Source: Takakia lepidozioides (Eukaryota > Plantae > Bryophyta). Taken from it: 64,000 nucleotides of DNA. The notes under the pieces were generated by a model that saw nothing but the letters and a program-made list of their open reading frames with translations, had not been told where the DNA came from and made no database searches. The stretch covers positions 26,226,001 through 26,290,000 of the forward strand of contig CM060734.1 in NCBI GenBank assembly GCA_030704615.1. Direction: 5' to 3'. Positions 1-64,000 of the stretch are shown here, one piece after another; position 1 is the stretch's first letter, and every line of letters begins with the position of its first letter. Made by a program: the position numbers and the translations under genes.

Positions 1-540
1 AATTTCCATTCATCCGGGATTCGAATTACTTGCAGGATGGAAATTCGGCGCCGAATCTCCATCCATCCGGGATTCGAATTACCTTCAGGATGGAAATTCG
101 GCGCCGAATCTCCATCCATCCGGGATTCCACTTACCTGCTAGATGGAAATTCGGCGCCGAATTTCCATTCATCCGGTATTCGAATTACCTGCAGGATGGA
201 AATTCGGCGCCGAATCTCCATCCATCCGGGATTCCACTTACCTGCTGGATGGAAATTCGGCGCCGAATCTCCATCCATCCGGTTTCCACTTACCTGCTGG
301 ATGGAAATTCGGCGCCGAATTTCCATTCATCCGGGATTCGAATTACCTGCAGGATGGAAATTCGGCGCCGAATCTCCATCCATCCGGGATTCCACTTACC
401 TGCTGGATGGAAATTCGGCGCCGATTTCCATTCATCCGGTATTCGATTACCTGCAGGATGGAAATTCGGCGCCGAATCTCCATCCATCCGGGATTCCACT
501 TACCTGTTGGATGGAATTCGGCGCCGAATCTCCATCCGGG
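1..540. repeat. 53-bp tandem satellite (about 10 units) with a 30-bp near-perfect palindromic core GGATGGAAATTCGGCGCCGAATYTCCATCC
   Basis: GGCGCC cores at 47, 100, 153, 206, 259, 311, 364, 417, 468, 520. Linkers mostly alternate between ttcgaattacctgca and ttccacttacctgct (a roughly 106-bp dimer). Confidence 0.95.
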
Positions 541-1210
541 GGATGGTCTCTGTCGGAGCGGTGCCGCCTCTCGCCGGCTCTGTTGGATATTCGGTGCCGA
601 ATTCCGTCCGGGGGTTGAAATATGACGGCCAGGTGCCGACCTCTCCCTTCTCCCCGACTGCATTGGAACGGCCCCGAATTGAAATTCGGCGCCGTTTTTC
701 CCATCGGTGGAGGTTTTTTATGTCGGCCAGTTTTCGGTCTGACCCCCCGACAAGACTTCCTTTGGGGGGCCCGGATGGAAATTCGGCGCCGAATCTCCGT
801 CCAGGGGATTTTCTCTGTCGCACACTCGCGGCCTCTGCGCCGAGGCGACTTCATCCGGAAGTCCCCTGTTCGATATTCGGTGTCGAATTTCCGTCCGGGG
901 GTTGAAATGTGACGGCCAAGTGCAGGCCACTCCCCCTCCCCGACTGCATCCGAACCGCCCCGGATGGAAATTCGGCGCCGTTTTTCCATCTGGGGATGTT
1001 TTTATGCCGTCCTGTTTTCGGCCTGACCCCCCGACACGACTCCCTTGGGGGGCCCGGATGGAAATTCGGCGCCGAATCTCCATCCAGGGGATGTTCTCTG
1101 TCGCACACACTCCGGCCTCTGCGCCCGAGGCGACTTCATTCGGGCTTCCTCTGTTGGATATTGGGTGCCGAATTTCCATTCGGGGTAGTAATGTGACGGC
1201 ACGGTGCCGG
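541..1210. repeat. Degenerate ~285-bp higher-order repeat (3 x ~95 bp) with the same palindromic core
   Basis: Core at 593, 688, 785, 879, 974, 1068, 1164. The ggggttgaaat-tgacggc block recurs at about 611, 898 and 1182. Confidence 0.85.
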
Positions 1211-2031
1211 CTTCTCCCCTTCAGCCGTCATCATCCGGACGGCCCCCCACTTTCTGACTGCATACCGTTGGCAGTTATTGCGCAAAGACGAGGGGCCGCA
1301 TTCCGGAGACAAGGTTCATTAACACTCTGACTGTGGATTTTTGAGATAGTTGGCTCCCTGGATTTGGATCAGGCTTCGTCGCTCGGACAAATCGGCATCG
1401 CATTCGTTCCCATCGCTGCACCCCCTTCTACAGGGAGCTTCTCCGCACGCCATCCTGGCAGTCTTGTGTGCACATCTCCCATGGCGGAAAACCCGAGCGC
1501 TACAGGTACTGCCCTCCTCACGAGCATAGAGCTTCATTTTCGTGCAGAGGGGACACCTGCCGGGTGATGGAGAAATATCTGTGCGTTCGATACCACCTGA
1601 AAACGGGGTCGGTTTTTTTGGAGGAGGAAAGGAAGGACTCAAACGGCCTTGTTGTCGAGAGTATTGTTGTGCTCCACGATGATTTCGGCGATGGCAGGGA
1701 ATGGCGAGTTCCACCATCGGACAGCGTCATATACAGGGCTGTTGGGGACTTCATTTGCCGCCCAAATGCACCGTCTATCCTGGCGCCTTCCACGAAACAA
1801 TCCGCGAATCAGAGAGTGGTACCTCAAAGAGAGAAGTCCGCAACGAAGTAAATCCAGAGCCGAACCCATCCATGAAGACGACCGAGAACCGGGTTGTCAC
1901 AACCTGTCCGACTCAGACGAGGTCATGGACGTTCCGAGGTCGTCCTGGAGATCAGGCAAGTCTCAAGGACGTCAGTGGAGGGGGAGTCATATTCAGCACG
2001 AGAACCGCAGTTCGATCTATTCTAGAATTGC

Positions 2032-2531
2032 NNNNNNNNNNNNNNNNNNNNNNNNNNNNNNNNNNNNNNNNNNNNNNNNNNNNNNNNNNNNNNNNNNNNN
2101 NNNNNNNNNNNNNNNNNNNNNNNNNNNNNNNNNNNNNNNNNNNNNNNNNNNNNNNNNNNNNNNNNNNNNNNNNNNNNNNNNNNNNNNNNNNNNNNNNNNN
2201 NNNNNNNNNNNNNNNNNNNNNNNNNNNNNNNNNNNNNNNNNNNNNNNNNNNNNNNNNNNNNNNNNNNNNNNNNNNNNNNNNNNNNNNNNNNNNNNNNNNN
2301 NNNNNNNNNNNNNNNNNNNNNNNNNNNNNNNNNNNNNNNNNNNNNNNNNNNNNNNNNNNNNNNNNNNNNNNNNNNNNNNNNNNNNNNNNNNNNNNNNNNN
2401 NNNNNNNNNNNNNNNNNNNNNNNNNNNNNNNNNNNNNNNNNNNNNNNNNNNNNNNNNNNNNNNNNNNNNNNNNNNNNNNNNNNNNNNNNNNNNNNNNNNN
2501 NNNNNNNNNNNNNNNNNNNNNNNNNNNNNNN
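2032..2531. other. Assembly gap (500 N)
   Basis: Run of N. Confidence 1.
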
Positions 2532-3050
2532 GCCTGTCACAGCACCGGCACAGCCCATCACGCCCAAAGGCCAGGAACAGCCCGTCCAGGCCCGTCACAG
2601 CCCCAAAGGCCTCAGGGGCACAGCCTTTGTCACAGCCCCGCACAGGCCCCACAGGGCACATGGCAGAAAGCCTTGTCACAGCCCATCACAGCCTCAAAGG
2701 CCTCAGGCACGGCTGTCACAAGGGCCCCTCACAGCCCATCACAGCCCCAAAGGCCATGGGCACAGCCCGTCACAGCCCCACAGGGCCTCAGGGCGGGGCA
2801 CAGTCTGTCACAGACCCGCCGACCACAGCCCGTCACAGCCCCAAAAAGGCCACTGGGCACAAGCCTGTCACAGCCTGACACAGCCCGTCACAGCCCCACA
2901 GGGCACAGGGCACAGCCTGTACAGGCCCATCACAGCCTTTATCACAGCTTGCCACAGCCCGCACAGCCCGTCACAGCTCGCCACAGCCTGACACAGCCCG
3001 TCACAGCTGCCACAGCCTGTCACAGCCCACACATGGCCGCTCTGGCAGTT
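2532..3050. repeat. Short-period degenerate tandem repeat (tcacagccc / cacagcccgt)
   Basis: Dozens of cacagcc(c/t) motifs at about 10-30 bp spacing. Confidence 0.85.
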
Positions 3051-5813
3051 TAGCCATTTCTCAAAGGGGTTTAGCCACGCCAAGCTAGGGTTTGTGTCTC
3101 TTGGACTCTAGGCTTCTTTCCACCGAGCTATGGTGGCTGTGAGGAAATCAGCAGGTATCCTTGCTCTTTCGGCTCCCACACACCACCATAGTAGCCCTAA
3201 GCCATGAGGTGGTGCCACAAACCAAGCCTTCTTTCTCACTTAGCCTACCCAAACACGCCACTAAAACAATGGCAAACAACCAAGCCCTGCTGGTTCCCAG
3301 CCCTTGTGAGCACTCATTCAGCACTCTCCTTGGCCATAGCATCTGTCTTAGAACCTCTTCCAGCCCCCTAACCTGCTGCTTCAAGAGTTGCGCTCCCTTC
3401 AAGCTTGAACTTGAAACCCCAACTCACATAGGCCCTACAAGTGCTTTTCTTTCACTCCAAGTGGAAACCAGCCCTAGACCTTCCGTTCTAGCTCTCTAAA
3501 GCTTGAAAACAAGAGCCTCAATGGGCTGAGGCATGCTCCACACATGCCCCACTCTCACCATAAAAGAATCAAGCTCCTTTGCTTCATTTCTTGCACCCAC
3601 AAAACCGAAAATACAACTTCAGCATGCTGAAAGCATGCTCCACATGCCCTACAGGGAAACCAGCCCCTTCCTTCCTTTCTTGCACTCCCATACCTGAAGT
3701 GCAAGCCTTCACCAGGCTGATAGCATGCTCCACACATGCATTGCCCTCACATAAGGGAAGTCAGCCCTTCCCTCTTCCTTGCTTGCCCTCCAAGCTTGAA
3801 GATGGAAGCTTCAATGAGCTGAATACATGCTCCACACATGCAACCTCTTCACACAAGAGATATCAGCCCCCTATCTTGGCTCCTTGGCTCCTTGATGCTC
3901 TCTAAGACAAGACTAAGCACTCCATAGCCTTTGCCAAGCTCCTGAAACCCTAAGGCTTACTACTTTTCCACAAGCACACTTTCTGTGTGTGGCAAGAGCT
4001 CTTCTTCCAGCCACAAGAACACTTCTCTTGTGGTGCAAGAGCTTTCTGCAAGCTCTGTAACCCTAGGTGCCAATTCCATGGCCTTTGCAGCACCTTAGCT
4101 CCTGTTCCAGCCCTGCTCTCGCCATGACAAGAGCCCCTCTCAATGCTGAAGCTCGAATGAAACCCAATCTCACCATCTCCACAAAGTGCACTGATGCCCC
4201 AAGCCAAATCAGCCCTTTCGCTTGGTCTTGCAATCCTTCACACAATGACAGCTCGCATTCCCAAGTCCAGTTCTCAGCTTTGCCACCAAAGCCACTATAA
4301 CCTGCTCTTGACTGGTCCTCTTCCAATCGTGCTTGCTCATGCATGTACACAATCTGACATCAAGGTGCTCTGGAATTACCTACAGTATGGTGCTTTCATC
4401 TCTGAAGCTGAAGATCGAATGCCAAGGTTTACCACCTCGTAACCCACATCGCCTTCGCTTCTAACAACCAAGAGCTCCACGGTGCTCCTTGCATAACAAC
4501 TTGGTTTCTCTCATTCTCAAGCAAAACCACAAGTGCTACAACTAACTCGATACTAGCACTCATAGATACAGCTCATCTTTCTCGAGTGATAAAGAGGAAG
4601 AATACAAGCACAAGCTCATGCGAGCTCACAAAGCTGAAGCATAAACTCATGCATATATAACCTCATCACTCAAATACAAGTCAAACCAAGTGCACCCCAC
4701 GCCATGGGGAATCCACACTACGGCGCCATAGCTAGGCGCGGTGAGGCTCAACTCGAGAAAGATGAGCCTCCCGCGCTTGCCGTGAAGATAACCACTCCAG
4801 GGCCTAAATCTGCCTTGACCCCTGGATTGACACTTGGGCCAATCCCAAATGTCAATATGTAAAAGCTAGCTATTTCCTAGCTAGTTTCACACTAGTGGTA
4901 AAATAACTTGACAAACCCTTTAACATATTGATATATGTGGATATGATATTAAGGGTGACTGAGGCTTGCACACTAGAGAACAAATTGATATATGTGTATA
5001 TGATATTACGGGTGACTGCTTGCACACTAGAGAAGCAGCGGATCAGCCTATATAAAGGGAAAGCAGTTAAGATTCTAGAGAACTGGTAAAGTGAAAAGCC
5101 TTGAGTTCAAGATGAGGATAGATCAATACGATTGATATGATGATGTGATGGATTTCATGATTGATTGATGATAGATACAAGCAATAGAACCTCCCGGGTA
5201 GTTCGAGAAACCACTTCTTGAAGCGAGCTTTCAGTTTCTAGTTAGACTAGACTAGTTTTACCTAGAGAGGATTGTTATACTTTTTAAACAATCATTCATG
5301 GTTACGGTGCCCCATGACGTAACGAATCGATCATTTGGTTCCACATCTTTCTGTACGATGCCCCAGATGGTAACCTTTGTCACACTTCATCTGGGATTTT
5401 GGCGTAGGACAGAATGCAGCCACATGACCTTACCACTGGTATGGGTTACACATCTGTGTCACACTAGCTGTGGGCCTACTCCTAGAACTTTGCTGCCCTC
5501 TTATCAAAGTACTTGTGTAGTGTTAGATAGAGTGCATCTATGTGTCACCTGGAATTACCATCGATACCTCTTCAACATCTTCTCCATCCAACGGTTTTAA
5601 AGTCGTCTCGCCAATTTTCCACAATCCTCTCTCGATTTGGATGGCAGTTCCTACTGCTTCAGCCACAGTCTGAAATCTAGTTCCTAGCATAAGATTCATT
5701 ATCTCATGACTAAGACCTCCAATGAGCCTATGGCATTGTTCAATGTCAAGGACTTAACCTTTGGTAAACAGTCAATTAAAGCTATCGAAGTACACTTGAA
5801 CCCACTACTGTAG

Positions 5814-6065
5814 TTATTGTTTCACTTCATCCATCTTCATCTTTAATTTGGCTATATCCACATGCCGAAATTTTGCTATCATTGCATCCTGTAGAGCCCG
5901 CCAATCCAGTGGTTTTGCATTCTGGGTACGTTGCCAGTCATCTGCTTTACCCTTTAGATTCAACCTTGCCACCTTTGCCAAAACTCTAACATCTCCTGCC
6001 ATTTGTAGTTTTTCTATCCAATCAGTAACATCTTCAGACTCCCTTCCAAAGAATGGAGCTTCCAC
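5814..6065 (-). mobile_element. Degenerate retrotransposon gag (capsid) fragment
   Basis: FFGRESEDVTDWIEKL...LNLKGKADDW...W..LQDAMIAKF resembles the Retrotrans_gag pattern. Confidence 0.6.
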
Positions 6066-6347
6066 ACCTGATGGACTAGCCAGTTCAACTTCAGCGTTTA
6101 TATTTCAAGAAATATAGTATTTAAAGATACACATTCTCATTGCTAGTATCCGATATCCAAGAACCACCTTGCAAAGCCTCTTCCCTCGCATTCACTGTTA
6201 TCCTTCTTGATATAGAAGTCACCATGACCCACGAATGGGACACTCTGACCCACAATACTATCAATAATCTGTTCCCAGCATAGATCACCCGTGTACACAC
6301 ATCACCATTGTGAACCTGTCCCCTTGGTAAGAAAAATGCTGGCCTAG

Positions 6348-6435
6348 GAAAAATACGGAGGGCTTATCGAAAGGACGAGTTGACGAAGTCCGTGATGCAG
6401 GACTTCAGGGAAGGGGCTACGCCGTTACATTCCGA
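6348..6435 (+). mobile_element. Short Gypsy pol fragment related to element C
   Basis: KIRRAYRKDELTKSVMQDFREG aligns with KIRKACRKDELAKSVMQDLRMG at about 33476-33541. Confidence 0.7.
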
Positions 6436-6604
6436 CTCTATGTTAACTTGCAGATCTCTCAAGCTCTATGGATTCATCAGCCACTCAAAGCATGTCCAGT
6501 TGCCCATCAGTACATACTCGAACCAAGGCCAAGACGACACTCACACAAAGCTTACATATCATGAAATATACAGATTTCCACTTCTCCCTCTTTCAGTTGA
6601 CATG

Positions 6605-6798
6605 TCTACTGTCATACTGCCCGCAGGCTTTTCGACTTCACTCACACTTAATACATACTCACGATTCCTACTTACAGGTTTACACACACATTTCTGTGAA
6701 TCTACTGTCATACTGCCCGCAGGCTTTTCGACTTCACTCACACTTAATACATACTCACGATTCCTACTTACAGGTTTACACACACATTTCTGTGAATC
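6605..6798. repeat. Perfect 96-bp tandem duplication
   Basis: 6605-6700 is identical to 6701-6796. Confidence 0.95.
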
Positions 6799-7893
6799 AA
6801 TACTACTGCGGTCTCCCCGCCACACTCAACCATGCTAGTTCATGGTTTCAAGCATCTCCAGAGCTACAGCTCCTGCTCGCTTCTCACTGCCTAGAAACTG
6901 CCTTGCACCCAATGCTCTCTTCCAAGGTGCCTTTCCCAACTAAAATTTTTGGCCAGATTGGGGAGATGGTCACATAACCACGGATTTCCTACTTGCGTTA
7001 GATGAAAGGCCTATTACTGTTGGCTTGTCTAACAACCGGGGACTGGACCTTTCCTTGACAATAAACAGCGATCGCTTACTAAGGGAATATCCAACCTCCT
7101 GCCCTAATAGTGGTCAACTCCACTGGTTTCTTCACCTACAGCTGACTTTCACCCATGATCAAGACTACAATACCCCAATTGTTGAGATTCCAAGCTAAAA
7201 TACATCCAACACAAAAAGGTAGGGAGGCCTTTATTAGAAAGTTGCAAGTCATTGATCTCAAGGGGGGATTCTTGCGGAGGCCAACTCCTGTCACATCCCT
7301 TTACTGGCCCGGACACCCCTGCCAAAGGGGATCACATGGGAGGCCAGTATCCTGTCCATACCATCACCTTGGTGGGCCTGGACAGCCTGCCAGGGGCACG
7401 GATGGCGGGCTTGCTGCTGCCGTGTTCACACACCACCCCACATCAACATCCGTAGCAAAGGCTTAGCCATATGAAGGATGCTGAGGAAGCGACGGTACAG
7501 GGAGGGTGGGACACAGCTAGGGCATCCATTGCAACCCACCCCACACGGGGGAGGAGGGACATGGCACCGGCCAAACCTGACTACCGACAAGCTAGTGACA
7601 TGGACACAGACCCTAAACAGGACCTGAGGAAGATGTGATAGGAAGGTATGCTTGTAGAGAAACCTGGTGTCTTTTGTTTGCCATCATTCCTTTGCTCGAT
7701 ATGGCCTCAGTCTCTCCCTTCAGGTTCTATTCCAGCCAGCATAACTAGCCTCATGATTCTGCACCTTACCTTAAGATCTGCGCTAGTAGGTGCAGCACAA
7801 TAGATTGACAAATATACTTTACAAACTTATAAAACCACATGCTGACAGCACACAACCGAACGAAGCCCAAGTACTATGCAATAACGCTACTTG

Positions 7894-10800
7894 TCAAATC
7901 CACGCCAAGGAACCACGATCATTTGCTGGTTGTGGTCGCCCTCGTGTTGGTGTCGGAGGCCTTTGCACGTTCAGTTCCTGCATTATTGACACACTTGTAA
8001 ACAACCACAAACCGGCAGTAGTAAACAAGCAAGTAAGCAAGCTAAGAAGAAACAAAGTACCTGCATCCACGTGTCCTCAAGATGGCGTTCTGGTGATGAC
8101 TCAGGAGAGGTGATGGCAGGTGGGATCGGATGGATCAGTTTGGGCACCACCACCAGGTCCCTTCCTAGAACCAGAATTGCTCCTGCATTATTAGCAGTAC
8201 CTACACCCAGCCCAGTCCTCGATCTCTATAACTCTCCGATAATCATGTCAACCTGTCATTGCAATTTTTTTAAACACATACCACCTCTACTTTCGCTATT
8301 ACCCAGACCACAAAGGACACAGTAAAGAGGCAAGCGTTCCATATAGCTCTCCTATGATGTGAACCCGTCATCTGAACTCTTTCAAACACATACCACCTAC
8401 ATTGGCCATTACCCAGATCACAAGGGACACAGTAAAGAGGCAATAGACTGGTACTTACCACAATAATTTGTGGCAGAAAACAAGGTGATCAGGTGACCTT
8501 GAGCAAAGCGTTCAAATCCATCCATCACGCATTCATGCGCCCTGACAATAAGCTGGAGATCATTGTTCTTACAGAACTCCATTACCCGGTCCGGCTGAAA
8601 GTCACAGAACAAGTGAATGAACACAGTCCCTTCCACCAAGTAGAGTCTTTGTGTATTTCAAAAGCAACACCAGAGAGCAAGGGCCAAAAAGAAAACGAAA
8701 ACCCTGCCCAGGGGTTGGCGTAAGGAGTTGTTCTTCATAGAGAAGCCTAGTAAAGAGTTACCCCAAAAGTGACCAATCCTGGGCCTCGTGCATTTGGACG
8801 CAAGCCCTCGACACTGTCATTTTCTGTTGGATCTGACCTGCAAACAGCCCCAACATGTTCGGTGACAAATGAATCTCCCCTCCCACTCTAAAATGGGCGT
8901 CTCAGCATTTCATCCTCATATAACCTTAAATAGAAATTTAACAACAAATTACATTTCTCGAGTCCTAACACTTGCGCTAGCATGACCAGGACAAGAAGAT
9001 CATACCAGAGAAGGTCCATTAGTACAACAGAACCCGCCTCCATGGTGATGGGACGTTGCAGTGCTTCAATCTGCTGTACATGATTGATTGACCTTCCGAT
9101 TCCACCATGCATGCAGATAATTTTCCTCTCTATCAGGGCAGCAAGTGGCAACCAGTTAAACAACTGATTGATACGGTGCCATGCCCATATGCCATCCCGC
9201 TCCCCCTACATCCCACCCACCAAACCTCATGAGCACCCTATTGTGCTGTTTTGCTCTAGCACAGGACCTGGCAACCTTTGTTTACCAAACACCATAACCA
9301 ATTTTACTTGACGGGCAAAACTATCATTCCAATTGTGGGACTTGCAAATAAAGACCTACTAAGAAAGCTGGTATGCTTGTATGTACGGTGAAGGAATTTT
9401 GAATATCTTAAAACTTCAAATGTGAAAAGGCTGTATGATATATAAAAGGATCACCACAAGCTGGACAACAGCTTAACAAAACATACACAAGCTCGCACTG
9501 CAATGAATGATATGCAGACCATGTGGTCCCCACACTTCCGGTTTTCACATCTGCACTTCCACAACAGAAGACGATGCGATACAGCAGGTAGCAGGTGCAA
9601 TGCAGGAGATGCAAGAAGAGCACACGGGAGACACATACCCAATGCTGTCCAGCATGTTTCAGCGACAGCATATAGAATATTCCAACATGGATACGCTACA
9701 ACAAGGTGGGCCCAGCCTTGTGCTTAATTATGCTTCAGCCTGACAAGCCCCACTCTACTGGGACAACAGGGGCCCCATTTTTCCATCCCCCAACCCTAAA
9801 GAACAATAACCCTCCATATCCACATGACATCTAGACAAGACACAATCGTGAAAACCCATACTACCTACATTGTCCACACAATGTGACACACACAAGTACA
9901 CACCATGCGTTCAATGCACTCAATGCGAAACCCAAATAGGGCATTGATGTCTGCTGCTTCATGATTGCCACGTATCAGATGTACGTTTGTGGGGTATTCA
10001 ATCTGCCAATGCAACAGACAAGTCTCAGCACATGTCTTGTGCATGCAAGGAAACATACCTCCAGAATTCATGCATAGGCATGTGTCCACATCCCTCCACT
10101 AGAATTCCCAGCACTAAATCCATTTCAGAAAAGGTACTATATTAGGAAGGTTCATACATAAACAACCATCCAACTTCAACTACAAACATTTGTACAGACA
10201 TCCAAACTTCATACACATATCATCCATTTTATGTCAAAATTCCATTTAATTGTCAGGGGGGAGCGTTCTGAAATGTGATAGTAGACAACCTATGTAGGTG
10301 TGTCGAAGAAACTACCCAATAATCATCGATAAATTGGAAGGGAAACAAAGCACCTTGAAGGCGCTACAAAATGGTGCATGCTCACCTTGAGAGCAAGTAG
10401 TAGGGTTATCGTTTCTAAACTGTGTTGCCCTCGGTCAACATAGTCCCCAAGGAAAAGATAGTCGATATACCTGTAAACAGCAACCAATGTTAGGACCTGA
10501 AGCTTTTCAAACTAGTATCTCTGGTCAACTCCAACCAAGTGGTAAGACCACTAATAAAAGACAGCTTAACAAGAAATGACCTGAGTTATAAGTGAACCCC
10601 AATTCAATAGAAATTTTCCAATTACCAAAAAATATATATAGTCAGACATGCCAGCAAGCAGACCCGTGTAACATGATAATCATGTGATATGAATGCCATT
10701 ACCCTGCCATGCCATTAATTCTTATGTGCAAGGAAGAACCCCTGTGACTACTAGTAGAAGCTTACGTGATGTCTCCTGCTGTTGAAGGCGAGCCATACTC

Positions 10801-13800
10801 ATCAAATAAGCGCATGAGATCACCAAACTGTCCATGAAGGTCGCCAAAGATCTTGACAGGGGCTCTGATTTGTAAGACACTCGATTCTCGAGCAAACATG
10901 CGTTCAGCTGTGTCACAGAGTTCGGCAATTTCATTGCAATCCATGAAAAATTGCCGTTTCACTGGTGGTTTCCAGCCTCGCGGTTTCAGTAAGTGTGACA
11001 ACACCTGCACACACCAAGGCCAGTAAATTCATAAGCCACTGCACCGTCCTAGCTTAACTTTTCCTGACTTTCCTGGTGTGAAAGAACAGCCAACACACCT
11101 TCTTCTGCACTCCGCTTATGGACATTTGACGGTCCAAAAGCCTTCTGGCTTGATTGGCACTATCTGGAGTTCCATAACTAACACGTCGTCCCTCATTCTC
11201 AAATTGGTCAATGGAAAGCTGCCTCACCAACCCTCCCAGGGCACCTCCAGACTCTGCAGCCACAACAACCTGCACTCATTCATAGCAAAGGAACAGCTTT
11301 AGGTTAGGAACAGCTTTAGGTTAGTAAAATTGGTATATCTCCAGTCAGAGAAGTTGATATGTCACTTCAAGAAGAGCGAACAGAATGGAACCATTTGCCA
11401 CTGATGCTTACAGCTCTATGATGAAGCCTGACACCTGTTGGGGCAGCGTGATTCAACATGGCAGCACTAGATGCTCTGTTCAGAGCTGTCAGATTTCCAC
11501 TAGGAGTAGCTTCAGCCCCACGATCTCTGTCAGGACTCTGCTTATCTACCTCCCCATTGGTCTCACGTTCAGCAGCTGCTTTAGCAGCAGCTACTGCCAA
11601 GGCTGCACTTATTGCTTCTGCCTCAGCTGCTGATGCCTCCACAAGTGACTCCACCCCTTTTCTTTCCGTCCTGCCACCAGGAACCCACAACAGCATGGCT
11701 TATTGCTACCCAGGCATAAGCAACTGCTCACACTTCTGTAAGATTGGTGGAGATGCAGCTGAACCATAATAAGGATCCACATTTCCACATACCGATGTCC
11801 ATGAGAAACAGCATGTTCAGTGCTGATATCCATGGTTGTGTCACCATTGATCGGAGCAGCCACTGGCATGCCCATAACCACAGCTCCGTCCAATGGTGAA
11901 AGCTCTGCCAGAGCAGTCTTGAGGCGCCCATCCAAGACACCTGCCTTGCTCACCAGACTGTTGCTGCCTGCCGCTGAAGCTGGTGATGATGCAGCTGCAG
12001 CTGCAGCCTGCAATGCAGCCGTAGTAGTCTCTGCAGCTGCCAGGTCTTCGGCCACTAACAAGTCATCCAGCAACACTCCTGTCCCCCATTCATTCGACAT
12101 ATCAGTGTGCTGCCGCCACTTCACACGCAGCCCAACCACTTAAGTTAAGTATCGAATAAGTTGTCCGATGTGCTTTTAAAAACATGAAGAATCCAAAACT
12201 GTCCTGCGAAACGATTCTAGAAGTGAAAGGAACCAAAGATTGTATGGACATGGGGGAAAAAGACATCACAACATGACAAGTGAACAAAGGGACTCACCTC
12301 CTCTAAGCCCCCCATACATGAAGATGAGGTCACCTACAGCTGCTGCTGCATGGCGACACCGTCTGGTGAGCTCATTAGAAGCCTCTCCACCTGCTGCATC
12401 TGCACTGTACTTTCCAATGCGAGGGCTTGTCACCACAGCCTTTCTGTCGCACCACACCCCAGCAGCTGTATCCAGGACTGCATCAAAATAAAACCAGCCC
12501 TGACCGAGCATGTTTGAGGTAGATCATTGAGACAGTGATTATAGGCATACAGAATCATCATACCTCATGACAGTCACATACAGTTACCCCAAACTGATAG
12601 CAAAATGCCCCCAGTCTGCCACTGTTCATGTAAGATACAACCGGCACGCAAATCAAAGCATGTCTTTCATGGAAGAGCTGTATAGACAGACCAGAGCAGC
12701 GAGACCCAATCAACAGCAAAATGTACCTGCAACACTAGAGGCATCTTCAACCATCCGGCCGCCTCCAAGAGCTCCCCCTGAAACATGTAGCCGTGCATTC
12801 ACAAACACCTGCAATTCAAAGAACACAAACAACAGATGCCCACTTAGGTAAAAAGAGTGTCACACCAAAAAGAATAGAACATCTTGTAGAACATTTTCAG
12901 GACAAGAACAACATACAGAAGTCACTAAGAAAGGTGCTCACCGCTGCGTGCTGATATCGTGGAGAAGGCGAGATGCCTGGAGCGATTGCCCACTCCCACC
13001 TTCCATCTCGATGCTTTGCAAGCCCGTATGCACTATCAAGCGGCTACCACCAGACAACCCAACATAAGTTTGCTGCAGTCCCCTCTACGCATGTTTTTCT
13101 ATATATTAACTGCATGCAAAGTTTTCAAGAGATTCATGCAGCATCAGGAGGATGCCCTGTGTGGATGTAGCGCAGCTGACACTTGTGGAGTAGGCCAAAG
13201 TCTATGACCACACATTAGCACTTTACCACACCAAATTTGGGTTTTAAGACCCTGATGTCTACACAGCTGCAAGCATAACAAACCGAAATAACCAGGGAAA
13301 ACTCGACAAGGTTTGTATACAGTGCACCAATCAAAACCTGCCTACAACTTCAGTCACAGCTACAGATAGGATACATCGCAGCGGGAAATAAGAATGATAA
13401 TAGGCCACCCATCCCTAACAAATGGTTGCTTGGAGTGAATACCATAATGGCCATTCTGCTGTTGAATTCATCATTCTAAGATGCTCCAGCATAGTCAAAA
13501 GAACTAAAAGAAGGGTTCAACAAGGGACACAACATTCTGTCCAAACCAGCTTGTGATGCTCAGAGAGTAAAAGAGAGAGATAATATTACACATGGACCAG
13601 TTCCTCTGGCCAACAGTTGTCATGTGCCAGGAGACATCATTCCACAATTAATCTCCAGGGTTTTCACCCACCATGGTAGGAATGTCAAGCCCTGGGTCGC
13701 AGCCAACAATGACTTAGGCGCAGGATTGGTTGAAGGGAGCCAATCAATGGAGGGGCAGAAAGGGGTGGGTAGGCAATTATTCACTGGTACCATGAATAAT

Positions 13801-16800
13801 TGCCAAGTCTGTTCAGATTCTCCAAACGGGAGAACTAGTTATTGCAGACAGCTTTACATAGTATGGACATTACACAAACTCCTCAAACTGGAGATGGTTC
13901 GAGTTACTGAGATATACCACACTGCTGGTGTCTCTCCCACCACAAAGAAGTAGCAGACCATCTGATCGAGCACAAGCTGTCGCATACCTGTAGACAAGTC
14001 GTGCATGAGTCTTACTCTACAGTAGGTATCAAGACAACCCAGAAAAACCACTCTAAGCATGAACTTTTGGCAGCTATGCTGCTCCCTGTGCATGTTTACA
14101 TGCTACATGGATGAAACAACTACCCAAACATGGATAGTTAATCAGACCCCACAACCAACAGACTGAAACTGAGTGAGTTACAGCCACCCCAGACATACTA
14201 CATTACTGTTGGAATTGCCAAAATATTATAAGTAATTCATGCTATGGACATACAACAGATAACCAACCCTCAATTAAAACGATCAACCTTTCAAAGGCAA
14301 CAACATAAGGTAATGCTTAAACATGAAGCTTCCTTGACACCACACATACATGCAAGGGGGGGGACCATCTCCTTCAGGCTCCAGCTTTCGCCATTCATAG
14401 GGTTTGGCTGCTGTATCCAGAGCCCACACATCTGCAAGTGGGCGCTTGCCTGCCATGATTCATACCATGTCAGCGCTCACTCATCAACTCAGCAAGCTTC
14501 TATGAAATAGCATGAGCAGACAAATCTGCAAAGGACACTTGCCAGCCACAACTCATGTATTGATGTTTACAAAAGCAAACATCCTCCAAGGAATGGGTGA
14601 CTCACCATCATTACCACTAATAGATAAGAGAAAGCGCTGCCCCACCAAGGACATTACATGCCCATACCGAGGCCCTGGCCCTGGCCCTTGCACTACCACC
14701 CTGCACCCTCACCCTGCTCAGCAACCTCTGTATACACCTGCATGTAGTGACGAAGGAAGAGCATGATCAGCAACTTGAGTAGGGAGGCTTGAGTGGGGAG
14801 AGCTGAAACCAACCTGTGCCACCTTGGCTTGGCCTGAGTAAGATCCAGGACATGGAGATCATCAGTTGAAAGACCTGCTGGTCCTATCCCCCCCTGTCAG
14901 TCACACCATTGTACATCAGAAAAAGCGACAAAGCAGGTTGCCATCCAAGCTCTCCAGGTAACATGTACATCTGCATCCACCCTGCTCTGCCACATATTGG
15001 AAGCGGTGCTGTAGTAAACCGTGATGATGAAAACCAAAAGTAACATACCTGAATCACGACCATAGTGCCCACAGCTGTGGCGGCATGTGCTGCACGTGGA
15101 GAGGGTGGATCCCCAACAGGAGTGAGTCTGCATAAACAAGTTAAAAGCACTTGTTTGATCATGGGGTCACACACCTAATGCCGACATGATGCAAGTCAAC
15201 CTTCCTGGCCATACCAAGCCCATCCAACATCAAAAGAACCTCTGAAACCGAACACATACCAGATTGCTGACGTGGCCCTCTGATGTCTAAAATTAAAAAA
15301 CTTACTACTAATATCAGTAGCCAGATCTGCCTGAAAGAGATGCTGGGATTGACTAGAAATCCAGTGGAAACAATTTCTCTCGGGTACTGATTAGGGCAGA
15401 GATGAGGCCAGCAATTTCACTAGGGGAGTGTGGATATGGCTGTTGTCTTATGTGGCTCTTGGAACCTGCAGTCTCCTATTGTGTCTTCCACGTAAACAAC
15501 TTTTGATTTTTTCTTGAAGTGCCATTTACACACAACTACAGTACTAGCTACTGTAAATATAGTACTGAGTGCTCTAGGTGTTTACTTCACATCTGTCACG
15601 CTGTCATGATCACGGATCAGGTTATGGTAGTTGTGTTGAGGGTGTTCTGAGGCAGCTACACTGGTTGTGGTTCAGAATAAGACCCATCACCACAGCAGAA
15701 GACCTTCAGCAAGCAAGCGACAGACAAGAGAAACCAAGAATAAAGAATAAAACAAGTGGAATGGCATATATGTAAATGAAAGTGTGCTAAATAGCTCCCC
15801 ACTTTGATGAAGACACCTCAATCATCTCATACTGAAATGCCTTCAGGTAGTCTGACTGGTGATTACTCCATTCGTAGCAGAAATTAATAAGTTACAGGAT
15901 AAGTGAGGTACCTTTTATATCTGCCACTATTCCTGTTATGGTTAACCACTGTAAATATCTGCCCCTAACCTTTGCCAGTTTGAGTTGACACTTTGGGTAA
16001 CCTCAAGTTCCACAAAACAGTAGTGAACACCCGAGGAAGTACAATTCCAGTTGTTAGCTTTGTTGAGAGCAGAGCTCTTCTTTAAAGGCTGGGTCATTTT
16101 TATGCACCCCAAAAACTATTGAAGACAGAAACACACAAGCCTTCTACATGATGTCTAATGAATGCAGTTTATGAAGAAGAATATGGTGTGTCTTGGCAGT
16201 AACTCTTGCAAGTGCAGCACAAGAGCATGGAGGAACAAATGGAGGGTCTGGTAGGATCCCAAGTTCAGGAGTGACTACATAGAGGTTCGCTGGGAACGAC
16301 GGCACAATTGGTCCACACAGGGATACTGAAGTGTTGTTTGAACAAACTATTAAACAAAAATATGTGTTATTGATCAAGAGAGTCAGCAATGCATATAGCA
16401 AGATTGCAACTTAGTTTAGAACACTCCCTTCCTTTCATTTCACCATCCAAACTCCTGACTAAATACCATTCCTACCAGCTTCAAAATGAGGAGATTTTGA
16501 ATTAATTGATTACTCACCTCAATGCTTTTGTTCCTGCATTCTAGGTTTTTGGTCTGGAATTGCATTCTGGTCCAAAGGGTGAAGAAATCAAAGGTTTCAA
16601 GCTGGATGGGAGTTTCTCTCTAGAGATGTGCAAGGGGTCTTTTAAACTTGAGTGACTTCACGACTCCTTGAGAATCACCTAACACCGAAGTATGCGTTTG
16701 GATATCTGTGACTAAGACTCACAACTTGCGAACACAAGCTGATGGAGCTCTATAGAAATACATAAGCCCTCTGGACACAGATGCATCCTCCAGGATCACT

Positions 16801-19800
16801 GTAGACTTTATTCGTGGATGCAGCTGACTTTTCCTTTTCATAATAGACTCTGGCATTAAAGAAAGGATTGCATCCAATAAGAATCTTGGGCAAGAAATTT
16901 GATGAGATTCTGTCTGTGGGTTTATTGATACCTGAAGATTGTACTAACTTAAAGCATCAGTGATGTGCTCATGAAACCAACAGAAGGCTGAATGAAGGGT
17001 TTGCCATGCATACAATGTTTGCCTATGGTAGATGACATGACCCCTGTACTATGAATGGGGCTATAAAGGGTCTAGTCTCTGTAGTGTTTTAACAAGATAT
17101 TGATTCCGTACATGTAAAGGGAGTGCCGACAGGCTCAGGTTTGAATTCCCTACAATGTATGTTACCTTCCTGAAATTTATGCACCTTGTTAGTACATGCT
17201 AGGTACGATATATGTACTCATGAGAGACGATGTTTGCTGTAGCCTTGCGCAAAACAAGAGGGAACAGACACCACCTTTGTGAAGGGCTCACTCAAGTAGA
17301 ACTTACCTTGGTATAAACAATTGGTTCGGGCTTTCCAGATTTCCTCTAGAGATCCCTTCACACAAGCATAGATCTGCTGTGTGTGAGCTGCAATTAGACC
17401 CCACCAGGGCCAGGGCTTTAGGCTCAGCCTCAAGATTTTGAAAGTTGGTGAACAGAAGTGCAGGTACTATGTTCTTGATGTTCCTGAAGAGGGTTGCTCT
17501 CTGATGAGAAAGCCCCGCACATTGTATCAGAAAATGGATAGTCTTCAGGCTACCCGCACATCGAGCATTGACAATGACCCTTTCTTCTCTGCATCTGTTA
17601 AATGTTCACAGGTAGACTTGCCACCCTGAGTTTAAATTTCAGTTAAGTGCCGATGGTAGGTAGGCCCTTTAGATCATCCTTAAGATCCTCACCCATGTCA
17701 CAAACGTAAAACAAGTTCAGGTAAGAATTTGAGCCTAACTTCGTTTTATTTGGACATTCTTCGTGCTTCCGACATGGCCTTAGACACTTCAGCCTCCAAG
17801 TCAGCTTCATCTAGCAGGGTCAGTCTTCCTGCCTCATATTCAGGCGCTTGAAAATCTCCTCTCTACATTTTTCCAATAGGAATTAGACTGTTTAACAGGA
17901 TGGTCTTGCTTCCAAGAAATAGAGTCGATCATTCTAGGGTATCTGGTATTAGGTGCAATATAGCTGGACTGAGAGGTCAGGCATACCTACTACTGTAGAT
18001 GATGGTACTTGAGAACTGTCATGGTAATGTAGTAAATCCACTAGTCTAATTGCGAATATCGGGTTAGAAATGCACAACTCCTGAGAAGAGCTGCTTTCGA
18101 GCACTGCAAGTATATAATTAGGTCTGCTCTAAGGGTTAAGTAGGTCGTTGATCCAAACAGGGAAAAAACTCGTACATCACAACAGGTGAACTCAAGGATG
18201 ACTCCAAGATGAATTACCCTGATGTCCCCTGATTGTCAGATGTCTGAGGAGAAAGGTTGAACACTCACTCACAAGAGCCCTATAGATTTGAAAGATAGAC
18301 AAGGAATCAGAAGGAATCTATGCGCCTCACCATGTTATCCACTACTGTTGTCTGAAGAACAAGCTCACAGAGCCATGTAGTGTTTCTAAATGTGAGAGAG
18401 TTGTACCAACTTTCTCACACAACACCCTAAAAAGGAACCCAAACTCCCGCATCAGAAATGGATCCCTATGCATTCATCCTAACCACCTAAGGCAGGTGAC
18501 AGACATCTTCTTTACAATTCAAACCTGGAAGAAGGGTGGACTCCCTTCTCTCGAACTAGAACTAAGTGAAGGATGAGGTGACCACGAGGCCTACAGACTT
18601 CCAAGCATTGGGTAAAATGGTGACATGGGAGAACTGGAGGTGACTACAAGCATAGGCTCTCTCAAGGACTAACTTTTAAACAGATAAAACAGCAGGGAAC
18701 CTACTCTCATGTGGTGACTGGGCGCGGGGTCAATGGCCACAAGGCTACGGCAAACAACGTCTTATGAGTACATTCTCATGTGGTGACACACATTCTTCAT
18801 AATAAAAAATGTGAAACCTTGACCTAGCTGTAGATCGGGTCCTCTGCAAATACACAATCATAGTTGGAGGGAGGAAAGCATCGATGAACTATGAAATATG
18901 ACTAAAACACAGCAGCATGCCATTCGGAATATTCTGAAAATTTGCACATCCAATGAAGGGAATACATAAGGTGTTTGCAAATCCAGGACAATCTAGATTT
19001 ACAAATAAGTCAAGGCCATTAAACCTTGGCATCCACACTGGGATATAGAATAAAGCCAAACTAGCCTGTCAGAGAATGAAGACTTACAGGAAAGCAGAAC
19101 AAACAAAAGACAAAAACAACAGGAAGAAGAGAAACTTGGCGGGTTGTGAGAGCCATGAAATGGTCAAGAAGGAAGGAACATCACATAAAATTCACAGAAT
19201 GCTGGACTCATCCTGCTTCATCAGCACCCAAGCATAGGAACTCATAACAACATATTGGGAAATCTGGGTTGATTCCAAGATGCATTTCTGCACAGACCTT
19301 TCCCGTAGGATAGAGACAACAAAAATGAAAAGGAAAGACAATAATTATGGAAAAATAGACCAAAACATTCTGAAACAGCATCGGACTAACAAGAGCAAAC
19401 GAGCAAGAAGACAACAAGCAATCAAATGAAGGCACATACATAAAAGGGACATCAACACATAGTATAAAATTTTCCATTTAGACTACAGAATAGCCTAGAA
19501 GAAAAAACTCAATGACTAGAATTATAAACAGAGTTAAAACAAAGTTTCTGGACGGCTGGGATTTCACACAGCTAACCTTGACCATTTGTTGGACTGTATG
19601 TCAAAGCAATGTACATCTGCAGTTGCCCCTGCCAATCCTGTACACACAATGCATTCCATCCATAGACAATGCTTGAAATAACCCAACTGGACAAGAAAAT
19701 CGAGCCAATGTGGTACGCTGGTCCAGCACACACAAGGTTGACTTCTCTTGTTCTGACACCAAATGTATTCTTGCAAAGCCAGACGCGATTGTGGATCACA

Positions 19801-20206
19801 ACCACTCTTTTCACATAGCATACATAGCAACAAGTATAGCCAAATAAATACATTTAGGGTCAACGCACATACTGATGCCAGCACCAGCAGAAGCCGCCTG
19901 TGGGCCGGCCGCACTAGAATTGCCCTCAAGTGCAGTTGCACCTCCAAAGAGAATAAGGCGAGGCCCAATGAAACCAGCAGTGCCTTCCTCGCCGACGGCT
20001 GCGACTGCTGTCAGCGTATGACCACACCGAGGCCCTGGACCATCCTCCTTCTTTTCACATATAGCATTCACGATTCTATAAGCCGGTGCTGGCCTGGGTC
20101 CCGGCGAATGTTGCTGCTGCTGAGGTGGCGGCAACGGCGGTGGTGATGGCACAGAATGCTGCTGTTTCTCAGCCTCCCCCCCCATACCTGCTGCGTCCAC
20201 TTCCAT
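7894..20206 (-). CDS. BSL2: Serine/threonine-protein phosphatase BSL2/BSL3-like (BSU1 family; N-terminal Kelch repeats + PP1-like catalytic domain), 21 coding exons, about 985 aa
   Basis: Exons (minus strand): 20206-19873, 19637-19577, 15127-15049, 14893-14814, 14700-14606, 14449-14350, 13987-13918, 13043-12942, 12808-12727, 12477-12298, 12078-11793, 11670-11412, 11269-11099, 11004-10766, 10470-10386, 10002-9904, 9205-9006, 8837-8762, 8594-8459, 8200-8061, 7977-7894. All introns are GT-AG and the total is 2958 nt, in frame. Motifs: [43 protein letters not shown]-terminal RGSLAWI*. Confidence 0.95.
8272..8443. repeat. Imperfect tandem duplication inside BSL intron 19
   Basis: aaacacataccacct...attacccaga...ggacacagtaaagaggcaa occurs twice about 112 bp apart. 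Confidence 0.8.
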
Positions 20207-21312
20207 AACCCTCCACACCCCCCAATTCTCTCAATTCGTTCCAGTCTACGGTGCATCATGCAGACCCATCAAGACGCGTCACGTAAATGCGTGCCTGACC
20301 GACCATCGAAGCCCACCAGCTCCTAATCTGCGAGAAACTTTCCACACATCGCTTGTCCGTTCTCCGCTGTTTCGCCTGCCCCGGTGTGCACCGCCATTTT
20401 CCCTCCGAGACTATCCCTAGGATTCACTTCTAGCAGGGACACCGCCCTTCACAGACCGAACAGGATCCTGGCCTGTGCTTGCTTTGCCATGGCACGCCCT
20501 ACCCATGCATGCATGTGGTAATGGCTCATGCTTTCGGGAGGATCATTCGATTAATATTATATTAATTCAATATTTTTTCTTTTCCTTTTTTGGCGAAAAG
20601 GGTTTTCGTTTTTCACAGGAGCCATTCAACATATCACAGATGAATGGGTATAATGTTAGCTGCAATATTCTGTCAAAGAGTGCTTCGGCATTGCGGTCAT
20701 GGGCTACAAAGTCTACTCACTGGCGTAGTGCATTTCCTTTGCCAAAAACCTTTCCCCACCTCATCTTTTCTGCATTGACAATTTCAATCTGATTGGTGCT
20801 TTCTATTGCCCTGCCAGGAGAGCATCTAGCCCCCTCATCCTGGAAGATCTAAACCAGATTTGAGTAAGAGCTTCTTAGTGCACGGATTCTTCATGTGCTT
20901 CAAGGAGAAAGACACTTCACGCCGCAAATGTCAAGGAAAGCTGCTTCGGAACACTGTTCCCCCATAGAGAGAGCAGGTGGACCCATAATGCTCTTTGCTC
21001 CCTTTGAGTTTGCAAGCTCAGATAGACATACGTAGGTAACAAGCGGCTAGTCGCGTATGGCTCCTCTTTGTGAATAGCAAATTCTACTTTCATCTATGAT
21101 AAACTTAAAAATTCATCCATTTATTCTTCATAAATTGGTCAATAAGAGAGATGTTACTTGAGGCCCGAGGGAGGTGTTACCTGTGGCAGAGAAGTAGTTT
21201 TCAACAAAAGAGAGGAGGTGACACCTGGGGCAGGCAAAACAGGGCTGAGCGATTTTTGACACGGATGCGTGGTCTCCTCTTTAGAATAAAGAGGAGATGA
21301 AGTAAAATAAAT

Positions 21313-21500
21313 CTGCGACTGCCAATATGTCGGCGATCGCATGTAATATATAAATACAAAAAATAGGTGCAACCGCCAAAAATTGACGGTCGCATTTAAT
21401 TTTTTTTTAAACAAAAATAGGTGTGACCACCAGAAATTAGCAGTTGCGTGTACTTAAAAGAAGAAAAAATAATTCAACCGCCAAAAATTGGTGGTCGCAT
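21313..21500. repeat. Four short palindromic repeats (tgcaaccgccaaaaattggcggtcgca-like), resembling DNA-transposon subterminal repeats
   Basis: Copies at about 21314, 21368, 21422, 21474, truncated by the LTR at 21502. Confidence 0.6.
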
Positions 21501-21501
21501 A

Positions 21502-22540
21502 TGTCGCGCACCTCACTTTAGTAAACTCTCATTCGTGTCATAGTTACTCGCTTTGGTGCACCCGCCTAACTCCCAAACTTGTCGTTGGACCAATTTGGAG
21601 CTTCGGCTGCTCACCAGGACATACGTTCCCCCACACAGCCCTCGATTATGCAAATTGAGTGGAAATTCCTTTTAGTTGTAGGCAGTCCGGAATAGCTCTC
21701 CACATTTGGTCGATTCCTGGTTTGCTTGTTTGTTTTACTAGCTTTTGGTTGTTTAACGGACTTGCACCGTTCTCGGGGTTACTACTCCCTATATATACTT
21801 TTGTAGGTGTCGGCGGGGGTCTCACAAACAGCCAAGTCTTTTTTGGTGAACCACCACCGGTGAACCTCAACTCCCTGTGATGAGTCGTCGTGAGTCTTGG
21901 CCCACCCACCACGGCCCCAATGGCCCGTGGTGAGTCCTATGCCACCCCCACCAACGACCACCCCACTCGGAGCCCTCACCGCAACCCGATTGTAGAGCTC
22001 CACATAGTGAGCGCCTCCGCCATCTTGAGTGCCTTCGAGACTCAAGGGTCGTTCAACCCCCACTCCTCCTGCTGCCGTTACCCCCACCATAGGGACAGCC
22101 CCTCATGTGTCCCGACCCCCCTCCCCTCAAGGCAAACGGCTGTGATATACACCCCTACCAAGAAGGAGTCGATGTCCTCATTGACTTGTTCTTTTTTGTG
22201 GAAACTAACTTGTAAGTTGTGGCGTTCCACATCAAGAGTTTGTTCCCATGCCATGCCGTCCCATGACAAAGAACCAAACCCCCACTTGACTCTTACCCCC
22301 CACTAACTAGTTCGGCCGACTCCCCAAGTCACGGCCAAAGATGGAGCGTCTCAGACTCCACCCAATGCACTCTTCTCGACCCACTTCATGGCCGAGGTAT
22401 GATCCTCCTTGAGGATCGAATCGCCTTACTGCAATAATAATTGTTTACGACCATTTGTGATGCCACTAGTGGCAGCTCTTTGAGCAAGGGTTCGCCTTGA
22501 ACCCTTTTGACTAGGAAGCTGCTAACGTTGAACTCAACCT
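21502..22540 (-). mobile_element. Element D: truncated, older copy of the element-C family (3' LTR 21502-22147 + PPT + 3' UTR)
   Basis: Reverse complement of about 35435-36453. It begins tgtcgcgcacctcac (reverse complement of the LTR end gtgaggtgcgcgaca), and the PPT reads tacacccctacc on the plus strand at 22148. Confidence 0.9.
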
Positions 22541-24511
22541 CAAACCAGCAGGTACCACTGCCAAGTTTGGGTCAACTCTGTCATCAACATTGGGAAGGTG
22601 ACATGGCGCACAATTACGCACATGGTCCTTCCAAGCCATGTCATCCCGACCCTCCAAGATCAGGACTCTTGAGGCCAACACCTCTTGAACCCTCAGAATA
22701 ACACGCCCTACAGTGACATCCAGGGTTGTAGGAGCAGTCTGCTGCAAATAAACATAGTCACTAGGGCTAAACCTCCGAACCCCGAGACGATATCCTCCAC
22801 CACGTATAGTGGCATACCTCAACGTATCACGGTGTTGTGCAATGGCAAGGTTCTCAAAAGCCATGGGCATGACTTTCTTGAACAACTTTGCACGCTGATC
22901 ACATGCACGTCCACACACGTCCGGATCGTCAAGATTAAGGACTTGAGCAGTGTCCCTACGAATGGCTGCAGGCAAATCCGGCTCTCGACCAAAGAGAAGG
23001 AAATATGGTGAGAAGGAGGCAAATGATGTTTGCTTGCTGAATCTATAGCCCATGGCTATCCAAGGTACCTGAAGATCCCAATCTCCTAGGTGTCCCTTCT
23101 GCAAGCCATACTTGCGCAAACCCTTCTTCACTGTCTGTACAACTTCTCTGCCAAGCCATCGACCTCAGGATGATCCCGAGAAGTGGTACGGTGGTCTATC
23201 AAGGCTTTATCACAAAGCCTAAAACCCCCCCAAGAACTCTCTCCCTTGGTCCGTGAATACCTCAGCTAGAGTACCGAATTGGCTAAGCACACGATCCAAG
23301 AATGCATACGCAGCTCCCTCACTAGCCTTATCAGGCAATGGAACCAATTCAATCCACTTGGAGAAGTGCTCCATCATCACCAACACATATTTGTGGTGGC
23401 GTATCGTCAGTGGCAACGGTCCTGCGAAGTCAAGACTTCACATGTAGCCCCCAATCCCATGATGGGTAAAGGATACAACTGTGGTGTAGGGGCGTTGAAT
23501 GAAGCACGCACCCTGTCACACACCATGCACCTAGCCACGAGCTGATGTATCTCTGTATGCATACCACGCCACCAATACTGCCCCTGCAGTAGACTGCGAG
23601 TGCGTCGCACTCCAAAATGCCCCAACTCCTCATGGGCATGCCGCACTAACCGTGCACGCTGTGTTGGGTGAGGCACGATCCTCATCCGATCATCCTCCCA
23701 CACTCGAAGTAGGTGTATCCCCTCCCACTTGAACCTCTTGGCTCGTTGCAGGATCCGATCCTTCTCCCTGGCAGTCACAATGGCTGTCGTGTCTCCCGTG
23801 CGGAGGTAGTCCAACATAGCCAAATCCTCATATATATCTTTGGCACCACCTGGCTCATCACTAGCCTCAGGGTCCTCAGACACTCCGTCTACAGTCGTCC
23901 CTGTTGTAAGTCCAACCTGACCTACCGATGCCAAGATACACAAAAATGCAGATGCGTGACATCCCGGCATCATCTCCTCGTCCGTCTCACCATGCCACCA
24001 AGCTCTAGTGTCATCCTACTGGCTCGTGCATGGATTGTGACTCGTCCTCGATTAACCGAACCTGGTCGATGCACAACCTGAAAGTCATACTTTTGGAGTA
24101 TGAGTGCCCACTGTGCAAGCTTCCCCGTAAGCTTGTCTGACTCCATCAACCACTTGAGTGGCTGGTGATCCGTGACAAGGGTGAAGAGATTGGCATATAA
24201 ATAGCACCTGAATTGTGCCACGGCCCACACTGCAACTAAGCACTCTCCCTCATATAAGCTATATTTAGTCTCTGCAGCGTTGTTCGAGTGGCTAGCATAA
24301 GCCACTACGAACTCTTTTCCCTCATCATCCACCTGTGTGAGCACCGCTCCAAGCCCCAACATGCTCCAATCCATATGCAGCTGAAAGGGACGCCCCTGAT
24401 AGGTCGTCTGAAGATGGGCGTCGAGGTCAACCTCGCCTTGAGCTCATGAAAAGCTCGTTTCTGCTCATCTTCCCACTGCCACTCCTGGTCCACCTTGGTC
24501 AGCTTGGTTAG
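22540..24511 (-). mobile_element. Element A, 3' part: Ty3/Gypsy connection domain + RNase H + integrase (degenerate)
   Basis: LTKLTKVDQEWQW; DWSMLGLGAVLTQ...LVTDHQPLKWL (RNase H); HEELGHFG...CMVC zinc finger; EHFSKWIE, TDQGREF core; AQHRDTLRYATIRGGGY C-terminus. Confidence 0.92.
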
Positions 24512-25123
24512 TGTCACGGACATAGCCCAGAGGAACTTACCAGGAATAAATACCAAAAGTTACCAAGTTACCATGTTACCGGAAGTTACCATGATTTACC
24601 GTGATTTACCATTATTTACCAAGTTACCGGGAGTTTATCAAATTACCAAGAGTAACTTGAGAAACTGCTCAGAAAGCTTCCTTTGGAAGAAACTTCTCCA
24701 TCAAGATACCTTCTTTGTTTAAGGAAACTTCTCCATCAAGAAACCTTTGTTTAATCTTGGAAACTTCTCCAGCAAGAAACCTCCATAGATGAAGCTTCTT
24801 AGGGAAGCTTCTTAGTAGCCAGTATATATAAGAGGCGAGATTGGACACTCTTCAGTCTCGCCAACACCAGTTCAAGCTACTCTTATTTCCAGTTCCCAGT
24901 ACTCTAGCCTAGTTTTCAGTATCTGGTACTTCAGTCTAGTTTCCAGCATTCCAGTATTCAAGTCGTGTTCCAATATATTGTACTCTTGTTCATTGTTATA
25001 AAGATCATCTTGGTTCATATTTACTCATCGTGCATACGGCCACGCCGACCTTGATTTCTTGTCTAGTCTTGTACCTCTAGTCTGATCTCTTGTTTGTGTT
25101 CAGTCATGTTCTCGTCCTTGATA
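24512..25123 (+). repeat. 5' LTR of element B (TATA box 24823-24831, candidate initiator TCAGT at 24852-24856)
   Basis: Direct repeat of 36865-37460 with an imperfect terminal inverted repeat. Confidence 0.93.
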
Positions 25124-25125
25124 GT

Positions 25126-25139
25126 TTGGCGAGACTGAA
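25126..25139 (+). promoter_or_regulatory. Self-priming primer binding site of element B
   Basis: ttggcgagactgaa lies just after the LTR and is the exact reverse complement of ttcagtctcgccaa at 24851-24864. Confidence 0.85.
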
Positions 25140-25161
25140 ATTTGTTCCTTAGTTAGTTAAG

Positions 25162-28100
25162 ATGAAAGGTACATTTGCGGAAACGGTCGTCACATTGCAG
25201 AGTCTTCAGCTCCAGATGCAAGAACTTCGTGCCTCTACTGCCCAACTACAAGCTGATCAGTCTCAAGATCTTAGCAACACTCTCAACAATTTGCAACAAC
25301 AAATTTCAGAGTTGAATGAGTCGAACAATGGATCTTCAACCTGACGAGTCTCTACTACAACAAATCCTACTACCACGGTTCCTTAAAATCTTCAACAGAT
25401 TACAAGAGAACCAAAGGTCAGCATGCCCGAAAAATTTGATGGGACGAGATCAAGATTTCGCGGTTTTGTTCAACAAGTACGATTGTTCCTATGACTACAT
25501 CCACAACGCTACCCTGATGAAGGTATTCAAGTGCGATTCGTAGACACCCTTCTATCAGGCACTGCCCTATCTTGGTTTGCACCGCTATTAGAGAAAAATT
25601 CGTATTTACTATACAATTTTGAAGCATTCATATCCAAGTTCACTACAACATTTGGAGAGAATGATAGAGAGAGAGTTGCAGAGACAAAGATGCGAAATCT
25701 TCGACAAGGAGTACATCCAGCTTCCGTTTATGCTGCCGAATTTCGACAACTTGCGTGCGACCTCGACTGGAATGAGAAGAGTCTCATTAGTCATTTTCGA
25801 TAAAGAAGATGTAAAAGATTTGCTGCTGACGATGCCAAACGTGAGTACACTGAGCGAATTCATCACCCAAGTCATTGCATGCGATAATCGTTTCTTCGAA
25901 AAACGTCAAGAGAAGCGATCTGGATGGTCGACGACGCACCATGCCGTTGCTACCACGGCACCAAACACAACGATCCATTAGACATCCAGTAATGATCGTA
26001 TACAGATTGATACTATCTGATTCAAGCCATTGACGCCACAAGAAAAAACAAATACGGCGCTCAAATGGATTATGCCTTTATTGTGGAGAAGATGATCACA
26101 TAGCATTAAACTGCCCCAACAAGAGAAGATTCAAAGCTCGGGGCACAACTCAAGTGTTCGATACGCGGAGGTCGGAAAACGAAGATGTCCAGTCACAGTA
26201 GGGACCATGCGGCTGAACACCCCAAATTCCTCACAAAAAAAATGTCTTTTTCTACCTCCAGACCCTGTACCTTGTTTCACAGTTCCAGTAAAGATCAGGA
26301 TGCAAAATCGAGATATCTCTGTAGAAGCACTTTTGAACTCGGGTGCTTCAGCGTGTTTTATTGACAAAGACTTTGCAAAGCAATACAATTTAACGCTCGT
26401 AAGAAAGAAATTCTCGGCCCCTGTTGAAGTCATCGATGGACGACCGTTAGCATCAGGAAATATTGACCATGAAACTCGACCCCTTGAAGTGAAGCTTAAA
26501 AATCAAGGATCACAGATTGTTTTCAATGTCATCCAATCTCCTACGAATCCTGTGATCCTTGGACTTCCCTGGTTTATACTTCATAATCCTAACATCGACT
26601 GACGATCACGAAAATTTTTGGCAAGACAAAAATGCAAAAGTACCAAAGGTATACACCCCCTGTTTCTTGGAGCTAGAGCCTTCATGAGAGCTACGAAGAA
26701 AGACGCGACATTTGCACTTTATGCGACTCCGATCAAAACCACAACAGACCAAGGTACTTCGACATTACCCACTCAATATCAAGATTTCAAGGATGTCTTC
26801 GAGAAGAAAAATGCAGACATGTTGCCAGAACATCGACCTTATGATTGTGCAATTGAGTTGCAAGAAGGAGCTCAACCACCATTCGCCCCGATGTACAATT
26901 TATCTCAGACGGAGCTGGCTGCTTTACGCGAATACATTGATGAAAATTTGTCAAAGAATTTCATTCGACATTCGAAATCACCCGCGGGAGCACCTATCTT
27001 ATTTGTGAAGAAGAATGACGGATCGTTACGCATGTGTGTGGACTATCGTGGGCTCAACAAAGTCACTATAAAAAATCGTTACCCACTACCGCTGATTTTC
27101 GGACTCCTCGAACAACTTGGACGAGCAAATTTTTTCACAAAGTTCGACTTGAAATGAACTTACAACCTTGTACGAATAAAAGAAGGAGACAAATGGAAAA
27201 CTGCTTTTCGCACAAGGTACGGACATTTCGAATACAGTGTTATGCCTTTCGGTCTTACAAATGCTCCAGCAATTTTTCAACACATGATGAATGACATCTT
27301 TCGAGAATTTTTAGATGACTTTGTAGTCATCTATTTGGACGACATTTTGATATTTTCACAGAATGAAGAAGAACATGGTCGCTATGTACGCCTTGTCCTT
27401 GATAAATTGAGGGAAAAAAGACTATATGCCAAGTTGAAAAAATGTCTTTTCCACCAATCTGAAGTCGAATTTTTGGGCTACATTATTTCCGACAAATATG
27501 TCTTTATGGATCAGAAGAAAATACAAACCATCATCGAGTGGATTAAACCAACTTAGGTCCGAGATGTACAATGTTTTCTAGGATTTACAAATTTTTATAG
27601 AATCTTTATCAATGACTAATCCAAAATTGCTGCATCACTGACACAACTCACAGGAAAGGACAAATTTGTATGGGACGAGAAGGCTGACCAAGCATTTGAA
27701 AGGCTGAAGCAGACATTTATAACGACTCCAATACTGATACATGCAGACCCATCTAAACCATTCTTTTTGGAAGCAGATGCATCGGACTTTGTACTTAGCG
27801 CGGTACTCTCTCAATACGGTACAGATGGCCGACTTCACCCTGTTGGTTTTCGTTCTCGCAAATTTTCCGCTGCGGAGATCAATTATGAAATCCATGACAA
27901 AGAACTTCTAGCGATTATCGATGCTTTTGAGGAGTGGCGTCATCTATTGGAGGGAGTTAAACATCAGGTCACAGTCTATACCGATCACAAAAACCTCGAG
28001 TATTTTATGAGTGCTCGTGTTTTGAATCGACGTCAAGCAAGATGGAGTATGTCACTAGCAAGGTTTGATTTTGATATTACCTACCGTCCCGGACATCTTC

Positions 28101-29497
28101 AAGAAAAACCAGATGCTCTTTTTCGACGATCGTATCTTGTGTCAAAAGAAGGGGATGCAGCTTTTGACCAACAGAAATCCATCATCTTGAAACCAGCAAA
28201 TCTCCAAGTGAATATGTTATCCATGTCCACCTATGACGATGTAGAGATCATAAAGGAGATTCAGGAAGCACTGAAGAGTGACCAATTTGCTACGACACTA
28301 CGAAGTCAACTAAATCGACCTCAAGACAACCCACATGTTACAAACGACTTCGAATTCAAAGATGGCTTACTTTATTTCAAGGGACTTCTCTATGTACCTC
28401 CAGGACCTACACGATTTTGAATTCTTCAAACATGTCATGATCTTCCGGCTGCAGGATATTTCGGCTTCAACAAAACAATGGAATTGATATCCAGGGACTA
28501 TTGGTGGCCGCAGATGTGGAAACTCGTGAAAGAATTTATAAAATCTTGCGACACATGTGCTAGAGCGAAGGAACCACGACATCGACCTTATGGCCTTCTT
28601 CAACCATTACCCATTCCCAAGGGTCCATGGTCGTCCGTGTCTATGGACGGACCTTCCAATTTCCAAGACCACTGATTCAATCCTTGTTATTGTATATCGT
28701 TTTACGAAGATGACACATTTCATTCCATGTAATAAGACGGTTACCGGCGAGGAAACTGCAAGACTCTTCTTCAATAATATCTACCGCATTCATGGACTCC
28801 CGAAGGACATCGTATCTGATCGAGGACCACAACTCATGTCAAATTTTTGAAGGGGATTATTTCACATATTGGATACTAAGATCAACCTCTCTACAGCTAA
28901 TCATCCACAGACTGATGGTCAAACCGAACGCGTAAACCAGATTTTGGAGCAGTATCTTCACTGTACGATAAATTATCACCAAGATAATTGGACGGACCTT
29001 CTGTCATTGGCTGAGTTTGCCTAAAACAACACTATACATTCTTCGACCAAACAAACTCCATTTTTCTCCAATTATGGTCATCATCCTCGAGCAAACCTTT
29101 TCCACATGAAAACTATTGGAAGCCCTGCTGTAGAAAACCTTGCTACTCATCTTGCTACGATTCACAAAGAACTTACATTCCACCTCGCAGAAGCTCAAAA
29201 ACAATACAATGAGTATGCAGATCAACGTCGCCAACTCCAACCCCAGTTCAAGGTTGGAGATCGTGTGTGGCTTCTTCGACGGGATATACAAACCTCGCGA
29301 CCATCAAGGAAGTTGGATTATCAATGCCTGGGACCATTCAAAATTATTCGACAAATACATCCGGTGAGTTTTCGGCTTGAACTCCCACGAAGGATGCGCA
29401 TCCATCCAGTCTTTCATGTTTCATTATTGGAGTTGTATCATCTATCGAATATTCCAGGGAGAGTTTCCGTACCACCTCCACCAGTCGAAGTCAATCA
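25162..29497 (+). pseudogene. Element B gag-pol (many stops and frameshifts)
   Basis: ORF pieces 25162.., 25531.., 26207.., 26618.., 27242.., 27767.., 28478.., 29106.. give gag, PR, RT, RH and INT in order. Confidence 0.93.
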
Positions 29498-32400
29498 TGT
29501 CGCGACCCTTTGCCTTGAGGGCAGGGGGTTGGGACACATGAGGGGCTGCCCCTGTGGTGGGGGCAGCGGCAGCGATAGGTATGGGGGGCTGAAGCACCCT
29601 TGAGTGCCCAAGGCACTCAGGGAAGCGGAGGCGCTCACTAGGTGGAGCCCCGCACATCGGGTTGCGGTGGGGGTGGCTCCACAAGGGGTGGTGGTAGCTT
29701 AGCGGGACTTAGTGGGGGTGGCATAGGACTCACCATGGGGACGGAGACCTCGTGGTGGGAGTCGTGGGGAGTCTTGGGACTCATCACGGTCCATAGGGGC
29801 CGTGGTGAGTGGGCCAAGATTCACCGCGACTCATCACCGGAAGTCGAGGGTTTTCGTAGTGGTTCGCCATAAAATGGCATGGCTGGTTGTGAAACCCCCG
29901 CGGACAGCTACAGAAGTATATATAGGGAGTAGTAACCCCGAGAACGGTGCAAGCCTGTTGGTGACCAAAAACTAGTGAGTAAGCGAGCGAGCCGGAAAGC
30001 GACCAAAGAGTGGGGAGCTGTTCCGGACTGCCAACTACCAAAGGGAATTCCCGTTGGTTCCAAATCGGTGGAGGGTTCTTTGGGAGAACAAAGGGGGACC
30101 GTTATGCCCCGGTGAGCAGCCGAAGCTCCAAGTTGGCCCGGCGGCGAGGTTGGGAGTCAGGCGCGCGCATCAAAGCGAGTAACTATGACTTGAGGGGGAG
30201 CTTACCGAAGTGAGGTGCGCGACACTTGGTATCAGAGCTTAGAGTTCAGTACGTGATCGTCCTTGGGATTGGCCTCATCATAGGGTCGGGCAAGCCAAAG
30301 CGAAAGCGGAACGGCCCAAAAGATGATGATCCTGGTGAGCCCGATGGGGGCGACGTGTCACCGAGGCGGCCGTTTGAGGAAGCGATGCATGTCTCCAAAA
30401 ACGAGGCCGCTCAAGAGCGGGAGGAATCTGAGGAGTCGGAGCCCGAGGAATCCCTGAGAGCTCCGACCGACCAACAGATGCCTCCCATGCCGGCAGCCTT
30501 TTGGGAAGGGTTGTTGGCGCAATTTGGCGGGACGTTGAAAGACGTGTTGAAGGCGGCTAATGCCACTTCCACTAAGGCAAAATTTAAGGTGAAGCCTAAG
30601 GAACCCGGTACCTTCGAGGGTGTCCGAAATCGGAAGGCACTCAACACCTGGCTCTTGGAGCTAGAGCAGTACTTCCGGGCGGCCAAGTTGAGTGACGAGG
30701 ACCGGGTGGAAGTGGCTCCCACCTATTTGAGGGGCTATGCTCAACAATGGTGGCAGAAACGCCTTCACGACCAAGGTCCAGGCCCGAAAACCTTGAACTG
30801 GAGTGGGTTCAAGGAATTGATGAAGAGACAGTTTGTGCCCCTCAACGCGTCCTGGCTTGCCCGGGACAAGATGAGGAATTTGAAGCAAACAGATGACATT
30901 CGGGGGTGTGTCCAGGCTTTCAATGTGCTGTTGCTCGAAGTCGCGGACATGGCAAAATCAGAAATGGTCTTCAACTTTGTGGCGGGACTGGCCCCATGGG
31001 CCAGGCGGAAGTTGGAGGAGAAGCCACCCAAGACTTTGAACGAGGCAATTGAGAGGGCTGAATGTTTCTCGGGTGTCCCTAGGGGTGAGAGACAAGGCCG
31101 TACGGAGCTGAACCACAAGAAGACCCGGCGGGAAGGTGACTCCTTCCGACCGGAAAAGAAGTGGGATAGGCCACGCGGTGACAATGGCACGTGGAAATCG
31201 AAGGGAGGGCCTTCACACGTCAATGCGGCACCCGGTGCTTTGAAAGAAAAAGCGGGTGAAGCGGCTTATGGCGGATAGAAGGCGACCTTTGATGGAGTGT
31301 GTTTCAATTGCGGGGAGCCCGGGCACATGGCCAAGAAGTGCACGAAACCTCGACAATTGAACATGACTCGGGCAACCACGGAGCTGTCGGAAGATACCAT
31401 CAGTTGCTTGGTGGAAGCGGTGGTCGCCAGGACTTGCAAGGTAGGCAACTATTCTTGTGAGTTGTATCAGGAAACTGGCGCCCTGCATAAAGGGAGTCAG
31501 TTATTGTTCGTGGATGGGATAATATCCGGAACTAACGTGTCGTTGTTGGTGGACACAGGAGCGTCGCACTCCTTCATGACGCCGGCGGCGGCGCGAAAGT
31601 TGGGACTCCCGACAAGTGACGTGGGGGCCTCTATTGAGGTGCGTTGTGCCAAAGGAGAACCACAGTTGGCGACAAGGTTGGCGTTTGATGTTCCTCTTCA
31701 ACTGGGGAGTTGGGAGGGACGTGAGAACTTCACCATCTGCGAGATCGATGGAGTGGATCTCATTTTGGGGATGACCTTTTTGAGCAAATCCGGAGTGGTC
31801 ATAGATGGCCGCAAGAGAGTAGTCACGCTGCCATGTGGGAATGGTGGCGAGGTCTTACGAGTGTCGGAAACGCCCAAATCCGTGGGAGGGCGAATAAACC
31901 TTCTGCCAGCAAGGGAGTGGGCCGTGGAGGAGGCACACGAGCCCCAGTTTTTGCTTTACATTAGAGAAGTGAAGGGAGAAGGCGATGGGGAGCTGAGCCT
32001 AGATTGGATCAAGGGGATTTTGGAGAAATACCAGGATGTGATGCCGGAGGATTTACCAAGCGGCTTGCCACCGCGAAGAGGAGTTGACCACAAGATTGAG
32101 GTGATACCGGGATCGGAACTGCCTGCCAAGGCACCCTACCGGTTGAGCCACAGAGAGTTGGCCGAGCTGAAGACTTAGCTCAAAGATCTAATGTCAAAGG
32201 GGTACATCCGGCCGAGTAAGTCACCTTACGGAGCCCCGGTACTATTCGCAGACAAGAAGGATGGGACGCTACGGATGTGTGTCGATTACAGGGCTTTGAA
32301 TAAGGTGATTATCAAAAACCGGTATCCTTTGCCAAGGATCGACGACCTTTTCGATCGGTTGGCAAGAGCGAAGTATTTCAGCCGGATCGATCTGCGCTCC

Positions 32401-35400
32401 GGCTATCATCAAATTCGAGTGGCGGAAGGAGATGAGGAGAAGACCGCGTGCAGGACAAGGTATGGTTCATATGAGTTCTTGGTGATGCCTTTTGGGCTCA
32501 CCAATGCACCCGCAACCTTTAGTACGCTGATGAATAGCCTTTTCCAGGAGTGGTTGGATGACTTTGTGATCGTGTACATCGACGACATCTTGGTGTATTC
32601 GAAAACAAAGGAGGAGCACCTGGAGCACCTCAAAAGGGTGTTCCAGAAATTGTGGGAATGGAAGCTGTATGCCAAAGCTTCAAAGTGCGAATTCGGGGTC
32701 ACAAAAGTACACTCACTCCATAAGGGACTGCCATACCGGGGGCTGGTTGGTGGGATCCCTCTCTCTCCCTCCCTCCTTGGAATTGGAGTTCCTGGGGCAT
32801 GTGATTACACAGGATGGGATCAAAATGGATGACAGAAAGGTGAGGGCGATCTTGGACTGGGAGCCTCCGACATCGGTCCCGGGAGTGCGGTCCTTCCTAG
32901 GACTCGCCTCCTATTACCGGAAGTATGTGAGAAATTTCGCCAAGATCGTGGGGCCGTTGTCAGACCTTCTGTGTAAATCCAAAGTCTGGGTATGGAACAC
33001 ATTTTGTGGCCAAGCTTTTGCTGAATTGAAGCAGCGAATGGCGGAAGCTCCAGTCTTGAAAATCCCGGAGTTCGATCGTCCATTTGAGATTCATACAGAT
33101 GCGTCGGACTTCGCGATTGGGGGTGTACTTATGCAAGATGGACGTCCAGTGGCTTACAAAAGTAAGAAACTGAATGAAGTGGAGCGACGGTGGCCGACGC
33201 ACGAAAAAGAGATGAAGGCGGTGGTGCATTGTCTTGAGCTTTGGCGCCACTATGTTGGTTCCAACCCAGTGAAGGTGTTCATGGACAATGTCACAGTGAA
33301 GTATTTTGCCACGCAACCCAAGTTGTCCCCAAAACAACTTAGGTGGCAAGATACTTTGGCGGTGTTCGACGTGGATATCCAGTACAAACCAGGACGGGAC
33401 AATGTGGTGGCCGATGCTTTAAGTAGAAAGCATCAGCTCATGTTGGTGTATAGGGGCGAGACGGCGCTCCAAAGGAAGATCCGGAAGGCTTGCCGGAAGG
33501 ATGAGCTAGCGAAGTCCGTGATGCAAGACTTGAGGATGGGGGTTAAATCGCAGTTCCATTTGCAAAATGGACTGCTCCGGTATAAGCAAAAGCATCTCTA
33601 TGTGCCGAAGGGAGGGATCAGAGATAGTCTCTTGAGAGAATGCCATGATGGCCCGTTTGCGGGCCACGGCGGAGCCAAGCGCACCGTGGCACTCTTGAAG
33701 AAAGAGTATTTCTGGCCCAAACTCAGGGAGGAGGCAGAGGAGTATGTCAAGACATGCACGACATGCCAACAAAACCGGAGCGAGTACAAAAAGCAAGCGG
33801 GGCTGTTACAGCCCTTGCCGATTCCAGAGGGGACTTGGGAAAGCGTCTCGATGGATTTCATGACTGCTATGCCGCTGTCAAAAGGATTCGATGCAATCAT
33901 GGTGGTGGTGGATAGGTTCAGTAAAATGGGCCATTTCATCCCTACCAAGGAGACGGCAACGGCGCAGGAGACAGGGCGACTTTACTTCGCCAACGTCTTA
34001 AAGCATCATGGAGTCCCGAAGGATATTGTCTCGGACCGCGATCCAAAGTTTACGAGTAAATTTTGGAGGACACTTTGGAAGAAGATGGGGACGAGGCTGA
34101 AGATGAGCACCGCCTTCCGATCTACGACCGACGGCCAAACGAAAAGAGTGAATTCCGTAGTGAAGCAGATCTTGCGGAATTACGTGTCGGCAGACCAATC
34201 AGACTGGGTGGAACACTTAGACGCGGTAGAGTTCTGTTATAATAACACAGAACACTCCGCAACGGGAGTTTCCCCTTTCGTATTGGTCTATGGAAAAGCA
34301 CCTCTGGTGCCGACAAGTTGGGCCGCCCAGGACGTTGAGGAACCGGCAGTAGCGGCGGTACTGGAAGAACGCGAGTGTTTGTTGAAGCTCGCAAAGTACA
34401 ACATTGCCAAAGCTAGGAAACGGTATGAAAGGCAGGCGAATCGGAAGCGGAGGGAAGTGAAGTTTGTGGCAGGCATGGAGGTCTGGTTGAACATCAAGAA
34501 TTCCCGACTACCTCCGGAAGTGAGTCCAAAGTTCGTACCTCCGTATGCGGGACCCTTTCGCATCCGGAAGGTTATGAATGAGGATGTGTATGAATTGGAG
34601 CTGCCGGCAAACAACAAGGTGCATCCAGTATTCCACGTCTCCATTTTGAAGCCTTACTTCAAAGATGAAGCGCGTCCGAATCGGCATCAAGTGTTGCGTC
34701 CGCCACCTGTGCTGTTGGATCATGAAAATGAACCTGAGTACGAGGTGGAGGCAGTACTTAAATCGAGGAGGTTCAAGAACCGAGAAACGGAGTATCTCAT
34801 CAAATGGAAGGGCTATCATCATGTGGAGGCATCTTGGGTGCGTGCCTCAGAAATGGGAAACGCATCCGAGGCGGTTGCAGTTTTCGAAGGGCGACCTCAA
34901 AAGTGGAAAAAACGTTGATGGGGACATCAACCTTGGAGCGTGGGGGAGGAAATGCATGCTTAGCCCAGCTTAGCTAGCTCAGGAATCCGATTGCAAAAAT
35001 TTGTATTGTACAAAATTTGCTTTAAATGAAATGGTTTTCAAATGTTGTGCTTCCTATTTTGTTTGGAATGGTGATGCATGGTATGGTTGGCTAGTGTGTA
35101 GAATGCATGCTAGCTTACAAAGTGGGAGAGGTAAATTGGGTTAATCGTGTGTTTGCACAGTGCCGAAATCGGGTGACTCCCATCCAAGGGGCAAGGAAAC
35201 TTGCGCCTTCTTTGGGAGTTCACGTGCTAGTGCGCACCTGGCGCGTGCGCGTACTATAACTGCACTACCGAGGGGGTTGCCTTGTAGTGCGGGCTAACGC
35301 GGAAGCTACGTGCTTCCGTTTATGTACTATAATCGTGTAGCCTCGGGACGAAGTCGTAGTGCGGCTTCGGCGTATTCCCGTACCTCAGGCCAGCATTCCA

Positions 35401-36453
35401 AGGCGGACCCAATTGTAGTGATTGGGGCGCGCGGTTGGTTCAAGGTTATCTTTCTAGTCAAAGAGGGTTCGAGGTGAACCTTGCTCAAGCGATGCCCAAA
35501 GCGGCATCATGAGCGGTCGCAAGCAATGTTGTTGCAGTAAGGCGATTCGATCCTCGGGGAGGATCGTTCCTTGGCCTTGAAGTAGGCCAAGAAGAGTGCA
35601 CTGGGAGGAGCTTGAGAGGCTCCACCCTTGGCCGGGACTTGGAGGAAGTCGGCCGACGCCACAACTTGGATGTTCGTTTCTACAAAATGGACAAGTCGAT
35701 GAGGACATCGACCCCCTGTTGGTAGGGGTGTGTGTCGCGGCCCTTTGCCTTGAGGGCAGGGGGTCGGGACACATGAGGGGCTGCCCCTGTGGTGGGGGTA
35801 GCGGCAGCGATAGGTATGGGGGGGCTGAAGCACCCTTGAGTGCCCAAGGCACTCAGGAAGCGGAGGCGCTCACTAGGTGGAGCCCCGCACACCGGGTTGC
35901 GGTGGGGTGGCTCCACAAGGGTGGTGGTAGCTTAGCGGGACTTAGTGGGGGTGGCATAGGACTCACCATGGGGGCGGAGACCTCGTGGTGGGAGTCGTGG
36001 GTAGTCTTGGGACTCATCACGGTCCATAGGGGCCGTGGTGAGTGGGCCAAGACTCACCTCGACTCATCACCGGAAGTCGAGGGTTTTCGTAGTGGTTCGC
36101 CATAAAATGGCATGGCTGGTTGTGAAACCCCCGTGGACAGCTACAGAAGTATATATAGGGAGTAGTAACCCTGAGAACGGTGCAAGCCCATTGGTGACCA
36201 AAAACTAGTGAGTAAGCGAGCGAGCCGGAAAGCGACCAAAGAGTGGGGAGCTGTTCCGGACTGCCAACTACCAAAGGTAATTCCCGCTGGTTCCAAATCG
36301 GTGGAGGGTGCTTTGAACAAAGGGGGACCGTTATGCCCCGGTGAGCAGCCGAAGCTCCAAGTTGGCCCGGCGGCCAGGTTGGGAGTCAGGCGCGCGCATC
36401 AAAGCGAGTAACTATGACTTGAGGGGGAGCTTACCGAAGTGAGGTGCGCGACA
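29498..36453 (+). mobile_element. Element C: full-length chromoviral Ty3/Gypsy LTR retrotransposon (Galadriel-like by protein features), TSD AATCA
   Basis: LTRs 29498-30224 and 35733-36453 (TG...CA); TSD aatca at 29493-29497 and 36454-36458; PBS tggtatcagagc (tRNA-iMet) 30227-30238; PPT ggtaggggtgtg 35721-35732. Confidence 0.97.
30226..34918 (+). pseudogene. Element C single gag-pol polyprotein with C-terminal chromodomain; two in-frame TAG stops and one 76-bp frameshifting insert
   Basis: CFNCGEPGHMAKKC knuckle; LVDTGAS protease; [10 protein letters not shown]; HTDASDF RNase H; HDGPFAGH..CTTC and SDRDPKF integrase; EYEVEAVL...YLIKWKGY...ASW chromodomain. Stops at 31276-31278 and 32176-32178 are in the same frame. 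Confidence 0.95.
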
Positions 36454-37460
36454 AATCAGGAGTATGAAGTCGACGAAGTCCTAGACTCTCGCATCAAGTA
36501 TAAACGTCTTGGTACAACTTGGAAGGCAATTAATTCCTTCAACATTGTACCTGCCTCATGCCAGTATTGTGCTCCTACTCGAAGTCTGATAATTTTGTTG
36601 GAGGTTGAGGCTTCGGACCCAGAGGGCAACGAAATCATGTTTGAAGGCAACTTCGAAAATCAGAATACTCAAATCACTACGTGGTCCCAAGTTCAAGGTG
36701 TTGGAAACTATCGGTGGTTGCAGGGACCTATAAATTATTTGAGTCAAGAACGAAGAGCCGAATACTTGGCAAGTACCATTCACCGGATTTTGGATTTTCT
36801 CCAACTCTAAGCAAGTCCAAGATTTTACCGCTCCTCGAGGAACTCGGCGCTAGAGGAGGGGTGATGTCACGGACATAGCCCAGAGGAACTTGCCAGAAAT
36901 AAATACTAAAAGTTACCAAGTTACCATGTTACCGGAACTTACCATGATTTACCGTGATTTACCATTATCTACCATGATTTACCATTATTTACCAAGTTAC
37001 CGGGAGTTTACCAAATTACCAAGAGTAACTTGGGAAACTGCTCAGGAAGCTTCCTTTGGAAGAAACTTCTCCATCAAGATACCTCTTTTGTTTAAGGAAG
37101 CTTCTCCATCAAGAAACCTTTGTTTAATCTTGGAAACTTCTCCAGCAAGAAACCTCCATAGATGAAGCTTCTTAGGGAAGCTTCTTAGTAGCCAGTATAT
37201 ATAAGAGGCGAGACTGGACACTCTTCAGTCTCACCAACACCAGTTCAAGCTACTCTTGTTTCCAGTTCCCAGTACTCCAGTCCAGTTCCCAGTACTCTAG
37301 CCCAGTTTCCAGTATCTGGTACTCCAGTCTAGTTTCCAGCATTCTAGTATTCAAGTCGTGTTCCAATATCTTATACTCTTGTTCATTGTTATAAAGATCA
37401 TCTTGATTCCTATTTACTCATCGTGCATACGGCCACGCCGACCTTGACTTCTTGTCTAGT

Positions 37461-40454
37461 GACGATTTACAGGCCGGTAATCACTGCACATACGTCTCTC
37501 CGTCCAATTGCCATAGATATCCTTCTTGGATAGCATCACTGTGGCTGAAGCATACTCTCCACCAGAGAGCTCCACCAAACCAGCCTCCCAAAGGTCTTGA
37601 GTCCTTATCTGAATCAAAGGCCTCTCTATGTCACTATATCTATAGGGTCTCCGAAAGATTGGCGTGTCAGTGGCCAACTCAATACGAATTTCCTGACCCT
37701 TCAGTGCTCCCATGTCCTTCAAACTGAAGGCAAAGCAATTCCTGTAAGCCTCAGAAACCGCCGTATACGTCGTCTCTCTCCTCTAGTGACAATGGGTCCA
37801 ATGTTAGGCTCCCAATTGTCCTCCGTAACTGCAACCTTAAGTCCAGCAGACTTAAAGGTAGGAGATGCGTCCCGTTGTTGCTATGCCGCAACCTCTTGAG
37901 CAGTGGCCACTGCCTGCTCTGTCAGTGACAAGGCCTCATCCTGCCCCATCATCTCATCCCTGAGGACCTCCTCAACCGGAGAAGAATCCCCAACCTCATC
38001 CTTCACCGCCGCTTTGGCTGCCAACTCCCTCTAAACCTCGAGCACCTCCCACGTGTGCCATGGATACCTGCACCCCGTGGTCCTCGCCTGCTCGCCCTCA
38101 TTCACTGCCTATACCGTCTAGGTAGGCAGAGAGACCATCAAGGGAAGTGTACTCCACACTCTGCATTACTCAACCATAGCCAAGCTAATGATCCAGGTCA
38201 AGCAATTGAGATCCATTGCTTGCCCCAACACCTGACGACGTGATGCCTTAGAAAGAGACTGCACCGCCGTGGTACCAGTGGTAAAACCCATCGCCCACTC
38301 ACGCTCATCAACATTAGGCTCCACTAACTGCTGCAACTGATAATCCAACAGGAGGCCAGGTCCACTATCCCGGAACACATGCGATCCTGGGAAGCTGAGC
38401 AGTTTAGGTAATGCTGCTCGTGGTTGACCCACCTTGTTGATTACTGCCAAAGGCGAACGGTCATCGTGTCTCACACGCTGAGACTGTCTCCCTATGTCCA
38501 AAATGTTATCCACTGTCAGGTGTGTTGGCCGTTGCACCCCATCAAATGTACGCTTGAGCAGTGCGGGTGGCATCAAGTTAGTCCACCATAGCTGTGGGCG
38601 ATGAGTTCATGAACCCACTGCAGTTGTGTCCAGCAACACTGCTAACCCAAGCCACGACCGGACTTGATGCACACTGGTCATCATCCTGGCCCAAGAATCG
38701 CCCATCAGTGGCACATTCTCCAAGATGTATGTTGGAGATACAGCTTGATAAAGTTGTAAGTGGCGCAAAACCCGCACCATCTCCCAAAACAGACCCGACC
38801 TCAAGTCTCGCAATCCATTGCCATGCCCGGCTGATGAATGCCCTTGGCAAGGCCAACCTGCCACTACCAAATGAATGGAGCCAACCCGCTCCAAATCCTG
38901 CGCCCCCAGCAACGAAATGTCTGCTGGCAAGTCCTGCTTATATCCACGAATTGCAAACACCGGCAACAACTCAGGGTATTGCTGCACTAACTGAGCAACA
39001 TGGCGTAGTGAGACGCGTCGTGCAGTCTCATCCCTCTCCACATACAGGTAACGCCAAACCCGTACATCTGCCTGTAGCACAGCAGCCAATCCGGTGCTGA
39101 TCCTGCCAAACAAGTCCAGAAGGCAAATGTCGTTATCCGGATACTGCCACACAATGGGTTTGGTATCCAATGGAGACAACTGAGGTGGTCCTGGTGCAAT
39201 CCCCGCACTTTCCTCCTCTCCTAACGGTACAAACACCTCTACCCAGGCTTGTTGCACCCATCGATCAGCAATTCGCTGCAAATCCTTGCTCGTGCCTTAC
39301 AATGGAGTGTGAGCAACCATGGTAGACAACTCCGCCATACCATACATATCATCTTGCTCTGCTGGAGGTGACACATCCTCTGAATGAGCGTTGCCCTCTA
39401 GCAACTCGCTAGACCAAGTCACTGCAGCTGTGAATGCTGTTAGTGTCGGCATCTTGCCTTGCTGGGCAACCGCAACTCCTCCTATATTGAACGTCATGGG
39501 GAGTTGCACACGCCGGCCCTCCCCTGACTGCCATCCAGGCCTGACTCCTCCCAAAAATCCAAGGTGAAGCCCATAGGGTACAACACTGCCCCACCAATTA
39601 GGACATCGTACGAGACCGCGTCTGTCACAATGGCCTTGGCTCACATCATTGAGCCATCTGTCGGGTGATCCGACCGTAGTCTGATAACCAACTCACGTCG
39701 TGTTATGCCTCGAGCCTGCTCTGAACCTCCCAGAGATGTTTGTATCTGGAATGGGCAACGCTCCATGTCCGCCTCCGTGAGGCCCAAGCTTGCGATAGCA
39801 GCTCTGCCCAGCATCAAATGGCTAAGCTCCCGAGTCCAACAAGACCCGTAGTGGTCGGTACCTCTTGCCTGCCGGTCCACTCAAACAGAAAATGTCATCC
39901 TGGTTGTCTAATATGACAACTTCAGGTGTTACCATGGCGCGCTCAATGGCCGGCCTAGCTGGCAACTCCGCCAACTTGGCAGCTGCAGCTTGCCATGACG
40001 CCGCCGTGGCAGTCTTGACCCTCAAATCCCCTCCGCCACTACATCTTCCACTATATCCGCAGAAGATGAAGTGACCTCCCTACTCTCAGAGAGTGTAGCT
40101 GCCAGTCGAAACACTGTAGCTGGTCTGACCCCGACGTTGCAATCATGGTAGTCGAAAACAATGGAGCCTGACACACAGATGTGGCCGCCTCCAGCAGCAC
40201 ACTAGCTACCGTAGCCTTGGCAGCACTAGGTTGTGGTGCTGCCCGTATAGCTCTCCCCAATGGCACAGTAACCTCCGCCTCAGTAGCAGTCGGACGAGAA
40301 CTAGGTGCCATGGATGGCATCGACACTGTCTCCGCCAATGTGAATGACTGAGGAAGCCTAGCCTGAAGACTTCCCCTAGTTGTAAATCCAACTCCACCTC
40401 TGCACCTCGTGGCTCGGGAACGCGTGCTGCTCCTTGAGTCACTGCAGCAGCAGA
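37461..40454 (-). mobile_element. Element A, 5' part: gag-linker / aspartic protease / DNA methyltransferase / start of RT
   Basis: RVLLDSGA protease (DSG at 39836-39828); DNMT domain; RRPYRYSDIER...YASATV...RMCSDYRPVN RT start at 37722-37461. Confidence 0.9.
38166..39281 (-). pseudogene. DNMT3-like C5 cytosine DNA methyltransferase domain embedded in the retrotransposon polyprotein (one in-frame TGA at 38609-38607)
   Basis: Motif I LLDLFGRISTG; II YVERD; IV VAGWPCQGHS (Cys codon 38849-38847); VI YILENV; VIII AHRPQLWWTN; IX EPNVDEREWAMGF; X RRQVLGQAMD. ORFs 38607..39281 and 38166..38576 are in the same frame. Confidence 0.9.
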
Positions 40455-41160
40455 CACTACAGGAAAAGGGGGGCCTTTGCGACGCCGCGGCGTTGGAAAA
40501 ATGCGCATTTCAGGCACGCGGCAGGCGCCGAATTTGCGATGTCCGGTCGTTGCCCGACAGTCGCATGGGCGTTGCCAAAAAGACATCGTAAAAATGCGAC
40601 GTATGGGGGTCGCGAGCCCCCGCCCCAACTCCCGCGATTGCCGGACGTCGCTTTTCGGCCATCCACGCCGATGGCAGGGGCCTCCTTCGAGCGACGTCTC
40701 GCCGTCGCGGCCCTCCAGCCGACGGCGTTGGTGGGGGGGACGGCGCGGTGTCGCATCCCTTTTTTTTTCTAACCTGCCTGGGAGTCCTATCCTAAAACCC
40801 AAAAACACGTGGCGTAAACCGGGTGGTACGCCAAGCGACGCCAGTGTGTCGCTACAAGCGACTATTGGGCGTGGCAAAAAAAAATAGCAGGAGCAGGAGT
40901 CGGGCTCCGCCTAGCCCGGGCTTGGGTTTTCGCCACACTCTGGCGTCGTTTTTTTAATATTTAATCCAAAAAAATAAAAGACGTGGCGCAGGCAGGGTGG
41001 CGGGCTCCGCAACACCAGGGCGTCGTGGCTTGCGACCCCCGGACCAAAAAAACACGTCGCAGGGGGTGTCGGGCATTGCTGCCCGCAAATGGGATTTGCG
41101 ACGCCCGACCGTCGCGGCTTGCGACCCCCGCCCAAAAAACACGTCGCCAATTGCAACGTC
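40455..41160 (+). mobile_element. CACTA (En/Spm) transposon end: TIR + GC-rich subterminal repeats
   Basis: Starts CACTACAGGAAAA at 40455, followed by many tgcgacg/cgtcgc and aaaacacgt motifs in both orientations. The partner TIR was not found in the window. Confidence 0.75.
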
Positions 41161-42129
41161 CTGCAGTCATGAGGGCAACCTGGTGGGGGGGGTGTTGGGG
41201 GTTGATTTTGGGGGTGAATTGGGGGTGGTTTTGTTTTTTGCCTGGTTTTTGTTTTTGGGGATGGGAGACCTTACAGCTTCCATTTCTCTGATTTAGCAGG
41301 TACACAATTGAGCAAGCATGAATCGAGGGTGAGGACGGTGCGACACATGAATAAGATGGAAGATGGAAATATGGAAATATATTTACAGGAAATGAGCTGA
41401 AAAACTCACAAGGGTTCAGTAGCCTGTCCCTAGGACCTACATGGACTAGGACTAGTCATCCTCATCTTCATCCTCAGTGGAGGACTCAGAGCTATCCGAT
41501 GAGCCTGATGACTCCGTGCCCTTTGCCAGAGCACCTAAATGAGGCGGCGTTCCCCTAAGTCCCACAGAACTTTCATCCAATCCCTGGCCATGACCCCCGA
41601 CCTCATCCATACTAGTGCCCTACAGTGCACTCATCCCCTCCGTGTTGGCCATGTTCTTCATGAGGGATTGCCAACCATGCTCCTTGGCGTAGTTGTACTC
41701 TACCGGAGATGGCTTTCTCTCAAACCCGCGTTGCTACACATGCCACAAATTAAAGTCAATTCTTCGCGACGATGGAGCCAGAAAGAAGACATAACAAAAT
41801 CCATAAGGAAGTACGACTTACAAATCGCAAGATAAAACCTTTGGATCCGTCGGCGCCCCACTTGTGTGTGGATTCGTGCTTGTCAAGGCGGACTGTTGTT
41901 GCTTCGCGTGCCCGATCAAATTTGGCCTTGTTTGCGGCATCATTCTCTCCCGCAATGAGTGCATCCCACGATACCTATGCCCCCCCCCCCCCCCCCAACA
42001 ATTAGTGAATTACACACATACGTTGCATCGAATCCACCTCATTAATGCACATGCGACAAATGGAAGGTGAAATGATTCAGGATTTGCCAATCTGTGTAAT
42101 TTCATAAGGTGGTTTGGGTATGGTAATTT

Positions 42130-44301
42130 GTAACCAACAGTTAGTGCTAATTCATTGACGTATTTATGAAAACAGTAGTCTAGAAATAAGTAAGGCGAAT
42201 GTATAATTACTTCGGGATAAATAATTATGATTTTTAGATATATACATACATATACGCATATATATACAATAAAAGAGAGAGCCTAATGTAAATATTAGTT
42301 ATTAAGCAAACAACAAAATTTAATTTCAACCAACCAACTTTATTTTTTATTTTATTTTAAGGATTTTATGTATATATTTACGTTTAAACGATAGGGATAT
42401 TGATTTATTTAGTTTTTACTAGTCCCCATTAATTTATGTGAGTCAAGAATAGATAAGCAATTAGATCATTCTAAGGAACAGATCAGCCCAACAAACAATA
42501 TTAATATAACCAAAATAAAAGAAGATAATCAAAACCAACTATAGGGAAGTAGTGTGGCAGTTATTGGGATTTGAAACCCCAACCTCGAATGCGCGAGTGA
42601 AATCTCTAACCGATAAATCCCTCAAGTTATATTCAAAGCTAATTTGCCTATCTAAGTACTTATAGGGCTATTACAAAGATTCTGAACAGATAAGCAAAAC
42701 TAAATAAGTTGCGGCCGACAGGAGTTGAACCCCCAATCCCGGAAGTGTAAACTACCAAACTAACCATCAAACTAACCTAGAGATGTTCTTATAAGAGGGT
42801 TTCTTTTAGTTATTTAAACACAATAGTCAAATCTCACTCTTTCATATGGTCTGGCAGTTAGAATTTCCTGTTTTCAAAAATTCATAAGTCCCTACTAGAT
42901 TCTTCAATTCATTTGCTGTAAAACAGAAGCTCTAACCTAAGCTTTACTCAACAAGATATTGAAATTAGTTTGTGAATCAAGGTCCATAAAAAGGGTTTAG
43001 CTCAAATCATTCAAACATATATGTCTTTGCAGAATCAGTGCCATGGATATGACTTAAAAGTCCCAAATTCTGGTAGCATATACTGCCTACTTTAGAAATT
43101 AATATCTCTTAACCTAGGCAATAATTAAGTGAACTACAAAATTCTAGTGCTGTAGTAATCTTAATTTTATGACTCAAAGAAGACTTCACTCAGATATCTT
43201 ACTAGCAGAAGTAACTAGATCAAATCGTATCAGCCAAAAATAATTCTACACCATAGACTTTTGTTGCTCCAGTTTAAAAACAACTACTTTCAAAACTTCA
43301 TATTTTATATCTTTGGCTCTAATCTGGCTAATCTTAGGTCCTATTGGAAGTATTAGCCTTATTCTCTGTTATCAACAAGGACTAGTATAGAAAGCTTCCA
43401 AGAACATATTCTAAGGCAGATCGATTTTAAAAGAAATGAGAACCCTTTCCTACATGAAAGATGACCAAGTCCCCAACATCTACAATTGTGTGCCAGTGTA
43501 AGAAAAACTGATTTCAAAAATTAATTTATGAGGATACAAGGCTCTGATTTCACTAATGTCAGGTTGAGAGAATTATCCTTATTCTCTGCTATTAGAAAGA
43601 ACTAGCATGGAAATAGGTCAATAGGACCCCACTAGAGCAGATCTATTTTGCCAACAAATGAGCAGAATCCTAAAGCCAAAGACTTGAAAAGCAAAACAAG
43701 AACTGGATGTCCTACCAGCCCTTGTCTAGATTAGCGTTACACTTGACACTCCGAGAGGGTTGATCAGATCAAGTCATCACTTCACTCAATTACAGAGCGG
43801 AAAGAACCAAATCTGAAACAAAATAGTTGTAATTTCGAGTCCATCGCTCACTACTACTGATTCTCTCTCTATCTGTGTGCTCTCCAACTCTAACGGGTGC
43901 CCTCCACTGTGCTCTCTACATCGTGCTAGTCGCTCACTGGTACACTCTCGATTGATACTACTTGTTTCCCACTCCCCAAGCCTCTTTTTATGCTTCTGTT
44001 GGGCCAATAAGAAAATTAGGAATTAATCATTAAATTTAATGGGAAGCTTGTTGGCCAAACAAACCTGGATATTTCTGATCTCATCCATCCTGGTAATGTC
44101 ATCCCTTTTGCATCCATCCTATAAATTCATCCAGCATGTGCTCTCTCATCCGTTCGCTGATTTCATCCATTTTCATTCTTCTTCATAATTTTCATCCATC
44201 CAGGGACATGACCAACTTAAGTTGGTACATGAGTCGTTTTAAGTCCTCATGAATGTTGCTCCTCATCCATGTCATTCATCCGTTTGGGAAGTGGGGATCA
44301 C
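42130..44301. mobile_element. AT-rich insertion, possibly a solo LTR or LTR fragment, with two tRNA-like remnants (about 42555-42620 and 42712-42780)
   Basis: Non-coding and AT-rich; gggatttgaaacccc and ggagttgaacccc B-box-like motifs; ends gtggggatcac next to the truncated kelch pseudogene. No TSD seen. Confidence 0.35.
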
Positions 44302-45030
44302 TACCCTTGATCAACCAATATCCAGCGGTTCACATTTATCCTTGTTTTCCCATTAGCTCCCTTTCCCGTGCTATGTTGAGATCGGGGAGAGGTTCCCATG
44401 CTTGAAGTAGCGAGTTGTAGCGTTGTTCTGAGAGTCGTCTGCTGGTGAGATCCTCCAGCAAGATAAACATATTTTCCTACATTTGCTAACTTACAAAGAC
44501 ATCGATCCTGAATCATTTTTGGCGCTGAAGACTATTCATTGAGTTCTAAATCATACCTCCATACCATGTAGCCTCTAGGGTACTGTCCGCAAACCAAAAG
44601 CTGAGTTCCTGTAACTGCCGACTCCTTGTCAGAAACTTCAAAGGTATAATCCACAAGGTAGTCTGGCAGACAACGCCAACGCGTACTAACGGAATCAAAC
44701 GCCCACCACTTCCATGCACTTATGAGAGGCTGTACATTGTGTGTAGGCCAAGCCAGCATGTAAGCCCATTCCTCTTTGATCCCTACCCGTTTGCAAGTCT
44801 CAAAGATGTCGTTGCAGCCTTCGTCATCAACCACCGCTAGTGCATTCTGTCATTTCTTACAACCACCTTTCAGCGGTAAATAATAAGAGCGAGGCATCTG
44901 TGCAACGCATTCTAGTGTCACATAAAATGGAATTCTAGCAATGGCAGAGCCGGAAGACCAATCGAAGGACAACTCCTTGATTCCGGGATTGACAGATGAT
45001 TTCTTATTATGATTTCGTACTAAACTTCAT
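44301..45030 (-). pseudogene. F-box/kelch-repeat (SKIP11-like) pseudogene with inverted N-terminal segment
   Basis: Minus strand: EEWAYML..WWAFDSVSTRWRCLP..SDKESAVTGTQLLVCG..WRYDL..MIQDRCL..YLAGG. Plus strand 44941-45027: MAEPEDQSKDNSLIPGLTDDFLL*FRTKL (F-box start). Confidence 0.8.
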
Positions 45031-45276
45031 AAAATATATAGTAATGTACATAAAATGTGCTATTCTAAATTATGATCCGAAAAATTGATCGACATGTACC
45101 CCCGGCTGTGCCTCCGGCATTACATCCTCAACCACTTCCACTTTCATCTCTTCCGCCAGCAGTACTACCTCCACCACCTCCACCTCCACCTCCACCTCCA
45201 TCTCCACCTCCACGTGCATGTGCCCCCCGAACCCCTATGAGGGGTCGGCTTCGCCCTAGGTTTCCTCCCCTTCGGC

Positions 45277-46302
45277 TTGGGCGGCCTGAGTCGGATCCTT
45301 CGCCCCCGATGGGAAGCGCATAGGACTATGTTACTGAGGACCGTCCTGCCTCGTTGTTGGGGGAATCATCTCGACCCTCCTACCCCCATCCGAGAGAATG
45401 TGGAGTTCGAGTATTGGGGTAGACGGTATGTTGTGAGAGCTGCTACTGACCCTGCTATGGGTCGGGGTTTATTCACGGTCAATGATATTGTGGTTCCTCC
45501 TCGGAGAAACAACATGGTGGACTTGTTTCCCTACTACGGTCCATACTACACCTCTGGGGACCCGAGATCTCAGGCTCAAGTTCACAGGTTGCAAGACGGC
45601 GACTAACGATGGGGCAACTCTTGTACCCGGCCTCTTGATCTATCGAGTTTGAGTGTAGTAGGACAGTGGTGGAGGACTTAGTGAGGCTATGGCCACTATC
45701 ACATCTTGTGGCTACCTGGACTTAGATGGACCTAAGCGCCAGCTGTGATGGATTAGTGGCAGCCTAGTGGGGACCAGTGGCTGCACTAGTGGTGGCTAGT
45801 GACAGCCTACTGGTTGGACTAGTGGCTGCACTAGTGGTGGCTAGTGGCAGCCTAGTGGTTGGATTAGTGGTGGACTAGCCGTACATTACGCCTCAAAGCC
45901 CCATACATCCTACCCTACATTTTGTGTGTCAACGGACAGGATGTACGTAGACGGGGGTTGTCTCCCATTGAGATCAGATTTGTGATGGTGACCTCGATAT
46001 ACTTCGGCAATGTTACTGGGCTCATCAACAGTTCTTTTGGTCATCCTAAGAGAACCAATATAGTATGGGACGAGCGAAGCGATGGGTATGAGAGCTTTTG
46101 TGGTCATACGTCGGTATATTGTGAGGGGATGCACATGTTTGTCATGACATGTGTTAGTATGACTATTAGGGCTGGCAACAAACTATTTGCCTCATACGAG
46201 TTCTCCCGGGATGATTGGGACCTTCGATTACAGCATGAGTGGGATGTGTATGATAGAAATAGGGTTCCTTTGAGACATGGATCGCGTAGAGGGGCATTGT
46301 AG
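45277..46302 (+). pseudogene. SET-domain-like protein gene inside CACTA copy 1 (Pro-rich N-terminus; interrupted by an insertion at about 45562-45878)
   Basis: MGRGLFTVNDI...LFPYYG...GNVTGLINSS...TIRAGNKLFASY matches the ordered SET motifs GxGLF, EYxG, GNxARFINHS, IxxGEELxxDY. Confidence 0.65.
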
Positions 46303-47240
46303 ATATTCTCATGATGTACTTTATATACATCCGATTAATCGATTGATGTAAATATTTTTCTTGTTGCTCGTGTGGGTTGCAACTTTGCATATGTGAACTG
46401 AACATACTTATGCACATGTGGACCAAATATGAGCTTGAACCAAGCTCATTCAATGGGTCATTCTAGTGTTGAACGCAGCTACGTGTTGTAGAGACGGAAT
46501 ATTGCGTTCCGCCTCCACATGATTTTTATTTTATTTTATTTTTAAATTTTCAAACCATATGCTTAATGATAGCATATGCAATGTGTGTGCAAAATTTTGG
46601 TGTAAACAAAAGTCATTTGGACCTAGAACCATATTTTGTTCTCTCATTTGTACTCCAAAGTTGAGTTATCTTCAACTTCATGCACTCTTTATAGAAAATT
46701 CTACAAAAGTGACCCTAGAAACACACTTATTTTTTTTCCATTTTTTTTTTGTCCAATTTTTTGCATGGATGTAGTGGTGCAAACCCCAATGTCGCAGAAC
46801 AAAATAGATCCAAAAATAAAATCATTGCGCCCCTCAAAACCGCAATCATATATTTTCTAATTGTAAATATTCATTTTAAATTCGATTTAATTCAAAATTG
46901 GTTTAAGGGTGAGTGCGTCGTTGGGGAGCCAAATGTTTTTTTTTTTGGCTGGATCTTTGCACATGTGTTGCACACATATTTAAGCACATGTGGGAAAAAG
47001 TGAAGCTTGAGCCACATCCGTTTGATGGGTGCAATGGCATGAGAGGATTTTCTTTCACATTAATAAACAAAAATTGGTTGATAGGGTGAACGCGTCCTTG
47101 GGGGGGCAAATGATTTTGTTTGGGTTTGAAACTTTGCATGTGTGACGTTGCGCACATACATGTAATTAGTGAATGACATATTTGATGCATGCACACATTG
47201 AAGGTTGTTGTTTGCATTTCGCTTATAATAAGTTGTATGG

Positions 47241-50200
47241 TTGGAATTACACATTATAATATATGCCTGTATGTTCATTTGTTCATATCAGGACTTTGTC
47301 CATCCCTTCCCGATGCTTTCTTGGGGGACCCCATCCAAAAACAACCCAAGTACATTAGGTGGGAGCCGTGGGCGACACGCCGCCCCGACCGGCGATCAAG
47401 TATCGAACGATGATGACGATGACAGTGACATTGATAGCAGCAGTGAGGATGGAATTAACCAGAAGGATGTACAAACTATGGAGGATCTCTTAATGCATCA
47501 TATAGGCGCTGATGCAACCCATGGAGAAGAAACCAGGCCAATCGCTGATCCTGAAATGGGCCACTCAAATGACATGGAGAGGGAGGCGATAACTCCATTG
47601 TACGATGGGGCGAAAGTGAGTCGACTTTCAACAATCTTACTATTGCTCAATCTTCAAGTTCGATTTGGCATAAATAATGTTGGGATGTCTGCCATAATGC
47701 GAACTATTGCAGACTATATCCTTGCTCCACACTTGAAACCCAAGATGCCACGGTCGCGGAAAGAGGCGCGCGAAGTGTTGGACTCCGTGAGGATGGGCTA
47801 TAAGATTTTTCATGCATGTCCATGTGATAAAACCCTATACTATGGAGAGGATTCGCGTCTCACCAAGTGCCCAAAGTGCAAGGAAGATCGATATCAGGAT
47901 GATGTCCAAGGGAAAAAAGTACCACGCAAGGTATAAGCGTCATCCCCCCTCGCATGGAAATTTTCTTCTTTAATCTTGTCAATGCATGTCAAGTATATTC
48001 CACAAAGTTTGGGGTTTAGCGAGTACTACTCATGCAAGATCTGATTGTGGCTTTGGAAGGAGTGAGTAATACTAGCGACGTTTGGTTTTGACCATTCACG
48101 CCCAAATGAGGGAGAGGCTGTATAAAGGGAAAGACATAAGGGTGTTGTATTATGTGTGCTAATGGGATGATTATATGTGGGGGACGTGGGGTATTTCATA
48201 AAATGCATTACTTTCCGTTCATCTCGCGATTGAAGGCACATTACCGAAGCCCGGAGTTGGCAACACTGATGAGATGGCACACCTCGCATCGGAGCCCCCC
48301 GGGAAAGGTGTGCGGGCCACAAGATTCACAAGCATGGAGGCATACTGAAGTGATGTGGCCTTTTCGCTTGGAGGACCCACGACATGTCCGCCTCGGCTTC
48401 TCCTCGGATGCGGTCAACCCATACTCTGTCCAGTCATGTAGTCATTCCACTTGGCCGGTGACCTCAGTGAATTACAACATCCCTCTATATCTTTCAATAA
48501 AAAAATGCCATATCATGTTGGCTGCCATTGTACCAGGTGAGTGTACCCATTTCATGCTTATTATTCCATTGGACTTTACATTAATCTTATGATCTCTGGC
48601 GCAATTCGGATGCAAGATTGATGAGTGACATAATCATGGAGTAAGACTTGTAATTCATTATGTAGTATAATTTGCATATTAGTGGAGCATTGAAACAATG
48701 ATGTGAATGTATCATAGGGAAAAAACAAGTGACAAAGATGGACACGTACTTGCGACCTCTAGTTGATGAACTTAAGGAGCTATGGAGGGGGGTCCCGGCA
48801 TTGGATGCTTCACTTGACCCTATGACCGGACAATCTTTTCAGATGAGAGACATATTGCTTTGGACAATGCATGATTATCCAGATATATTATGTTCCCCAT
48901 GAAGAACCCGCGAACATTTACTTGTCAAGGCCGGATAGTCTTGTCAAGGCGACAGTCTTGTGCACCGTAGTGGGGGTAGATGGCACTATGGGCCATGCAC
49001 ATGAGAACTTCTTGTCTTGGCTAATGTGGCGGGATGTGTACAGGACTAACTGTTTGCTCGGGGCTAAGCACCAAAGGGTACCATGCGTGCTTGCATTGTG
49101 GCGATGATCTTGATGCGCATAGCTCCCGCCATCTTCGCAAGATGGTGTATCCCAACTACCGCAAGTTTCTTCATATGAGCCATCGATGGAGAAGAAGAGA
49201 GAAAAACTTGTTTGATGGCAAAGAGGAGGTACGTCCCCCCCCTATGACACCATCCGGGCAGTTTTGGGAAGACCGATGGAAGGAGGCCCATGCGGGCACG
49301 GTCGGTGAAGTGGACGTACCCGGCATGAAGCGACTTTCAATCTTCTACGAGTTGCCATATTGGGCGGTACGTATTCCACAGAAACACCGTCAATATCCCT
49401 ATGCATGCATGTGATATTGCACATTTGGTATGCATTGCATTGTCACTTTCACGTCAAAAAAAATTGTGTAAGTATTTGTGGGTGGGGATATATGTAGGAC
49501 CTGAAGATTCGTCATCTTCTAGATCCCATGCATATTGAGAAGAATGTCTGTTCGTCCAATTTTCGGGTTCTTCATGGCACGCCGGCAAAGAAGGGAGTGG
49601 CTGCAAAAGGAGATTCTCTCGGTGTTAGAAAGGAGCTTGAGGAGCAGGGTCGCATGCGCCATCTATGGGCCGAACAAAATGGTATGGACCCAAAGGGTGT
49701 TGTACGGTGGAAGTATAGGCACGCACCTTGGCAATGGACAAAGGAGGAACACAAGAATGTGATAGCCACCATAGGTGTTGTCCGAACACCAACTGGTTAT
49801 GGGTCATCCCTCCGTATGAAGTTCAACGAAGACGGGGTCCATGGTTTGAAGTTTCATGACTACCACAATATTTTGCAAGACATCTTACCCATTGCAGTAC
49901 GTGGGACATTGACGCCCGAGGTCCATGAGACAATCTACAGATTGGGAGGCTTGTTCCGGTGGATTTGCTCCAAAGAGTTGGAGGAAGCGGATTTTTCACG
50001 CATGAAGAAGGAGACGGCGGAGGTAATGTGTATGTTGGAGATGAACCTTCATCCCTCATTCTTTGACATCCAAGTGCACTTGGTAGTGCACTTAGTGGAA
50101 GAGGCTTCGATTGTTGGCCCTGTTCATTCTCAGTGGATATACTGGGTAGTGGCAGACTACACTGGCTCAAAAGCGGCAAATATGCCCTCCACTGAAAGTC

Positions 50201-51877
50201 CATGAGAAAAACTCAATGCATCTTTAAATTAAGGATATTTGTTCAAATATATTTTTATCTTCATAGGTAATGGTATACTAATCATATTTAATAAATGGTC
50301 TCATCCCAAATATTTGAGATATTATTATTATTATTATTATTGTTTATAATTATTTTTCCCTTATTTAGAAATAATAGCTATTTATTATTATCTTGTAGTT
50401 TATGAAATTTGTCCATATAACAATAAGCTCCTAGAGACAATAACAATAACAAAAACAATAACAATAACAATATATATATATTGTTAGCAAAGATGAAATT
50501 TTCAAAATGCTATGCACAAATCGTCATTTTGGGGGTTTTTTTGTTCAAAAAAAATCCATAGTGCCTTACATGAAGACTTTGAAAGCATTTGTAAGACAAA
50601 TGGCGCACCCGGAGGGTAGAATGGCGAAGGGGTATACATTTCAAGAAGCTATGTTCTATTGCATGGAGTACATGGCAAAGGGTGAGGAGGAAGCCCCTCG
50701 GATGTGGAAGAAAGAGGAGGATGCACAAACCAATGACATCGTTTTGCCCAAAAAATCGAAGAAGGTAAAATTGCCGACCTTGGTTATTGAGCAAGCGCAT
50801 GACTTCATATTGAAGAACACCCCATCCATACATGAGTGGGAGACAAGATACAATAACCTTGTTCAACAACGAGAGGATGAGACGCTTGAATGGAGGTGGA
50901 ACCATCCAAGGCCGGTTACTAGACGTCGTCGACGAGGAGCGGGCCGCTTCACAAGATTTGCCCGTGGAATTGAAGCCTCTAAGTTCATTCCAACAGTGGC
51001 TCAAGACTTCAGTTTATGACGCCGTTTCTCAAGGTAAGGTGGTTTCAGATTGGTGCAAGATTTGCAAGGGGCCCATCTCAATTCGCGACCTCATACACAC
51101 GGCGGTTTGGGATCACGGTCGTCATTTTTCGCATTGTGTGTGCTCTTGACATGAAGCGCAAAACAACGTTTGATTCTGGCTGTGTGCCACATATTGGCAA
51201 GACCCCGTGTGGGTAAGGGAGATACACGACACATGCTAGAGCAAACTTGAGTACATTGGAGAGCTTGAGAGCATACTCCAACTTCAGTATACAAGGGTAC
51301 GGCCACGGCCTCTTCTCTTCAAGGGAAGGTGGTTCCAGGCACATCTTGTGGGGTCTCCGCAACACTAGTGCGAGATGATTGTGGTTTCATGCGCGTCAAT
51401 GCAGATAGGCTCAACCCTACTCATCGTCCCTCCGATGAGCCTTTTGCATTTCCTTCAGACATGGAGCAAGTTTTCTTCTCCGATGACAAAACAAGAGGGG
51501 GAAATTGGAAGGTGGTTGTGCATGCTCGGCCAAGAGGAAGACGTTCTATCATGGTCTCGGATTTGCACGGGGTGAGGCAATTACGGTGGAGGGACGGACT
51601 GGTCATAATAATGATGCTGATGATGGAGTTTGGGTTAGGGGGTAGAGAGGATGATGACGCCCCAGAGAATGCATCCCGGACCCTATATGATGAAGCTCCA
51701 GAAGATACGGATGTTGGACAAGGAGATGAAGATACGGCCATTGACAACAAGGTGGAGGATGATTCGGAGGTGCCTTTTGAGGGCCGGGCCATTTATGACG
51801 ATGACTCCGATGGCCAAGAAGACTTGCAGCTTGATGAGGATGAAGAAGCTCCGGATGATGATGTTCAAGTTGATTAG
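47241..51877 (+). mobile_element. CACTA/En-Spm Tnp2-type transposase gene (multi-exon, degenerate), copy 1
   Basis: IFHACPCD..CPKC..RY; YFPFISRLK..MRWH; DSQAW; RLGFSSDAVNPY; STWPV; YLRPLVDELKELW; WTMHDYP; KGYHACLHC; DPMHIEKNV; FFDIQVHLVVHL; DEPFAFP..QVFF..WKVV; acidic tail. Confidence 0.93.
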
Positions 51878-51979
51878 ACACGTAATCAAAGCTACATAAT
51901 AATTCTCGCACCGAACTGTACCCATCATTTCGAGTGATTGTACATGTACATGCATATTGTAGCTTATTTCTATGATTTC

Positions 51980-54900
51980 CCTTGACAAGTAACTGTACGC
52001 GGGTTCTTCATGGGGAACGCAAGATGCCTCTCATCTGAAAAGATTGTCCGGCCATAGGGTCAAGTGAAGCATCCAATGCCGGGACCCCCCCTCCATAGCT
52101 CCTTAAGTTCATCAACTAAAGGTCGCAAGTACGTGTCCATGTTTGCCACTTGTTTTTTTCCTATGAGACATTCACATCATTGTTCCAATGCTCCACCATG
52201 CTAATTATACTTCATAATATTGAATGACACATCTTACTCCATGATTACTTTGACCACTCATCAATCTTCCATCGGAATGGGTTGACCCCATCCGAGGAGA
52301 AGACGAGGCGGACATGTTGTGGGTCGTCCAAGAGAAAAGGCTATCTCTCTTCAGTATGCCTCCATGCTTGTGAATATTGTGGCCCGCATACCTTTCCCCA
52401 GGGGCTCCGATACGAGGTTTGCCATCTCATCAGTTCTGCCAATGAGGGGCTTCGTTAGTGTGTCTTCAATCGCGGAATGATCGGAAAGTAATGCATTTTC
52501 TTATGAAATAACCCCCATGTCCCCCACATATAATCATTCCATTAGTACACATAATACAACACCCTTATGTCTTTCCATTTATACAGCCTCTCCCTCATTA
52601 AGGCATGAATTGTCAAAACCGAACGTCGCTAGTATTATTCACTCCTTCCAAAGCCACAATCAGATCTTGCATGAGTACTACTCTCTAAATCCTAAACTTT
52701 GTGGAATATACTTTACATGCATTGAGAAGATTAAAGAAGAAAATTTCCATGCGAGGGGGAATGGCGCTTATACCTTGCGTGGTATTTTTTTCCTTGGACT
52801 CATCCGATATCGGTCTTTCTTGCTTACTTGTGGGCACTTGGTGAGACGCGAATCCTCTCCGTATATAGGGTTTATCACATGGACTGCATGAAAAATCTTA
52901 TAGCCCATCCCTACAGAGTCCAAGACTTCGCGCGCCTCTTTCCGCGACCGTAGCATCTTGGGTTTCAAGTGTGGAACAAGGATGTAGCCCGCAATAGTTC
53001 GCATTATGGCAGACATCCCAACATTACTTATGGCAAATCAAATTTAAAGATTTAGCAAAAGTAAGATTGTTGAAAGCCGACTCATTTTCGCCCATTTGTA
53101 CAAGGGAGTTCACGCCTCCCTCTCCATGTCATTTAAGAGGGCCATTTTAGGGTCATCGATTGGCCGGGTTTCCTCTCCATGGGAGGCATCAGCGCCCACA
53201 TAATGCATTGAGAGATCCTCCATGGCTTGCACATCCTCCTGGTTAATTCCATCCTCACTATTGTTGTCACTGTCACTGTCATTGTCATTGTCATTATCGT
53301 TCGGCACTTCATCAACGGTGGGGGGGCCTTCTCGCCCACGGCTCCCACCTGATGTACTTTGGTTGTTTTTGGATGGGGTGCCAAGAGAAAGGACCGGGAA
53401 GGGAACAACAAAGTCCTGATAGGAACACATGAACATACGGCATATATTATAATGTGTCAATTGCAACAATACAACTTATTATAAGCGAAATGGCAACACA
53501 CAACCTTCAATGTGTGCATGCATCAAATATGTCATTCAGTAATTACATGTATGTCACGCATGCAAAGTTTCAAACCTAAACAAAATCATTTGCCCCCCAA
53601 GGACGCATTCACCCTATCAACAAATTTTGTTTATTGTGAAAGAAAATCCTCTCATGCCATTGCACCCATCAAATGGATGTGGCTCAAGCTTCATTTTTTT
53701 CCCACATGTGCTTGAATATGTGTGCAACACATGTACAAAGATTCAACAGAAAAAAAGAACATTTGCCTCCCCAACGACGCACTCACCCTTGAACCAATTT
53801 TGAATTAAATCGAATTTGAATGAATTTAAAATAAATATGTGCATTTAGAAAAATATAGGATTGCGGTTTGGTGTTGGGCGTAATGATTTTATTTTTGGCT
53901 CTTTGTTCTGTGACATCAGGGTTTGCACCACTACATCCATGCCAAAAATTGGACCAAACAAAAATAAAATAAAATAAAATAAAAAATTCTTGCTCGCTTT
54001 TGTAGAACTTTCTATGAAGATGCACGAAGTTGAAGACAAATCAACTTTGGGTGCAAATGAGGGAAGAAAATATGGTTTTGGGTCCAAATGACTTTTGTTC
54101 ACTCCCAAAATTTGCACGCACATTGCATATGTTGTCATTAAGCATATTACTTGAAAATGGAATTTAAAAAAAATCATGTGCAGGCGAAACGTAGTTTTCG
54201 TTCTCCATGACACGTAGCTGCGTTCAACACTTGAATGACCCATTGAATGAACTTGGTTCAACCTCATATTTGGTCCACATGTGCATAAGTATGTTCAGAT
54301 CACATATGCAAAGTCGCAACCCGCACGAGCAGCAAGAAAAGATATTTGCATCAATCGATTAATCGAATTTATACAAAGTACATCATGATATATCTACAAT
54401 GCCCCTCTATACGCGCGACCCTGTCTCAAAGCAACCCTATTTCTATCATACAACATCCCACATGCTATAACCGGACCGGAGGTCCCAATCATCCCGAGAA
54501 AACTCGTATGATGCAAATAGCTCGATGTCAGCCCTAATAGTCCTACTAGCACATGTCATCACAAACAGGTGCATCCCCTCACATTATACCGACGTATGAC
54601 CACAAAACCTCTCATGCCCATCGCTTTGCTTGTCCCATACTATTGGTTCTCCTAGGATGACCAAAAAAACTATTGACCAGCCCAGCAACATTGCTGAAGA
54701 CATCGGGGTCACCATCACAATATCTAATGTCAATGGGAGACAACCCCCGTCTATGTACATCCTGTCCGTTGACACACAAAATGTATGGTAGGATGTATGG
54801 GGTTCGAGGCATAATATACGGAATCCCCCTGTGGTGTAGTATGGACCGTAGTAGGGAACAAGTCCACCATGCTGTCTCTCCCAAGATGAACCACAATATC

Positions 54901-56700
54901 ATTGACCGTGAATGAACCCCGACCCCATAGCAGGGTCAGTAGCGGCTCTCACAACATACCGTCTCCCCCAATACTCGAACTCCACATTCTTTCGGATGGG
55001 GATAAGAGGGTCGAGATGATTCCCCCAACAATGAGGCTGAACGGTCTTCAGTAACATAGTCCTATGCGCTTCCCATCGGGGGCGAGGATCCTCACGCCCC
55101 CCAAGCCGAAGGGGAGGATACCTAGGGCAAAGCCGATGCCTCCTAGGGGTTCGGGGGCCACATGCACGTGGAGGTGGAGGTGGAGGTGGAGGTGGAGGGG
55201 TCGGTGGTACTGGTGGCGGAAAGAGATGAAAGTGGAGGTGGTTGAGGATGTAATGCCGGAGGTACAACCGAGGTGGATCAGGCAGAGAAACAGACGGAGG
55301 GGGGGCCCCACAATCGGCCTGCAAGCTGCTACTGCATGTAGGGCGCGGAGAATCATCAGATGAGGACACCGGATAAGGGGCCCGCCTGAGGACACCGGCC
55401 GAGGGGGGGGGGACCCTGCTCGTCGCCGGCCATAACGCCTGCGACACCTACGATACCCCCAAGACCTTACGCATCTCATCTATCTCATGCTGGGGGACCA
55501 ACTGGTCACAATCGGACACAGGGCTCTGGCCAAATTGTGCAAGCCCACCACCCCCGCAAAATGCCTCATGTGCAATGTGATTGCGAGCTTGGCATCAAGT
55601 CGTGCTAACAATTATGCGTTATATGATGCATCGTATTTGGGGTTGACGTATGAATACCAATCATACTATATTATTAAAATACCAATGTACTATGACTGAA
55701 CGTTAATGAGAGGGGGTGGAAAAGACTCACCTTCGCCGCATCCGCAATCTTGTTCAGCTTGTAATGTTCTTCGACAACATGCTCGCCGTCTCGGTGGTCT
55801 GGTGCTGCCCGGCGGTATCCGTGCCCAATACTTAGTGCACCAGCACTCCATCCTGTCGGGGGGGTCAAAGGTGGACGTGCTAGGGTATCTGGACTAGCAG
55901 GGCTCTCACCACGGGGTTTGTCACGAGGGGGCAACCCGCGGCACACCCCGACTTGATCCCGGAGTGTCAACATCCCCGCATCACCTGAAATTTGCCCCCG
56001 GTCCCGTCTACGATTGCGTCTGCCCGGCCCGTACTGAATCAGTTGCAATATGCCTTGCCTCATGTTCATGAATGCCCTAGGGTATTCCAATGGTTGCCAT
56101 TCCGGGTGTGGTACCGCATACCCGTCCGCGAGGTTGATGGGTCGATGACTCCTCACCTTCGCATCCTAATTAACACACACCACCATTTCTTTCATTCCTA
56201 TAAAGAAAAGAAAAAAACCCCAAAAATGCCAGGCCCACATTCCTGGAGGGCCTGGGCCTTTGCCTCAACAAGGAAGGGACTTTCAAATTGATAAACAGAG
56301 GCAGAGCATCCCTCAAACACTTGAACCCAGGACAATGAACCCAAAATGATATTCTCTTCAAGTTGCCCACACCATGGAAAAATTTAGTGAGACCCAGCGC
56401 TTTGCGCTTACCAAATTGAACCACTTTTTGGATATGTGAATCCTAATTAACGTCTATCCTTTGGAACCCAAAACCCAAAACCCAACACCAAAAGAAAAAA
56501 AAAACCCTACCCCAGTACCTTAAGGGAAAAAAAAAAAAAAAAACCCCCCTAAGAACCCCAAAAACCATTAAACCCTAAACCAAAAAATAACCCCCTATTT
56601 GCCTACCTTACAAGGCTGAGGGAAGGCGTGTCTTTGCGACGGCCGGCACAACGTGTCACTGCGATGGGTTTTTTTTTATTGTGACGCAGGGAGGTCGCTC
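51980..56700 (-). mobile_element. CACTA copy 2 (inverted, 3'-truncated): SET-like gene + 5' half of the transposase
   Basis: 51980-55270 is a diverged reverse complement of about 45100-48930 (e.g. MSAIMRTIA..RKEAREVLDSV, EYWGRRYVVRAATDPAMG). The upstream boundary is uncertain. Confidence 0.88.
54396..55447 (-). pseudogene. SET-domain-like gene, copy 2 (frameshifted)
   Basis: ..RAATDPAMG..; IRYCDGDPDVFSNVAGLVNS; TIRADIELFASYEF. Confidence 0.65.
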
Positions 56701-57449
56701 GTAAACGCCCCAATTTTTAAAAAACGGGCGGGGTTTACTTGCTCAAGTAGGAGTGGAGAGACTAGGGTTTAGGGTGGAGAGAAAACAGCTGCTTGCAAGG
56801 TCGAGAGGAGAATCGAGGCGCCGCCCCAAGCGTTGCGACCTCCACCGCCGCGCAGGTAAGCCGTGCCTCTCCTTGCTCTTTTGCTTTTCAAAATCGCCCT
56901 AAGACCATATCCTCCCAGCTCACCTCTCTCTCTCTTCTGTGGTAGAAGTGCCGCGCAGAGGCAGGGAGAAAATGAAGGGGCATAGGCACGGTTTTCGCGG
57001 CGGGGGGGGGGGGGGGGGGGGGGGGAAGAGAGAGAGGGCGGGGGTTCGCTGCGCCAACGTTGGCAGCAGCGGCAACGGCGACAGCAGCAGCGCTTGGATG
57101 AGGTAAGTTTTCTCCTTCCTCCCTCCCGGCCCGTCCTCTCAAGAATGGAGGGACCACAGTTAGCAAAACTGTTCCTATGATTCACAACAGCCCTGATGAA
57201 TTGGGTATGATTCAAAGGCTTACAACGCTCCCATTAGTTCTCTGAGATTGAGGAAGCAATTGAGCCTTTAAACGGATATAAAGCTGGTGTGTCCTGATGG
57301 CATTGTCAACGACTTATGAAGCATAGGGTGGACAGTGGTCTATGGCTTCCGCCTTTGGTCATGTGAGATCGGGAAGATGTGGAGAGTTGTCCATAACTTG
57401 TATGCTCACACCAAAATTTTGTGTCACTATTCATGGGAGAAGGAGCAGA

Positions 57450-57681
57450 GTCGATAGTGGAGGGAGTAGAGGGAGAGATGAGGGGAAAAAAGATAAATGA
57501 AAGGTGGGGGAGGGGGGGGGTGTGGGAGTGGTGAGTACTGAGCAGCTCATCTCTCCCTCTCTCTCCCTATGTCCCCTCTCTCCACATCCTGATGTGACAG
57601 CCTGAGGAGAGGGAAAAGAGGGAGAGCCAAGGATAGAGGGACAGAGGCGCAGCTCTGCTCAGTCATTCCCCCCTTCCCCCA

Positions 57682-57713
<32 letters not shown>

Positions 57714-58020
57714 CCCTCATCTCTCCCTCTCTCACCCTCTCTCCCTCTCTCTCCACATCCTGATGGGGCAGAGGGAGAGATGAGGGAAAGAGGGAGAGAC
57801 TTGAGAGAGGAGGAGAGAGGGACGAGATGAGGGAAAAAAAGAAAAAAAAAGGTGGGGAGGGGGGAGTGACTGAGCAGCTGCTCAGTCCCCCCCCCCCCCC
57901 CCGCCCCCATTTTTTATTTTTTATTTTTTTCCCCTCAACCCTCGCTTTCTCTCCCTCTCTCTCCACATCCTGATGGGACAGAGGGAGAGATGAGGGAGAA
58001 GAGGGAGAGACAGGGACAGA
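57450..58020. repeat. Low-complexity GA/CT region with three ctctccacatcctgatg copies, inverted arms and homopolymer runs
   Basis: Copies at about 57578, 57749, 57959; ctgagcagctgctcag palindrome; poly-T and poly-C runs. Confidence 0.7.
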
Positions 58021-58723
58021 GGTTTAGTGAGGATGTGCGAGGTGACTAATAGGTTCCATATGTGCTATAGATGTCAATCTGGTAATCAAAACATCAAAGA
58101 GCAGTTCAAATGAGTAGCATTCTCCATAACATAGAAGGTCTATGGAGGCTGCGCAAGCAAGATCTTGCATGCTTGTCCCTTGTTATATGCATAATGTTAA
58201 AGTTGTAGACAGGGTGAAGAAAGTACTCCCTAAGTACTTACAAGCAAAACTGGGTTGCATGTTTGAACAAAGGGGTACCAGGGTGGTTTCCACAACCCAT
58301 ATCATTCAAACCATGTAGTGATTCAAGCCAAGTTTAGAATCCAAACCAGGTGATAGTCCAAACCATGTATTAGAATTCATCCTTAGTGTCATACCCTGTT
58401 GTACACCAACCAGATGTGCAAGCAAAATTTCCATCACATAGAATGTATACCCTGCATAGCTTTTTAAATTGCAGAAATTCCAGGCTCTTAGTATACTCAA
58501 AGCCTTTGCAATGAAATACTACTTTTAGTCTTGTGGCTGCTGTACTGTCTGTGACTTCTCCCTTTCCATTCTATGAGAGACCTTCCAAACACTCTAGGCC
58601 AGATTAGGTAATAGAGGAAGTAAAGGAGGTACTTCCTGAGTTTCCCAGGTTACATATGCAGAAGCGCACCAGGGTAATACTTTCCTCAAAGCATCTGCAA
58701 TGAAATATGTCAGTCCTTGAAAG

Positions 58724-59223
58724 NNNNNNNNNNNNNNNNNNNNNNNNNNNNNNNNNNNNNNNNNNNNNNNNNNNNNNNNNNNNNNNNNNNNNNNNNNNNN
58801 NNNNNNNNNNNNNNNNNNNNNNNNNNNNNNNNNNNNNNNNNNNNNNNNNNNNNNNNNNNNNNNNNNNNNNNNNNNNNNNNNNNNNNNNNNNNNNNNNNNN
58901 NNNNNNNNNNNNNNNNNNNNNNNNNNNNNNNNNNNNNNNNNNNNNNNNNNNNNNNNNNNNNNNNNNNNNNNNNNNNNNNNNNNNNNNNNNNNNNNNNNNN
59001 NNNNNNNNNNNNNNNNNNNNNNNNNNNNNNNNNNNNNNNNNNNNNNNNNNNNNNNNNNNNNNNNNNNNNNNNNNNNNNNNNNNNNNNNNNNNNNNNNNNN
59101 NNNNNNNNNNNNNNNNNNNNNNNNNNNNNNNNNNNNNNNNNNNNNNNNNNNNNNNNNNNNNNNNNNNNNNNNNNNNNNNNNNNNNNNNNNNNNNNNNNNN
59201 NNNNNNNNNNNNNNNNNNNNNNN
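58724..59223. other. Assembly gap (500 N)
   Basis: Run of N. Confidence 1.
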
Positions 59224-59299
59224 GGAGGTTGGTGCAGGCGGCATGGCAGGTGAAGGGCGTGAGGACATGAAGGACAGCAGATCCGGCAATGGAGGTTGT

Positions 59300-62200
59300 T
59301 CATGCACATGCAGTAGGGCCGCCCACGCAAAGAAAAGAAGAAAGCTAAGCACATGCAATCCCCGGCGAAAGAGCAGTCATGGGCTGCGGAGGGGGGAGTG
59401 AGCAGTGCACAGAGGGTGTCAGTTCGCCTCAATCAAAGGTGGTCGTCCTGGAGGGCTCCCCTGCTGCTAGCCCTAGTAAGAACAAGAAAAGCCCGTGAGA
59501 GGCAAAAGAGAGGGCAAAAGAACAGACGAGACAGAATGCTAGCCGGAGGAAAGACAAAAGCAGCGGAAGAGGCCAGGGTGCCCAAATGACAGATGCCAAT
59601 GTAAGCGAGGGACCCACAGAGACGGTGGATCCTACAAGACACCACAGAGAGGCAGTAGCACACCGGTTAGACCATCGCGGGCAAGAGCAGCCCCCGCAAT
59701 TACCCATACGGTGGAGAGTGGAGGAGAGGAAAGAACACCTGAAAGAGCACGGATTGTGCAAGTTCGAGGTTGAAGCCAGGGAGAGGGCAGTAGAGACGAC
59801 GAGAGTGCTGGAGGTGGTTTTGCAGGTGGCTGACCCTGTTGAGGAGGACGACATGGAGGTTTTCTGACCAGGATGGACATCCTCCCGGACATCCCCAGGC
59901 CCCAAACCCGGAGCATACAGGCTGGATTGGCGGTCCTGGTGGGCTGCCGGAAAAACCCCTCTGCAGCAGACGTCATGTCTGAGGCGGGATATGAAGTTGG
60001 CCCCTGCCAAGATGTCTGGAGGCAACCCACAGCAACATTGGCAGGGTGCTGGGGGGCATGGTGTACCCGGGCCAAGCTTCGAATTCCCCTTTGCCGCTTG
60101 GTGTCATGCAGGGTGGTGAGACCTGCCCTCCCAGGCGATATCGACAAGCTGAAATTCTCTTTCCGGGATGGATATCGAATGGGGTCTGCCGCCTTTTATC
60201 GTTCCATGAGATACCGACCACGGAGCTTCCCGTGCCACACTTCCGATGAGGTGGACAAATGGGGTCCCCATTGGCAACGCGAAATGAGGAGTTCGAGAGA
60301 TCGATTGCTAGTGATCCTCTTTTTCAGCACATGTCCGGTAAAGATCTACGGTACGGCAATCATCGCTCCTGGCATAGGCTGGAGCACATTGCCCAAGCCC
60401 ACCCCAACGATCTCGATTGGCATTTCCCGTCGATTGTGTTGTGCTGAAGGTGCGGGGCCCAAAGATTCGCATCTTCTCAAAGCTTGCAATGGCCGACATC
60501 AACTCGTAAGCTACAACCCCTCTCGCTTTTGGACTTTGAATTTGGAAGTCATTTCATTCCTCCCCTATATTTGATGAAAATTCCCATTTCAGTATTGTTT
60601 GATGGAAATGTGGCACTGCAGGGTGACTGAGAATGCCTTCATTGCCACCAACTTGTCCCATATGCTCTTCCGAGTGAAGGATGTCGGGAAGCAGGGTGGT
60701 GCAAGAGGTTTGCCAATTCCCTCAGTGCCGACCTCCTGCGCAAGTTGGAGGCAAAGGCAGACAGAACCTGGTATAGGCTGAGCGTCGACGCCATGGTGGA
60801 CTACATATTTCGGGTAAAGCTCCTGACAGTTTTGTTGAGCTAATCTGTCTCTCCTCCCCAATAGAAGAAATTGTGTTGAGCAGGATCTCTAATCTTATGT
60901 GCGCATTTCTTGACAGACGAAAATACAGCAGGATTTGGCACATGCGCGGAGGTTCTACATGGAGTCAGAGGAGAAGAATCCAACCCTCCCGGAACTCGAA
61001 TCGTATGTCAAAGCTGCGGAGGTGAGGGCCCGCATAAAGTACAAGTCGCGGATGGTAAAGTACGTGGCCATAGCTGATCCCGCCCTTGGTGCCGACTTTC
61101 TGGTGGAGGTGGGAAGCACTACTCTCGCGCTCTGAAGCCCACGATGACATTGGAGAAGCTCCATCGTCTAGCCACATCCTATGTGGATGGCAACAGAAAA
61201 GGTGATACATTCTTAACAAAATTGTGGTGGCAACAACTCCTTTTTGTGGTGTTTGGCGCTTACGAATATGCTGGGTGGTTGGACAGACCCGGTGGCTCCA
61301 AATCTGGAATGGTTCCCAAAGTACCAGGGACATGTGGAGCTTCCCCAAACCGGACAAACTCTCTGACCCACATTCGACATGTGGATGAACCGCATGACAT
61401 GGTGGTTTCAGGTACTTCCCCACGCTTCGTTTGGGCTTCTACTCTAGTAGGGGGTGGATTCATTGTATTTTTTGAGGAAAGCGATCTGATGGACAATCTC
61501 CACAGGTGACGACGAATGCGCAAGAGCAGCTGGAACACAAGCACATCAGTTCAAGATGGAGATATCTCCTGCAGCAGAGAGCCTACGTGACTATGTGACG
61601 AGGTACTTTCTGCTCTACAAAACCAACCTATTCTTTCGGGAGATAGCAGATGCTCGCCGGAGCCACGAGTTCACGACCCCAGCGAACGCGGACAAAGCAG
61701 CAATGCGCCTTCTGTACAGGTACATACGCGCTGCCTTTCTTTCAAGTCCTGGCATTTCAGGATGTTAGAGGCCTCAAGTGGTGTTAGGGAAAATGGCGCC
61801 GAATTTCCAGTCAGGGCTCCGAAAATGGCTAAGTCCCTAGACTGGCTGGCCCGGAACTGGAAATTCGGCGCCATTTTCCAGTTCCAGGCCTATTGCCGTT
61901 CAAGGACTTAGCCATTTTCGGCCTAAGTCCCTAGACTGGCTGGCCCTGAAGTGGAAATTCGGCGCCATATTCCAGTTTTAGGCCCTATTGCCGTTCAGGG
62001 ACTTAGCCATTTTCGGCCTAAGTCCCTAGTGTGGCTGGCCCGCAACTGGAAATTCGGCGCCGTTTTCCAGTTCTAGGCCCTATTGCCGTCCAGGGACTTA
62101 GCCATTTTCGGGCTAAGTCCCTAGACTGGCTGGCCCTGAACTGGAAATTCGGCGCCCTTTTCCAGTTCCAGGCCATATTGCCGTTCAGGGACTTAGCCAT

Positions 62201-64000
62201 TTTCGGGCTAAGTCCCTAGACTGGCTGGCCCTGAAGTGGAAATTCGGCGCCATATTCCAGTTCCAGGCCCTATTGCCGTCCACGGACTTAGCCATTTTCG
62301 GTCTAAGTCCCTACGGTGGCTGGCCAGGAACTGGAAATTCGGCGCCGTTTTCCAGTTCTAGGCCCTATTGCTGTCCAGGGACTTAGCCATTTTCGGGCTA
62401 AGTCCCTAGGGTGGCTGGCCCGGAACTGGAAATTCGGCGCCGTTTTCCAGTTCTAGGCCCTATTGCCGTCCAGGGACTTAGCCATTTTCGGGCTAAGTCC
62501 CTAGACTGGCTGGCTCTGAACTGGAAATTCGGCGCCGTTTTCCAGTTCCAGGCCGTATTGCCGTTCAGGGACTTAGCCATTTTCGGGCTAAGTCCCTAGA
62601 CTGGGTGGCCCTGAAGTGGAAATTCGGCGCCATATTCCAGTTGTAGGCCCTATTGCCGTTCAGGGACTTAGCCATTTTCGGACCTCATTGTGTTTTTCAT
62701 GAATGCAGGTACTGTAAGTTCTCCTTTTGGAGAAAGGTCATCTGTCTTTCGAGCCACCATTCTTCCTGGCATGGAGGAACCCTGGGGCTGACTCCATGTA
62801 CACTGACGATATTGTGAAGGAGTGGCATCTGGAACATTTGCGTGATTGCCCTTGGTATGTGGACCTTCCGCCCGGCTCGCTCGACCCATCCGAGTTTCAA
62901 TTGAAGCTGGATGCTGAATTCCGACGAAACCGGGCTCCGCTGCCTCCGTTGGGTGCAAAAGAGGCAAAAGCGCTTGCGAACTCCAGGAAAGTGGCAGAGC
63001 TTGCTCAGGCAGGAATTCAAGAGAAATTGCATGAGAAGAGTAAAGGTCAAAGGAAAAGGACAAGGAAACAGGTGACTGCAGTAACACCCAAAAAGAAGAA
63101 ACCATCGGGGCATCGGAGGAGGCGCAGGAGGGGACCCAAGAGAGTGACTCCGACGCCGATTTTGTTCAAGGTCCTGCGACTGCTGTTGCTCCTACCGAGT
63201 CACCGGTCATCCGGGTTCCCAAGTCAGTTCGGAGTGGGACTGGCTCTGCCAAGAAGTTGGCATTTGAGGGCGAGCCTACACGGCGGTATTCGGCGGTGAC
63301 GTTTACGCACAGGCCAAAGCTAGAACCTCCAACCATCATCCAATGCGTCAATGAGAGCTTCCTTGACGCTCTCGCTGCCAGGGCGAAGAAGGTGGCACAC
63401 AACAAGTCTCTGGCGGAGCAGAAGGGGAAAGCCAAGAAGAGGGCTGCCGGTACAGAGCCTAAAGACACCCCTGGTTTTGAAGCCATGATGGAATTCTTCA
63501 CGGCTGTGAGCACGAATTGCAAGAGCACTCGGGGGGGGTTGAGGTGGAGAGAGCTTGCGACATGATTCTCCTCGACATTCCAGATGGGGAGCTGCTGGAG
63601 GGCCTGGATGGTGTGCCCACCTAGAACAGGTTTACTGAGGACTACTGGAAAGCCGGGTTGGGCTGGCGGGGATGCTTCTGGATGACGGTGGATGTGTGGT
63701 TGTCCTTGCCACGAGAGGGAAGACCACAGAGAATGCGGTGGCAAGGTGGACACCGAAAAGTGTCACCCCGGTCCTCCTCAGAAAATGGTTCTGCATCAGT
63801 ACGCAGGGGTTGCGAACAGAGGGCCAAAGTGTAAGTTATCAATCTATTGCATTCACTTCATATTGTGGTGTATGTTAAGTAGACCCTGGAATTGATCCCT
63901 TCTTTGTTGGATGTGCAGACATTGGTGTTTGAGGCATATTGCTTTGTGAAGAGAGGGTCTACGTTCAAATTCCGCAACGACGGTCGTCTTGTTGATGCCG
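59300..64000 (+). pseudogene. Degenerate, probably spliced, protein-coding region of unknown family (likely TE-borne)
   Basis: Chain of protein-like plus-strand ORF pieces (59586.., 59873.., 60935.., 61144.., 61556.., 62727.., 63257..) broken by stops and frameshifts; gtaagt donor at about 63831 and tgcag acceptor at about 63918. No recognisable domain. Confidence 0.4.
61789..62682. repeat. 95-bp tandem array (9 units), each unit a hairpin centred on GGAAATTCGGCGCC, bounded by a 21-bp inverted repeat
   Basis: Cores at 61867, 61961, 62056, 62151, 62246, 62341, 62436, 62531, 62626; tccgaaaatggctaagtccct (61818-61838) is the reverse complement of 62662-62682. Confidence 0.95.

Follow-up and report, generated by a model that had tools for sequence, protein, structure and literature searches.

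A dead moss Gypsy retrotransposon whose protease and reverse transcriptase flank a DNMT3-like cytosine methyltransferase, and a conserved stop codon behind the methyltransferase in its relatives

KnitGypsy-Dnmt3 of Klebsormidium nitens is a Gypsy element with repeats in the arrangement A-coding-B-A-B, and the DNMT3-like domain that it carries has no introns and evolves under purifying selection (de Mendoza 2018, PMC5890265). Its domain was inactive in yeast, a result that the authors call inconclusive; in the same study the domains of Symbiodinium DIRS-Dnmt3 elements methylated CG de novo in yeast (PMC5890265). What retrotransposon-borne methyltransferases do has been a standing question since 2018, because the known hosts are difficult experimental organisms and no activity was seen for the Klebsormidium enzyme in yeast. 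According to an opinion article, land plants 'such as tracheophytes' do not have such elements (Morozov 2019, PMC6338049), the 96-genome table of the Klebsormidium study has no row for Marchantia (PMC5890265), and the accessible text of Sarre 2025 and of a 2026 preprint (bioRxiv 10.64898/2026.05.21.726589) speaks of 'streptophytes' only, a term that may include bryophyte sequences. The EpiLTRs/DAM-LTRs of that preprint are also Gypsy-like elements with a DNA methyltransferase and a chromatin reader, but they carry a DNMT4-related DNMT, DAM and a chromodomain, and the preprint separates them from 'streptophytes (Gypsy-DNMT3)', for which its available text names no species. A search of the published literature, lying mostly outside subscription journals, found no report of Gypsy-DNMT3 elements in bryophytes and no paper naming five Marchantia loci looked for by name; the accessible text of PMC10952607 and PMC11244446 contributed nothing further. 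Nor did it find the land-plant range, 4-bp target duplications, integrase PHD finger or TAG-CAA stop described below, the stop not being itself a search target.

The element analysed here lies in a 64,000-nt stretch of the Takakia lepidozioides genome, referred to as the window. Its preliminary description proposed that a land-plant Gypsy element encodes a DNMT3-like domain of its own, placed after the protease and before reverse transcriptase (RT), and this was borne out family-wide, with the same order in dozens of loci; the DNMT-bearing retrotransposon that it mentioned for Klebsormidium is the published KnitGypsy-Dnmt3 (PMC5890265). The moss family resembles that element in domain content, purifying selection and, in complete relatives, split A-internal-B-A-B repeats, and a Klebsormidium protein found by profile search (GAQ93235.1, 32% identical) has the order zinc knuckle-protease-methyltransferase. 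It differs in belonging to land plants, in being very large, and in a TAG-CAA stop that parts the methyltransferase from RT, whereas the domain of KnitGypsy-Dnmt3 was placed by its authors in the Pol ORF (PMC5890265). An integrase PHD finger and 4-bp target duplications were found here, while the accessible text of PMC5890265 makes no mention of either for KnitGypsy-Dnmt3. The same text regards the domain as acquired in the K. nitens lineage specifically; homologs were found here in Closterium, liverworts, mosses and, with the domain in another position, Scenedesmus. SymbioDIRS-Dnmt3 likewise has a DNMT3-like domain within a retroelement polyprotein and split direct repeats; unlike the relatives of the moss element it has a tyrosine recombinase and no protease or DDE integrase. 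The accessible part of PMC8969392 gives DIRS elements no target duplication, in contrast to the TG..CA ends and 4-bp duplications of the relatives. Assignment to DIRS or another tyrosine-recombinase retrotransposon was rejected on the DDE integrase and these duplications.

Table 1. Features of the window (positions count from the first nucleotide of the 64,000-nt stretch)
Feature	Position	Strand	Evidence
5' part of decayed Gypsy-DNMT3 element (end of Gag-protease linker, protease, methyltransferase, linker, RT start)	37461..40454	-	tblastn with Marchantia P0107/P0112 and P0138, covering 40460-37459
Aspartic protease (LLDSGA at ~39842-39825), with stops and frameshifts	39542..39860	-	tblastn with relatives and profile built here
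DNMT3-like C5 cytosine methyltransferase domain, intronless	38166..39281	-	PF00145, E 4.4e-10; structure model
Conserved in-frame stop TAG followed by CAA-CAA (predicted readthrough site, ORF1/ORF2 boundary)	37875..37883	-	comparison with 61 loci
RT start, frameshift near 37748, ends abruptly at 37461	37461..37815	-	translation, tblastn; other copies continue past 37460
RT connection and RNase H, same element type	24050..24511	-	PF17917, E 5.9e-33; tree grouping 100/100 with Marchantia and loci
Integrase (H2C2 finger, core, C-terminal part), frameshifted	22537..23900	-	PF17921, E 1.1e-15; tblastn
Unrelated Gypsy inserted into RT, ~12.9 kb	24512..37460	+	LTR pair 24512-25067/36865-37460; Pfam gag, PR, RT, RH, IN, Chromo
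Second, younger chromodomain Gypsy nested in the Gypsy at 24512..37460	29498-36453		LTR pair 29498-30224/35733-36453
Host BSL kelch-phosphatase gene	7897..20206	-	19 tblastn pieces; spliced contigs in runs X8 and X9

The element is truncated within its Gag-protease linker by a CACTA-type end at 40455, and ~583 nt of the RT core are absent from the window at the site of the Gypsy insertion, the right LTR of the inserted Gypsy having been shortened by the same deletion. A 2173-nt contig of run X8 matched both insertion flanks (37460-38255 and 23730-24511) with ~583 nt between them, the two flank records being equated by identical length and depth. RNase H and integrase had been placed downstream at 24.4-22.5 kb; Pfam matches to RT_RNaseH and Integrase_H2C2 at 24443-23410 and an integrase reaching 22537 agree with this, and the latter ends just short of the PHD finger found in relatives. 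The order protease-RT-RNase H-integrase with a DDE integrase is present, rve being detected in the relatives. The window protease stretch gave no Pfam match on fragments taken alone, and Asp_protease_2 was present in its relatives. No gag core was found anywhere in the 64-kb window. The LTRs of the younger nested Gypsy are 96.7% alike. The host BSL gene grouped with mosses at 100/99 in a 23-row tree that included liverworts, lycophytes and seed plants, with hornwort and alga absent.

The methyltransferase was identified by profile, fold and motif order. PF00145 matched at 39.9 bits (cut-off 22, E 4.4e-10), and the domain occupies one intron-free frame (39296-38166, minus strand) with motif I, PCQ, ENV, motif VIII and RxxxLGQAMD, consistent with the earlier account of an intronless domain. 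All seven matches of a PDB sequence search were to DNMT3A, although weak (E 3e-4 to 1e-3). An AlphaFold model of the domain had a pLDDT of 83.5; with Foldseek, DNMT3 structures appeared in all rows among the matches listed, and the best folds by VIA, out of 48,161 representatives, were DNMT3B (Z 25.6, rmsd 3.0, 279 residues aligned) and DNMT3A (Z 25.0), followed by M.MpeI (Z 22.9), M.HhaI (Z 20.9) and DNMT2 (Z <=19.9). A search of the ESM Atlas returned PF00145 clusters only. Among 196 homologs the catalytic Cys and the Glu were each kept in 193, and the motif VIII arginines in 192 and 191; the five key residues were jointly kept in 169/196, against a median column conservation of 48%, and PC was replaced by EC in 82/196. 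PF00145 was the sole domain detected by Pfam on the methyltransferase part, which thus has no reader or targeting domain of its own, and neither the pieces of the window nor 33 long homologs gave a Pfam match to DUF3444. Judged by sequence and modelled fold, the domain is a DNMT3-like C5 methyltransferase.

The copy in the window is dead. Gag, RT core, PHD finger and termini are gone, and the methyltransferase contains a TGA stop at 38609-38607 (residue 230) and two damaged motifs, the motif I Gly having become Arg (Gly in 179/196 homologs) and the second motif VIII Arg having become Gln (Arg in 191/196). The catalytic Cys (38849-38847) and ENV (38720) are retained. Motifs I, IV, VI, VIII, IX and X do follow one another in canonical order, as first described, but they are not intact, and the in-frame TGA is single only within the domain, further stops and frameshifts occurring elsewhere in the element. 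The suggestion that this locus is an epigenetic writer must be withdrawn for the window copy, which cannot methylate because it is broken.

The family to which it belongs is plainly very repetitive in the moss genome and carries the domain family-wide. In run X1, from the same organism, 23,837 contigs matched 37300-40400 at a level of at least 80%, with the methyltransferase covered like its neighbours, and a 10.5-kb contig was identical over 7600-17281; X1 may be the sample from which the window derives. Summed depth reached 5.6-8.5e5 on integrase/RNase H bins compared with 68 on the host gene, a difference of about four orders of magnitude that is not a copy number. Run X8 contained spliced host contigs and also family contigs, none of the latter over 38340-38859, and allows no firm conclusion on whether the domain is expressed. 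Homolog searches returned 103 and 33 proteins, and 548 clusters came from a profile search (E up to 1e-30), 150 of them with a listed entry. Named family members came from Marchantia polymorpha, Calypogeia fissa, Riccia sorocarpa and four Sphagnum species; Physcomitrium, Ceratodon and vascular plants were absent among the named homologs, which form a minority of the matches. None of the holders of the family among the matches listed was recorded as RNA, and relatives were found in 0 of 10 candidate stretches from IMG/VR.

Two domain orders were distinguished among 306 proteins, a count to which cluster members bring redundancy: the methyltransferase lay after the protease or before RT in 74, and after RT/RNase H or before the integrase in 95, the remaining 137 being too short. 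Klebsormidium GAQ93235.1 and Closterium GJP34393.1 have the protease-methyltransferase order, and Scenedesmus KAF8056149.1 the second. In a methyltransferase tree rooted on six prokaryote-like methyltransferases, the window copy fell in a 100/100 clade with liverwort and Sphagnum proteins. An RT/RNase H tree split the two orders likewise, in broad agreement with the methyltransferase tree; the first ~22 residues of its window row are in the wrong frame, and with two outgroup RTs only it is no test of monophyly among all Gypsy elements.

Whole elements were studied in metagenome loci, 80 of 89 being kept; the best match of 77/80 was a Sphagnum-named protein. A protease lay upstream of the methyltransferase in 45/53 loci and RT downstream in 48/52. 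The integrase was followed by a PHD finger in 17/19 loci, PF00628 being confirmed in three of four pieces tested. In place of two equal LTRs the relatives have split repeats (A..B-A-B): four complete loci (L027, L043, L053 and L078) read A-internal-purine tract-B-nn-A-B, with A of ~340 nt, B of 113 nt and TG..CA ends, and four further loci have A with a single B. Neither the A nor the B repeat of L053 could be matched to the window (best E 0.57). A 4-bp target duplication was exact in 6/8 loci, had one mismatch in one and was absent in one. An internal CA-nn-TG junction is present in eight loci, and CG sites adjoin the terminal CA at the end of B. Between B and A, the two intervening bases differ among loci (GC in four, AT in two, AC and TC in one each) and may be those trimmed by integrase. 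No TGG primer-binding site followed the first A in the seven loci examined. Membership of the Phygy lineage (REXdb), of which an NCGN target duplication is a feature (PMC6317226), was rejected, since 0/7 target duplications were NCGN.

The preliminary description had made the methyltransferase part of Pol. The order protease-methyltransferase-RT holds, but a simple single Pol does not: in the bryophyte lineage the enzyme ends an ORF1 of Gag-protease-methyltransferase, and a conserved TAG-CAA stop follows. Methyltransferase and RT were in the same frame in 32/46 loci, the other 14 differing in frame as decayed copies do, and in all 32 a stop occupied one place in the linker. Across loci holding the linker, the stop was found in 58/61 (TAG in 44, TAA in 14) and CAA came next in 54/58, whereas no codon of the methyltransferase was a stop in more than 8/28 copies. 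As 56 of the 58 belong to one family, the counts represent three independent lineages including the window copy, with synonymous sites near saturation. In the window TAG-CAA-CAA stands at 37883, within 18 nt of which 17 are identical to L007, compared with 31-33% in ungapped flanks, a figure depressed by indels. In Marchantia, Calypogeia and Sphagnum the proteins terminate 90-94 residues past motif X, which accounts for many gene models of the protease-methyltransferase type; P0138, P0344 and P0445 form one open frame without a stop at the linker site.

The conserved stop is likely a readthrough site, which would place synthesis of the enzyme at the level of Gag. An in-frame UAG followed by CAA ahead of the polymerase is also found in type I readthrough of tobamoviruses, for which the motif is UAG-CAR-YYA (Firth and Brierley 2012, PMC3542737); here, unlike in tobamoviruses, the stop is in a retrotransposon and follows Gag-protease-methyltransferase. 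The motif was matched in full by L007 and L080 (2/58), and the window copy and the main family were off by one base. Comparison of 14 sequences with dinucleotide shuffles revealed no stimulatory RNA structure standing out 3' of the stop (z 0.3 to -2.4, like neighbouring windows). In the main family an ATG lies two codons beyond the stop, making reinitiation there possible.

Substitution ratios were obtained with our own Nei-Gojobori script. For the domain, dN/dS was 0.08-0.15 between the window copy and the loci (18/28 pairs unsaturated) and 0.20 between locus lineages (27 pairs, with dS near saturation), the values for RT and Gag being 0.08 and 0.18; for the domain within the family it was 0.55-0.68, as for decaying copies, and a stop-free domain remained in only 3/28 single-frame loci. 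By these ratios the domain is under purifying selection.

Traces of methylation were less specific. After codon control, CG stood at 0.73 in the window domain, at 0.47 in L007 (with CHG at 1.08) and at 0.87-0.98 in the other Gypsy elements of the window, and in the main locus family CG (0.75-0.82) and CHG (0.81-0.89) were both depleted, the pattern expected from host silencing. Depletion of CG was rejected as proof of self-methylation, being confounded by age and host methylation: host MET1 can explain it, because the host gene span is also depleted (CG observed/expected 0.34) and the Gypsy controls are younger than the element. Separately, at least 28 places were seen with T/A in the window copy and C/G in most others (10 CHG, 7 CG and 11 CHH, taken from 40 of 379), too small a sample to interpret.

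The preferred reading, to which we attach about even probability, is that this locus is a dead moss Ty3/Gypsy copy whose active counterparts would make a DNMT3-like enzyme at the Gag level, read through the TAG-CAA stop, and methylate CG in their own cDNA within the particle. ORF1 would yield Gag, protease and methyltransferase in equal amounts, and readthrough would add a minority of RT-integrase-PHD product. The protease would free the methyltransferase, which would be packaged in the particle and methylate CG in the new cDNA, so that the copy would arrive pre-marked like host heterochromatin; the PHD finger would guide the choice of insertion site. PHD fingers of this sort may read unmethylated H3K4. 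Fusion in a Gag polyprotein favours packaging, and this argues against an alternative that we consider unlikely, namely that the enzyme, produced in large amounts alongside Gag, acts in the nucleus on chromatin (flanks of new insertions, competing elements or host genes) and not on the cDNA of its element. Such action also fits poorly with a methyltransferase that bears PF00145 and no reader or targeting domain; it would account for a position at the end of ORF1 that would yield far more enzyme than one cDNA requires, and for a chromatin-reading PHD finger (PF00628) on the integrase, and accidental methylation of the host was raised by de Mendoza et al. (PMC5890265). Somewhat less probable again is a role in the unusual replication, with the methyltransferase binding or marking nucleic acid (DNA or RNA) at the B-nn-A junction inside the element, from which the integrase ends must be templated or formed, and so controlling which CA/TG site is used. 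Split repeats and methyltransferase do occur together both in Klebsormidium (PMC5890265) and here, CG sites adjoin the terminal CA of B beside a CA-nn-TG junction, and the TGG primer-binding site is absent; co-occurrence inside one lineage, however, amounts to a single event, and all relatives compared carry the domain.

That the domain methylates the RNA of the element, or binds nucleic acid without catalysis, is improbable. The inactivity of the Klebsormidium domain on DNA in yeast (PMC5890265) and the frequent EC in place of PC would suit such a role, but the near-universal conservation of Cys, Glu and both motif VIII arginines, and a fold nearer to DNMT3 than to DNMT2, speak against it. 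An intronless, DNMT3-like domain could also be a one-off retrocopy of a host DNMT3, or a separate insertion by chance inside a Gypsy. Host enzymes such as PpDNMT3a/b share the DNMT3-type catalytic domain with unpermuted motif order (Yaari 2019, PMC6453930); those of non-flowering streptophytes are described in the accessible text as having a C-terminal DUF3444, whereas none was found in the element family. Dozens of loci have the domain in the same position, as do liverworts, mosses, Closterium and Klebsormidium, and purifying selection acts on it; such an origin is scarcely credible. Beyond the preferred reading, we put forward tentatively, at somewhat below even probability, an ancient green-lineage Gypsy clade, abundant to this day in mosses and liverworts, in which a DNMT3-type enzyme would be packed at capsid stoichiometry by way of a leaky stop behind the methyltransferase, integration would be aimed by the PHD finger, and DIRS-like split repeats would be resolved by a DDE integrase.

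The conserved stop predicts both the amount of the enzyme and its destination, and the combination of split repeats and genuine target duplications suggests that these elements replicate in a way unusual for carriers of an integrase. Were the reading of an ancient clade true, new copies would integrate pre-methylated, part of the methylome of early land plants would be written by transposons, and Marchantia could serve as the genetic model; what such methyltransferases do becomes testable because copies exist in Marchantia, with its genetics and methylomes. Marchantia gene models such as Mp4g09160 and Mp8g17980 are ORF1 of Gypsy-DNMT3 elements, and models of this kind can inflate counts of host methyltransferases.

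Profile searches, domain order and trees of both the methyltransferase (MTase) and RT/RNase H identified a large sister group of proteins in which a homologous MTase lies between RNase H and integrase, giving the order RT-RH-MTase-IN-PHD. This order was fitted by 95 of the 306 MTase-bearing proteins, cluster redundancy included, among them P0318, P0133 and P0145, with Scenedesmus the sole named organism. No paper on this group was found in a literature search. Motif IV reads EC rather than PC in 82 of 196 MTase homologs (e.g. P0138, P0344 and P0393), Closterium among them. In the MTase tree, Sphagnum sequences cluster on short branches with Marchantia and not with the window moss, a grouping that could be explained by ancient paralogous lineages or by horizontal transfer among bryophytes.

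Three metagenome loci of related elements (L035, L040 and L076) carry repeat A and only one B, with exact 4-bp duplications on both flanks. These single-B copies can be read either as products of B-B recombination or as a second integrated form.

Within the window, the decayed copy is flanked or interrupted by other elements. A far end matching the CACTA-type end was looked for but not found. The LTR-like sequence lies where the MTase element would be expected to have its PHD and 3′ repeats. The repeats in the intron of the host BSL gene, possibly SINE- or MITE-like, are plentiful in both DNA and RNA runs and have sharp ends at 18717 and 18777.

Other elements and repeats in the window
Feature	Position	Remarks
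CACTA-type end (CACTACA)	40455	Subterminal repeats
Transposase-like frames (DUF4218)	47232-51877	Within stretch 40455 to ~55200
Long inverted repeats	45173-48861 / 52016-55208	Within same stretch
Young chromodomain Gypsy	29498-36453	Inside outer Gypsy; its two LTRs match at 96.7%; target duplication of 5 bp (AATCA)
LTR-like sequence	21499-22536	Related to inner Gypsy LTR, opposite orientation
Two short, highly repeated sequences	17239-18939	Inside BSL intron
Tandem arrays, 53 nt and 95 nt	1-1250 and 61794-62758	Common core GGAAATTCGGCGCC
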